Source of the DNA: Lingula anatina
Lineage: Eukaryota > Animalia > Brachiopoda
Assembly: GCA_051362555.1 (NCBI GenBank)
Contig: CM120646.1
Coordinates: 9,920,001-9,984,000, forward strand
DNA length: 64,000 bases
Direction of reading: 5' to 3'
How positions within the stretch are numbered: position 1 is the stretch's first letter; each line of letters starts with the position of its first letter. The notes under the pieces were generated by a model. The model made no database searches and was not told the origin of the DNA. It worked only from the letters and a program-made list of their open reading frames with translations. Position numbers and translations under genes: made by a program. Positions 1 to 64,000 of the stretch are shown one piece after another.

Positions 1-856
1 TATTTTTTTTTAATATCAGACATGCTTAAACTGTCGGTCTGATCGGTCATGACCGGGAAAATTTGTCTGGACCGGTAAAAAATTGGACTTGTTCGGTCCA
101 AAGGACCAACAAGAGTTTTAAGAGCCGCAATTTTGAATTTACAGTCATCATTCGACATCTGTCACTAATAAAATTGCTGTTAAAGATAAGTGTTAAGTGA
201 GTAGATGCATCAAATCATTGTCACTAAACCTGACCAGATGCCACCAAATAGTATAAATTAAATTACAACAATACGATTGTATTTGTACTACCAGTGTGAG
301 CATGGTTTAAGTCCCGACCCGTCTTGTTTGGCTTCACTGGCTCCGGTTCATGTCAACAGATACAAATCACTGTGACCACCTCACCTCCTAGACTACAACA
401 GCCTGTGTCCCCATCTCTTGGAATTAGGTCACATAAAATCTCAACTTGAACTCTGTACATTTTGGGCTCTGTTCGTGCATTTGCCTAGGTGTGACACTCT
501 TCATTATGTACCTTTGAAAATTAAATGCTAAATATCTCCCAAATCAAGTGAAGTATGGGAAAAGATACTAAAGGTGTCAGACTGAAAGTCATATAGGACA
601 ATTTCAAACTTGACTCTGGGTTTGACCTTTATTTTAAGGTCAAATGGACCAAAATTATGGAAAATTGTTATTTTCTGCCAAAAATATTACATTTGTTTAT
701 ACCAAGGTAGGTAGAGACCAGGTCAGACATGACAGTTTCATTATTTGCATCGCTAGTTTTGTTAAGAAAAAAACCATGACCTGGTGAATCCATTTACTGG
801 TAAATCTACCAAATATTACTGTTAGAGCCCTATTGTTGTCATGAAAAGTGAAATGC

Positions 857-1612
857 TATTTATGAACAGACACAAATGTGGCTGTACATATAGCCATCAC
901 CTGTATCTGATGTCATCATTGATGTTGTCGCACACTTTCAGCGATAACACATTTGAATTTGAAATTTTGGAACTGATGAATATTCGTAAAATACAGGTGG
1001 AGTTCGAAAATCAGCATGATCAGACTATTTTTAAAGCAGCATGAGCTGATGTTAAAACTTTGAATAAAATCTGTGCATTTACAGTTAAACAGTTAAGTTC
1101 TTTTAAAATCAATGTCATGTGATTCCCAGTAGAAGTCCTGAGTAAGTAGATGAGTTGAGATATTTTGGATGCGTTGTAGTTTCTTTGTTCAGAGAACACA
1201 TTTCATGTAAAACTGTTTGACCTATTATCTTAAAACTTAAAGTACTGATAAATAGACTCAGATACAGCTTGTTCTAAAACCAGCCTGATTAAATTATTAT
1301 TATCATTTATTTATTTATTTCATTTGTTTATTCTTTTAAAGATATGCATTTTTTTATTTTATTTTATTTATTTTTTTGTGTGTGAGTGTGTGAAATGTTC
1401 ATTTTTCAAGGTGTGACTTTGAACTTCAATGGGCCTGAAGGCCTTTGCTAGTCATTTCTAGATATCCATATACTTATTATGTCATGTTATAAAAATCTGT
1501 GGTGATAATGCTGTTTAGCATAATGTATTTTATCAAAATTTCCAAAAAAAATCTATTTTGTGCATCATTTCTGCTTTTTATCTGTACATTTGACACCTCT
1601 GCTGCCTTGTTT
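857..1612 (+). mobile_element. HINE/DINE-1-like non-autonomous repeat copy
   Basis: Shares 5' (tttatgNacagac..ctgtaca), internal (acaggtcgagtttgaaaatcagc) and 3' (tctgtacatttgaca..gctgccttgt) blocks with other copies. Confidence 0.6.
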
Positions 1613-1845
1613 AAGGATACTGGTTCAATCAGTTCAATCATTATCAGTCTGTCTGTTTGACATCTGGACTACCTTAGTTTTTAAATTTTGATGTGAAAAA
1701 GGAAAATTATGATAATTTCAGATAAGACAATAAAATCTTCCATACAGATTGATTTTCAATATTTGGTCATCCACCAGTTAGGCAGACTTTCATAAACAGT
1801 TTTCATTAAACAAAATATGTCAAAAGAACACTTGTCTTCCTTTAG

Positions 1846-1947
1846 AAAAAGTTGGAAAGTGAGCTCAAGCAGATTGAAGAAAAGCATGAAGAAAAGAAAA
1901 GAAAATTCATCGAATCCAGTGAAGAATTTCATCGTGATCTGAAAAAG
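1846..1947 (+). CDS. SMARCE1: SMARCE1 exon, coiled-coil
   Basis: cctttag|AAAAAG...AAAAAG|gtatct; 34 codons. Confidence 0.92.
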
Positions 1948-4900
1948 GTATCTTACTTTCAGGTTTATACTATATTGAAGTTTGTTGTTTTGTGAATACC
2001 TTTACTGTCTTACCTAAGAAAAAATATTCAGTAGCTTTACTAGCAGAGGACATGTCAGGGGAATCTGTTGGTGATTGGAGGACTGTGCCCACCGTGCAGG
2101 GGGCTTAAAACGATCTAGAAGTAGTATGTACACTTTCTTGTGTGAAAAATTTACTAAAAATAATTTGAATCCTTATTTCCTCAGCTGTGTGAAAACAAAC
2201 CAGTGATTACTGAGGAGCAATTCACTGAGATGATAGAGAAAGCCAAGGTAGACCTCATAGAGAGGCAGAAGCAGATGGCCATTATGCAGCAACAGGAGCG
2301 AGAACGCCGTGAGAAAGAAGAGCAGGAACGAAAAGAGCGTGAAGAAGAAGAGAGACTGGAGATGGAGAAGCAGCAGGAGGCAGAGAGGAAGCAGCAAATT
2401 ACTGAGGATGAACAGCATGCAGGCAAGACTGACAGTGAGACTCCAGGGGAAGAGACTGGGGACACTGACATGCAAAAAGCACAGGTGGGTAGATACCAGG
2501 TCCGACAAAACAAATTCATTACTTGCATCAATTTGTTAAGGAAAGAATCATGGTCTGGTGAATCCATTTATTGCTAAATCTACCAATATTACTGTTGCTA
2601 GAGCCCTACACTTTTATTGTTACCATGAAAAGTGAAATACTTTTTATGTACAGATACAGATGTGAATGTACATTTAGTTGTCGCCGTGCACTTTTAGTGA
2701 TAATACGATAAGTGAAAATCAGTTTTACCTTTTGTCTTGGAACTTACACCCTGAGCTTCACAGATAACTTGACACTAACCTCTTCACTAAAGGGAATTTA
2801 GGCTTGTACAGTTGTATCTCAGCAGTTTCAGACATTTACAACTGAATAACCTAGCTAGAGTCACCTAAACAGAGCCTCCACCTCAACCTGATAAGTTAAC
2901 CAAATGAATTATGATTAGTTGGGTGTGTATGTGGAAGGTCAAAACTCCATTTGGGAATGAAAACGGCATAAGCAAAATTAATGTTTTTCATTGAAGTGAT
3001 CTTGAAAATGGTTTTTAATAGATAATAATGCAGTTACTCCTTTCAGATAAAAGGGGATACACATCCAACACAAAATGGTGCTATGGAGAAAACTTATGGT
3101 ATGGAATTACTGCATTTTTTACTCTGTTCGGTAAACAATGTATGTGTGTTGTATAAAAAGAAGCATATGTTAAATGAAGATCCCTTAAATGTTAACAAAA
3201 GAAAGGGATATTAACTTGATGTTAATTAAACATGTGAATGTATAACATTTTGATGACAAAGACTGCCTGTTGAAATGAAAGCCAGTTGGAAAACTGTCTC
3301 CCACCAAGTTTCTACAGTTAGTTTTTTATTCCAGGCCTAGAGAAGATGGAGACAGATGATGGGCCTCCAACTCTTAAGAAGATGGGTGATACTCCACTGG
3401 GCAGTCCAAACAACCAGGCTGAGAGCATGGCACAGCTGGAGCGGGTCAAATCTCCTGCAAATGGGGGCTATAAAGAAAGCACAAAATCTCCTGTGAAAGA
3501 AGGCTGGAAAGATGAGTACCCAAACCAGAAATCCCCAGGGCGAGACAGGCGGGAGGAGGAACGTTTTCCAGAGGAGAATAGACGTGATTTTGAAGATCTG
3601 AAGTCCCCAGCATCCATGGCCAGTACAGTGTCCTACACAGAGGACGATGACTATGAGGATGAAGAAGACGAGGAAGAAGACAGTGGCTGCTTGGGTAAAT
3701 CAAAGACAGCAGACAAGGAGAAAAAGAAAGAGAAAAAATCCAAGAGTAAAAATAGGAAGAATGGTGAGGATAGTTAATTAAATTTTGATTTATTTTAGCC
3801 TTGCCAATTTTAATGATTGAAATAGTTGTCTTTGCACCACTAATTAAGTGCTTAATAGTGGTAGTCAAGTGTTCAATTAAGATGATTAAATAAACACTTA
3901 AAGCTTAATATGAAGTGAGATGGATAAATTCAGTTAATGTTGCATCAGAGATTTGAAGGAGGGAAATGCTATTAATTATTCAGCTAGAAATAAAGATGGC
4001 AGATTCGTGGCATTGATTCAATGAAATGTGCTTTTATATGTACAGACACAGTGTGTCTGTACATATAGCTGTCAACTGCCTCTGTTGTGGACACCGTGCA
4101 CATTTTCATGTTATCACACAATAAGTGGAAGACCTGTTGTCTTCAAACTTACAGGGCTGCTGAAGATTGCGAAAATACAGGTCATGTTGTAAAACCAGCC
4201 TGATTAGAGCCTTTTTCCAAAAGTCATTTTTGTTTGTATGCAATACAGATAGCATATAAGTGGAAAACCAGTTGACCTTTTGTCCTTCACTTTTAGGAGT
4301 GATCAATATTAATAAAGTACAGGTCGAGTCTGAAAGCCAGCTTGATAGGATTACATTTCTTGAAGTTATGCTTTTATGCTTTTTAAAAGTTGTTAAGCAT
4401 CAAAGTTGACACAAAACCCTATTTTGGTCACTGCCACAATAATGACCATTAAAGGAAAACCATGTTACATATGATTCTCAAACTTACAGAAAAGTTTCAC
4501 AGGACTACTTTCCTAACTAACAAGAATAATTCTAACATACAGCTCAAATTGGACAACCTATTTGATAGGTTTTTTTGTGTGTGTTTGTGAAATTTTCAGA
4601 TTTGTCGTTTTGGCATTTTCAGTGTGTTAATATGAACTCCTATGGGCCTTAAACCTTATGCTATTTACTTATTCCTAATATTTGTGTTACTGGTTGTGCA
4701 TAATTAAAATTTGGTGTTAATTTTGCTGTTAAGCATAATTTATTGTTGCATCTATCATTTATGTTAAATCTGGTCAACACAATTATGCAAAGACACAAGC
4801 ACTAACAAAAACAACAATAAAAAAACTTTGGGTATATAGAAGGATGATAAGGATAGCATAGGCTGAACACAAAAGTAATGAGGAAGTACTAAATAATCTT

Positions 4901-7747
4901 AAAATAAAAAGATAATTGTTGAACACCATCAAGAAAACAAAAATTACTTTTTTGGTAGTTTCATAATAAAAGATAATTTGCAGCAGTTGTTATTAAAAGG
5001 AAAGTTAAATTGAAAACAACGAAAGGACGACCATGAACAACATGGATAGACAACATTTAAAAATCGACCATTCAAAAATATAGTGAAAACATGCAAGTGG
5101 CACGAGATCCAGTGGCATGGCGATCCATGGCAGCCAGCCTGCTGAGAATGGATGTCACCCAATGATGATTATTGCATCAAAATTGATAAAATAACCTATT
5201 TTGTACATCTTTTTTTTTTCTATTTGTCTGTACATTTGACAGCTTTGCTGCCTTGTGGTTTTAATGAGGTTGATTTTGATTAATAATTAGTACTGAAAAG
5301 TAAGAGAAAATGAATATGAGAGATAGAGATGATAAATAGAAGAGGGACCATTATTTCTCTCTATCATGTTGTGCCGCAGCATATCTCTCTACGTCTCTGC
5401 TTCCTTAAAAGGTTACCAGGCCTTTACGTGTAGTAACAAATTCACTTGATTTTTCACCCAGCTTTTTGTATGTTGCCAGCAATATCTCAGAATTTCAACC
5501 ATTCTGTTTATATTTGAAATATCTTCCATTTTTAAAACTGTCCAGAACAATATATACATATATAGTTCAAGAATTTCTGGTTGCCCTTGCTCAGCCATCT
5601 ATCAGATAATCTTTTTTCAAGGTAATTGCAACTAGTCATTACTTCAGTATTTGTGAACATGTAATGTACTGTAGCTATGTGAATGGGCCTGTTCAGAACC
5701 AGTTGATCTGCGGACAATGGATCAAAAATGGTGTGGCCCACTTGAAAGAATGCAGAGATTTAATTGCTCTGCCCCTACAAAGACAGGAGCGCCATTATTG
5801 ATCTCTGGACTAGTTTGTCCAAGGATCAACTGGTTCTGAACAAGCCTTATGGTCACTTACTCTGAGAAACCCATAACCTCAGTTTACATAATTGCACTGT
5901 GTCAGCTCTAGAGGCTAACTTGGCTGTACTGTTCACATTCAGTTTTTTGTTCATTTACAGATTCATTTTTAACAACCTATAGAATGCTTGATACATTCTA
6001 CTGGTGTGGTCTATATATGAGATGGTGCATTTATTTTTCTTTACTCATTTGAAATGAATTTATAAATTTGCTGTGAAGATGTATTTTTTTATTACATTGG
6101 ACATCCCTTTAGCTCTTTATCATTTGGGTGTTGTTGTATACCTAAGCACAGACAGTGTGCAAGTGGCTGAGAGCCTAGTAACTGTTAACATTCCTTACTT
6201 AATGTAAAACAATCTGGGTGTCTGTTAGCTAGACAGCCCAATAGAATTGTTGATGTTTATACCCTGTTCACACTATGACCATTTATCTAAATAACAAATC
6301 ATTTCGCGATTCAGATAATTGTGTGACTGCATGGGGATCTCTGTTAACCAGTTTCTTAAAATCCTGCTAGCCGGCTAGATTTCTGATAGTGATTCAAGTA
6401 ACTTACTGGAACGCAAACCTGGTTAGGACTTACTGCTCATCTGTGCAAAAATGCACTGGTATCTATGGGCACTTGTTTATTTCCTTAATAAATGCACTAA
6501 AAGCATTTGGAGGTCACCACTCACTACAACAAGGTGGAAATGTAAATTTATGTTGCTATTTGAGTTCCCAGAATATCTGGAATGTCTTTTGAGTTGCACT
6601 TGCTATAACAAATAAAAACAACAGCAAAAAGCAGAGTTCCAATGGTAGAGCTGTTAATGGTGCCACATTTTTGTATGATTGAAGTTTTCCTGTGTGGTGC
6701 ATGCATGATTGTTCTTAACAAAGAAATCCACTTGGATTTTTTTTTTCAACGTTGGATTCAATTAATTTTGCCATGTGTACACAGGGAAGCAAATTAGCTT
6801 TTTTACCAGAAATAAGAATTTGAAAAATCTGGATTTTTCCAGATGGCAGTGTGAACAGGGTATATAGAGGGGACAGCACTTAGGAGGAAAATACATTTTT
6901 TAAACAGAGATTCCTTTTAGATTCCCTTCTCTGTCAGATAGCTGAGCTATCCTAATGGTGCACATTCAGTGCAATGTCTTATTATTTTTTTTCACACATT
7001 GGTATTTTCATGATATGATTTTAACTCTCATGAGCCTGAAGCACAGAATTAAAAATTGGTGGTGTTGATCCTTTTAAGTACTGTGCTTTGAAAAAACATT
7101 TTGTTCACTCCCCATATTAATACCATAAAAGGAAAACTGCATTACTTAATATTTTCAAGCTTACAAGACAGAATCTTAGGATCAAAACACAGCTTGAGTA
7201 TGGACCCATTCAGAACAGATGATCTGCAGACTAACTGGTCTGCTGATTAAATATGACCGACCCCACTTGAAAGCAATGCCCCTTGTTCCCTAATGCTGCC
7301 TTCCACACACCCCAGGCCTGTAGGGGCACAGCAATTAAATGCATTAAATCTCAGCTCTGAGTTTTAATTACTAGGCCCCTGCAGGGCCAGCCATGTGGTA
7401 GGTAGGGAGACCATTTACTCTCAAGTGGTGTTGGCCATATTTGATCCGTGGACCAGTTAGTCTGCAGATCATCTGTTAAATGATGCCTGGTTGGGAATTT
7501 CAACCTGTATCCATCAAACAATATATGCATTTTGTATTGGTGGTTTGTCAGAATGCAATAAGAAACTGTAGACATTAAGAAACATATTTAGTTCTCTTGG
7601 GGGGTCCATGCTTGTTGTCAAATTGAAAATTTGCTGAATTTCTATGTAAGAATATTTTGAAACTATACCCATCCCACTTGTCTAGGTGTCTTTGAACCTG
7701 TTCCCTTTTTTATTTCTGTGTATATGCCATCCTCAGTACCTGGTGTC

Positions 7748-7794
<47 letters not shown>

Positions 7795-9516
7795 TCTTTG
7801 TACATTTAATTTCATTTTTGCAGGGGTATGATATCCCCTGGTGTGGATTGGGTTTTATGCAAGATACAAAATGTTCTTTTTTAATACTGAGACCTTTAAA
7901 GAAATAACTTGTATCGCACAGTGCTTTCAAACAAAAGACAACCACATTTCTACAACGTCACCCTAATTGTTATACATGTTACAGCTTCAGGCACTTCACA
8001 CTATTGGTGTGGACGTCTGTTCTATGTTGCAGAATTAGAAATGGAACAGGAATTTCTGAAAAAATTTAAAATATTGGAACAAATACTATATGAAACTGAA
8101 TTTGATCAAAATATTGATGCTTTGCCTTCAGTGTTCTGAATCAGTTACCCCTCATCCACTCATTGAAAACATTCCAAAATTGTTGAATAGATTTTGTCCT
8201 GTCAGTTATTCCTTGTCACTAGATGTCATTAAAAATTAGTATCATTTTCTTTAACTTTTGAAAGTTATACAAGTCAGACGTAACCCATGCTTATAAGTTA
8301 AAAAATATTTTAGAAATTTCATCTCCTGCGTAATTTCTCTTTTTATTATTTTTTTATATATATATATTTTATTCCTCATAATTTGTTACTGTCTTTTATA
8401 TTATGATACTTATTATTTGACAGCAATTTGCATTGTTTATGAACTTTTCTCTTGGTCCAGGCATTGCAGGTCTTAGATTGTGGACTGCTAATTAAGTAAG
8501 AACTCTAGCTGTCTGTTGTATCAGTGTTGTGGATTAGTAGAACTAGATTGATGTGGTATATGGGTGTCCTGTGTTTAGGGGTAGAGAGAAATTAGTTTTT
8601 GATTTAACAGGATGTCTCCTCTTATTTAACGTTGTATGAAATTGGGGCTATGTATGTATACTGTAATTTGTAGCATTATTTAAGTGTAGTTGATTCCATA
8701 TGCTCAAAGAAAGAGAAGTAGTTTAAATAGGAGAATGCATGAAAAGAACTTGTGAAATGAAATGATTAAATATTAGTTTTCTCTGCCACAAATAACTGGT
8801 AGGAGCTAACCATTTGAACATTTTGAACCTATAACAAATAACTTCTCTTCAGAATAAAACACTGTTGTCATGGTAACCATGCATGTGCAAAGACAACCTG
8901 ATGCTGCAGTAATCAAGATACATGTTACTGTAATACCATCATATTAGTATTATAATTGTACAGAGTATTCTATTCTTCTTTATGTTGTAGAGCAGTTACC
9001 ATTCCAGGGTAAATAAAGTCTGTATTTATGTATTTCTTATGAATTGTTAGTTAATATATGTTGTCCATGTGAAGGTAGAAAAAAAGCTTATGGTAGTTGT
9101 CCTAAAATTTCAAACAGCAAATAAATGTTCAAATTTTCTTACCACCCAGCCATTCACCATGTATCAGTTTTTGGTGTTTGAAATTTTAGAGCAATTTCCC
9201 CAATGAGTGAAAATTTTGAGAACAAAAATTGAGACTGTTTGAAATTTTAGACCACTAACCAAGCTGTCTTTCTGCACTTCCAGATGGCGACGTTCCGCGA
9301 CCCCATATTTGTGAGGTTTGCACCAAGGCATTCAAGCATCGCCACCATCTCATTGAGCATACTCGCTTGCACACAGGCGAAAAACCATACCGCTGTAACC
9401 GCTGCGGTAAGAGATTCAGTCATAGTGGATCCTATTCACAACATATGAAACATCGCTTTAAATACTGCAAAACCAAAGGGGGTGCTGGTAAAGAGGAAGA
9501 AGATGATAGTGAATAG
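1846..9516 (+). CDS. SMARCE1: SMARCE1/BAF57, 3' part (5' exons upstream of window); exons 1846-1947, 2185-2484, 3047-3098, 3335-3763, 9284-9516
   Basis: [36 protein letters not shown] matches the BAF57 coiled coil (vertebrate [36 protein letters not shown]), followed by an acidic tail; all junctions are GT-AG and phase-compatible (0,0,1,1). Confidence 0.85.
2185..2484 (+). CDS. SMARCE1: SMARCE1 exon, E/R/K/Q-rich helix
   Basis: tcctcag|CTGTGT...GCACAG|gtgggt; 100 codons, [13 protein letters not shown]... Confidence 0.88.
3047..3098 (+). CDS. SMARCE1: SMARCE1 small exon ([17 protein letters not shown])
   Basis: cctttcag|ATAAAA...TATG|gtatgg; 52 nt, converts phase 0 to the phase 1 required by the next exon. 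Confidence 0.65.
3335..3763 (+). CDS. SMARCE1: SMARCE1 exon, acidic/KSP-repeat/Lys-rich tail (read-through stop at 3775-3777)
   Basis: ttattccag|GCCTAG; ORF 3346-3777; donor AATG|gtgagg at 3763/3764. Confidence 0.8.
4033..5257 (+). mobile_element. HINE/DINE-1-like repeat copy, interrupted by unrelated sequence ~4760-5165
   Basis: Same 5', internal and 3' blocks as the 11867-12517 copy. Confidence 0.55.
5686..5846. mobile_element. Short inverted-repeat element (MITE-like); related sequence near 7200-7480 and 19200-19270
   Basis: ggcctgttcagaaccagttgatc ... gatcaactggttctgaacaagcc. Confidence 0.55.
7748..7794. repeat. (TAT)n microsatellite
   Basis: Directly visible. Confidence 0.95.
9284..9516 (+). 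CDS. Terminal exon with two ZEB/Zfh1-type C2H2 zinc fingers
   Basis: cacttccag|ATGGCG; (D)[62 protein letters not shown]...EEEDDSE*; not in the ORF track because that frame has no start codon. Confidence 0.9.
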
Positions 9517-10633
9517 TAAGCAAAGAGACAAGTCCAACAGCCATGACATAATATGCAGGACTTCCATCTGTTTACAGTACTTACCCGTCTTGCTCATCAT
9601 TTCAATTTCTTGGTGGCTGATTATGTCCCAGAAGCAACATGACCTTCACATGATCACACACAATGTTCCAGTGTCACAGGGTTCACAGTTGGCAAGAGAT
9701 GTCTCCAACCAGGCAAATGGAGACTAAGGATTGCAATGTGATTAAGTACAAAATAGAAAAAAACTACAAATCTGCAACATTGGGGAATTTCTTTTACTTA
9801 CAGACTGTCAATTATCAATTCCAAACTCAAGAATACCTTAATAATACTTTTAAAGACATGTTTGTTTGCATAAGCCGAGTGAATATTTCCCCTGTATTAT
9901 CAAAAATGAAAAAAAAAAATGCAATTTGAATTTGAGAACTTGGCTGGCCCTTCAAATGCTTAATGCATGGTGGAAGTTGTTTATAAGCTGTAAATTTTGG
10001 CCAATTTGGGATGATTTCATGCTTGAGTATATATTTAAAGATGTTACTTATATTCAAGAGTTTTAAGTATTTTTCGAGCTAAAATTCGCCAAGTAGAGTA
10101 ATTTACAAGCCCCCCTCACCCCCATGCTGTAATATATTAGAAATCTCGCACTGGCAGAAGAATCTCAGTGTTGTCATCTCCACATCTCTAGCCCTGGCAT
10201 TAACACTGGGAAGGCTTTCATGTAATCTCATTACTATATATGGAAAAATGCCTCGCACTAGTATTAGGCCTCTCGTTTTTAGTAAAAAAAAAAAACTGAA
10301 CCAAGACAGCTGCAGCTACGTGTCTTAACAAGAGTAAGTCTTCATCTGTGAACAGGTGGATTGAAGAATAGGGCTGGCTGATCTGGCTCAGCACAGTAGG
10401 AAAAGTGAACTTCCACATTCATTTGCTTGAGTATATTTCATTTAAAATTTATTGTTCTTAACTGGTAGATAGAGAATTCTTGTTGTTTAGGCATGTGGAG
10501 CTTTTTCTCCTCCCTCACTCATCAGATCTCATGTGTCAGGGAATGGCATAATTTAGACAATACTTGTTCTTTTTATATACAGACATGGTCTGGATATACT
10601 CTAATCTCCAGTCTTTAATGATGTCGTCTGAAG

Positions 10634-10678
<45 letters not shown>

Positions 10679-11689
10679 CACCATCCTGTATTCCTCCCAA
10701 CTCCACAAACCATCTGGTAGTGTTCTATTAATAACTGTCAAGGTCTTTCCCCACCCCCAGTATTTCCCTCTTCTCTTCAAACTATTTGGTAGTGTTTTAT
10801 TCATAATTAATTGTCAAGATCTCCCCCCTCCTCTTTAAACCTTCTAAGAGTGTTCTGTTCTCTAGCACATGCATTGCATCAGGTCATGTTTTGAAAGGCA
10901 GCTCATGACGTGCAAATGTTTAGCGGTTTAAGATTTTTTTTATATCTGTATACTGACCAGCTTTGCTGCATTGTTATTCCTCTTTTACTATTTATTATTT
11001 TTTGCCTAAACTTTTTTAAAGTCAGTCTCATTGTTTATGCATCATTTTATCAGAACAAAGGCATTTAATGTTTCATAAACATAACTTTGTATCAGGCACA
11101 TGTACTTTTTGTAAGGCAACTGTCTTACATTAGGGCATAATATTTGATATTGCACTGCAAACATGCTGTCACCAGCAACACTAGACCCATAAAGGGTTCC
11201 CAGAGTCAGTGGTGGATGTCAGGTGTGATAGGTGAAGGGCACTATAGTCACAAACTAGACAGACAAGTTGTGCTGGAAGTAGAAGTGTTTATCATAATGC
11301 ATTCATATTATGTTAATTAAGTTTGCACAACCCTGTCACATGCAGTCACTTAACCTATACCAAACAGTGTGTCTCTCACCATGAATTGAGCAGAAATTTA
11401 GTACCTTTAAAGGTTGAAGCATTCCAAGCCAGGATTTAATGGATTTGGCCAGGGTAAACAGCATTTTTTTCCTGACTTACCCACCTTTTTCACATTTGCC
11501 ATAACTCTGTAAGTTTAGGAAAAAGCAAAAGATCAAAACCAGAATGAAAGCATAGGTTTTCTAGATACACTATTCATTCCATAACTCGACTTCCAGATAT
11601 TGCTAGCCTTTTATGCTGGATATGACACAAGAACCCATGTTATTTTCAATCTGTGTCAAGATGGCTGACCACCAAGGTTGGACAGGGGG

Positions 11690-11732
<43 letters not shown>

Positions 11733-11866
11733 CATATTGATTAAGACCATCTATATGTTTTAAAAGTTATAATTGTCGACATATAAGTTCAACAAGAAGC
11801 AATGCATGCACTCTTAATTTTTTCAAAATACTGACTTGGATTGCTTTAAACTGTATAGATATGCTC

Positions 11867-12240
11867 TTTTTTTATGTACAGACAGATGTGGCTGTACAAA
11901 GCTGTCACATGCATCTGTTGTTGCTGTCGTCATCGTCCTTGCTGTGCACTTTCACTGTTATAGCGATAAGTGGTATACCATTTGACTTTTTGTCTTCAAA
12001 CTTCCAGAACTAATGAATATTCACAAAATACAGGTCAAGTTTGAAAATCAGCTTGAGTGGACAATTTTTCCAAAGTTGTACTGTTTTATTCCAACATATT
12101 TATCCACTGTTATACAATAAAATGAAAACCATGTTCTATTTTTCTCTAAAACTTGCAGGACAGTAGACTTATTCAGAGGACTAATATACAGGTCAAGTTC
12201 CAAAACTATCTTGATTGGTTTAGTTTTGAGAAGTTATGCT

Positions 12241-12288
<48 letters not shown>

Positions 12289-12517
12289 GGATTTTCCTCA
12301 GAGACGGTTCTTAGGTATGTTAACAGTTTCATTATTGATATAATTAAAAATTGATTATGTAAAAAAGTTGGTAATTCTGTTATTGTGTAGTGTATAATAA
12401 TGTGTCAACAATGGAAAAATGCCATTTAGCATAATATAATGTTGCTTTTAAATTGACAAAAAATATTCAATTTTCCTGCTTTCTGTCTGTACATTTGACA
12501 GCTTTGCTGCTTTGTTT
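11867..12517 (+). mobile_element. HINE/DINE-1-like repeat, apparently full-length copy
   Basis: T-run insertion site, subterminal inverted repeat atgtacagac/gtctgtacat, 3' stem-loop cagc-ttt-gctg, no target-site duplication. Confidence 0.65.
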
Positions 12518-15500
12518 CCCAAAGTGGTTGCAATTACTGTTTACACGTAGTTTAATTTGAGTTAACTGTAAATCTTGCTGATAAAGGTGGTATATCCCTG
12601 CATGTGGTATCAGAGACACTAAGAAATGATTGCACAGCATTATTTTTTACTTAAAGGCTAAATAGCATAAGTCAAATAGGATGTTTTGGTCATTGAATCT
12701 TCACCTTTCACTTGACCAAGGTTCATAGGTTGTAGACCAAAATGTCATGCTTGACTCGTGTTATTTAGTCTCTAAGTAAAGTATAATTCTCATTTATCAT
12801 CCTATTTAGAGACCATGAAAAGCCTTTTGTAGTACACTAAGAACTGCTTTGCTTATTGTACATTTCCTTTTGTATTGAAAAGCAATATTGACTCTGTTAA
12901 TTGCTTGCCATTATTCAATACCGCATGTTACTGTTAAGTACATTTTTTCTGCAGAGTCTGTAGGGAACGGCACCATTGTTAAAAAAATGAACCAATTTAT
13001 AGCCCTTTTAGGGCATGTATCTGCAATATAAGCAATAGGCAATTTCTTTCTTGTTGAATGATATATACTTTTTTATGTAGGCAAATTTAGCCATGATATG
13101 GAAGTTGAAAGAAGTCCATGGCACTCAGAGGCCAAATAGAGCAACACTTTTCCCAAGATGGAAACATTAAATCCGAGCCTGTTTAGAGGAAACCTTTGAT
13201 TATATCCTCCACCAACAGGTGAAGGGAATATGGCCAATGAAGTCTGTCAATCTAGTTTTATAAGTTATCAGCTGTTCTCACATAAAAATGTTTCTAGATA
13301 TCATGGAGTGTAAAATGATACTAAATTTTTGGATGCATTGTTGTTCCCAATCACACCAAGTGGTGGCAGCATCGAGTCCTGTTGATGTCAAAGGAAAAAC
13401 ATGAAAACATGGAGAGACCCAATGAATTGCACTTATATGACAAAAATTAGCTGGCAATTACTGGATGTCTTTGTGCACCCTCTGTTGAATGTTTGATATT
13501 AAGTTTAGCAGGTAAATGTGATGGGAAAAGCAAGTTAAAACAAGTGTTTTGTGGCAGGCTTTGTTTTCTCCTCCATCCAATTTTTTTTATCTTTTGTTAA
13601 GCAGGGAGAGAAAGAGTAAAGATGTGAAGTGCAAGATAAAAACATTGTTGTGGCCCTTGGCTGCAAAGGGCAGTTACTGACCTAAACAAATGGGTGGTTT
13701 GTAAGCATCAAATGATGTGTGCACCTTAAAAAAAAAAAGACTTTTTGTGCTTATATTACTCGTTTGTTCAGAGCAAGACATTAATTTAAGATTTATTTTC
13801 AACTTTTTCTCACCATTGTTGAAGGAGCAAGATTAAATTTGGGTATCATTGAGTTAGTTATGACAAATAAGATTGTCTTTCGTTAAAAGGTTGGTTTGAT
13901 AAATGTTTAGAGGGGATCCTTGCTGAGACTGGTATGCTCTTTTTGAAATAAATATACATGCTTTTTTGTGGAGGTACGTGTTTGCACTTTATGAGTGCCT
14001 TCAGGTAAATACAGAATACAGGCATAGATAAAAACTATTTGATATATGCACCAAAGAGAATCAGAAAAGTTGCCATACATTTATATTTTTCTCATAAAAT
14101 AATAACTATTTTTACTACTTAGGTCTTATTTTGTCTAAGATGTTTCTTATGGTAGTTGCTTAAGTAGTTATATTTATTATGCATAATATTAAATCCCATT
14201 GATGACAAAAAAATGAAGGTGCTGCACAGAAATATATTTGTCATATTTATAATAAGATTTAGCAGACATTTATCTGAAAAATAACAGGTCACCTTTTGAA
14301 TAGAGCCATGCACCACTGATGTGAATACGATTTCATGATGGTGATGATATTGACTTTTATAAAAGCAGCTGTATTTGCTTTAAAGATTATTAAGTATCTG
14401 GATGTAATTTGCAATTTGTAAGTTACTGCCATGTAATATTCCAAAACACAAAACACAAAACATTATTTTTGTCTGTCTCTGCTTGTTTTTGCCTCAGCAT
14501 ATTGTATGGTCAATCCGGGAGAACTTTGGATTGGCGAATAATCTGCTTTACCAACATCAACTTTAAATACATCCTTACTACATAGTCACCTAGACTGTAA
14601 GCTATTTTAGTTCCAATTTTGATGAATTTTTACCAGTCACCAGTGATAATTTTTTTTTTTTTTTTTAATTATGTTGTTTCTGTTGAATTCAAAATTCTAC
14701 TGTATATAATTGTTCTCCTGTCTTCAGGAGTTGTCTGCAACATTTACGATACTCTGTATCTTTGAATGCATGATATTTTGATACTTAAATCATGGCAAGT
14801 GTATTTTATTAATGCAAAGCTCTGTTTTTAAAATAGAGCAGTGTGATACTTTGTTCATTAAGCAAAACCATTTGTTAAATGACAGTCTTTACACTGGACA
14901 AACCCCTACCCTGTGTTTTCTCACAGTGTATATATGAGTATCTGTGCAAGGTGATGGGGATTTTTGCAATTGAAATATGCAATTTGAACTTTCATAAATG
15001 TTTTAATAATGTTAGGTCCCCTGCAGTGTGCATATATGATGTCAACTTTGATTCAATCCCATTTTCTTGTGTGTGCATTTATCCCCCTCTCCTGAGGTCG
15101 TCACGTGCTGCACTCCCCAGGGAAATGTGAAATTTGCATCAATGTCCATTTTGCTGATTTGTGTCAGTTTAATGGTGCAAAAAGTGGGAACAACCCCCTT
15201 TAGCTGGTGCTAATGGTGTTCTTGACAAAAGCAGTTGTAAAGAAACTGCACATGCACACAAAGAAAAATTTGGTTTTGATACAACTTTATATGACTGATT
15301 AAGGGTTGTTGAATACATATCATGTTTAAATAAGAAACAGTTGTTACACTTGGCTTTTTAAGACTGAAATGTGCAATATGTTTAGGAGTGTAGAAGAATG
15401 TCCTGTGGAAGAGCAGGACTGGCCATCAGTTCCATCTATTTTACTGTGAAGTATTTGGCTTATTTTATCATCAGACAAGCCCCACTTACCAGACCAGTTG

Positions 15501-15826
15501 TGTACCACATTTTCACAACAACGTGGTAGTCATGTGGTCCGGGCCTTGTGGCCCAGGCCATGTGGTTCAGGCAACAGGGTGTTGACTGGGACTTGTGACA
15601 GCCAGCTCTCTATGTCCAGCAACATCTCTTAGTGAAGGAACACATTATACATTCAGCCTTTTGTTTCAACTCAATGGATTGTTACTGTGTGTTTGAGTAT
15701 ATTATGAGTATATTATTGCATTTCTTTATATACAATTGAACATTTTTGGAAATATATAATTATTGTTCAATTTGGACCGTTTTGTTTTGTTTTTGTATTT
15801 GTGTCTGGGACTGGCTAGGTTGCTTA

Positions 15827-16363
15827 AGCCCCCTTTTCACTGGACGGCGTCCTTTCTGCGTCCCTGCTGCGTTCAAAAAAAATGGATCGTTTCATGAATT
15901 TTAGGGGAAAAACAATCGGAGGCTGATATGAAACCACTGTCGCCCTTAGCATTCCTGTCTAGTGAAAAATACCTCAGCACGGCCCCGTTTGAGAGTGAAA
16001 AAAAATATTGTTCTACGTGCCGAACGCTGGACGATCCTTCAGTTTTCATTCTGCAACCAAAGCGATGCTTGTGCCTCCTTTCTACGATCGCGGCGATGCT
16101 TGTGCGTCCTCTCTGCGACCACGGCGATGCTTGTGCATCCTTTCTGCGTCCATTGAGCGACCATCCTCCATCGCGTTCTCTCTGCGATTGTTTTGAACGT
16201 GCTCAAAACTTCGCGGCGTCCATGGCGTCCTCGGCGATGCTTAAACGTTCTTTGTGCGACCTTGGCAATCACTGTGCGTTCTTTGAGCGTCCGACGGCAT
16301 CCTGGCCAGTTTCATGGTCGCACAAAGGACGCAGAAAGGACGCCGTCCCGTGTAAAGGGGGTT
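15827..16363. mobile_element. PIF/Harbinger-type MITE
   Basis: ~37-bp TIRs agcccccttttcactggacggcgtcctttctgcgtcc / ggacgcagaaaggacgccgtcccgtgtaaagggggtt, TTA on both sides; internal gcgatgcttgtgc repeats. Confidence 0.8.
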
Positions 16364-17012
16364 TTAGTAGTACTCACTCGCGCACTTCTGTCTTTCTTAT
16401 GGTAGTAAAGGTCACAGAGAGTAGGCGTCATTTTGACTGCTCCTATTGGCTGGCCAACTCACCATATTGAGAAGAAAAAAGTTCTAGCCTAAATGTTCAA
16501 ATCATGACATTCGCAAGGAATATGAAATTAACAGACCCAAAAGTAATTAGTTTGTGACATTTGGAATTCATAACACTCCCAATATTCAACACTTGCAGAA
16601 ATGAAATAGAATGTTCACTTCTAAACGTATTTTCCAATCAGACTTTACGGACATAAAATAAAGACGACATGCCAAGTAATATACCAAATTAATCCCTCGA
16701 TCGACAAAAAGTAATTTTAAAACTGAACCTTTAAAACTTCAAATTTCTGTTCGGAAATTGACCTATTTATCTGCCCCTCAAGTTTGTAAAAGTATGCTTA
16801 ATGACGTATTACTGCGCGTGCATTGCATAACTATCACTCTCACTTCCATATAAGTACAGGTATGTAGTTGCGCGCAAAACTGCATACTTCATCAAACGAT
16901 AGTTACTGTTGAGGGATATATTCGTTGTAGCACAGAAAGAGCACAAATTATCCGTCCAAATAACATTTTTCGGGAAATGAGAAACGATGTCCTTTGGTAT
17001 TTCTCAAAGTTA

Positions 17013-19035
17013 TACGACTGTTTCACAATCAGGGGTACAAAATAGGGGTCACATTGAGAGAAAAATGAACTCTGATGCATTTGTTTAATTTTGTGACAGA
17101 TAAAGAGAATAACATCTTAACTATGACATCCAACATTTTTAGAACACAAGATTAATTATTTTTTGTGTTACGTTCAAATTAACAGAACGCCTCTTAGGCT
17201 ATGATTTGGGGGTACGGACACTACACATTCAAGTAACTGATGCTTTTGTAACTGAAATATCATATTGTTTACCAGTTATTTTTGCCAACATTCTAAAAAT
17301 ATCAAAATAAAGATATAACAACAGTACTTTAACCAAAAGGATACAAGTACATGTATTAATCAAAATGTTTTTTGGATAAACACCACAGCATGTTTTTCAG
17401 TGAATGCTGGCGCTTGGTTGTGTGTCATTCAGTTTTACTTTCATTCGCCAGACTTTAATTTAAACTTTTTCTTTCTGTTGCTTGGTCTTTTTTAATTAAT
17501 TTATTTATTGATTGATTTATTTATTGATTTATTTATTTTTGTTTCAGTCTTGATTCTTGTTTTTCGAGTCTTTTCTTCTTTTTCAGCTCTCGTTAATTTG
17601 CACCTCTTGCTCTGCTGTTTTCAGGATTGTTGGGTTTCTGCTTCTCCTTGACTCTCTGTCAGTATGCCCTAATTTCTTTTCTCTTATTTAGTCTTTCTTG
17701 CTGGGCCAGCCTTGGATGATTCTTCAGTTTTATGCTTCTCTGCTTTGTGCATTCAACATCTGCCTTACGTGCTTCAGCATGACTATTAGCTCTTTGACGT
17801 TTTTTTTTAATTATTTTTGCTGACAGTAAAAATTTCATGTTTCCCTTTTCTTTTCCTATTTGTCATCCATGTTTGATACTTCATCCACTGAGAGTATTAT
17901 AAATATACCTCTGTTAATTATGCATGTATTGTAGTGTCCGTACAATTTATTATTTTGCAATTAGCTATATTTGGCAATATATTGGAAGCAATATTGTTCA
18001 TTTTGAATGCAAAGAGTAGCATCTTCACTGATAATATTTTTTTTGCAAAATGTCTTGCCTGACTCTTATTAACTAGTTTCACTTTATCGAATATACATTT
18101 ATATATAATGTTTTTTCTAAACATCATAGGACATGAATGCATTTTATACAATCTAGAACAATATTTTGTACCATATTTTGATGTTTTATCATCATTAATA
18201 AGTAGCCAGTTATCCAATGGTTAATGTATACCTTGGGGGTACGGACACCACAGTAGGGGTACGGACACTACATTTGGCACCAAATTCTTGCATATCTTTT
18301 CATAATAAGGGGTAATGTGCTTTTTTCTTCCTGAAAAATAAATGTCAGTGTGGACATACATAAAATAATAAAATCAGACAGAATATGCTGTGATTCCTAA
18401 ATAAAACAGATAGGAGGGGAGGGGGGGTACGGACACTACAAAAATTAGGAGACACCAAGGGGCTCATGATTATAAATACCATAGCATTATTAATAATGGT
18501 TACATATGCACATCTCCTTTATTATGTTTAAGTCATAACATGGTAAATTCATCTTATTATCACGTAGGTGATTTCAAAGTAATATTTGGCCTTATCAAAT
18601 ATGTTTTTCATTGCATTAACAAAAATAAGTAAAATGTGTACAAAAGCCTGTTTCAGCAAAATGGTTAAAATAATTTTTTTTCTCAGAACATTTCTTTGGA
18701 AGAACCTGCTAGAAGAGAAAACATATGTTGTGGGAATTATATACCAATATCATATTCACCATAAATCATTGACATAAAGAGCTAGTGCATCATATTTATG
18801 ACCTCAATTGCAAATGACCCATCGTAACAGCTAAAAATAGGTACTTTTTGAACACATAATTGGCTATTTTTGAAAATTGTAGTCTGATTATTATAATTCT
18901 TTTTTTATTTTGCTCCTATGAACAATGTCTTTAATATCAGTCTTTCAGCAATCTCTAATCATAAATTGCTAATTTATCAGACACTTGTAACATTAACCAC
19001 ATTTAATTGTTCACCCTGATTGTGAAACAGCCGTA
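17013..19035. mobile_element. Tc1/mariner-pogo-like non-autonomous element
   Basis: TIRs tacgactgtttcacaatcaggggtacaa / ttgttcaccctgattgtgaaacagccgta, TA flanks; five internal gtacggacac motifs. Confidence 0.75.
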
Positions 19036-21071
19036 TACTATTTGACACTAAATTGTACTGACGTACTGATTAAATCTCGGCTCCGAGGTTTAATTGCTAC
19101 TCCCCGACGTCGCGTGTGAAGGCGGGTAGGCTAGCAGGGAATATTAACGGTATCGCTTTTAAAGTGGGGTCGGCCATACTTAATTGGTGAATCAGTTAGC
19201 CTGCATCTGTTCTGAATGCGCGCTCTGATCTGCAGACCTGTTAGTTCACGGGTCATCTGTTCTAAATGCATAGATGTTGGAGTGAGAGTGATTATTATTT
19301 GCGCACTTTTATCTAATTATCTAATTATACTCTTGAAATTATATGGGGGCATTTGGTAGGTTTTTGTGGCAATATTTTAAATGTATCTTTAAACATAGTG
19401 CTGAGCGTAAATATGCCCCAACTTTCTTGTGCATCTGACAGCTCTCCATATTAATGAGTTCAGCATTTTATTGGTACATGGTGTGTGAACATGGTGCGTT
19501 CGGATTTTGTTCCTTATCCGCTTATATACGTTAAGAACCATTGTCATGTTAAGTGATAATGCTGTTGCGTGAAAATACATCGAACCAAATTTCTAACTAT
19601 AAAGCTCACTGACCTGCCTGACGTTCTGTGCTGGTAACATTCTCACAATGATCATGTAAGCTACAGTACATAGTTAAAGATAAGTGGTAATTATGCTGTT
19701 CAGCATTGTATAATTAGATTAAATTTAAATTTTTAAAAAACATTTTGTGTTCACTTTTATTATTAAATTGTTATTCTGTTTAAATGTTGCAGCTTCTGTG
19801 AGTTTCGTCTTGTATATATGTTCATTTGGTGGCTTTTTTTCCTGTATTCATGTGTGTTATTATATCTGTTATTTACCTAATCCAGCCTGCGCTACATAAA
19901 CAGGTGGCTGTATCGCTTCTTTCAACCGGTAGCTTACATTTACTGCCGTTATTATACCTTTAATAGATGGGCTATTGCGATATCTGACAGATTAAGCTGG
20001 AAAAAGTATTGTCAATAAACCAAAAGATTATTTTATATACTACAATTCCAATTTTCTCACGACGGTCGAGCATGACGAGACTCTGGGACCGTGACATCGG
20101 GTTGTCATTTCATTTCCAAAGTTGAGGCCATTGTGGTGAACGTCAGCAATAATTATCTCGCTCGCTTGACGTTGAGAGTGCTTTTGCAGTTAGGAGAGAC
20201 CCGTTATTCAATACATTACCAGCCAGGCCCAGGTACGAGATTGCACTTTTACGATATCCATTATCAAGATAATCTACAAGTCCGCGTTATCGCTTGTCAG
20301 CTATTCGTGGGCTCGACACTTTATGATATGTCACGTTTTACACCTTTCATTTTCTAAAAGGATTGGTGTCGTGATTGGTCAGTGTTTTTTATAGTAATTT
20401 AATACATTTACATGTTGTGCGTACAGTCTACAAAACATACACATGCATTATTCATACTTTCTACACTAGACTAAGCTTGTGAAAATGTACAGAGACAAAG
20501 TAATAGCAACAACACAAAAAATTACAATAATAGTAATAATAATAAAGGAACTTTATAGCAATAAAATTACATGTATAGACAAGCATCGCTATAACACATT
20601 ACATATTACATATCCAGTATTCTATAATCATAAACTAGGTACGGTCTTAATGCCGAGTCAACTGCTCACAGCATTGATCGTACGCTAGCATCATACTCTT
20701 AAGTATCGTATACATGCCTAAGATATAGAAATTAATTATGTTTTCTACGATGTGAGATGTACCTTTATATTTACAGTAATTATTTGTAGCCATAGACGTC
20801 ACTAATTGGAAGATGAAGCACAGTTTCTTTTCGCAAAAGCGAGGTTAAGGAATTTGGCCAAAGATATCATCACTATTATTCACAGAACATATGTCAAGTA
20901 ATATAAATTGTTAGCATTACTGCCTTATTAAAGAGACGAGGAAATTACTTTGTCGTGTGGTTTTATCTTGATAGAAGTCATACGCGACCTATAAACACTG
21001 GACGGGCTGGTGTTGTAGCACCCTAATTATGAATATTAAGGGCTTTTCCCAGACCCTATCTTACTAACTGT

Positions 21072-21223
21072 GGATCGATCTATCTCCGAGGGGATTCTCG
21101 CTAAATTGCAATCAACTTGCTAGAGGGTAATAATCGTTTAGCAGCTTCAGTAGGCGTGCCAGACATCTAGCCGGTTAAGCTGAAAGCAATTTAGCAAGAA
21201 ACCCCTTGGAGATGAATCGATCC
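21072..21223. mobile_element. Small palindromic MITE-like element (gatcgatcta family)
   Basis: ggatcgatctatctccgagggattctcgctaaattgc ... gcaatttagcaagaaaccccttggagatgaatcgatcc. Confidence 0.55.
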
Positions 21224-22289
21224 TGTTAGATTGATCTAGGTATGAGAACCCAGTCTAAGTAGATGGACGAAGGCTAAACTATCGTTACGGTAGCCGGAAC
21301 ACAATTTGAGTTCATGGAAAAACATGCTTTTAAATGACGGCGTGACACATGGACCAACATGCCCGATTATGATAAGTTGGTCTACATCTGTTGACTCGAA
21401 TAAGCCACTTATTTTCTATAACTAGAAAAAGGCTTACAAAGAACGTTAAACAGCGCCAGCATTGCAGCTTATCATTTTCGGAAAACTAACATCCCGTACA
21501 ATAGCGTGAAGATATTTTTTCCAGTAAACTACGCTACATAGTGTTTGACACAACTTCGACAGGAACAGTTTAAAATTAAATCAAAGCAGACTGACTGGAT
21601 TCATGGAAACCTTGACTTGAGAAGTGTTGATCTTTCTGGTAGCAGGTTTTGAAATATAAAAATGCAATCCCGGGAGTACACAGCACTTCATGTTAATAGG
21701 CATTATAATGACAAGAAAATAATTAAGGAAGTCTTTCGTCTTTTGGTACTTGGAAAACGATCTTTTCAGTGAGTTCCTTGCCATCAAAGCGTGTTGACCA
21801 CTTAACCTCAGTGTCTTTTAATAAATGAAGAAGAAATAAACGGAGCAAAGTGAGCATGTTATTCTGTTAGTTTATTTTCATATTACGCACGCATTAAATT
21901 CACGCTATTGTCCATTATTGTGACGGCCTGATGAAACTGATAATAAAACAGTTCGTAGAATCAACCGAGCTGCTGAGAGGGATTTACACTTGCATAACGT
22001 GAAGTACAAGACCATGACAAGACAGCAAACCTTCCAAATGTACAGACAACAAGAAAGAAAAAATATCCAATTTGCTCCATTCTGAGATTCTGAACATAGT
22101 GAGGGATTAAAATTTGACAAATTGCACTGATATGAGTTAATTTCCATTTTTGACACTTTATTAGACAATACACAATAACAGATTTGCCATTATTTTATTA
22201 TATATAATTAACGAACATAATTGCTAAGTTGCAGATAATGTCAAAAGAACATTTTTACAAATCTTATTAGTTCAATACTGATACTATTT

Positions 22290-22760
22290 TAAAATGTGCC
22301 TAAGAACTGAATCGAAGGAAAACTCACATAAAAAACAGCATAACTTCAACAAAAATAAACCGATCAAGCTTATTTTCGAACTTGATCTGTATATTGGACC
22401 TATAAATCAGTCCGGCAAGAATCAAAGCAAAATTTGACATGGTGTTCATTTTCTTTGTATTACAGTGGATAAAATATGTTTAAAAACAGCATAACTTTTG
22501 GAAATACGGTCCAATCAAGTTAATTTTCAAACTCGACCTGTATTTTACAAATATTCATCAGTTCTGTAAGTTTAAAGACAAAAGGTAAAACAATTTTCAT
22601 TTTATTTGTATAACGGTGGATTATGTAAGCTAAAAACGAAAAAAAATAGCATAACTTTTACAAAAATAATCCAATCAGGCTGATTTTCAAACTCGACCTG
22701 CGTTTTATGAATATTCATTAGTTCTGAAAGTTTGAAGACAAAAGGAAAATAGGATTCAGT
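22290..22760 (-). mobile_element. HINE-like repeat, internal tandem units, reverse orientation
   Basis: Three units with cagcataactt...ttttcaaactcgacctg, reverse complement of the family core. Confidence 0.55.
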
Positions 22761-22870
22761 GTCACGTAATCTAGACGACGTTTACTTTAAGCACGCTTTA
22801 ATTGTGACATAGCGTTTCTTTAACACATCAACGACGTCACGTATCCTAGGAGTTTTTTTACCGGTTTTTT

Positions 22871-22919
22871 TATTCATATTTCTGAAGAAGGCCTAAGAGT
22901 CGAAAGCTAGGATAGGATA
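22871..22919 (+). ncRNA. Candidate minimal type I hammerhead ribozyme (Penelope-like element type)
   Basis: CTGAAGA-A-GGC-ctaaga-GTC-GAAA-GCTA core; stem I UAUUC(A)UAUUU/GGAUAGGAUA with wobble pairs. Confidence 0.5.
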
Positions 22920-23629
22920 TTACATCTTTATAGTAGATCTTCATAGCTGCATCATTATAATAACTTTATTACCCAATGACATAGCTGGCCTTAGCATGTG
23001 CACCCAATACCAAAACAGCATGTGTAACTTATTGGCAGAAAATTTCTACAGTTGAATAATTTTATAAAATGATTAATTCTTTGATTAAAAAAAATAAATA
23101 GATAATTAATAAATTAAGGCCTTATAGTGGACATGGTTACATAAATTGGACTCTTAGTATAATGACTATTTTTATATTAAGTCCTGTTTTTTATTTAAGC
23201 ATAAGTGATGGGCTTTTGTACATTTGGGGCACATACAACTGTTAAATTTGCAAGGTACCACAAGAAAGCACTAGTTCGTATTCAGTGTCGAACACTAGGG
23301 AATCTGTCACGCTCCTATCTGAGCGGTTCACTGGCCCAAGACGTGATTCGCGTGGAAACAATGCGTATCGCAAAGATAACATGAAAGAAGTTATTTACAG
23401 ACATCCATGCTTCAGATACCACTAGTGGCCACAAGGATATAATTTGCTCGTGATAAGCTCGTCCAAATATTGTATAGAGGTATGTTCACACAATACAGCA
23501 ACCAATGAGGATATAATACAGTTAATGGAAATATATTTTGAACATTAATTGTATGAAAACCTGTGAAACCGTACGGGAATTGTCTCTCTGAAGAAAAGTG
23601 TAAAAAATTCTCACATCAGAACAACTTCT

Positions 23630-23636
23630 TATAAAA
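23630..23636 (+). promoter_or_regulatory. Putative TATA box of the Kunitz/TIL gene
   Basis: TATAAAA 120 nt upstream of ATG 23750. Confidence 0.5.
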
Positions 23637-23749
23637 CCAGCGCTGTGTATGAACTAAGAATACGTGCGTCTGCGGCCAGACACAGGGAAATCGCTTTGGT
23701 ATCCGTGGATGTCGATAAAATAGAAAGTTAACCAAGGCAGAATACCAGA

Positions 23750-23791
23750 ATGACCAGAAAATCTACATTAACAATACTTGCACTGGCACAA
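23750..23791 (+). CDS. Kunitz/TIL gene exon 1 ([14 protein letters not shown], signal peptide)
   Basis: ATG after TATA box; CAA|gtaagt. Confidence 0.65.
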
Positions 23792-26700
23792 GTAAGTATT
23801 CCTAAATTCTGAATGTTTGGAAAAACAAGAATTTTCTCAAAAATTCACCTTTTTATATGTCGTTTGCATTAATATTCACTAAAGATATATAACTCTAGAT
23901 AGGTATCATTTGAAGGCTTGTTAATGTTGTACGAATGATGCAACTCTCGAATTTTATTGTATAAAATTTTCTGGTACAATGGCTACTTTATAAAGACTAT
24001 GTTTGATATTGTCCAACAATTTGCGAGTCTGATTGATATTTTTAAAGCTATATTTACAATAATTTGTTGCATAATTTTTGTCGACATACAAGTGTTTACT
24101 GACGTTTTCAGTGATATAATCACTTAAGTCGCTGTCACACCTCGTGTAAAGAGGTTCGTAAAACTTTAGTTTGTGCCATCGATTATACGCACAACTTTAG
24201 GGGTATGAAAATGCCCTGTTGAAATGAAGTGACAAGTGGCGTATGAATGTGTGTGTGTGTGTGTGTGTGTGTGTCCTTAATATTTTATCTCCCTCCGGGA
24301 AATGCCATCGTTTTCTGCGTACGCGAAACGTGTACGGCGCATGTTTAACGAGGCCCTTGCGTATGGGCAATTTTTTCATATGCGCTAGGTGTGATAGGAC
24401 AGTACCTTTGCTTTGAAACAAAATTTATGCAACAGGTACGCTTCGCTATTGTCACAAGAGCATCATTCGGCCTGAAGCATGGCCTTATGATAAGAACGAA
24501 ATGTAGCTATTTCATATTTTTCCCCAAAGTTAGTGATCAGTATATCTAAAACGTTAGTAAATAGAATCCTGGGGAAACAAGAACAATCTTCTAGATAATG
24601 TGCATGAATGTGTAAGTATGTTTATGGTTAGCCTTTATTCTACGCTACAGGTGCTGTCTCTAAGCAGTACCCAGTGGACGTATAATACCTTCGGCCTTCG
24701 CCCCTACAACTCTGCTTACAGGCCGTACACTGGAGCATACGCAAGGAACACATGCCTGGTATATAAAATACCTTCATCTTTAAGAAGTATAAGAAAGACA
24801 GCTCTGACATAATTCGTACAGTGTTTTCTTAAATTAATCCTGACCACTATAAGAGATGTTTTAAAATTCATTTAAAATAAATAAAGAACCAATGTAATGA
24901 AGTTGGAAAAAAAAGTCATCTTCATTAACTTTTATGCACTGGTTTAGTTAATACAATACTAAAAGTATAATCCGTGCAAATTGATGCCCATCTATAACCA
25001 TATCAATGCAGCTCATCGAAACAAATTAAGGATGAAGACGGCATATTGATAAGAAGCTTATTTCAACAGCTATTCATTGCATTTCATTATTTTATTACAA
25101 AGTGGTTACGTAAGGAGATATAACGCTTAATAGATTTTCTAAAACTGATTTTTATTCTCTTAAAACTGAAAGTCCACTATACAGACACAGGTTTAGATAG
25201 CTTAGTTTATTTGCCTCCTCTGGCATCAACAGAAATGTGTTTCAAGTTCTTGATATGAGCTGAATTACCAAATATGTCACAATTTACGAAAATACCACTT
25301 TAACGATACTTCTACCATAACAGAAACACTCATAGTTTGAAAATGAAGCTGGTATTATTAAATCCTTGAGCATATTCCATCACACACAGCTTAGATCTAA
25401 CGAATAAATGTAATCTTTCATGGACTGGAAATTCTTAGTTTTGGCATCTTTTTCTGAGTAAACATACTAACCTTACGTAACTATTACGCAGTGAAATAAT
25501 GACATAAAATGAATAGCTGTTGAAATTAGCTTTTCACTTATATGCAGCATGTTGCTATATCTTTGTTGGTTAAGATGATAGCTACGTTCCTGCCCCCCCC
25601 CCCTCCCCCCACCCCGTCTTCATCCTTGAACGCATTTAAGACTAACGTTTTACTAAACAGGACAAACGTTATAATTTACATATTTCAGACGCTGCGATGT
25701 AGGCTTGGAACAACATGTGTGGATGATGCTTTTTATGGAGCAAGATGTAGGTTACATTGATTATAACCCATATATCTATCTATCTGTTGAATTATTTTAA
25801 ATTCTATCACTTTTTATGTACAGACACATCGTGTCTTAACAAAGAGCCATCACTTGCGCCTGTCGTCGCTCTTGCATTTTCAGTGATAACACGATAAGTA
25901 GGAATCCGTTCGGCCTTTTCCCTTTAAATTTACAGAGGTGATGATAATTAATAACGTACAGTTTGCATTTGAAAATCAGCTTGATCGTTTTTCCAAAAGT
26001 AATGCTATTTTGAAATTAAATGCTAATTATCTCCCAAACCGAAGGTATTATGGGATGTGGACATTTTGAATATGATCTCAAATTTGACACTTTGACCTAT
26101 TTCAATGTCAAATGGGCCAATCCACATCTACCATTTAATTTAATCGAGCTTAAACTCGTTAAAATTTGGTGTTGATTTTGTTTTTAAGCATCATGTAAAA
26201 TTGCATCGAAATTGTCAAAATTACCTTTTTGTGCATCATCATTTGCTTTTATGTCTGTATATTTTACGGCTTTGACTTTTTACATTGAAAGCGTAGGAAA
26301 AGACGTAATGATTCGTTTATCCACATTTCAATGTGTTTGGTCAATGCAAAGTGATATGTTATTTTGGTGTCAAGTGCAATCTTTTAGGCTTTGAGCTTCC
26401 AGACGTGATTGCAGACAAAAGATTTTCGACGAATTCGTGTTCTACAACAAATTTGGTCTTAGAAATACCTAGATTTGTACCACTTTTCCAAAAAGTGTAT
26501 ATTTGCCTTACGCCGTTTGACATTAATTTAACAAGATTTAAACTCCTTCTATGAATTCATGAATGTGGAGATACTTAATGAACCAACAAAATTTAGCTAC
26601 GAGGTACATGAATACTAAATCATGGCAGCAGTGGGATGCAGAGTTTGTATTCAGCAGCTTTTGTTTACCATGTGGTAGGTGTTAGGAGTGCGACGCCCAC

Positions 26701-29700
26701 CAAAGGACAGTGTGAGGAAGCCACCAGCTTGGGGTCATGGTGCCCGCAACAGTTTGGACAGAGGTAAGGGTGATGCAAGGAAGAGTTGAGTTCTCAAGGA
26801 GAGCTGAAACACATTTTCTTTTGTCGCCGCTGTATGATTATATGATGTTATTCATAAGGACATTTTTGTCTTCGCATACTTGCACTATATACATCGGGCA
26901 TTTAATGCTAATTGGAATGAGTGACATACCCTGATTAATATATTCTGCCACATTACGGCGTACATTGTTGCCAAGCTGTTATTTTTCACAACTTTGCTCT
27001 CTTCCTTGGCTTAGCACGATTAAAGCCTAGATTACATTTGCTGTTGGTGCCTTCCGATGAAATCGTATACGTAACGGCACGAACCTTTTCAGTCTCGATG
27101 GAGTTGCCTTATGTGCGGCCTCCTTGAAGATCGATGCGTTATCGGTACATCAGGCAAACAACCAGTCACTTCTACAATCCCTCTGAGTGACTACTCTACA
27201 CTAAAATCCAGCTAAGTGATGACATTTATTCCACACAAAAAATGTCTAATCTCTGGTCACAAAAGAAAGATGCACTGAATACGTTAGAGGCACATCTTTG
27301 AATATTTAGTAAAAATAAAAAAAGTTATCTGTGATCCGGTATTTCATAGATAATGTTGCGAAAAATGCCGGTGTGATTAGGCATACGGGCTTACAATTGA
27401 AAAATTTTGTTAAAAGTTTAAGCATGACAAAATCGCAGAGGCTACGGAGGCTGTGAATCCTCACGATTTCGTACTATTTCACCGCCTGCCTCCGCACATA
27501 CGACGCACGAAAAAGGGCTTCATGGGCAGTGTACCAGCACCGCACGGACATCGTACTCTCTGACCACAGGGTGTGCTAGTAGTCTGTTACAAAAATGTTG
27601 AATGGCACAGTGGAGTTTTGTATACTATTTTAGAAGCCCCTGATATCATCGCATGACAAATGTAATCTAGGCTTTAATAACGGAAGTTGCGATCAATTGG
27701 GGTCATGCCGATACTCCCCCGCACCGTTACTCCCCCGCACCGATACTCCCCCTTAGTAAATTTTTGCATTATGCACATCGATACGACCCCACACCGATAG
27801 ATCCCCGCATCGATAAACCCCCTGTAAAATTGCCGTTATACGCACACCGTTACTCCCCCGCACCGATACTCCCCCGCGTTGTTGTTTCCCCGCACCGTTA
27901 CTCCCCCGCACCGATACTCCCCCGCATCATTACTCCCCCTATGCAATTTTGACGAAACTGAGGATCGAGTAACAGAGTCAACCCTCCATTTAATTATACA
28001 GGTTAGGGTCAGTCTAGGTAAGTGGATCAAAATCTTCGACCCGTTTAAGTCCAAATTTTGCGGAGAATCTCATGTACCACGCAAGTCCTTTATGCGAAAT
28101 TTCGAGTTCGCACGTATGTAAGCACGTACAGAGGATATTGAACATTTCCAATAGATTCTACGAATAATCTGCGAACAGCGAGGCCGTAAGCGTAATTTGC
28201 TCCCTTTCTAAGGAGTTTGCGATTGGTTTGCAAGTGAGACTTCCCTGGTTCAAGATGCACGCCGCAAGAAATGAAGGAGAAAGAGCCCTTTGCGTGTTGA
28301 GTACGGCGCACGCCCTCACATCTTTATAACGAACAAAATCGAAAACACGACAGGACTGCGAGTATAAAAGGCGTGCTCACGACGCATGCTCGTGTCTCTA
28401 CAATTTCGTTGTGCAACAATTTTCAAAATTTTTGAATTTTGCTCAGTTCAGATTCTAATCTAATTCAGATTCAAAAGACTAGGGAAAGAAGCTTAAAGAG
28501 CAGAAAAGAAGGTTGGAGGAAAAAGACAGAAAACGAAGCGCTTTAGCACTTCTTTTTTTATTACTTAATAATTTTACGAATTCATCGTTGCCTGAAAAAA
28601 AAAGACATAGCTGCGTTATCTTAGATTAAAAATAACTTTGCCTTAAGTTAATAAAAAAATCAAAAAATAAATAAATAAATAAATAAAAGGCCGTACAATA
28701 TATATACAGTAACTACTGAGTAAAGTAGGAGAACGAAATTAATTTTGCAAAAACATTTCTCAAAAATCACAAGGAAGAGCTGTAGACCTACGCACTGTCA
28801 AGCTGCACACTAAGTCTGAGATTGACTTCGTGTAACGTTCTTTATTTTTCCCAATATATTTCGAATAAAATTAGTCAACTCTAGGTCCCAAGAGGGTGGT
28901 GCATCTTGAAAAAAAAAGCATTATAGAAAGTGTTGTAAATTATGAATGGGGTTTACAAAGCCAAGGGAATCTATGCCTTGGGGGAGTAGTGTTTTTGCGG
29001 AGTATCGGTACGCGGGAGTATCAGTGCGGGGGAGTATCGGTGCGGGGATGTAAAGAAGCGGGGGAGTATCGGTGCGAGGGAGTATCGGTGCGGGGGAGTA
29101 TCGGTGCGGGGATGTAAAGAAGTGGGGGAGTATCGGTGCGGGGGAGTATCGGTGCGGGGGAGTATAGGTACGTAACCGATCAATTGATGACTCTCTGAAG
29201 TAATATCCGGCATCGCTGCAGCAACAAATGTCTATAAATTACTGTTTGTGTGACAATTTTCTGTCCCATGCATAGCAGTTAATGTATCAAAATTTCACGT
29301 GTTTCTTTTATTCATAACAGTATCCATAGGCATACCCTTGCATTTTGACATTGCTTCACTTCAGGTATTACTACAACGCGGCGGCGCAGAAATGCATGGC
29401 CTTCTACTACTTGGGTTGCGGCGGTACCCGAAACAACTTTAAAACTAAAAGCGAGTGTGAATCAACCTGTTTGTCGAAATCAACCACCGACAGTGGTTTA
29501 GGTAATCAGTTTTCTTGGTTTTGTTGTAGAAATAACAAGACATTAATCCAATATCCTACCTTATATCCCACTTGTACTATAAAATCCCCTGTTTCATATA
29601 CATGTACACCTTACGATTAAAATTACACACTGGACTTTACAACATAACTTTAACCATTCGGATAAGGCGTTTTCTACCTCGAGTCCCAGAAGGGACATCA

Positions 29701-32443
29701 GATTTGAGTCTTTTTACAACATTTCGTTCTGATTATGGTTCTTAATGGAGTATTAAAGGCGCCTTGTAAAAGCTATTGAATCTGATCTAAAGATAGGCAA
29801 AATAACGTAATTAATGTTTAAGTTCTATTTGTTCAGTGAATAGATGTTATGTAATTTATGACCACTTTCTAAAGATGGTCGTTTGCTTTTAAGATGTTTG
29901 TAGGCCTACATGTTAACCCACAGGATGCACATTGATATTTTGATATTCATATTTCAGAGTGTTCGCTGCCTGCTGATAGTGGTACTTGCTATGGTTATAG
30001 GACAAGGTACTATTACAACCCGGGCAGTAAACAATGCCAGTCGTTTGTTTATGGAGGCTGTGGGGGAAACGCAAACAATTTCGCCAGTCTGGCAACTTGT
30101 CAAGCTAAGTGCGTCACCAAAAGTGGTAAGGAATGCACTAATAACAATTAACATTTCATCGTATAATATCTATAATCTGACGATATTCATGAGGGTAAGA
30201 GGATGTAAAGAAGGGTGTACCCACGAAGTTGGGAAGGAGGCCTAGGGGGCAAACGATGGTGAGGTAGATCAGTATTTGAAGTCAATCTTATCAACATTTA
30301 TCTTTTGAATAAAGTGGAGGTGTTTTGCCATTAATTGCGAGATGACGACATGGATGAGAGGTGGTGGTAGTCTGTGGGTACGAGAAGTATGCTGAGTATT
30401 GGAAGGGGTGGGGCAAGGGAGGTTACTGTGACTATCATCACTTCTATAGAAGTATTTGTAGTGTGTTGCTATGGGGAATAATTAGATGATTCGATGGGGG
30501 GGGGGGTCGTTGATCGAGAGCAGGATAGAGGCTTAAATAGGACAGTAGATGACTGAGCACAATGGGGTTACTACTTTGCTGTGGGAGCAACAGTGAACAG
30601 TGAACACTGGCGAAATAAATAATAATCTGTTAGTCATTAATAATCATGTAAGACCCTCATTTTGTCGCGCTTTTCTGCATTCTTACTGATAGAGGTTTTC
30701 ATAAGAGCCTTGGCTCTATCCTTGTGAGACATCGAGGAAGAATATTTAAGTTATACTTTTGTAGGAATTTTAAATACACGCTGTGGCTGGTAATCGTGTT
30801 TCAGAGTGTTCGCTGCCTGCTGATCGCGGCCCTTGCTATGGATATATGACCAGGTACCGCTACAACACGGCCTCTAAGCAATGCCAGTCGTTCCTCTATG
30901 GTGGCTGTGGGGGGAACGCAAACAATTTCGTCAGCATGGCAGCTTGTCAAGCAAAGTGCGGAGTTGCACAGACCAGTGAGTTTTTGGTGCTTATGCTGTC
31001 AATTTGGAAAAAATGAGTAAAGCGTGTGAAAGGGTATGCCATTGTCTGTGGGTCATTTAACTGCCTGCCTCTCTTCGTCCATGATATGACCTGTGCTGTC
31101 GTACAAGAAGGATAGGTGACGATATATACATGTAGCACAGCACAGTTCTACTAAAATCTAGTCTTCTACTGACCTAAATATCCAGCTTCAGTTCTGATGT
31201 AAGATGTGAAATATAGATTGTACATTTTTGTACAAGTATTGGATACAAGTATTGCGACTAGTATTGCAACATAGTGAGCAGATTGAAAGCTACGGCAAAT
31301 GTAGGCGAACTTCGTTTCCTACCCTAGCTCTAGAGTAGTCAATGCCTTTTTTTAAAAATAGGCAATATATTATATCGTATCATTCTATTCTACATTAAAC
31401 ATGAGTATAAGTAAACTTTGATATTTGCTTACAATCAGGATATTGAAGAAGATGCAGTTTAAAAGCTTATTTATGTTGGCTGAGTGATTAATTTGGTTTA
31501 TCCTTTGGATTTTGAGTCATATAAAACTGCTTATTGTGATTTATATGCGTTACAGGGAATCAATGCTCGCTTGTTATGTAACTATAAATCTAAAATGAGG
31601 TTTATCTTTATGTACGCATTAAACATTTTACCAGCAATAAATGCCCCTCCCCCCCTTTTCCAGATGATCCCACCAAACAATGTATAAATGTTACAATTCA
31701 GATGCACATGATATGTGCATTTTTGTCCATAAAGTATGCACCTTGATTGTGCGACCATTTGCTATGTCTAAATTGAAAATACAAGCGTTGCCATTTTATA
31801 AAATGGCTGTCAATTGAAACAAGACCGCAGATGGACGGATGATTGATAGTGGGCTAAACGACGTTATGAGTGAACATATATGTATATGCAATCCCCGCGT
31901 TGTCTCTGAAACGCCGATTTTTGATCACTACTCAAACACAGTATAACAACGGGTGGAATACACGGGGTAAACTAGGCCAAAACGAATTGGCTAATTCATA
32001 AATGCAAAGTAGCGCTGGCAATTTTTTCTCTTAGGCAAATCACTACTTTTTCATCACTTTTTTCTGAAATGGTGTAAATTTTACTTAAACAAGTTAAATC
32101 AACCCTACTGGTATTTTGTTTAGGCAATTTAAGTCAGTTAAAGTATTTGGCTAAATTAGAGAATGTAAGGTGTGGATTTGATATTCTCATCAACATACTT
32201 AATGATAGGTACTGATGTGAGCTACTTTGGCGGGAGAGGACAGTTTACCCCACTTCAGGGCAACGCTGCAGTATTTGGAATACCCCGCTGGCAGCCGACG
32301 GGGGCAGTTTCTATTGGAGGACCAATCAAATTGCAACCGGCACGGACTTGCGCAGTAAGGCTGTAATCATGCAATACAATGCAATGGTCAGATACGCTAA
32401 ACCGTATAATTGATTAGCTAAGAAATGTATCGGTGCTATTGTT

Positions 32444-32480
<37 letters not shown>

Positions 32481-34521
32481 ACGTTTCAGATCTCAAAAGT
32501 CCCGTAGTTGCAATCAACTCAAACTGCATATGTTATCTTCTGAAAGGCTGACTGTATTATCGTTGCAGACGATGGACTGCCCCTTTGGTCATACGTGTGT
32601 GGAAAAAGACGTCCAGTGCATCCGGGCACCGTGTCCCAAAGTGTCAGAATGCATTCTTTCTTCACCTGAAGCTGAGACCAGCTCAGAGACAGGTACATTA
32701 TGCACTGCTCATTGTTCATTGACACATTGCAGTATAGTAAAGAATTCAATTACGGCATTCACTATGGCTAACCGATAGTGTCTTCACAATGCGATTTCTT
32801 GTTTTATTCGTAAGTGAAAGAAAATAAAGGCTATTTTTTTCTAATCTTTTAGGCACGGAAGAGCCACCTTCAGGTAATATAAATTCACTTATGCGTCAAT
32901 TAATTGCAAATGAATATAGGAATTTATTTTTCGAGCAATTTTTCTTGGGTATGAGAAACTGGTTTTCCTTCAGGTAAAATTCAATTTGGCGCAAACATTT
33001 CTGGGTGCTTTTAAGAGAAAACGACCAGAAAAAGTATCCGTTGATTAATTATGTTAGTTTTTATTCATAGTCCCACTGCACTCGAAAGTTTGCCATTGTT
33101 TCTGACTCCACTCTCCTCTAAATCTCACTTGATTTTTGGGCACATCGCGAGACTTTGGGCTATCTCGGATGCACCCTATTGCCCCTAAGCATTCGTTTAA
33201 TTCTCTGCATATCACTCAGTCTAGGATTACTTGTAAGTGCACTTGACAGAGTAATCGACCATCTGTCTTTTCTTTTCTCTTTTTTTTTCTTTTATACAAC
33301 CAGAATGCACTGGTGGACAGGTTTTGCAGAGGTGTGTCTCCCCATGTAAGCAGCCTACTTGTAGGGACCAGCCGCAGATCCACCTGTGGTCGTGCCTCAA
33401 GAAATGTGGGGAGCTAAAGTGCGCATGTCCTCCGGAGAAACCTCACTTTGATTCAGGAGTGTGCAAGAGCTCTGAGGAGTGTGGAAGGGAAAGAGAAGAA
33501 AACCAAGCGCCGACAGGTTGATTTATATATTTTTCTTGCCCTGAGAACTCCAACTGCCCAAGCTAAACAATCCCCGTTCTTTTTGCAGTTCGTGCCCAGA
33601 CCGCTGCTTTTGACTTTCATAAACTCTACTATTCAGCTACCCGTACGTTTAGAAACAATTTGTTTACAGGTGATGAAAAGTTATTTCTATCCGTATAAAA
33701 AAGACAGGGGCTTTCTATATATAATCAATTAACATATCTCCAGTAGATTCAAATAACATACTTTTCGCCTGCTCCAGAAAACCTGAAACCAGCAGTGAAG
33801 TCTAGCTTAACGCCCAAACAGACAGGCATACCACACCCTCTTGTACTTCCACGGACTTCCACGGACTTTATTTAGGCCTCTTTTTTTTTCAGAATGCCCC
33901 CCGGGTCAAGTGTACAAGGAGTGTCCTTTCATCTGCAAACCTACATGTGAGGACCCTAATCCAGAGTGTACAGACACCACGTGCCCACCCCCAGGGTGCG
34001 AGTGCTCTCAGTTCACGCCTATCTTCTACAACAATAAGTGCATCTCGGCTGCAGAATGTCCATCTCCAGCAGAAAGAACGGATGTCTCCACCGAGACTGC
34101 TGACCCAATCCCTGTCAAGAAGCCGATAGCATCTTCAAATGGTAAAATACTCTCTTGATTGCCAGAGAAATAAAATGTACATTAGAAGGAAGAAAGTCAC
34201 TGTAGCAAAACGGCACACTGAGCATATAAAGGTGAAATGCCTGTGTGTTGGTTAAAATCAGTTGTCTGCAGTAATATTTGGAAGCACGCCTCTAAATTTG
34301 ATTTTTTTCCTTTATTTACCATTGACAGACCTTGGTTTTTGACCAACTTTATAGAATAGCACAAGCCGGAAATCTTGAAATTTCGGCAGATTTTGTAGTT
34401 TTAGATGTTCATTAATTAAAAAGTTTTCGGGTTAATGAAAGTTAAACAAACAGTTCATTTTCTAATCAAACACTTCCCATGACAAGGAAGTGAAATACGA
34501 CATGCCCTTGGCGATAAGGGG

Positions 34522-34565
<44 letters not shown>

Positions 34566-37500
34566 TTCGGTTCTTACATATTTATTATGATTATAACCTG
34601 ACGATACGTTCTTTTATTATTCTGCTTAAATAACAATAACAAATTTCCAAACAGATTATAAACTGTATGCCACACCGCAAAATAGGCCGTGGCCACGCAC
34701 GCCAACATTCTCAAAATCACGTACATAAGGTTTCTTCTAATTGTTCTGTTCTGCAGCCTGTCCTATCCAGAACCAGGTGTACACACAATGCTCCTCAAAC
34801 TGTGATGTGTCTCCGAGCTGCCAAAACCCTGAACCACGGTGTAACACGCGAATATGTGGACCACCGCGATGCGAGTGCCCCAAGTCTGCGCCCATCCTTT
34901 ACGATGGCAAGTGTATTACCATAGCTGACTGCAAACAGCTACAAGCGGTTGTTATCATGCCCATGCCACACAAACCTCCCCAGGGACACGGCACTAACGG
35001 AAATAACAACCAAGGTGATGGATCAATGACCGTTTTACCCATGCCGGATAAAAATGTTCTGCCAGCAAGCGATGACACAGTAAGACCAGGTAAGGATTTT
35101 TTTGCACCATGAAGAAATGTACATTTCTCAAAACATTTTCGTGATTACATGTCAAATAATAATAAAGGTTTATTGTGTTCTTTGCAATATATAAGACATA
35201 TATTGAATGTTTATGGATAAAAGTATAAAGATATAGTATTAAAATAGAGCTTTAAGATAAATTCTAAATTATAAAAACAATAATGAGGTTAAAAATGGTG
35301 ATTCGTTGTTTTTTTTAAAGCTAAAAGTTCACGGATAGACCTTGATCATTGACATGTATATAAACAGTATGGAATAAAAGTGTTTCTATATCTTTTTGTC
35401 CGACATTTTGGTAAAACATATCTATAAACATTCCTGGGGTCCTTTTCTATGACACGAGTGTTAGGTAAAAGATGATTTAATCTTTGGGTACACAGTTTTA
35501 TCTCATTAAATAATTTTTTGCACAAGTCAGTACGCCGAGATTTCAAGTTAGGTAATTCAGTGATGTCCATTGCTTCGTTTTAAGTGAGTTCAGGGTATAT
35601 AATATGAAGAGCTCTTTTCTGGATGTTCTCTAAGGCTTTAGATTGCTGTGCGGTAATTCCAGCATGCCATAGCTGACAAGCATACTCAAGTGTTGGTCTG
35701 AGATAGCTTTTATAAATTTGTAAGAGGTCATATCTCGGCACCCCAGCGTGTTTGACCATGCATAAGAAATACAGTCTGGATGCAGCTTTTGAGAGAATTT
35801 TTTCTATATGTAAGTCCCATTTCAAATTAAAACTGATATGAACTCCCAGCAGTTTGGCATGTGAAACTTGTTCGATTTTTATACCATCAATTATTAGGTT
35901 ATCAGGCACAGTTGGGTTTTTACTGAAATAGATAAACAGTTCAACATTTTTTTAGGATTAATTAGCATGTTATTTTGTTTTGTCCATTCATATAGGTTTG
36001 AGGCTGCTATGGGAATTTTAGATTGTGTAGGTTTGGCACCTTGTTCTATTTCCCTTGGAGATGGTTGGTGAACTGTCTCATAAACTGTAGTGTCATCCAC
36101 ATACTTTACTGCTGGTAAAAAACATTCCATGTCATGTCAAAGTTAATTTATCACCCATACACCTATAAATAGCATGATCACCTAGTCAGACTTGCTCTGT
36201 CAAAATTTAGAACATATTAAAAGTTGAAATTATAAAATAGCAAGCACACTGCAAAGTTAACATATGTTTTACAGGTATTTAATCTTTTGTAATGGAATAA
36301 CTGTAATATAAAGAACGAATTCTCTAACGTGTTTTGAATTGATGGACGCCAATAATCATATAATGCATAGTTTTGTTTTTTTTTTTAATTTAGTTTTTTT
36401 GGGGGATGAAATTGCTTATTTATTTCTGTGTAATTACTTTTCTTAGGGATATTTCAAAACGGTATGATGCCATAAAATATCAGAGAGTTAAATAATTAAA
36501 ACACATTAAGTGATATGTAATTTGTGAGAATACATGTACATTGGGTCCTACCATGTATCCATTTAATGTAGAGGCACCTTTCAGGGGACTCTTGAGAAAT
36601 ACTTTTTATTAGATGAAGAACTTTTTTTCAAGATTTCATGAGTCCTTTAACTTATTTGTTAAAGAAGATTGTTTTAAAGTTAGAGTAAACCGTGCTTGCG
36701 CTCCTATTTCATTACTAGCCTGTCCGATTCCTGGCCAAGTGTGGAAACGCTGCACATTGAGTTGTGATGCAGTGCGCAGTTGCGACAACCCCTACCCAGC
36801 GTGCGCCAATTCGTGCGGCCCTGAAGGCTGTGAGTGCTCACAGTTCTCCCCGTATCTCCACAATGGAACTTGTGTGTCGGCCTGCCCAGATGAAAGTCAA
36901 ATGACTTCTCAAAATAACGGTGAGGTTTCCTCGTCGCTGCACAGCTGGAAGTTCGTGTTTCGACCTTAGTAAAATCATAATATTGCTTTTTTCAAGTAAT
37001 TATAACATGTTTCACAAATTGCAAAGCTTAAAGTGACTTTTTTTTTTAAACTATTTAAATTTTTTTGATATTACTTTCCCTCTCTGTGTAAGTTGCTGTT
37101 TTCACTTTATTTTGAGCTGTTTCAGCATTTAGATAATGCCTTTGAAATAAAGGAGTTGGTTTTCATCATGACGTGGTTAATATTACATGGTGTAACAAGA
37201 TAATAAATTGCAATGTCATATTTCTCTCCAGAATGCCCCATTCCCGGCCAGCAGTACCAGACATGTGCTTCAATGTGCCCTGCTACGTGTGAGATGCCAA
37301 ATCCTATTTGCATAAAGATGTGTGCGCCGGCCCAGTGCCAGTGTGTCCATCCAACACCTATTCTAAAGGATGGCAGATGCATTTCGGAGGCAGAATGTCC
37401 AACGCCAAGCCCTTTGGTGGCGGCAGGTGGGTTCACTGGTGTTACCTAAACCACACGCGTGCGCCTGCACACTGCCATATATGTAACGATAACGCACATT

Positions 37501-38333
37501 ACAAGGCGGACGCTTTTAGTTCATGACATAAGTTAGGATTAACAGTTAGGATCATAAATAATTGTAAAGACAGAGTGAAATAAGACAAGAGTCGAGTGTT
37601 ACTTATGGGTTTAATGGATGTGTCAAAATTACCATCATGCTGTACAGCCAATATGGAGTCGATAACAGCGAAACTGGTGTCGAATTTAGAATCACGCAAT
37701 CCTGTACTATGTGGCTACAGCTAACAAACGTGTTTCACCCGCATGCATCGTTACTTCCCCACATCGTTACCAACCCGAATCGTTACTCCGTAATAGTATA
37801 AGTGCGTCATATAAAATAGACCTCTTAAAATTCTAAATCCAAACTGTCAATAATGGGACTGAAATTGACAAATTCCAAACGCCATTTAAAACGCGATGAC
37901 TGGGAGGGACTGTGACGGTTCGGGGCAGTATCGGTGTGGGTATAATATCATAAGTTTGCAAGGGGCAGTAGCCTTTATCTTTGGACGAGAGATCAGCTAT
38001 GCCCAGAAGCTCTAGAGTAACTAGAAACTGTATTAAACTTGATTTCTTGTGTAATTCAATTGTAATTTTTGATGCCTTGTTTATTTCAAAATGACAGGCA
38101 CCATACTGTTTCACATAATAAGATAGCTTTTGAGTTTGATTTTGATTTTGATTTTAGGATCCTGTAGCGGCGGTATGGAGTGGGTAGAGTGTTCCTCGCC
38201 CTGCACGAAAACCTGTGACAACCTGGGCGAGGCATGCATGGACACATGCGGCCCTGCTAAGTGCCAGTGTCCCACTGGGACTGTCCTGCACTTGGATCAG
38301 TGCATTCCCGCTGATAAATGCCCCAGCAGCTAA
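23750..38333 (+). CDS. Secreted multidomain Kunitz/TIL protease-inhibitor-like protein, 16 coding exons
   Basis: Phase-consistent GT-AG exon chain: signal peptide, FOLN-like, 3 Kunitz, FOLN-like with CIRAPC, 6 TIL (10-Cys) domains, stop 38331-38333. Confidence 0.8.
24651..24758 (+). CDS. Exon 2 (end of signal peptide, Tyr-rich N-terminus)
   Basis: ctacag|GTGCTG...TGCCTG|gtatat; [36 protein letters not shown]. Confidence 0.65.
25689..25746 (+). CDS. Exon 3 (follistatin-N-like module)
   Basis: tttcag|ACGCTG...AGAT|gtaggt; [19 protein letters not shown]. Confidence 0.7.
25811..26280 (+). mobile_element. HINE-like repeat copy in intron
   Basis: tttttatgtacagacac 5' end and atgtctgtatattttacggctttg 3' end. 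Confidence 0.55.
26679..26763 (+). CDS. Exon 4 (N-terminal half of Kunitz 1)
   Basis: ggtag|GTGTTAGG...CAGAG|gtaagg; [29 protein letters not shown]. Confidence 0.75.
27020..27677. mobile_element. Harbinger-like MITE
   Basis: ttaaagcctagattacatttg ... caaatgtaatctaggctttaa, perfect 21-bp inverted ends. Confidence 0.7.
27700..29177. mobile_element. Mutator/Rehavkus-like foldback element with tandemly repeated subtermini
   Basis: 9-bp direct repeat gatcaattg at 27691-27699 and 29178-29186; inverted arrays of 16-bp ccgatactcccccgca. Confidence 0.8.
29365..29501 (+). CDS. Exon 5 (C-terminal half of Kunitz 1)
   Basis: [35 protein letters not shown]. Confidence 0.9.
29958..30125 (+). CDS. Exon 6 (Kunitz 2)
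   Basis: [51 protein letters not shown]. Confidence 0.93.
30805..30975 (+). CDS. Exon 7 (Kunitz 3)
   Basis: [51 protein letters not shown]. Confidence 0.93.
32209..32354 (+). CDS. Exon 8 (Gly/Pro-rich linker)
   Basis: gatag|GTACTG...TGCGCA|gtaagg, phase 1 to 0. Confidence 0.7.
32569..32692 (+). CDS. Exon 9 (FOLN-like module with CIRAPC loop)
   Basis: [28 protein letters not shown]. Confidence 0.8.
32853..32873 (+). CDS. Exon 10, 21-nt microexon (GTEEPPS)
   Basis: ttttctaatcttttag|GCACGGAAGAGCCACCTTCAG|gtaata. Confidence 0.6.
33304..33516 (+). CDS. Exon 11 (TIL 1)
   Basis: [19 protein letters not shown]...[21 protein letters not shown]. Confidence 0.88.
33893..34141 (+). CDS. Exon 12 (TIL 2 plus linker)
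   Basis: [25 protein letters not shown]...[21 protein letters not shown]. Confidence 0.9.
34757..35089 (+). CDS. Exon 13 (TIL 3 plus linker)
   Basis: [21 protein letters not shown]...[21 protein letters not shown]. Confidence 0.88.
35346..36130 (-). mobile_element. 5'-truncated, frameshifted LINE (CR1/L2-like) reverse transcriptase remnant in intron
   Basis: [56 protein letters not shown] across three broken ORFs. Confidence 0.9.
36719..36919 (+). CDS. Exon 14 (TIL 4)
   Basis: [21 protein letters not shown]...[19 protein letters not shown]. Confidence 0.88.
37232..37426 (+). CDS. Exon 15 (TIL 5)
   Basis: [37 protein letters not shown]...CISEAEC. Confidence 0.9.
38158..38333 (+). CDS. Exon 16 (TIL 6, stop)
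   Basis: [56 protein letters not shown]. Confidence 0.9.
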
Positions 38334-38611
38334 AACACACACAGATTAGTGCGTGGACACCTTGAGTGATATCTTGGTTTGATGCGTGAAAGCTCAGTGT
38401 ATCTCTGCAGATATCATTTATTTATTACGATGCAAGGAAAACTCAAGAACACAGTATTTCGGTTAAAATGATATTTATGTACGAAATACGTGGCACAGAC
38501 AATTCATATCATTCACCTCGAAGGCTTGGCATATACAGGCTTGGATATTGGATGATTTTACTGTTAGGTGCCTTTTTTAAACCATCTGGCTCTTATGACA
38601 TCAGGGCGACT

Positions 38612-38856
38612 AAGGGAGCATTCACATCGAGAAGAGCCGAGGTCTAGCAAGGCCAAGACCTAAATATGGCGGACCTACATGAAAGTAAGACCGCGTAATG
38701 ACATTCATTGAGAGACCATTAAAGGATTACGCGTTCCTCAATGAATATCTTTGAGAGACCATTAAAGGATTACGCGGTCTTCCTTTCATGTAGGTCCGCC
38801 ATATTTAGGTCTCGGCCTTGCTAGACCTCGGCTCTTCTCGATGTGAATGCTCTCTA
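38612..38856. mobile_element. Palindromic MITE, ~85-bp arms; related fragment at 43018-43075
   Basis: gagcattcacatcgagaagagccgagg...gcgtaat and its reverse complement; internal direct repeat ttgagagaccattaaaggattacgcg x2. Confidence 0.8.
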
Positions 38857-38924
38857 AAATTTCTAGCTGTTACTGGTCAAGAAAAGTGCACAAGGACATA
38901 CTGCTGAAAAATTTGATGCTACCG

Positions 38925-39125
38925 ACTTAGACCCCATTCCGATCCAACTAGATCGACCTAACTCCCTGGGGGTTCACGCTAAATAGCCGTCAGCCGACTG
39001 GGCACAAAAGTTAATTACCCCCTTGCAGCTTGTAGTAGGCGGGACGGACATTTAAGCCGGATTATCTGACAGTAATCTAGTGAGACTCCCCACGGGGATA
39101 GATCGATCTAAATACTATGGGAATG
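38925..39125 (-). repeat. Dispersed repeat, reverse complement of 45393-45555
   Basis: agtaatctagtgagactcccc.cggggatagatcgatcta is shared in inverted orientation. Confidence 0.75.
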
Positions 39126-39572
39126 CACTCTTAGAATGAAAAATAAAATTTGAAACTGATTTAAGAGTTTTTAAACTTATATTCCAAGATCATCATCTGG
39201 AAGGCTGCTATTCCTAATGAAATAACAAGTGCTTAATTTTATGTTGTTTTTTAAATGGGAAGCTCTTTCATGGCTTACCTTTTTAAGAGTTTTCATTCAA
39301 ATTTGATTATAAAAAAGTTCTAAAAGTTTTTTAAAACGTGTTTCGTCTTGAATCATAAAGTAACATTACATGAACTAGATTTTATCACACCAAATTTCAT
39401 CCTACAGTTAAAGGGGACTACTCCCCCGGCCGTGCCTCATTCTAGTCAAAGCACCCATACAGTGTAATTGAAATTTTGGCAATGGGTCTGTCGTTGATCA
39501 ATCACCTGCTTCACATACAGAAAATCGGAAGAAAACTGTAGTGTATATTTAGATATATTCCATGAACCTTAA

Positions 39573-39860
39573 CAGTGGCGGATTTAGGGGCGGTGTCAGG
39601 GGGGTCTCCCCCCCCCCCACCCCCCATTCGATTTTTGAAAAACAAATCACACCAATATTCCCCTCTTGAAATTAGAATTTTGACTAGCTAAATCAGTTCT
39701 AAACCGTTCCAAAGGGCACTGTTTGCTCTCCAAAACACCATTTTTGTCGGGGCCGTTGAGCACGCCCCAAACCCCACACCAAAGGGGCGATGGTCGGCTT
39801 CGCATCCGAAGCCTGTCGTTCCGGACCCCCCCCCCTTCTAATAATCCTGGATCCGCCCTG
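39573..39860. mobile_element. MITE-like element with cagtggcggat...atccgccctg ends; 3' fragment also at ~42770-42836
   Basis: Short imperfect TIRs, poly-C tracts, shared aataatcctggatccgcc. Confidence 0.55.
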
Positions 39861-42800
39861 CCCTCGCCCCTTCACCTAACCCCAGCAGCTGAAGTCGCAA
39901 AAACAACTGCATTGTGATGGCGTTTTGAACTATTTTATCCACGCTTTACTGCGGTAAAATAAACTAACAAAATAGTTACAAGAGCGAAGTAGCGGTTTGT
40001 TTGTTAAATAGGATAGTAATATTTTTGTTTACAGTTATATTTTTGTTTCCCATTATCCACTTATTATCACAGGTCCTTGCTAACATTTAGCCTCGCAAAA
40101 ATTAAACCACTTACTTCAACCACAACACGAATCTCACCTTTATGAGGATGGATTATTATCGTTTTATTTATTTATTTATTTAGTTTGCAGAAAGTAGATT
40201 TCGACAGTAAAAGAATCTACCAATATTCCACACATAATGCAAATACTTTTATTCTTCCTTCTTCGACGCACATACTGGGGCACATAGTTAAACTAATTTT
40301 GAAATGACCCAGAATAACGTCAAATTTCATATTTCTTTACTTGAATCTGTTTAAATTGGTTTCTTTTGCTAAATTCTTCTTTTTACAAAATAGTTCGTAA
40401 TCTAGAGTGTCGCATTAGACACAATGAAGGGTTCAGGAAGAGAACTAGTTTTGGAAACATGTTGTATATATTCTCTTGAAATATTTTGCAAGTTAATTAC
40501 TAACTCATATTTAGCGCTCTCTTTCGGCGTACTCACTGTTTCACAGCGAGAGAAATCACAGTGCGTGATGATTGACGTTTGTTTATATAACCTGCCAATC
40601 AAGCTGTTAGAACTTGACAGCAACTATCAAAACTAACTGAACTTGATTGGCACCTTGTCAATCAAAGGGTGTAGGAAGCTTGAACTAAACGTTTTCGACG
40701 ACTATAGTGATCCACTGTAAATTGACGTTTGTTTATGTAACCTGCCAATCAAGCTGTTATTACTTGACAGCAACTATCAAAACTAATGGATTTGATTGGC
40801 ATCTTGTCAATCAGCGGATATTGGAGTTTTACATGTTCGGAGAGAAGAGTGTAGTAATTGTGTTTGACGTTTGTTTAAAAAACTGTCATTCATAGTCGTG
40901 TGCGCTTGAAGCTTCCATCAAAGTTGAATTAGCCTGTTTGAATGCGATTCATACCTGTCTATAACAATACATGTCTTAACATTCTGGAGGCCTTTTTTTG
41001 CAGCGCGTTAAAAAACGTCGGGTTTTTTATTTCAACCGAGAGACTGAAATTTAACCACGTGAAAGAGCCCCGGGTTCTTTCACAGGCGTTTTTAATTGTA
41101 CTAAAAATCAGTTGTTATTCTTTTTCTGGATATGCTGTAAAATGACTAAACATGAATTAACGTTGATGTTGATGTTTGTTGCTCCATAATCCTTTCTTTG
41201 GTGTTCGTACGAAATCGGAACTTCGTATACGAACTGAACATATTACTTTAATCATGCTCATGAATATTTTTGGATCATTTTTAAAAAACGAATGGTATAA
41301 AAAGTAAAACCTTGTCATTTTTTTCATGAGCTATGAAGAGAAAAATGCTGAGATAATAATGTTAGTGGCCAGGTAAATTAAAAAGTGCTGCTTTTATAAA
41401 GGGCCGGGGCACTTAGTAGCCCGTCGCTGTATATTGGCAGGAGAGTGCGTGAAAACTGTTATTTTTAAATAAACTACAAAATTAAAACTGCCAAATTAAA
41501 ACGGAAAACAATTTTATGTAATGCGTTAACAATCTTTCGAGCTATAACCTGCGATATATTGTTAGTACTTCATAAGTATTAAAAAAAACTCCAGATTTCA
41601 ATAACGTGTGAAAATTAATAAACTAATAGTGGAATAAGTCGGACTGGTTTAATCAAGGACTTGAAATTCTTGGTTTAATTTATTGAAGTTGTTCGTTCAA
41701 TATTTTATACTGTATTTCATCAGATTGGTAAAAAATTACATTTTCATTACATATACAATGGATGCTACGCCGTATAAGAATTAATATTTGATCGAATATT
41801 TACTTGAAAACATACTTTTTTTACCTAAATTATTTTATTCTATTTATAAGTAAAAAGAAAATTAATTCAGCATTAACAACAGCATCTTTGCTTTGCCTCA
41901 TCTAGCACATTCTATGAATTTTTTGTCCGAAGGCGCATATTATAATATAATAGATTTCCTGGCATGCTTTTTGCAGTTAATATTCTACGTGCAGTATATT
42001 AATGTTTCCTACCGCAAGTGACATTAAAATGAAGCTTTTTTATCTCGGTAATTTTTTTCAACTAATCTATCATAGAGAAACATCTTTAACTTGTTTCTAT
42101 AACCCAGATTAGGTAAAATCTTCCGTAGCTTTGAGCTCAGGTCGAGAAAAGTCGGTTTGTCAGCAGATAAGTCAAATGGGGTTCAAACAGAGGAACCGGG
42201 GGCGAGTCTTGACATTCTTATCTTTTAGTACGTAAACAAAAGAGGTGCACTCAAAAAATTGTGTACGAGGCAATTTCATATCTTGGCTTCCTTTGTCCCA
42301 AATTTTTAGAAATACCCACAGATACTGAGCTTACTTAAGCCCCGATTTAAGGGTCATTCACAAGTAAACTCAGTACCGAAATGCCGTATAGTTCCATTCT
42401 TATTGTTCAGCCTCTCTCTCTCTCTGTCTCTCTCTCTTCATTTATTTTAATCTATTTTAAATTCTATATACGTAAGAATGATTCACAATTTACTCGATGG
42501 GGAAACAGAAATTGACACAGGGTTGAAATAAAAAGTCGTTCCATTTTCTGTTGAATTGGGTCTTTTAATGGTAGACAGTAAGGCGTCTTCTCACAAACGG
42601 GGCAATTTTAGTAGAGAGCAATACTCCATACTCTGTCTACTACAGAGACTAGTCCCGCCTAGGTTTGTTAATTTTATTCATGCAAGGCAGTCTATCTTCC
42701 ATTTTTAAGACCAATATTTGGTTTATATGACAAAATCACAACATCATTGGCTTATTTCAAAATATATTGGGGGAAGGCATGTCATTCCTAAACCCCCCCC

Positions 42801-43296
42801 CCCCCCCCCCTTCAAATAATCCTGGATCCGCCCCTGCGTGTGGAGGCGGGGAGACCATCAGGAATCAGTGGGATGGGATCGCTTTTGAACTGTGGTAGGC
42901 CATATTTAGTCGGCGGATCAGTAAGTAGGCCTACTCATATCGTCCATTCTGAATGGGGCGAGTGCATTCAGAACAGCATTCACAACGATTTGAGCCAGGC
43001 TTTACAAATCCTGGGGACTAAATATGGCGGACGTACAGGAAAGGAAAACCGCCTAATCTTTTAATATAGTCTCTCCGCCTCTCACACGCCTCCCCACACG
43101 TCGTCCCTGCGGGGTACAGTCATTAAATCTCGGCTCCGTTCGCCATGTGGAAGCTACCTGAGAAAAAGAAATGCATTGGCTCGTAGAGCAGCTATGAATC
43201 GGGATCAAAATCGTGACCCACCCCCCTTCCAGTTCGATTAGGCGTAGGAGACAAGGGAAACATCAGCATCAGAACGAACTGCGCCCTCTGACGAGA

Positions 43297-44232
43297 CCAC
43301 GCTCGGCTGTCACCTTGATTGGATAGTAAACGATTGTCGTAAAATCGCTAAATGATATTAAAACCGGGTGCATAAACTTGAAAACCACCTACAACAACCT
43401 TGGACTACCACATTAATCCAATACAATGCAAAAATAAACTATACAAGTGGTTAAAGCCTTCAAACCGAATGTCGTAAAGTCCCCATATACCTCCATAGAG
43501 ACAATAAAATAGAATGAGCTTGTGAAACAAGAAAAATCCAGTTCCAACATAATAATCGAAATAAAATACTGCCGGGCATCGGAGCCCCCTAAAACTTGGC
43601 ACGCTTACCGCTAATACTGCAGGCTACATCATCCCGTCGCTCGTTTGTAAATTCCGTGCATGGTATACGCACAATCAAACCGTAAAAAACAAATTCTCGG
43701 GGTGTCGTTGGCCAGGTCCACTCTAACCTACCATTACGAAAAAGAAGCCATGCCATTGGACAATGCGACCTCTGCGGTTACGTCATTTCCTGAATTGGAT
43801 TGTTGAGTGGACCTAGCCAACGACACCCCGAGAATTTGTTTTTTACGGTTTGATTGTGCGTATGCCATGCACGGAATTTACAAACGAGCGACGGAATGAT
43901 GTAGCCTGCAGTATTAGCGGTAAGCGTGCCAAGTTTTAGGCCGCTCCGATGCCCGGCAGTATTTTATTTCGATTATTATGTTGGAACTGGATTTTTCTTG
44001 TTTCACAAGCTCATTCTATTTTATTGTCTCTATGGAGGTATATGGGGACTTTACGACATTCGGTTTGAAGGCTTTAACCACTTGTTATAGTTTATTTTTG
44101 CATTGTATTGGATTAATGTGGTAGTCCAAGGTTGTTGTAGGTGGTTTTCAAGTTTATGCACCCGGTTTTAATATCATTTAGCGATTTTACGACAATCGTT
44201 TACTATCCAATCAAGGTGACAGCCGAGCGTGG
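43297..44232. repeat. Large near-perfect inverted repeat (arms 43297-43723 and 43805-44232, ~81-bp spacer)
   Basis: Arms are reverse complements with only about six differences; acgaga directly flanks both ends. Confidence 0.92.
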
Positions 44233-44796
44233 ACGAGACTGCATACGCAAAAATTCTGCCCTCCTCCTCCTCCGTCTACTGGGGCTGGGTATCTCCGTGA
44301 ATATCTCCGTGAATATCTCTGGTGACATTCTCTCCGTAGATAGCCGATTCATTGCTGCTCTACGGGCCAATTCAATTCTTTTTCGTCTCCTTTTTGAAAG
44401 ATAATAGAACAGAAGAGCTTTTTTCCTTCGATCGCCTCTATCCGCCATGCTTTCTTCACCTCGAGATTAATTGATGAGCATGCGCCCTTAATATTTCTCA
44501 TTTAAGACTAAATAAAGACCACAAGTAGATACATGTATTTTGACATAAAATATATATATAATTTTTAATGTAAAAATTTAAGGTTTATTAAATCCGGAAG
44601 TTTAAAACATGATTGCTTTAATTAATGTTGATTACAATGTCTTAGTGGAACCCGCAATGGATTGCTTGCCACATTAAATATGTGAATATGGCATTGCTTC
44701 AGGCCAGATTATCGCAAGCTTTGAATCAAATCCGAATGCAGGCTCATAGCCTATTTAATACCCCAATACAAGTTTCTTTCGCTTTTATCTTTAAAT

Positions 44797-44869
44797 AGCC
44801 AATCACAGAAAATCTTGGGATTAACTCCTTTGAACTAGGTCAATTACCTCAACATCCAAGATGGCCGTG
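44797..44869 (+). promoter_or_regulatory. CCAAT box and YY1-like motif at the ZDHHC start
   Basis: agccaatcac at 44797; caagATGGC overlapping the start codon. Confidence 0.4.
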
Positions 44870-44979
44870 TTTCGGTTAGACCCGTGTGGGATTATTTGCA
44901 TCTTGATCACCTACTCGGCTTTACTGTATGCTGACTATGTGGTGGTGGTTCACATGGTTATACCATCAATGTCTGACAC
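44861..44979 (+). CDS. ZDHHC3: ZDHHC exon 1
   Basis: ATG...GACAC|gtaagt. Confidence 0.88.
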
Positions 44980-47299
44980 GTAAGTAAGGCATATTGTAAT
45001 TAGTTTGAAATTCATGCTTGGGAAGGGGTTTCAGGAAAATTATATGTTCGTCTGTCACTCTGAGTAGTTACCAGTATATAATCAACCGGTTTATGTTTTC
45101 TCTTCGGCATATACGTATTATACTGTCGATGTACAATGCAGATAACAATTTTCAAGTTAAACTGTTTGACCTGTTGTCTTCAAACTTACAGGACTCATGA
45201 CCATGACTTACATACTGGTTGAGTTTGATTTTTAACAAGCCTGATTTTATTTATTTATGCATTATTTATTTGTTTATTTTTGTAAGTTATGCATTTTTTG
45301 AGAAATGGTTAGTCTTCATATCACATCTGTATTTCCACATAAGCAGTAGTAGTGGCGTTTATGCTGTTAAGCATTATGTAGTATTAGGCTCTATTCCCAT
45401 AGATTTTAGATCGATCTATCCCCGCGGGGAGTCTCACTAGATTACTTTCAGATAATCCGACTTAAATGCCCGTCCCGTCTACTACAAGCTGTAAGGGGGT
45501 AATTAACTTTCGTGTCCCCCCAGCTGACAGCTATTTAGTGTGAACCCCCAGGGATTCTTTATTTTATTAATTTTTTTGTTTTGTTTTGTTTACAACTTAA
45601 TAATCCTGCAGTGTCAAAGGTTCAAAGTTTGTATGTTGCTGTTGTCTTAGTCTATACATTCAAGTTAAAACTGATCAAGGTTTTCAGCTCATATATCAGC
45701 TTGAACAAGCTTGTTGTCATTTCAGGTTATGGGGAGCATTTCATGCAGTGATCTTCAACTTGTTCCTGTTTCTTCTGACGGTGTCACATGTGCGTGCAGT
45801 GTTCTCAGACCCGGGGATAGTGCCATTGCCTGAGGCACATCTGGATTTCTCTGACATGCACTCAGGAAATAATAAGAAAAAGTTACTGGAGAAGAAGGTA
45901 GTTGCAGAAAAATAGGTGTGAAAAGGTTTTAAAAAGGAAAAAACTCTTGTTTTACATGTCTCTTTACATACTGAAGTGTGCCAAATTACATTATAAGATT
46001 AATATGTCAGTTGCATTAATATTTGTTAATAACTTTGCTGGAGATAACAAGCAGTAAACCTCAATGTGCCCAATCATACAAGTCCACTGCTACTTTCCAC
46101 AGCTGTGCTGACCTAACTGCCATCTTTCTGTCCACTTGGACAGCGTTATTTTTTGACGAACATGTTTGTTTTGGAGAAATAAAATCAATATGAAATATTT
46201 TCAAACTACCCCGCTGCTCATGATAAAATTGTTGATCACATGGTTGTCTGTCTGTCTGTCTTTGACTGTCTCATGGTTATGTTGTTATGATCGTGCTTGT
46301 TGTTCTTTATTGTAGTTGGTTTGGAAGTACAATGACCATGACGTCATAAAGTTCAACAGAGGAATTACATGCATATACTTAAATTCTGGCCAATTTACCA
46401 CCCAAGAGTTAACTTTATTAGTGACATAAATTATATGAATTTATTTTGTGTGAAAAAATATCTGAACAATTTATTGGAGGTAATTATCAGTGAGATGCTA
46501 AAATTTGTCTTCAAAAAAGCTTGCCAACATACATTACATTTTGGTCAGCATTTTCTTGCTGATCCAAATTTTAGTTTTGTCAAAGGCTTCTTATATATTG
46601 ATGTTTTGCCAAATTTCCAGGAAGGGCAGCCTGCGGGGTGGACTGTATGTCTGAAGTGTGAGACTTACCGACCACCACGAGCTCATCATTGCAGGATTTG
46701 TCAACGTTGTATTAAAAGAATGGATCACCATTGTCCATGGTAATTTTTTTTTTTTTTTTTCAAATTTTAATGGAAGCATGCTTGTTTCTTTGTGTTGATC
46801 AGGTGCCATGTATGTTTCCTAAATCTTATTTTTGAGTCCTGTCAGGTAGGAGAAAGCTCTCTGTTTGAGATATGGCAAGGGTAGCAAACCAGTATCTTGA
46901 ATTCAAACTGTTCTGAAGCAGTAAACTTGTAATATGATACTTACCGTAATTCATACTTATACACCAGACTGAGCTGTAGAAAGTGTACAGAGATAAATAA
47001 TAATAATAATAATAATAATAACAACAATAATAACTACACATTGTAGATCAGTAACACAGATCTACTCATTATCCAACTTTCTCATAGATCTTAGTAGTGT
47101 AAGTTATTATTTGTAAACATCACATGGTTGAGATGTGAAGAATCTATGCAGACATTAGCTACTAGTATAAAGTCTATGAGTTTGAATGCAAAATAACACA
47201 TGCTATATATACTTTTACATTCTCAGGATTAATAATTGTGTTGGGGAGTATAACCAAAAGTTTTTTATCCAGTTTTTAGTATATGTAGGTGAGTGTTGT

Positions 47300-47391
<92 letters not shown>

Positions 47392-49931
47392 GCATGAATA
47401 ATAGACCTTTCACACAAACACATATATACAGTCAGTATTATGTACAGCCATCGTAACAGAATTTATATAATATGTAATCATTGCCTGTACATAAAAGTTT
47501 GCAACAGATCTGTATTATAAAACTATAAGGTATGGTAATTTTGAAATTAACTCAATTTTTGCAGGAATCTCTAGTTGTTATGCTTTATCATTGACCGTTG
47601 GCAGCTGGATAATAGATCCACAAGGAACCAGCCCTAGAACACGACATACAAGAGTGTAAGTGCTAAGAATTTTTAGTGCAATCTTTGTTAAGCCTCTTCA
47701 CATTTCCCCACTCATTGGTGTTCTCCTAAATATTTGTACCATGTCAGTTCAGATAGATCAATTAAGAGAGTTAAGACAAGGCACGCATGTATATAGAGGA
47801 TTACCTTGGTTCTTATCCTCCTTTGCCAAGATCTGGAGCCATGCACATTAAAGCCACACAAATAAGCATTTAAATGCAAAGTGCACAGATTGCTCTTTGT
47901 TGATCTATTGGAGGACAATTTAAACTTTTGATACATAAAATGACAGATAAATGACCTTAATTAATATTGAAAAAATAATTATATTCACCATTCCCTGTCA
48001 AACCTCTGTAGTTAGACATCTTGACACATTTTGAGAAGAGCTCAATTTACAATGCAAGAGTCTCACGATATCTGGAGTTCGAGACTTCCAAATATCATGA
48101 GATCTTTGGCTTTTTCCAAAATTGTTACAAAGTCGTGGCGAGTGTAAGGAAAGGAAGATTAAAGGTGGGTAAATCCAGGGAAAGTGCCTTTTACCCAGGG
48201 ATAATTCGTTAAATATGAATTTTGCTGCCAAAACCCTCTTTTGTGTACCTTTAATTGTTACTGACATTTCTTTATTTTTTAGTGGGGAAATATGAGAAAA
48301 ATGCTTTGGAGGGGGAATATGCAATGGCTTGTGTATTACTGTTCAGATTGATTGATTTTTAACAGAAAGGAAATATTGTCTGGTTTTACTGTGTTTAAGC
48401 TATGGCACATGTAAAATAATGTCCATTTTACAGACAATTGGAAGCAATGTTTGGAAGTTGAATAAAATAAACTGAGGTAAAAGCTGTTTCAATTCTAGTT
48501 AATAGTCTCTTGTGCTTTTCACTTTAGGCTCCACACTGTGCTATTGGTTGTAGAGTGTGTGCTGTTTGGCATCTTTGTAATGGCTATTGGCTGTGATCAG
48601 GTGGGTAACTTTGTAATGACTATTGGCTGTGATCAGGTGGGTAACTTTGTAATGACTATTGGCTGTGATCAGGTGGGTAACTTTGTAATGGCTATTGGCT
48701 GTGATCAGGTGGGTAACTTTGTAATGACTATTGGCTGTGATCAGGTGGGTAACTTTGTAATGGCTATTGGCTGTGATCAGGTGGGTAACTTTGTAATGAC
48801 TATTGGCTGTGATCAGGTGGGTAACTTTGTAATGGCTATTGGCTGTGATCAGGTGGGTAACTTTGTAATGACTATTGGCTGTGATCAGGTGGGTAACTTT
48901 GTAATGACTATTGGCTGTGATCAGGTGGGTAACTTTGTAATGGCTATTGGCTGTGATCAGGTGGGTAACTTTGTAATGGCTATTTTTTTTATGATCTTTT
49001 TTATTGTATCGTAGATGAGGAGGATATGATTATTCCTTATTATATATTTGGGAATGTATTTTTTGCAGTCTTGGTGTTTTAGGTTTCTGTACAATTGCAC
49101 CTTAGTTTTCTGATTTTGAATGAAGCTTTTGTTTTGTTTGGTAAAAATCATTTGTAGGATGACCCAAGTATTATCAACTATAAATGGCCACAGAAGATAT
49201 TATTTTTCTTTTTTCCTTTCTTTTGTCAGATATCTGCTATTTTATCAGATGAAACATTGGTAGAGCAAGTAAAAAAAGAAGGACCAAGGCGTCATCGGCC
49301 CAAAATGGCTTTGTTGGCTGAAGTTTTTGGAAAGGGTATGTATTTCCATGAGATAACATCTATTTCTGTTACATCTAATTGACCAGAGAGATAAACTTAT
49401 TTATTGTGAAGCTGCTCTGGTACTTGGTTCCCAAATCACAGCTGAACATTTAAGTCATGTTTTATGGGCCTCCTAAACTAATGCATTTAAATTTTTTTTA
49501 AAAACAATTTAGATTATTTTATGTGAAGGGTAACCTTACTAAAATCCATGTTAGGTATCTAGCCCACTGTATGCGCTTTTATTTTGTCTGGTCACTGCCT
49601 GTCAGTGTCAATGTTGCCGCTGTCCATTTTTTTTTAATGCAAAACTTGACCATTTAGAATATGACCTTCAACAAATTTTATTTCACAATAAAGCAATGTC
49701 ATAAGATGAGGAAAATTATGCATTACGAGGCAAGCTCTCACTGATAGGCAAGTTCATAACTTTCTCCATATTAAGCCAACTTGCCAATAAGCAGTTTGTG
49801 TTACAGTGAAGTGAAGAGCTCAATAACCTTATTTCTATAATTTTCCAGGTCATCCATTACTGTGGCTGTGCCCCTTCCAGCCATTGTCTGGGGTCTCCAG
49901 CACAGATGCAAACAAACAGTTCATAGTATAG
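44861..49931 (+). CDS. ZDHHC3: DHHC palmitoyltransferase, ZDHHC3/7 (Dnz1-like) family; 8 coding exons
   Basis: [14 protein letters not shown]..., [66 protein letters not shown]; all phases consistent; the symbol is family-level. Confidence 0.9.
45726..45897 (+). CDS. ZDHHC3: ZDHHC exon 2 (TM2, DPG motif)
   Basis: [35 protein letters not shown]. Confidence 0.9.
46621..46739 (+). CDS. ZDHHC3: ZDHHC exon 3 (DHHC cysteine-rich domain)
   Basis: ...MDHHCPW|gtaatt. Confidence 0.93.
47227..47288 (+). CDS. ZDHHC3: ZDHHC exon 4
   Basis: [20 protein letters not shown]. Confidence 0.93.
47303..47387. repeat. (CT)n microsatellite
   Basis: Directly visible. Confidence 0.95.
47565..47655 (+). CDS. ZDHHC3: ZDHHC exon 5
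   Basis: [31 protein letters not shown]. Confidence 0.85.
48528..48600 (+). CDS. ZDHHC3: ZDHHC exon 6 (TM4)
   Basis: [24 protein letters not shown]|gtgggt. Confidence 0.88.
48574..48984 (+). repeat. 36-bp minisatellite (~11.4 units) spanning the exon 6 splice donor
   Basis: Unit tttgtaatgRctattggctgtgatcaggtgggtaac; only the G/A position varies. Confidence 0.95.
49230..49335 (+). CDS. ZDHHC3: ZDHHC exon 7
   Basis: [35 protein letters not shown]. Confidence 0.9.
49849..49931 (+). CDS. ZDHHC3: ZDHHC exon 8 (stop)
   Basis: [27 protein letters not shown]. Confidence 0.85.
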
Positions 49932-52900
49932 CAACAAACTGCTGCTGACTGTTACCCTGTGATAGTTGGTCCTCGTCTCAATGGGTTGTCTCTGCCAGCT
50001 TGAGAAGAAACATTTGGCATTGTGCCAGATGTGCTTTATCACAGTGACACCTCAACCAGCAGAGGAAGGAAATCTTTATATTGGGAAAGTTTGACTTGAA
50101 CTAAGAGAAGTCATTTCAACAGGCTGAATAAGAACTTATCAATTGCTGTCTCACGAAGTATACCCTCTACCAGGGTGGTAGATATTATAGGGAAATCTTG
50201 AAAAATCCACCCTGTGACTTTTGGCCAGATGAAAGCAATTAAATCTGCACACGCTTAGAAGACATTGTACCTGCCCTGTAGGGAGTTACTACAGGAGATT
50301 CCTCAGGTAACTTCAATCTGAAGTAACAAGCTATTCATAAGGGGCTATTTTTATCTGTCACAAAATAGAAAGTGGAATAAAATCAGAGCAATTAACTGTC
50401 TTGATTGCTGTTAAGGGGACTTGGCTTGGATCTGTTAAGTGGCAGTGCCGGAGCAGTTATGCAAACAATTACCAGCCATATAATCATCCTTGAGATTTCA
50501 TCTCAGGGTGGCAGAGAGTGAAATGATTGTCTATTTATCTAAAGACATATCTGTGAATATCTTGTGAAAAATCAATCTGTTCCCCCATTAGAGGGTAGAG
50601 GGTACCATGGTTTTGAAATAATAAGAAACAGTGCATCTTTTCAACCTACAGAACAAACAAAACTGTATTAATTATGCCAATAGTGCAATGTGGTCTTATC
50701 AGGCTGCCTGGAAAAACATTGGACTTTAAAAATTACACTTTGTCTTATTTGGCCAGCAAATGAAAATGTTTTTAAAACAGATTATCTGTAAACACAGAAA
50801 AAGAGTATGAGAAAGCAATCGGTGGCAGTATTTGAGATCATGTGCTGTGCTCTATCAGGAAGAATAAATATTGCGAGGTACTGTTTTTTAAGTTGAAGCA
50901 GCATATAGAGAAATTTTGCAAGTAAAACAAGCAATTGATATCAGTTCGTGATAAAACAATTGTTGATGGAATTCATGCCATGATATTGTATAGACAGCAA
51001 ATATGAGAATATAAACATTGTTAAAGTTTAGGATATGTTTGTCCTTTGAATGGCAGAAAACATTTGAATTAAGTTTGTTGGAAATTATGCTATAATTTTG
51101 AGCTAAATTTATTAAAATGCAGTGGTTATTACATCTAAATTGCACTATTTTATGTTTTCTAGCTGGCTACTGTGAAGACTTGCAAATTGTATAAATGTTA
51201 ATTTATTATTTTAATATTTTTCTACACATAGATTTGAAATATATAAATTTCTGTTGTGTACAACTATTTTATAGAACTGGTTTTGATTATGCATTGCTGT
51301 AATTGGGTCATTTTTAGATTTATACAATAATATATTTGCCACATTTTGTACTTATATTAATTTTCTGCTGAAGTCTTTTGAAATGCCCTTTTTGTACAAA
51401 TAGTTGTGCTTATTTATACCCCTACACAAGAAAAGGGCACTTGAGTTTGCTCCTGTTGAGTTTGCTCCTGGTGCTTTAATTATTTTAGTATGATTGTGTT
51501 GTTAACATGCCGGTTTCAATAAGATTTTTTAAACGTGTCTGAACAAATTTTATCCTGCGAGTACAATTTACATAACATTTGAGATGGGAAAGCGAATTCT
51601 ACTTAGTGTCAGAGGGTTTGCCTTTCTTAATTGAGAAGAATATTGCATATGAGTAAATATTTAAAATTTATTTATTGATCTTTTAATAGAGTAAAAGAGT
51701 TTGGTGACATGGTTGCAGGGTATAAAGGTTATTTATCAATCAAAGGTGAATATATAGCAGTCAAAAGATCTGGCTGATATTATGCTCAATAATAAAAGAT
51801 ATATATATATAATGTGTGCAATATTAAATCAAAGTGAGTTTCAAAATGACTGGCTCTTCTGTTATCTGCTGTATGTTCTGTTTGTATTTATATATGTAAG
51901 AGAGTACTTCCAAATAAACCAACATATTTTGTGATTGTCGCCTTATGTTTGTCTCTCTTCACTTGGTTTATAAATGTCTGTCAAGTATGTATTGAACAAT
52001 TGCAACAAGTAAGAGATAAGACATTCACATCCAGGAGAAATGTAGAGCTACTGGCAGTGTGTGAATGCAGTCCTGTGTGGACTTGGATGACCAAGAATTT
52101 CATGGTAAATTGTATAAGGTAATAAATTGTGATGTTTATTGTTCAAATCACATATTTCTATATGCATGCAAGAATTTAATATTGAAATTTGAACCCATGT
52201 CTTCATTTTGCATGCATTTTCATAGTTAACCAATCGTAAGAATTTAAAAATTGGAATTTTCAAAATCCGCCACTATTTTTGATTTATAATAGTCCCCTAA
52301 GGGGGATACAGCTTTTGAAACAATAAATACATGTATATACATTTGTACATATATAAATATATTAGTTGTATTATTTAGTATAAAAAAAGGCACACACAGA
52401 AAAAACAAGTCGAATATAGAACAAAATTAGCTAGGGTTGCTTCTGAAATTTGGTAATGTAATATCCTTCGCAGGATAATACTGCCAGTATTTCAGAAAAT
52501 GCCCACAACTTTTAAGCATACAGCAGATAAGAAATATTAACTGTGAACTAGATATATATATAGAATTCAACTATAAATGAGATTATGTGTCAACATGATT
52601 GAGAGCCCCATCGCATATTTTTGTTACCCTTGAAAGACACTTACATCCCGAGATGTGTGGTCCATGTTATTTAACCTCCTTGAAGAACCCTGCTGTTTCC
52701 GTGACTCGTGAATGCAACTTATTTTATTCTTCGTCATTCGTGAAACGAGGTCATTATCCTCTGAAATTCGTAATTTTCTACTCGCATTTCCTGCATTTTC
52801 AATAAGATATGAATAAAATAAAATTAAACGTTTCATTCGTCCACGATTTGTCACAACTTACAGTGACTACAGTGTAGTGTTTTAAACATGTATATCTCTA

Positions 52901-55249
52901 ACTAGCTACATGTAGGTCAAAGTCGCTCTTATTAAGCACATCTGAAGTAGATTTTATTTCAAATTTAGGGGTACAGTTTTTGAAAGAATCTCTGGTTAAG
53001 ACCAGACAAAAATGATAAGTTAGTTGTGCAGCGAAAACTCTTTACATATGGAGTAGACAAGCATTATTTATTTTTTTGATTTTCGAATATTTAATGTTTA
53101 ACAAGTTAGTTAAGCGAGTCTGACGAGTGAATAAATTAGTTGATCTCTGGAATAAAGACGTTGGTAAAAGTTTTTCGAGGAAGTGTGTTCTGATGATTTT
53201 TTTTTTCTATTCAGTACAATATACAGTTGCTTCTCTTCTGCATCAGTAAGCATTTCTGCTTTGTTCTTGGCTGTGGGAGTAACCCTTGGGCCAGAGAAAC
53301 GAGATCTGTCAAAATAAGTAATTTACTAACATTGTCTTCTACAAATTGGTCAATTTATCAACGGAAGCTTGTTAAGGATTCTGGCTTGTAGTTTTTTTTC
53401 TTATTTATTTGCACGAAAAAAACACCCAAGCAAGTGGCCTAACCATTTTTATTTAAATCTGATAGTGTTTTAATCATATCCGGTCTATTTGGCTTTAGCC
53501 AGCTTTAAGAAGTTTGGACATCGCTGTTAGTTTTTCTGTGTTTTTTCTGTTTTAATTTAGCATAGTCACCCTTTCCTTACCCCTTTTTCCTGGTCAAGTC
53601 CATAATTGCTGTTATTTTCTCACACTTTAAAATCAAAAAGATAAAAATTCGGCTCCATGTCGCCATTTGGAGCAATGTAAGAACGCCGATGACAAGCGAG
53701 GTATTATTGAATTTTGTTTAATTAGAGGTTATTGAACAAGATATTTATATTTCCCGTATAATTATTAACATTTATTTATTTATACTTTATGAACGCAGCC
53801 AGTTATATAAACGGTTTAGCCGTAGAGCGCATAGGTTATACAACAAGTGTTCCTATGCCAGTGTCAACACCCGAGACTGTTATTCAAAGGGGGGAAAGAT
53901 TCAAGATTGAATGTGGAAAATGAAATTCTTGAGATAGAGTCTATACAGTGGGTGTGTACGCGTACGTGTGAGTGTTTCATTAATATTGGAATTTAGGTGA
54001 TATATATATATATATAATTAAACGATAATAAGAATAAAAGAATTAAATCTAAACAATCGGATAACAGTCCGACTGCAACATAGGATATATTTTCCTGCAG
54101 ATGATGTAATTTTGAAGTTTTATATATCTTAACTAAGATCTAATAAACAGATCTTAGATCTTAATAATCTTAAGTATTTGTCTGTTTTTGTGTAAAGTCT
54201 ACTTTCAAGTTAAAACAGTTTAAAATGGATTTTAAACATAAAAAGTATATTACTAGATATATGATAGTACGCTCTGCTGATCAAATACGTCAAAAACTGC
54301 TCACTGGACCATATGTTTAGACAACCAGTGACCTACAATGGTAGGAGAGCCAGTGACCTACATTATGGCGCAACGTTTTGGGGAGTGTTAGGGTCTGGGA
54401 ATTTCCTTTTTTGTGGTATATTTCAAAATATTTTAAGTACTAATGCGTCGTGTGTATTTTTTAATCGATGAATAGTAAATGAAGTTTCACCTGTCAGCTG
54501 TTGATGAGTATTGCATAGAACCCTCCCCCCCCCCCCCCCCCCCCCATTCATTCTGCCTCCCCCCTGTGAATGTAATGGACCGTGCACCCCAGAAAGAGAT
54601 TTCATGCACTTTTTCAGGTCTGAGTTACCAGGGAGTGGATACGAAGCAGTCAAGAAACTAAGTATACAAATATTTAATTTTCAATCAATTCAGAGCAACG
54701 TTTTAAGAATTTTAATTTTGGCCTTTTATTATAGCTTATTTGTGACGCATCTTTGAAAAGTTTTTTAAAACTTGTGTGCTTTAACGTAGTTTTGGCCATT
54801 CCCCAATATTTTCCCCATCAGACTTCCTTCATAACTTCATCCGTGCATGTCCCAACAAAATGAAAAATGCAACTGCTCTTTTTGTGAACTATATCAAATT
54901 TCGTTTGTAGAAATAATTGAAGTCAAAATTTGTGCTCGAGAAATAGCCAAGAAGGGGCAAATGATGTGGAGTGACCAGTGAAAAACCCGAGTGTTTGTGG
55001 CCTGTTTGCCACTGTTTTTAATGTAAACATAGAGACAAAAGTTAAGTTATCAACATTTTATATTTATATATGTGGTTGGGCTCTTTTATTTCAACTGCGA
55101 GATTTACAGCTCGCGTTAAACGGTATCACACGGCGCAATTACATGTTGTCAAATAAAAAAAAGTGGGCCATAAAGATGATGCCATATATGTAAAATAAGA
55201 AAAGTAGTATGTGATCAAGGCCCAATTTACGCATTTTTCTACTGTTAAA

Positions 55250-55368
55250 AGTTTGAATGCCAAAGAGAGAAAGAGAGAGAATGCAAATTAACACATGCTA
55301 TATATATACTTATACATTCTCGGGATTAATAATTGTGTAGGCGAGTTTTATGGTCTCTCTCTCTCTCT
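55250..55368 (+). pseudogene. Degenerate orphan copy of ZDHHC exon 4 with flanking intron
   Basis: aacacatgctatatata..acattctcgggattaataattgtgtaggcgagt..ctctct matches 47180-47320 with an internal deletion. Confidence 0.75.
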
Positions 55369-55544
55369 TTCCAACCATTGAACCAGCGTTTTACTATCTT
55401 GTGAATGTAGTCCAGTCATGGAGTACTTAGGTTGTTTACTTGTTACATAATGCATATATATACAAAATAAATATCTTCAAATCTTTGTTAAACCTCTACC
55501 TAGATGTTATGATCTCAAAGACAAAATTTAAATTTAGACCTAAA

Positions 55545-56000
55545 TTATTGTAGTAGTGAATTCTGCATGCCAGATATTAAGATCAACTCTTCAAAGCATA
55601 CGGGAAGAACTATTTGGAACTGATTTTTTTTTATCCTACTTGCTATATTTTCCCATTGATGACCACTGATACTATTACGCTTCTCATTCGAAAGGCTCTG
55701 TCCAAAGATGTGCTGTTTAATCAATATAACACCAAGAATTTTGAAGATTTTTGCAGACACAATACTTAATATTTGAAACAATGTATATTTATAAATGCTT
55801 GGTAATCAGTTACAAAACTTGCTTCATTTCGATAATCCCCCGTATGCCTTGAAACAGATTCTACGCTAATCATAATTTCACATTTGCCGCAGCGAGATTT
55901 GTAAAAGTGAACTATGTGCAGCAAAACAGCTTGTGGTGACTTGACATTTCGTTATAAATGGATAATAAAAGTATTTTGACGACTTAAAGCTCAAAGTAAG
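55545..56000 (-). mobile_element. Possible decayed EnSpm/CACTA-like transposase fragment
   Basis: Broken frames give RCGKC, LGVILIKQHIF...IASRIKK and VPNSSSR...WHAEF, reminiscent of LGVMK..L / P.EF.R.PR..WKA.E motifs. Confidence 0.35.
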
Positions 56001-56456
56001 ACTTTTTTCTGAATTTTCCAGCAATGCAGTCTTTCAGTCCGCTTGCTGAATTATACTTATGACAACAATGACTGAAAATCGCCAGTTTCTAACTCCTTGA
56101 GGAGAGTGACTTTAAGACTAGAAACTTAAAACTTTCAACAAATATATGATTTGCGTTTCTGTAAGTGATTTTGTTTTGGATATTGTATACCGTGGTGATA
56201 TATGGAAACACGTTGGATTGTCTACGAGTATTAATTGTTTGTTATGTAAAGTTCTAATGTTTATAATGTTTATGCTCAGATAAGGAAAAGGGTGAATAAT
56301 TGTAAATTTTACAAACGGCAATTAATTATCTTGCTTTCTAGTGAAGTGTATAGTGTCCACAAACTTAAGTTTCCATTTGCGAAAATGTCCTTCTTGAGAA
56401 GCTGATCTGCCGAATATGAGTGTGTGTATGTTACTGTGCATACAAGTATGATGTAA

Positions 56457-57100
56457 AGACCCGGTCCCACTGGTGTTTAGGATGAATTTTGCATGAATTG
56501 CGCATAAAATTGGTTGATATTCACACTTGATATCCGTAATATTCATGATGCATGCTTGTAACATTCGACCAGCATCCGCACACGTCAGCAATTATCCGCA
56601 GAGGCACTTTTTTCCGTTCCTGAGATTTTTGAGCAGCCCAAAATTTTGGTTGCGGATGACATGCGCAATACATCCGCAATACATAAGCAAAACTAATGCG
56701 ATACATGCACTGTTATCCGCTCTTATCCGCAACTCACGGCTTGCTCGCGGACTAGGAGAGCATGTATTAAGTATGTAAACCGTATGTAGAGCGACCCCAT
56801 CGCGTCCATATGGCGAACTAAACTATATATTGTGAATATAACGGTTTTGTCAGGATTAAGCATTTCTGTTGCATCTGACTTGCGTCTGATTTGCGAACAT
56901 CTGCAATGGCACCCGTTTTTATTTGTGATACACATACAACACATTATAAATATATATGCGTAATTCATACTGTTCTTATCAGCTCACTATTGCGGACAAT
57001 TTGTCTTTTTTGGTCAATTCTGTTGCGAATGACAACGAAGGACCGAATCCCAAGAAAATTTGTGTCCTTAATTCATCCTCTCATCAGTGTGACCGGGCCT
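56457..57100. mobile_element. PIF/Harbinger-type MITE
   Basis: TIRs agacccggtcccactg..aggatgaatt / aattcatcct..cagtgtgaccgggcct with TAA on both sides; internal atccgc/gcgga repeats. Confidence 0.8.
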
Positions 57101-57695
57101 TAAAGTTGACTTCTTACTGCAGAATTGTTATCTGATTATAAAAAATTATATAACACCAAATCAGATTAATGCTTATTTTTATATTCAGACGCTGCATTTG
57201 TCTGAACATATCACTGAGTCAGTCCATGTCGACGTCGTCCAAAACGGCAATCCTTATAACTGCCAAGTTGTTGTTTTTTTGTCTTACTTAAGACTCACTA
57301 AATTGCTTTGTTTGGTTTAAAAATTAGCACAATCAGATTATTTTTAAAAAAAGTAATTAATTTTCACGTGTATTTTTGGTTTTGATTCTAAATTGCTGGG
57401 TGGCCCTATATGATAATAAGGCAGAAAGGCGGATTCTTTCCAAAAGTCAGCATGATCGGATTTTCTTTTGTAAATATTACTTCATTTTTTGTTTGTTTGT
57501 TTGGTATTTGTATATTCACCAGCTAAACCGTTTTGTTTGAGGTATAGGTTCGTAGAGTGCACCACATGAACCGTTTATTACTATAATAAAACTTAAATTT
57601 GTAGCATTTATTTGTTGAAGAAATTTCGGTTTTGTAGAAAGATAGACGGGCCATTCATTTGATTGAACTCTGTCCAATTTCATGAATTTAGCTGC

Positions 57696-57733
<38 letters not shown>

Positions 57734-58157
57734 GTTTCAGAGAAATTAAATTAAGAAATGCATTATTTTGTATCAATAAGATGAAACATAACACAAGTCG
57801 TCTAGTTGATAGTTTATAGACCGAAATTTATCTTTCAATCTTTTGAGTAATGCAGATATCAACACCTTTGATTTTACATAGTCATGTAATGGAAATATTC
57901 TTGAATACAAAGTATTTTTACAGGGAGATGCTTTATAAATAAATGAATACAAAATGTAAATTTGTTTTGCTCTCAATAAAAACTTTTCAAATATATGCAA
58001 AATGTGTTAGTATTTTCATTGACAACATCGCGGCTCGATGGTAAAGTCTGGGCTTGAAGTTCTATTCCAGGATCGGTACTTGGAAATGAAGAAGAGGGCC
58101 TTTTAAAAAAATCTTTTGGTTACTATAAGAAGAAAGTCTACCCGGGGAGGGTGGGTG

Positions 58158-58229
58158 GGAACACTTAGAGGAGTAGGTAACGCGCTTGCCTCAGAGTCGA
58201 CAAGTCCCGAGTTCGAATCCTGGTGCTCC
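58158..58229 (+). pseudogene. Degenerate tRNA-like sequence / SINE head
   Basis: Acceptor-like ggaacac/gtgctcc, B box gagttcgaatcc; anticodon arm does not pair. Confidence 0.45.
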
Positions 58230-60840
58230 TGGGTCCAAGCAAATTACCTTTTGCTAAATAAAATCAAAATAAGCAATTGCAATAACTACGAGAGGACCAC
58301 AGGACCATTGTGTTTCAAGTTGGGGGCGATGGCTCAGTAGGTTGGATGGCAGCGGAAAGGGAGTTAGGGAGGCCCAGGGATCGAATCGAGCTGAAGACAG
58401 AACTGAAACTTTTTTTTTTAAGTTTAACATGTACGTTACTATTTTCCAAATGAATACAAGCAATACTGACGCAATAAAGAATAAAAAAAACTGAAAAAAA
58501 ACATTTACAAGAGCAACTACCAAAACATTGTGTTCCAAAATATTCATCGAATTTAAATACAAAAAATATCCAACTAAAACCCCAAAAATAGATAAATTAC
58601 AAAGCTGTATAATATTGCACTAATGTTCAAAAATGACACTGTTTTATTTGTCTTTTTATTGATGGCAAATTTCATGAAGGAACATTTATCCAAATTCAGG
58701 GGTATTAACGATATCGAAAATTCAAAATGCATAGGATCTCATGTAATCGTGTCTTTGGAAGCGCGCACGCACTCATGAACGTATTCCTTATTCTACAATG
58801 TATGTCCTCATGCTGATCATCGCACACAAAACTAAAAAATAACTCAAAAGTATTTATTTCTGAAACTTTATGGTTGCATAATTTTGTTTTTTTCACATCG
58901 AATCCTAAAAGATGTAGTTGCAATGCATGGCACAATTTTGAGTGAAAACTTAATTTCGCGGTAGGTGCGAATCAAAAACAGCATAAAGACATGATCAGTT
59001 TACAGCCTTATCCCAGTCAAAGTCATCTTTATGGATAATATACAAACAAAAACAAAAAGTTTACACAAAATCAGTTATCTCAAAATAACTTTTCAAAAAA
59101 CATTCAGGAAATGTAAATAAACATGACCCCTTGGCCATGTCCAAAAATGCTGGGAAATTTTGGAAGTCCCATTATAAACAATTTTTCTATCTGTATATTT
59201 TCCTACTGTAATAACAAATGCAAATTAATTTCTAAAAAAATTATCCTACCCCTGGTTTGATTTTCCGTAAAACAAACACACTGACCCCCTCCCAGTACTG
59301 AAACTATGGGTCCGTCACTGATCAGACACAAAGTATCAAAACACCAAGATCCAAAGTTATAGTTTATATATTCTAAGCATGCGTCACGCCGCATAATCAC
59401 AATTTTAGAAAGACCCTTCCAAACGTGACGGCAATTCTATAACAACGCTACCATATTTTGCAGTTTTAAAATTTGTCATTTCTGAAGTGGTTTAATTTAG
59501 AACAGTGTTTTCAATTAATTGTAGAGTTACATCTAGAAGTCTTCCTTAATTAAACAACCAATATCTGATTCTCGAAAAAGTTTTTTGTATGCAATTAACG
59601 TAAAGGAGTCGCGGCAAATTTTCCTCCCAAAAGTTAACTTTATAAAATTAATATTATCTTTCTAATTAAGATGAACAACCAATCATTTTCGAGAGCAGTT
59701 CATCTTGCTATATATTTATCCACACATATTATTTTACAACCAAACTGAAAGCTGATAGAGCTATCACAGTACTCCGCTTGGGTATGACTTAGAATAATTT
59801 TATAACAATCACTCAATCATTTCTTTTCCATACCGGTACATCCCTTAACCAAGTCCTTAATCAATTCTATTAAAGTGGTACTTCAAAAGTGTCGTTTCAG
59901 GTACGAAGACTGATGAAACAAAGAAATCTTTAAACAAATTACAAAGAAAAAACATCGTGTGTGGATAGAGTACTACTAGTATACTACGACTACGAAACAT
60001 ATATTGAATTAAACCAGCAACATACAGGGTTGACGCTTGGATTTAGTCCATTTTTTTTTTCAGATCAAAGGATAAAACACTCCTTACGTGCTTTTCTTCA
60101 GCTGATATACGTATTGATACAAGATATTACAATCCAAAGCAAATATCACATTTCATAACAAACGTCAACCTTGCAAATTAACAAGAAGACAAACTTCGAC
60201 AAGCGAGACAGTCTTGCCATGGGAGCGGGCGTTGAAGAACAGAAACCTGATGTCTTTGGTGAAGGGTGCATCCAGTCACCTTCTAAGCGTTAGGTAGGAG
60301 TCACTGAAAATAAACGCAGAAATCCACATTAACGGGACTATGTCAAAGGCTTTGATAAAGTACCTGTAGTATACAAATTATCGTTACAGATATCCATTTA
60401 AACTCTTAACTTGTGATGGATCCACATGACAAGCTGAGCAGTAAATCGAATTCTGTCTCTTCTTTATTACATACAGCATGGAGTGATTATGTAAAACAGT
60501 TGTATTCTGTGAATGTGGTTAAAATATGTATGGGAATAGAAAAATGTAAAGATGTCAACTTGTTGAAAAAAGTTGTGTTTAGTATTTTAAAAGTCCAATA
60601 AATCCAATCTTGGAGAGGTGAGACATGTAATTCACTGAAACTATTAAATTATAGAATGTATAAGACCATTTCCAGAATGGAATATTGCTCTTCAGCTTTC
60701 AAGGAATTGTATCTGGAAATTTAGAACCTATAACCCTTAATTACCTATATCAGCTGGTAGATAGCAAAATATACCCAGAGAACACAGATTATGTCACTTA
60801 TGTAGAGAACATGCTTTTGACAATACTATAAAGAAGTAAA

Positions 60841-60941
<101 letters not shown>

Positions 60942-62779
60942 ATTTTCATCAGCACCCGAATGATATCAAATATGAACAACTCTTAACATCCAAAAGGAAA
61001 ACGTCACTATTAAATTTAGAAAAATTTATCAAGGCAATCTTAGCTAAATAGACTCTCTCTCCAACATAAACATGTTAGACTTCTAAATTACTTTTAATTA
61101 CTTTTGTCACGTTTCTCTGCACCTACATGTACATTGTATAACATATGTGGTTTTGAGAATAAAATAATATGTAAAATATGTTTATACACGACAACACACT
61201 AGACTTAAGGTTAATTTATTAGACTAAGGTGCATCCCTCCACGAATAACATCGTGATGATTGCAACTGAGCCTGGGCATCGTGCAAAAGCTGTGACCTGT
61301 AAACGTAAGGAGAATTGTTTTTAGTTACCAGTGCACGGATAACGTTAATGTTTAAGGTGAAATTGGATACATGAAAACATTAGACGGAAGAAAAATTCGA
61401 TATATAAACACATTTGACAGAAGGGTCTAGTTCATATCAATTTTACGGGACCTTAAAAAACAAATAAACAAACAAAAAGAAACAATATGACAATTTACGG
61501 ATTTTGAGGTCTGGTAAAATTTAACCTCAAATATTTGTGTGTAGGGCGCAGGAGCCTACACTTTGGGTTTGCCTCGTTTTGTTCGTAAAACAGATATTTT
61601 GCAAGGGGGGGGTGAAGGGGGAGAGGTTTACTTCCGAAAATAAGGAAGGGTACTGGCCCGCTGTGCCTACTACCAGAAACATGAAAACAGGGGGTCATTA
61701 TCATGAATGTAGCATGAAAAATGTATCTACATGATTTATGTAATCCGAGTAATCCGCAAGCTTAGCAATGGTTGATAGAGTGTCATAATTTGTTATTTTA
61801 AGTTGTCCTTTCACATTTTTGGTTAAGTATATGGAAGAGAGACATTTTACTGTTGGCTTGAAGTTTACTATTGCATTTTTGGGCATAGTGGTTGATTTGT
61901 CTTTGTTTGAAAATTGTGGTGAAATTTTTTGGAGATGACTGGCTAAGCCACACACCCCCAAGGCCAAATGTGAAAAGGAGTTTTCGGATCCCCTCAGACC
62001 ATGACATACAAGCCAGTACCAGTATATGGACGGAATGTAAATGAAATCATACATGAAGGAAGAACGTAGTAGGCCTACCAATCAAATATACTGGGTATGT
62101 CACGGCTAGTTCTATAGAGAAATATCTGTTTGTTTTCAGTAAACTGCAATAAACTAAATGTATTTTACATTTAAAAAACAAACAAAATAAATAAATAAAT
62201 AGCTTGTCAAAAATGTTGTCAAGAATGACAAGGGTGCCATTAAAGAGCTATGAATGTAGTTACCTGCCCAGTCTTTGTGTTTTAGATGGATTTACATGTT
62301 CAGATTTTTGGACAGCTGGAATAAACCCCTCCATTCTTTATTGGCCAATGTATTCCCTCTAAAAATAATAATAACAGAAAATAATTCGTTAAAACTTCAA
62401 GCTCATTTTGGAATTCAAAGCATTCACGCCAATGCCTAAAGTGGGAAATGTACGATTTTGAAAAATATTGTCGACGCAAAATACGTAGTTATATCATCAA
62501 TACAGTACTTACTATCGACTGCTGCAGTTTTCGACGCCAAAATTTCGTTCTTCGTAAGAAAATTGTCGCAGTGTGGCACAGGCTCATTTTTTCTCCATTT
62601 TTGCCCACTGACCTTGGTCCTCCCTGAACACCTCTCACCAAAAGGCTCATCTGGATTACATAATAGTACACAGTTGACCACCTTCCGCACCAAGCCTCGA
62701 TTTAAGATTTAGACTTTGATAAGGAACAATCATGGATTCGTATTAGCCCTTTCACATAATCCCTGCAGCTGGCTCGTAA

Positions 62780-63490
62780 ATACAACAACTCTGTGTGAGT
62801 TGTACTATTTCATCCACGCTTTACTGCAATAAAACGATCTAATGGGATATTTACAAGAGCGAGTTAGTAATGTTTATTATGATAGGGATGAATGCCTTAT
62901 ATGAAAAACTCCTAAGATTAGTTTACAATAATATTTTAAGTATTTTCTAACCACTGCTAAACACAGGGGCATGTCTTTCTTTCAGTAAAGCAGAAGGTTA
63001 ACAAAAATTAAGATATAAATCCTTTCTCAACTACAACAGAAGTGACAGTTTTGATAAAATGAATAAGTTGCTTTGATTACAGAACCTTGAAAAATGTGCA
63101 AATTTTAACAAATAATGGAATTGCCCAAATTCCACAAATAACGCAAAAAAAAAAAATCATTCCTTTCGCTCAATATCTTATATTTTTCACGCTGTTCAAA
63201 GCCATAGAGATCAAATATGTGATGATTGACGTTTGTTTATATAACCATTCAATCAATCCGACTGAATTTGACAGCCTTCATCAAAATTAATTGAATTTGC
63301 TTAGCAACTGCCAATCAAAGGATATAAAATCTGGAGCTTTGCATGTACGACGACTATAGTGATCAACTGTGTAATGATTGTGACTGACGTTTGTTTTTAA
63401 AACTGTCAATCAAAGTCGTGTGCACTTGACAGCTTCCATCAAAATTGAAGTTAATTGCCTGAATTTATTTGATACCTGTCAATCACAAGA
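62780..63490 (+). repeat. Diverged copy of 39900-40965
   Basis: Shared blocks atccacgctttactgc..ttacaagagcga and gtgatgattgacgtttgtttatataacc..cgacgactatagtgatc..gcttccatcaaa. Confidence 0.75.
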
Positions 63491-64000
63491 CGTATTATAA
63501 CCCGAGGGCAAAAATGAAGTATTTTTTACGGCATTCTAGGAAAACTTCTCGATAAATGTTCACTGCCTTAGATATGGGCCTCGATAGAACGCTTCCCACT
63601 AACTCGTAACTTTATTAAACCCTCATACCCATAAATCCACGGCTGACAGATCCATGTAAGAATCCCATTAACCGAATCAAATTTTTTCACTTCACAATAA
63701 AAACAGTTGCCCTGTTTGGTAATGACGCTTTGATAATGAGACACTGATCCCGGTGAATCCTGTGATTTGACAACATAATATTTTTGTAAAATTCATTTAA
63801 TTACCGGAGCTATCTCTAAAAAGCAGTTGTCAAATATCATCATACATGTATAATAAACCATTTTTGAGAAAGGGTATAAAATGGTATAAAACGTTTGTTG
63901 GGCTATAATTCTTTCTTTGAAGCTCGAGCGAAACCGAAATTCCAAATATTAATTCAAAATTTGACTTTTATCATACCCTTGTTCTTTGAGAACCAAAGGA

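What the first reader, a model, noticed from the sequence alone, without database searches (positions are those of the whole stretch)
3335..9516. SMARCE1/BAF57 appears fused to a ZEB/Zfh1 DNA-binding zinc-finger pair
Seen: the BAF57 tail exon has a phase-1 donor (AATG|gtgagg, 3763), and 5.5 kb later an intact phase-1 terminal exon encodes [58 protein letters not shown] found no other ZEB exon (homeodomain, other fingers) in between. Known: this closely matches the last two fingers of the ZEB1/ZEB2/Zfh1/ZAG-1 C-terminal cluster, which bind CACCT(G) E-boxes; canonical BAF57 has only a non-sequence-specific HMG box. Inference: exon shuffling gave a core SWI/SNF subunit its own sequence-specific module, which could target the remodeller directly to ZEB sites.
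Basis: partly seen in the sequence, partly recalled or inferred. Interest (0 to 1): 0.9.

Follow-up and report, generated by a model that had tools for sequence, protein, structure and literature searches.

The report
Chromatin remodeller with built-in ZEB fingers
In a brachiopod, a ribbon worm, many clams and some snails, gene models of a core part of the SWI/SNF chromatin-opening machine (BAF57) end in an optional pair of zinc fingers likely copied from the gene regulator ZEB, which would let the machine find ZEB-type DNA sites without a separate guide protein.

Summary
Five + strand exons (1846-9516, including a 52-base exon at 3047-3098) translate letter for letter into residues 257-627 of RefSeq XP_013404563.1, Lingula anatina SMARCE1/BAF57, which has an HMG box and ends in two ZEB-type fingers. 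The same HMG-plus-finger design occurs in a nemertean, in bivalves and in heterobranch snails; the fingers are 72% identical across phyla while the linker is 12%. They group with ZEB's C-terminal pair, keep its recognition residues, and several of these species also have a full ZEB. The fingers are optional: a skippable cassette in bivalves, and in Lingula most reads run through the 3763 donor to a stop. The 3763-9284 junction was not among the RNA joints shown here. Likely mechanism, untested: splicing yields a BAF pool with a tethered CACCT(G) reader. One origin or several is unresolved. No paper describing it turned up in six searches. New variant of a known kind; interest 0.7.

The parts
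1846..1947 (+). BAF57 coding exon, residues 257-290 (coiled coil)
   Evidence: exact match to P0097; RNA joint 1947>2185 in 4 of 4 runs
2185..2484 (+). BAF57 coding exon, residues 291-390 (end of coiled coil, charged helix)
   Evidence: RNA joints on both sides
3047..3098 (+). 52-base BAF57 exon, residues 391-407; shifts phase 0 to phase 1
   Evidence: RNA joints 2484>3047 and 3098>3335; needed for the exact match to P0097
3335..3763 (+). BAF57 exon, residues 408-550: acidic, then lysine-rich, predicted disordered linker; ends at the phase-1 donor
   Evidence: pLDDT under 50 over most of 367-553
3764..3777 (+). read-through of the donor: four codons and a TAA stop, giving a finger-less 554-residue isoform
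   Evidence: sequence; read depth at five sites in 3816-3910 is 0.65-0.85 of that at five exon sites in 4 of 4 runs
3764..9283 (+). 5.5-kb intron of the finger isoform, covered by + strand RNA as the likely long 3' UTR of the finger-less isoform; no other ZEB or BAF57 exon found
9284..9516 (+). terminal coding exon, residues 551-627 and stop; phase-1 acceptor; no in-frame Met before the fingers
9310..9468 (+). ZEB-type finger pair (C2H2 plus a likely C2HC finger), residues 560-612, homologous to ZEB C-terminal fingers 2-3
   Evidence: Pfam zf-C2H2; tree; two beta-beta-alpha units at pLDDT 80-86

Best explanation
This is the 3' half of the Lingula SMARCE1/BAF57 gene, whose annotated long isoform ends in two zinc fingers likely copied from the C-terminal cluster of ZEB; that isoform likely assembles into BAF/PBAF and would tether the remodeller to CACCT(G)-type E-box half-sites. 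Shown: the exon chain, its match to the RefSeq protein, the same design in a nemertean, bivalves and heterobranch snails, kept recognition residues, and finger-less isoforms. Steps 2-4 are untested.
For: Exact translation to XP_013404563.1, which aligns to human SMARCE1 at E 2e-109. 22 of the 120 listed relatives (query included) carry the ZEB-type pair behind a BAF57 core. Identity to Lingula over 15 fused proteins: finger pair 72%, HMG 75%, linker 12%. Three records of a 702-residue fused protein lie on contigs of 2453-3142 bases, too short for introns, and three of a 639-residue form lacking just the 63-residue finger cassette on contigs of 2026-2230 bases. Recognition positions: finger 2 H-G-S-Q in 19 of 19 fused pairs, finger 1 H-H-E at +2, +3, +6 in 19 of 19, position -1 His in 9 of 19 including Lingula; all 24 ZEB C pairs are H-H-H-E / H-G-S-Q. 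All 19 fall on the C-pair side of a 100/99 branch. Two fingers per cluster are the ones crucial for binding in vitro (PMC8304685). ZEB1 recruits BRG1 in human cells (PMC11895388, PMC11927373), so the two proteins already cooperate. ZEB and BAF57 records share one chromosome-scale contig in 7 of 9 species compared.
Against: The 3763>9284 joint was not among the 15 of 36 joints shown, and read-through depth is 0.65-0.85 of exon depth, so the finger isoform looks minor in these four runs. Integrity of both ZEB clusters is crucial for correct binding in vitro (PMC8304685), so one pair may bind weakly. Position -1 of finger 1 is Leu in 5 and Gln in 5 of 19 pairs, and Tegillarca models carry an unrelated pair (36% identity), so the target is not fixed. 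Many lophotrochozoan models lack fingers (Owenia, Capitella, Tubulanus, several gastropods). The fused pairs are not one clade in either tree (4-5 changes), though one clade is not rejected (AU p 0.155).
Confidence: 0.55

Rival explanations
1. The long isoform is real and sits in BAF, but the two fingers do not select sites on their own: they add weak DNA affinity, or bind a partner protein or RNA, and specificity still comes from separate transcription factors.
For: A single pair reads only a 5-6 base half-site and full ZEB needs both clusters in vitro (PMC8304685). YAP binds ZEB1 regions that take in both finger clusters (PMC11927373), so these fingers can be protein surfaces. Position -1 varies between clades and Tegillarca has a different pair.
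Against: Seven of the eight recognition positions are invariant in 19 of 19 fused pairs across three phyla while the flanks diverge, which is what selection on base reading predicts (positions recalled from the Zif268 paradigm).
Confidence: 0.27
2. The long isoform works outside BAF, as a free HMG-plus-finger factor that competes with ZEB for single E-box half-sites.
For: It has two DNA-binding modules of its own; ZEB itself was proposed to act by site occupancy (PMC8304685).
Against: The assembly core and coiled coil are intact and as conserved in fused proteins as the HMG box (75% and 60%), and the fingers are far from them on a predicted disordered linker.
Confidence: 0.09
3. In Lingula the finger exon is rarely or never spliced in and lies in the 3' region as a relic; the functional protein is the 554-residue form.
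For: High read-through depth and no displayed 3763>9284 joint.
Against: The exon has an intact frame, acceptor and all ligands and recognition residues; the RefSeq model uses it; in run X7 the exon's bin (7.3) is deeper than both flanks (4.0, 4.0); 21 joints were not shown and the tool drops human-like reads.
Confidence: 0.07
4. Assembly misjoin or annotation error joins a BAF57 gene to a stray ZEB end.
For: The Lingula pair sits among vertebrate ZEB pairs in both trees, on a long branch; no Lingula ZEB was seen among the 120 rows listed of 634.
Against: The same join occurs in independent annotations of three phyla and on intron-less contigs; RNA covers every bin from 3335 to 9940; the nearest vertebrate pair is only 80% identical over 59 columns.
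Confidence: 0.02

Closest known systems
SMARCE1/BAF57 (human; Drosophila Bap111, name recalled)
   Same: HMG box, conserved core and coiled coil; aligns to human SMARCE1 over residues 57-419 at E 2e-109; core tree follows the animal groups. Splice isoforms of SMARCE1 are known (PMC9839376).
   Different: Human BAF57 ends in a Glu-rich tail at residue 411 (PMC6862534); here a longer linker leads to an optional finger pair. Of 49 BAF57-like representatives, 47 have no finger and the 2 that do are molluscan.
ZEB1/ZEB2/Zfh1/ZAG-1
   Same: Finger pair 76% identical on average to ZEB C-terminal fingers 2-3 against 61% to the N-terminal pair; same recognition residues in Lingula.
   Different: No N-terminal cluster, no first C-terminal finger, no homeodomain: one hand, not two. 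Full ZEB genes exist separately in Lineus, Mytilus, Pinctada, Sinanodonta, Dreissena, Mya, Mercenaria, Ruditapes, Lymnaea and Elysia.
Yeast RSC subunits Rsc3/Rsc30
   Same: Works like them if the inference holds: a sequence-reading module built into a SWI/SNF-family remodeller (PMC9839376).
   Different: Zn-cluster domains in dedicated subunits of yeast RSC, not C2H2 fingers fused to a core subunit; not described as splice-optional in the passages read.
BCL11A/BCL11B and the ARID2 finger in mammalian BAF/PBAF
   Same: C2H2-finger proteins counted as BAF subunits (PMC6862534); ARID2 carries a C2H2 domain (PMC9839376).
   Different: Separate polypeptides or native domains, not a copy of another factor's fingers grafted on BAF57; another review says BAF and PBAF carry no stable transcription-factor subunit (PMC9839376).
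ZEB1-BRG1 recruitment in EMT
   Same: ZEB specificity coupled to SWI/SNF (PMC11895388, PMC11927373).
   Different: A non-covalent contact in human cells; here the link would be covalent and set by splicing.

Membership tests
SMARCE1/BAF57 | HMG box | tested here: met
   Pfam HMG_box at 82-149 of P0097, above cut-off; it lies upstream of the window
SMARCE1/BAF57 | conserved core and coiled coil homologous to human SMARCE1 | tested here: met
   E 2e-109 to 6lth_Q; helices 206-293 in the model; core tree
SMARCE1/BAF57 | incorporation into BAF/PBAF | not testable with these tools
   needs pull-down or mass spectrometry
ZEB/Zfh1 | two separated finger clusters (4 + 3) | tested here: not met
   only one pair in P0097 and in the window
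ZEB/Zfh1 | central homeodomain | tested here: not met
   no homeodomain in P0097; no such match in the window for 12 ZEB queries
ZEB/Zfh1 | C-terminal fingers 2-3 with their recognition residues | tested here: met
   H-H-H-E / H-G-S-Q as in 24 of 24 ZEB C pairs; C-pair side of a 100/99 branch
ZEB/Zfh1 | binding to CACCT(G) | not testable with these tools
   inferred from residues only; no ZEB finger structure appeared among the best 60 of 234 PDB hits
Rsc3/Rsc30-type built-in reader | Zn-cluster DNA-binding domain | tested here: not met
   Pfam finds only HMG and C2H2 families in P0097; the likeness is functional, not membership

The most novel reading that the evidence does not exclude
Lophotrochozoans hard-wired the ZEB-SWI/SNF link before brachiopods, nemerteans and molluscs split: a splice switch in BAF57 creates a BAF subtype with its own E-box reader, retuned in some clades (Leu or Gln at position -1, a different pair in ark clams), so that these animals target chromatin remodelling by choosing an exon rather than by expressing a transcription factor.
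Probability: 0.4. Interest if true: 0.87.

Novelty: new variant of a known kind. Interest (0 to 1): 0.7.

Why it matters
How animal BAF finds its sites is an open question, and one review states that BAF and PBAF carry no stable transcription-factor subunit (PMC9839376). Here a core subunit carries a copied, conserved and splice-optional reader in three phyla, sitting unremarked in automatic annotations. It gives a natural experiment (same gene with and without fingers, same species with a full ZEB) for testing whether tethering a reader to BAF is enough to direct remodelling, and a rare gene-fusion marker for the disputed relations among molluscs, brachiopods, nemerteans and annelids.

Tried and rejected
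No whole genome is held, so a Lingula ZEB gene could not be sought by tblastn; none was recognisable among the 120 of 634 rows. No RNA holder was listed by index; four same-label raw-read runs were laid. A focused look at the acceptor gave no result, so the junction stays unseen here. A metagenome scan with P0138 returned one irrelevant weak locus. Stand-alone finger gene rejected: the open frame 9259-9513 has no Met before the fingers. Extra ZEB exons rejected; the weak hit at 14782-14934 lacks zinc ligands. My first exon boundary for the small exon was off by one, corrected. The finger trees dropped Tegillarca (unrelated pair) and, through a strict pattern, both pairs of four heteroconch ZEBs and the C pairs of Haliotis, Owenia and Adineta; these have Phe for Tyr at a core position and otherwise the ZEB residues. 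One clade of fused fingers neither found nor rejected. The dip in depth on the finger exon was not used as evidence, as the tool drops human-like reads. The binomial value for shared chromosomes was discarded: species are not independent. No earlier findings of the scan. Two papers were not held. No complex prediction was run.
Full report
Observation. The window starts inside a + strand gene. Exons at 1846-1947, 2185-2484, 3047-3098, 3335-3763 and 9284-9516 have GT-AG ends and matching phases and translate, with one stop at the end, into exactly residues 257-627 of P0097. P0097 was found as a 100% match to the finger exon and is RefSeq XP_013404563.1, Lingula anatina SMARCE1. It has an HMG box at 82-149, upstream of the window, and C2H2 fingers at its end, and aligns to human SMARCE1 at E 2e-109. 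All 12 ZEB proteins used as tblastn queries hit only 9277-9492, a profile of the pair has one hit above threshold in six frames, and the finger frame has no Met before the fingers, so this is neither the end of a full ZEB in the window nor a gene of its own.

RNA in this species. Four same-label runs were laid on 1500-12500. The three upstream joints are shown in 4 of 4 runs. The joint 3763>9284 is not among the 15 of 36 joints displayed; whether it is among the 21 hidden is unknown. Depth at five sites just past the donor (3816-3910) is 0.65, 0.73, 0.85 and 0.65 of the depth at five sites in the exon, on the + strand in the two stranded runs, whereas the bin 2968-3334 has about the depth that the 52-base exon alone explains (7.9 in X1; my arithmetic). 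So most transcripts in these samples read through the donor to the stop at 3775-3777, giving a 554-residue finger-less protein. In X7 the finger exon's bin (7.3) exceeds both flanks (4.0). Low depth on the exon in other runs cannot be used, because the tool drops human-like reads. What evidence underlies the RefSeq model I could not see.

Other species. Of 120 listed relatives (of 1157 hits; ranking favours fused forms, so this is no frequency), 27 carry fingers: 22 the ZEB-type pair (query included), 4 unionid isoforms with only the first finger, and 1 an unrelated pair. The ESM Atlas cluster (59 members, commonest Mollusca) has zf-C2H2 on 32%. Among 49 BAF57-like proteins in the best 150 representatives, 47 have no finger and 2 do, both molluscan. 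Models from Owenia, Capitella, Tubulanus, Patella, Batillaria (partial), arthropods and vertebrates have none; for lophotrochozoans this may be loss or an unannotated isoform. Identity to Lingula in 15 fused proteins is 72% in the pair, 75% in the HMG box and 12% in the linker. In 7 of 8 isoform pairs compared, the longer form differs by a block holding both fingers; the eighth (Lineus) differs elsewhere. One cluster has a 702-residue form on contigs of 2453-3142 bases and a 639-residue form on contigs of 2026-2230 bases; these lengths leave no room for introns, so I infer spliced transcripts of both forms, though I did not see the contigs.

Source of the fingers. The Lingula pair is on average 76% identical to ZEB C-terminal pairs and 61% to N-terminal pairs, and all 19 fused pairs lie on the C side of a 100/99 branch in two models. 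At positions -1, 2, 3, 6 (recalled as base-reading from Zif268), finger 2 is H-G-S-Q in 19 of 19 and finger 1 is x-H-H-E in 19 of 19, with x His in 9 (Lingula, Lineus, pteriomorph bivalves), Leu in 5 and Gln in 5; all 24 ZEB C pairs have His. The second finger keeps a late Cys in 16 of 16 aligned proteins but loses the second His in 7, so it is likely C2HC. Full ZEB proteins with homeodomain exist in the same genera, so this is a copy, not a broken ZEB. ZEB and BAF57 records share a chromosome-scale contig in Lineus, Tubulanus, Owenia, Mya, Mercenaria, Sinanodonta and the beetle Hypothenemus, and not in Pinctada or Patella (7 of 9), which fits an old linkage and a copy within one chromosome. 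The fused pairs form four groups rather than one clade (4-5 changes, 59-61 columns, long branches), and the Lingula pair falls among vertebrate ZEBs; holding them together is not rejected (AU p 0.155). On the BAF57 core tree the finger state needs 6 changes, at least 3 forced. One early gain with losses is the simplest reading since the same two fingers sit at the same place, but repeated gain or conversion from ZEB is not excluded.

Mechanism. AlphaFold2 on 16 sequences (mean pLDDT 61, pTM 0.30) gives a confident HMG box and long helices, a low-confidence stretch over about 367-553, and two beta-beta-alpha fingers at pLDDT 80-86: a reader on a long tether. ZEB binds two separated CACCT(G) boxes, two fingers per cluster being crucial, and both clusters are needed for correct binding in vitro (PMC8304685, passages); a ZEB2 mutant in NZF3/CZF3 is used as the DNA-binding mutant (PMC6240308, passage). 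ZEB1 recruits BRG1 (PMC11895388 and PMC11927373, passages; the primary papers were not read). [quoted passage not shown] I conclude that the long isoform most likely gives a BAF pool a one-handed E-box reader whose weak affinity is made up by the complex's other DNA contacts, with splicing as the switch (0.55). Rivals: fingers as an affinity or protein-binding aid (0.27), action outside BAF (0.09), a relic in Lingula (0.07), artefact (0.02).

Novelty. The fused proteins are in RefSeq and UniRef under the plain name SMARCE1. Six searches for a description found none: 15 of 16 papers listed, titles and abstract starts only; 2 papers, unrelated; 0; 0; 15 of 243 listed, none holding SMARCE1; 0. 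The library lacks most subscription papers, and I opened no supplements, where gene-fusion lists could mention it. Both parts are known and built-in readers have precedent, so this is a new variant of a known kind; its spread over three phyla, its splice control and its testability put interest at 0.7.

Noticed in passing
   Followed up: partly
P0125-P0128 (Potamilus, Sinanodonta): Unionid isoforms keep only the first finger, splicing out right after its linker starts, which points to an intron between the two fingers in these mussels.
   Followed up: no
records: ZEB and BAF57 lie on the same chromosome-scale contig in 7 of 9 species compared, including a beetle and an annelid without the fusion: a likely ancient linkage.
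   Followed up: partly
window 48573-48984: A 36-base unit repeated 11.4 times (97% matches) covers what looks like an exon end and its GT donor in a DHHC palmitoyltransferase gene (DHHC domain at 46342-46740), giving a row of alternative in-frame donors.
   Followed up: no
window 29330-37450: Exons with Kunitz and TIL cysteine-rich domains on the + strand, a likely secreted multi-domain protease inhibitor.
   Followed up: no
window 35349-36136, - strand: Broken frames that look like a LINE reverse-transcriptase tail (recalled likeness; Pfam gave only a weak ALKBH8_N hit), inside an intron of the Kunitz/TIL gene.
   Followed up: no
window 14782-14934: Weak match to the finger profile (E 0.049) without zinc ligands, 5 kb downstream of the finger exon; treated as chance, a decayed copy is not excluded.
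   Followed up: partly
window 15876-16467: Long open frames on both strands around a 31-base repeat, no Pfam match for the + frame.
   Followed up: no
runs X7, X8 on window 1500-12500: These runs differ from the window at many fixed sites in the exons whereas X1 and X4 do not, suggesting a divergent population under the same species label.
   Followed up: no
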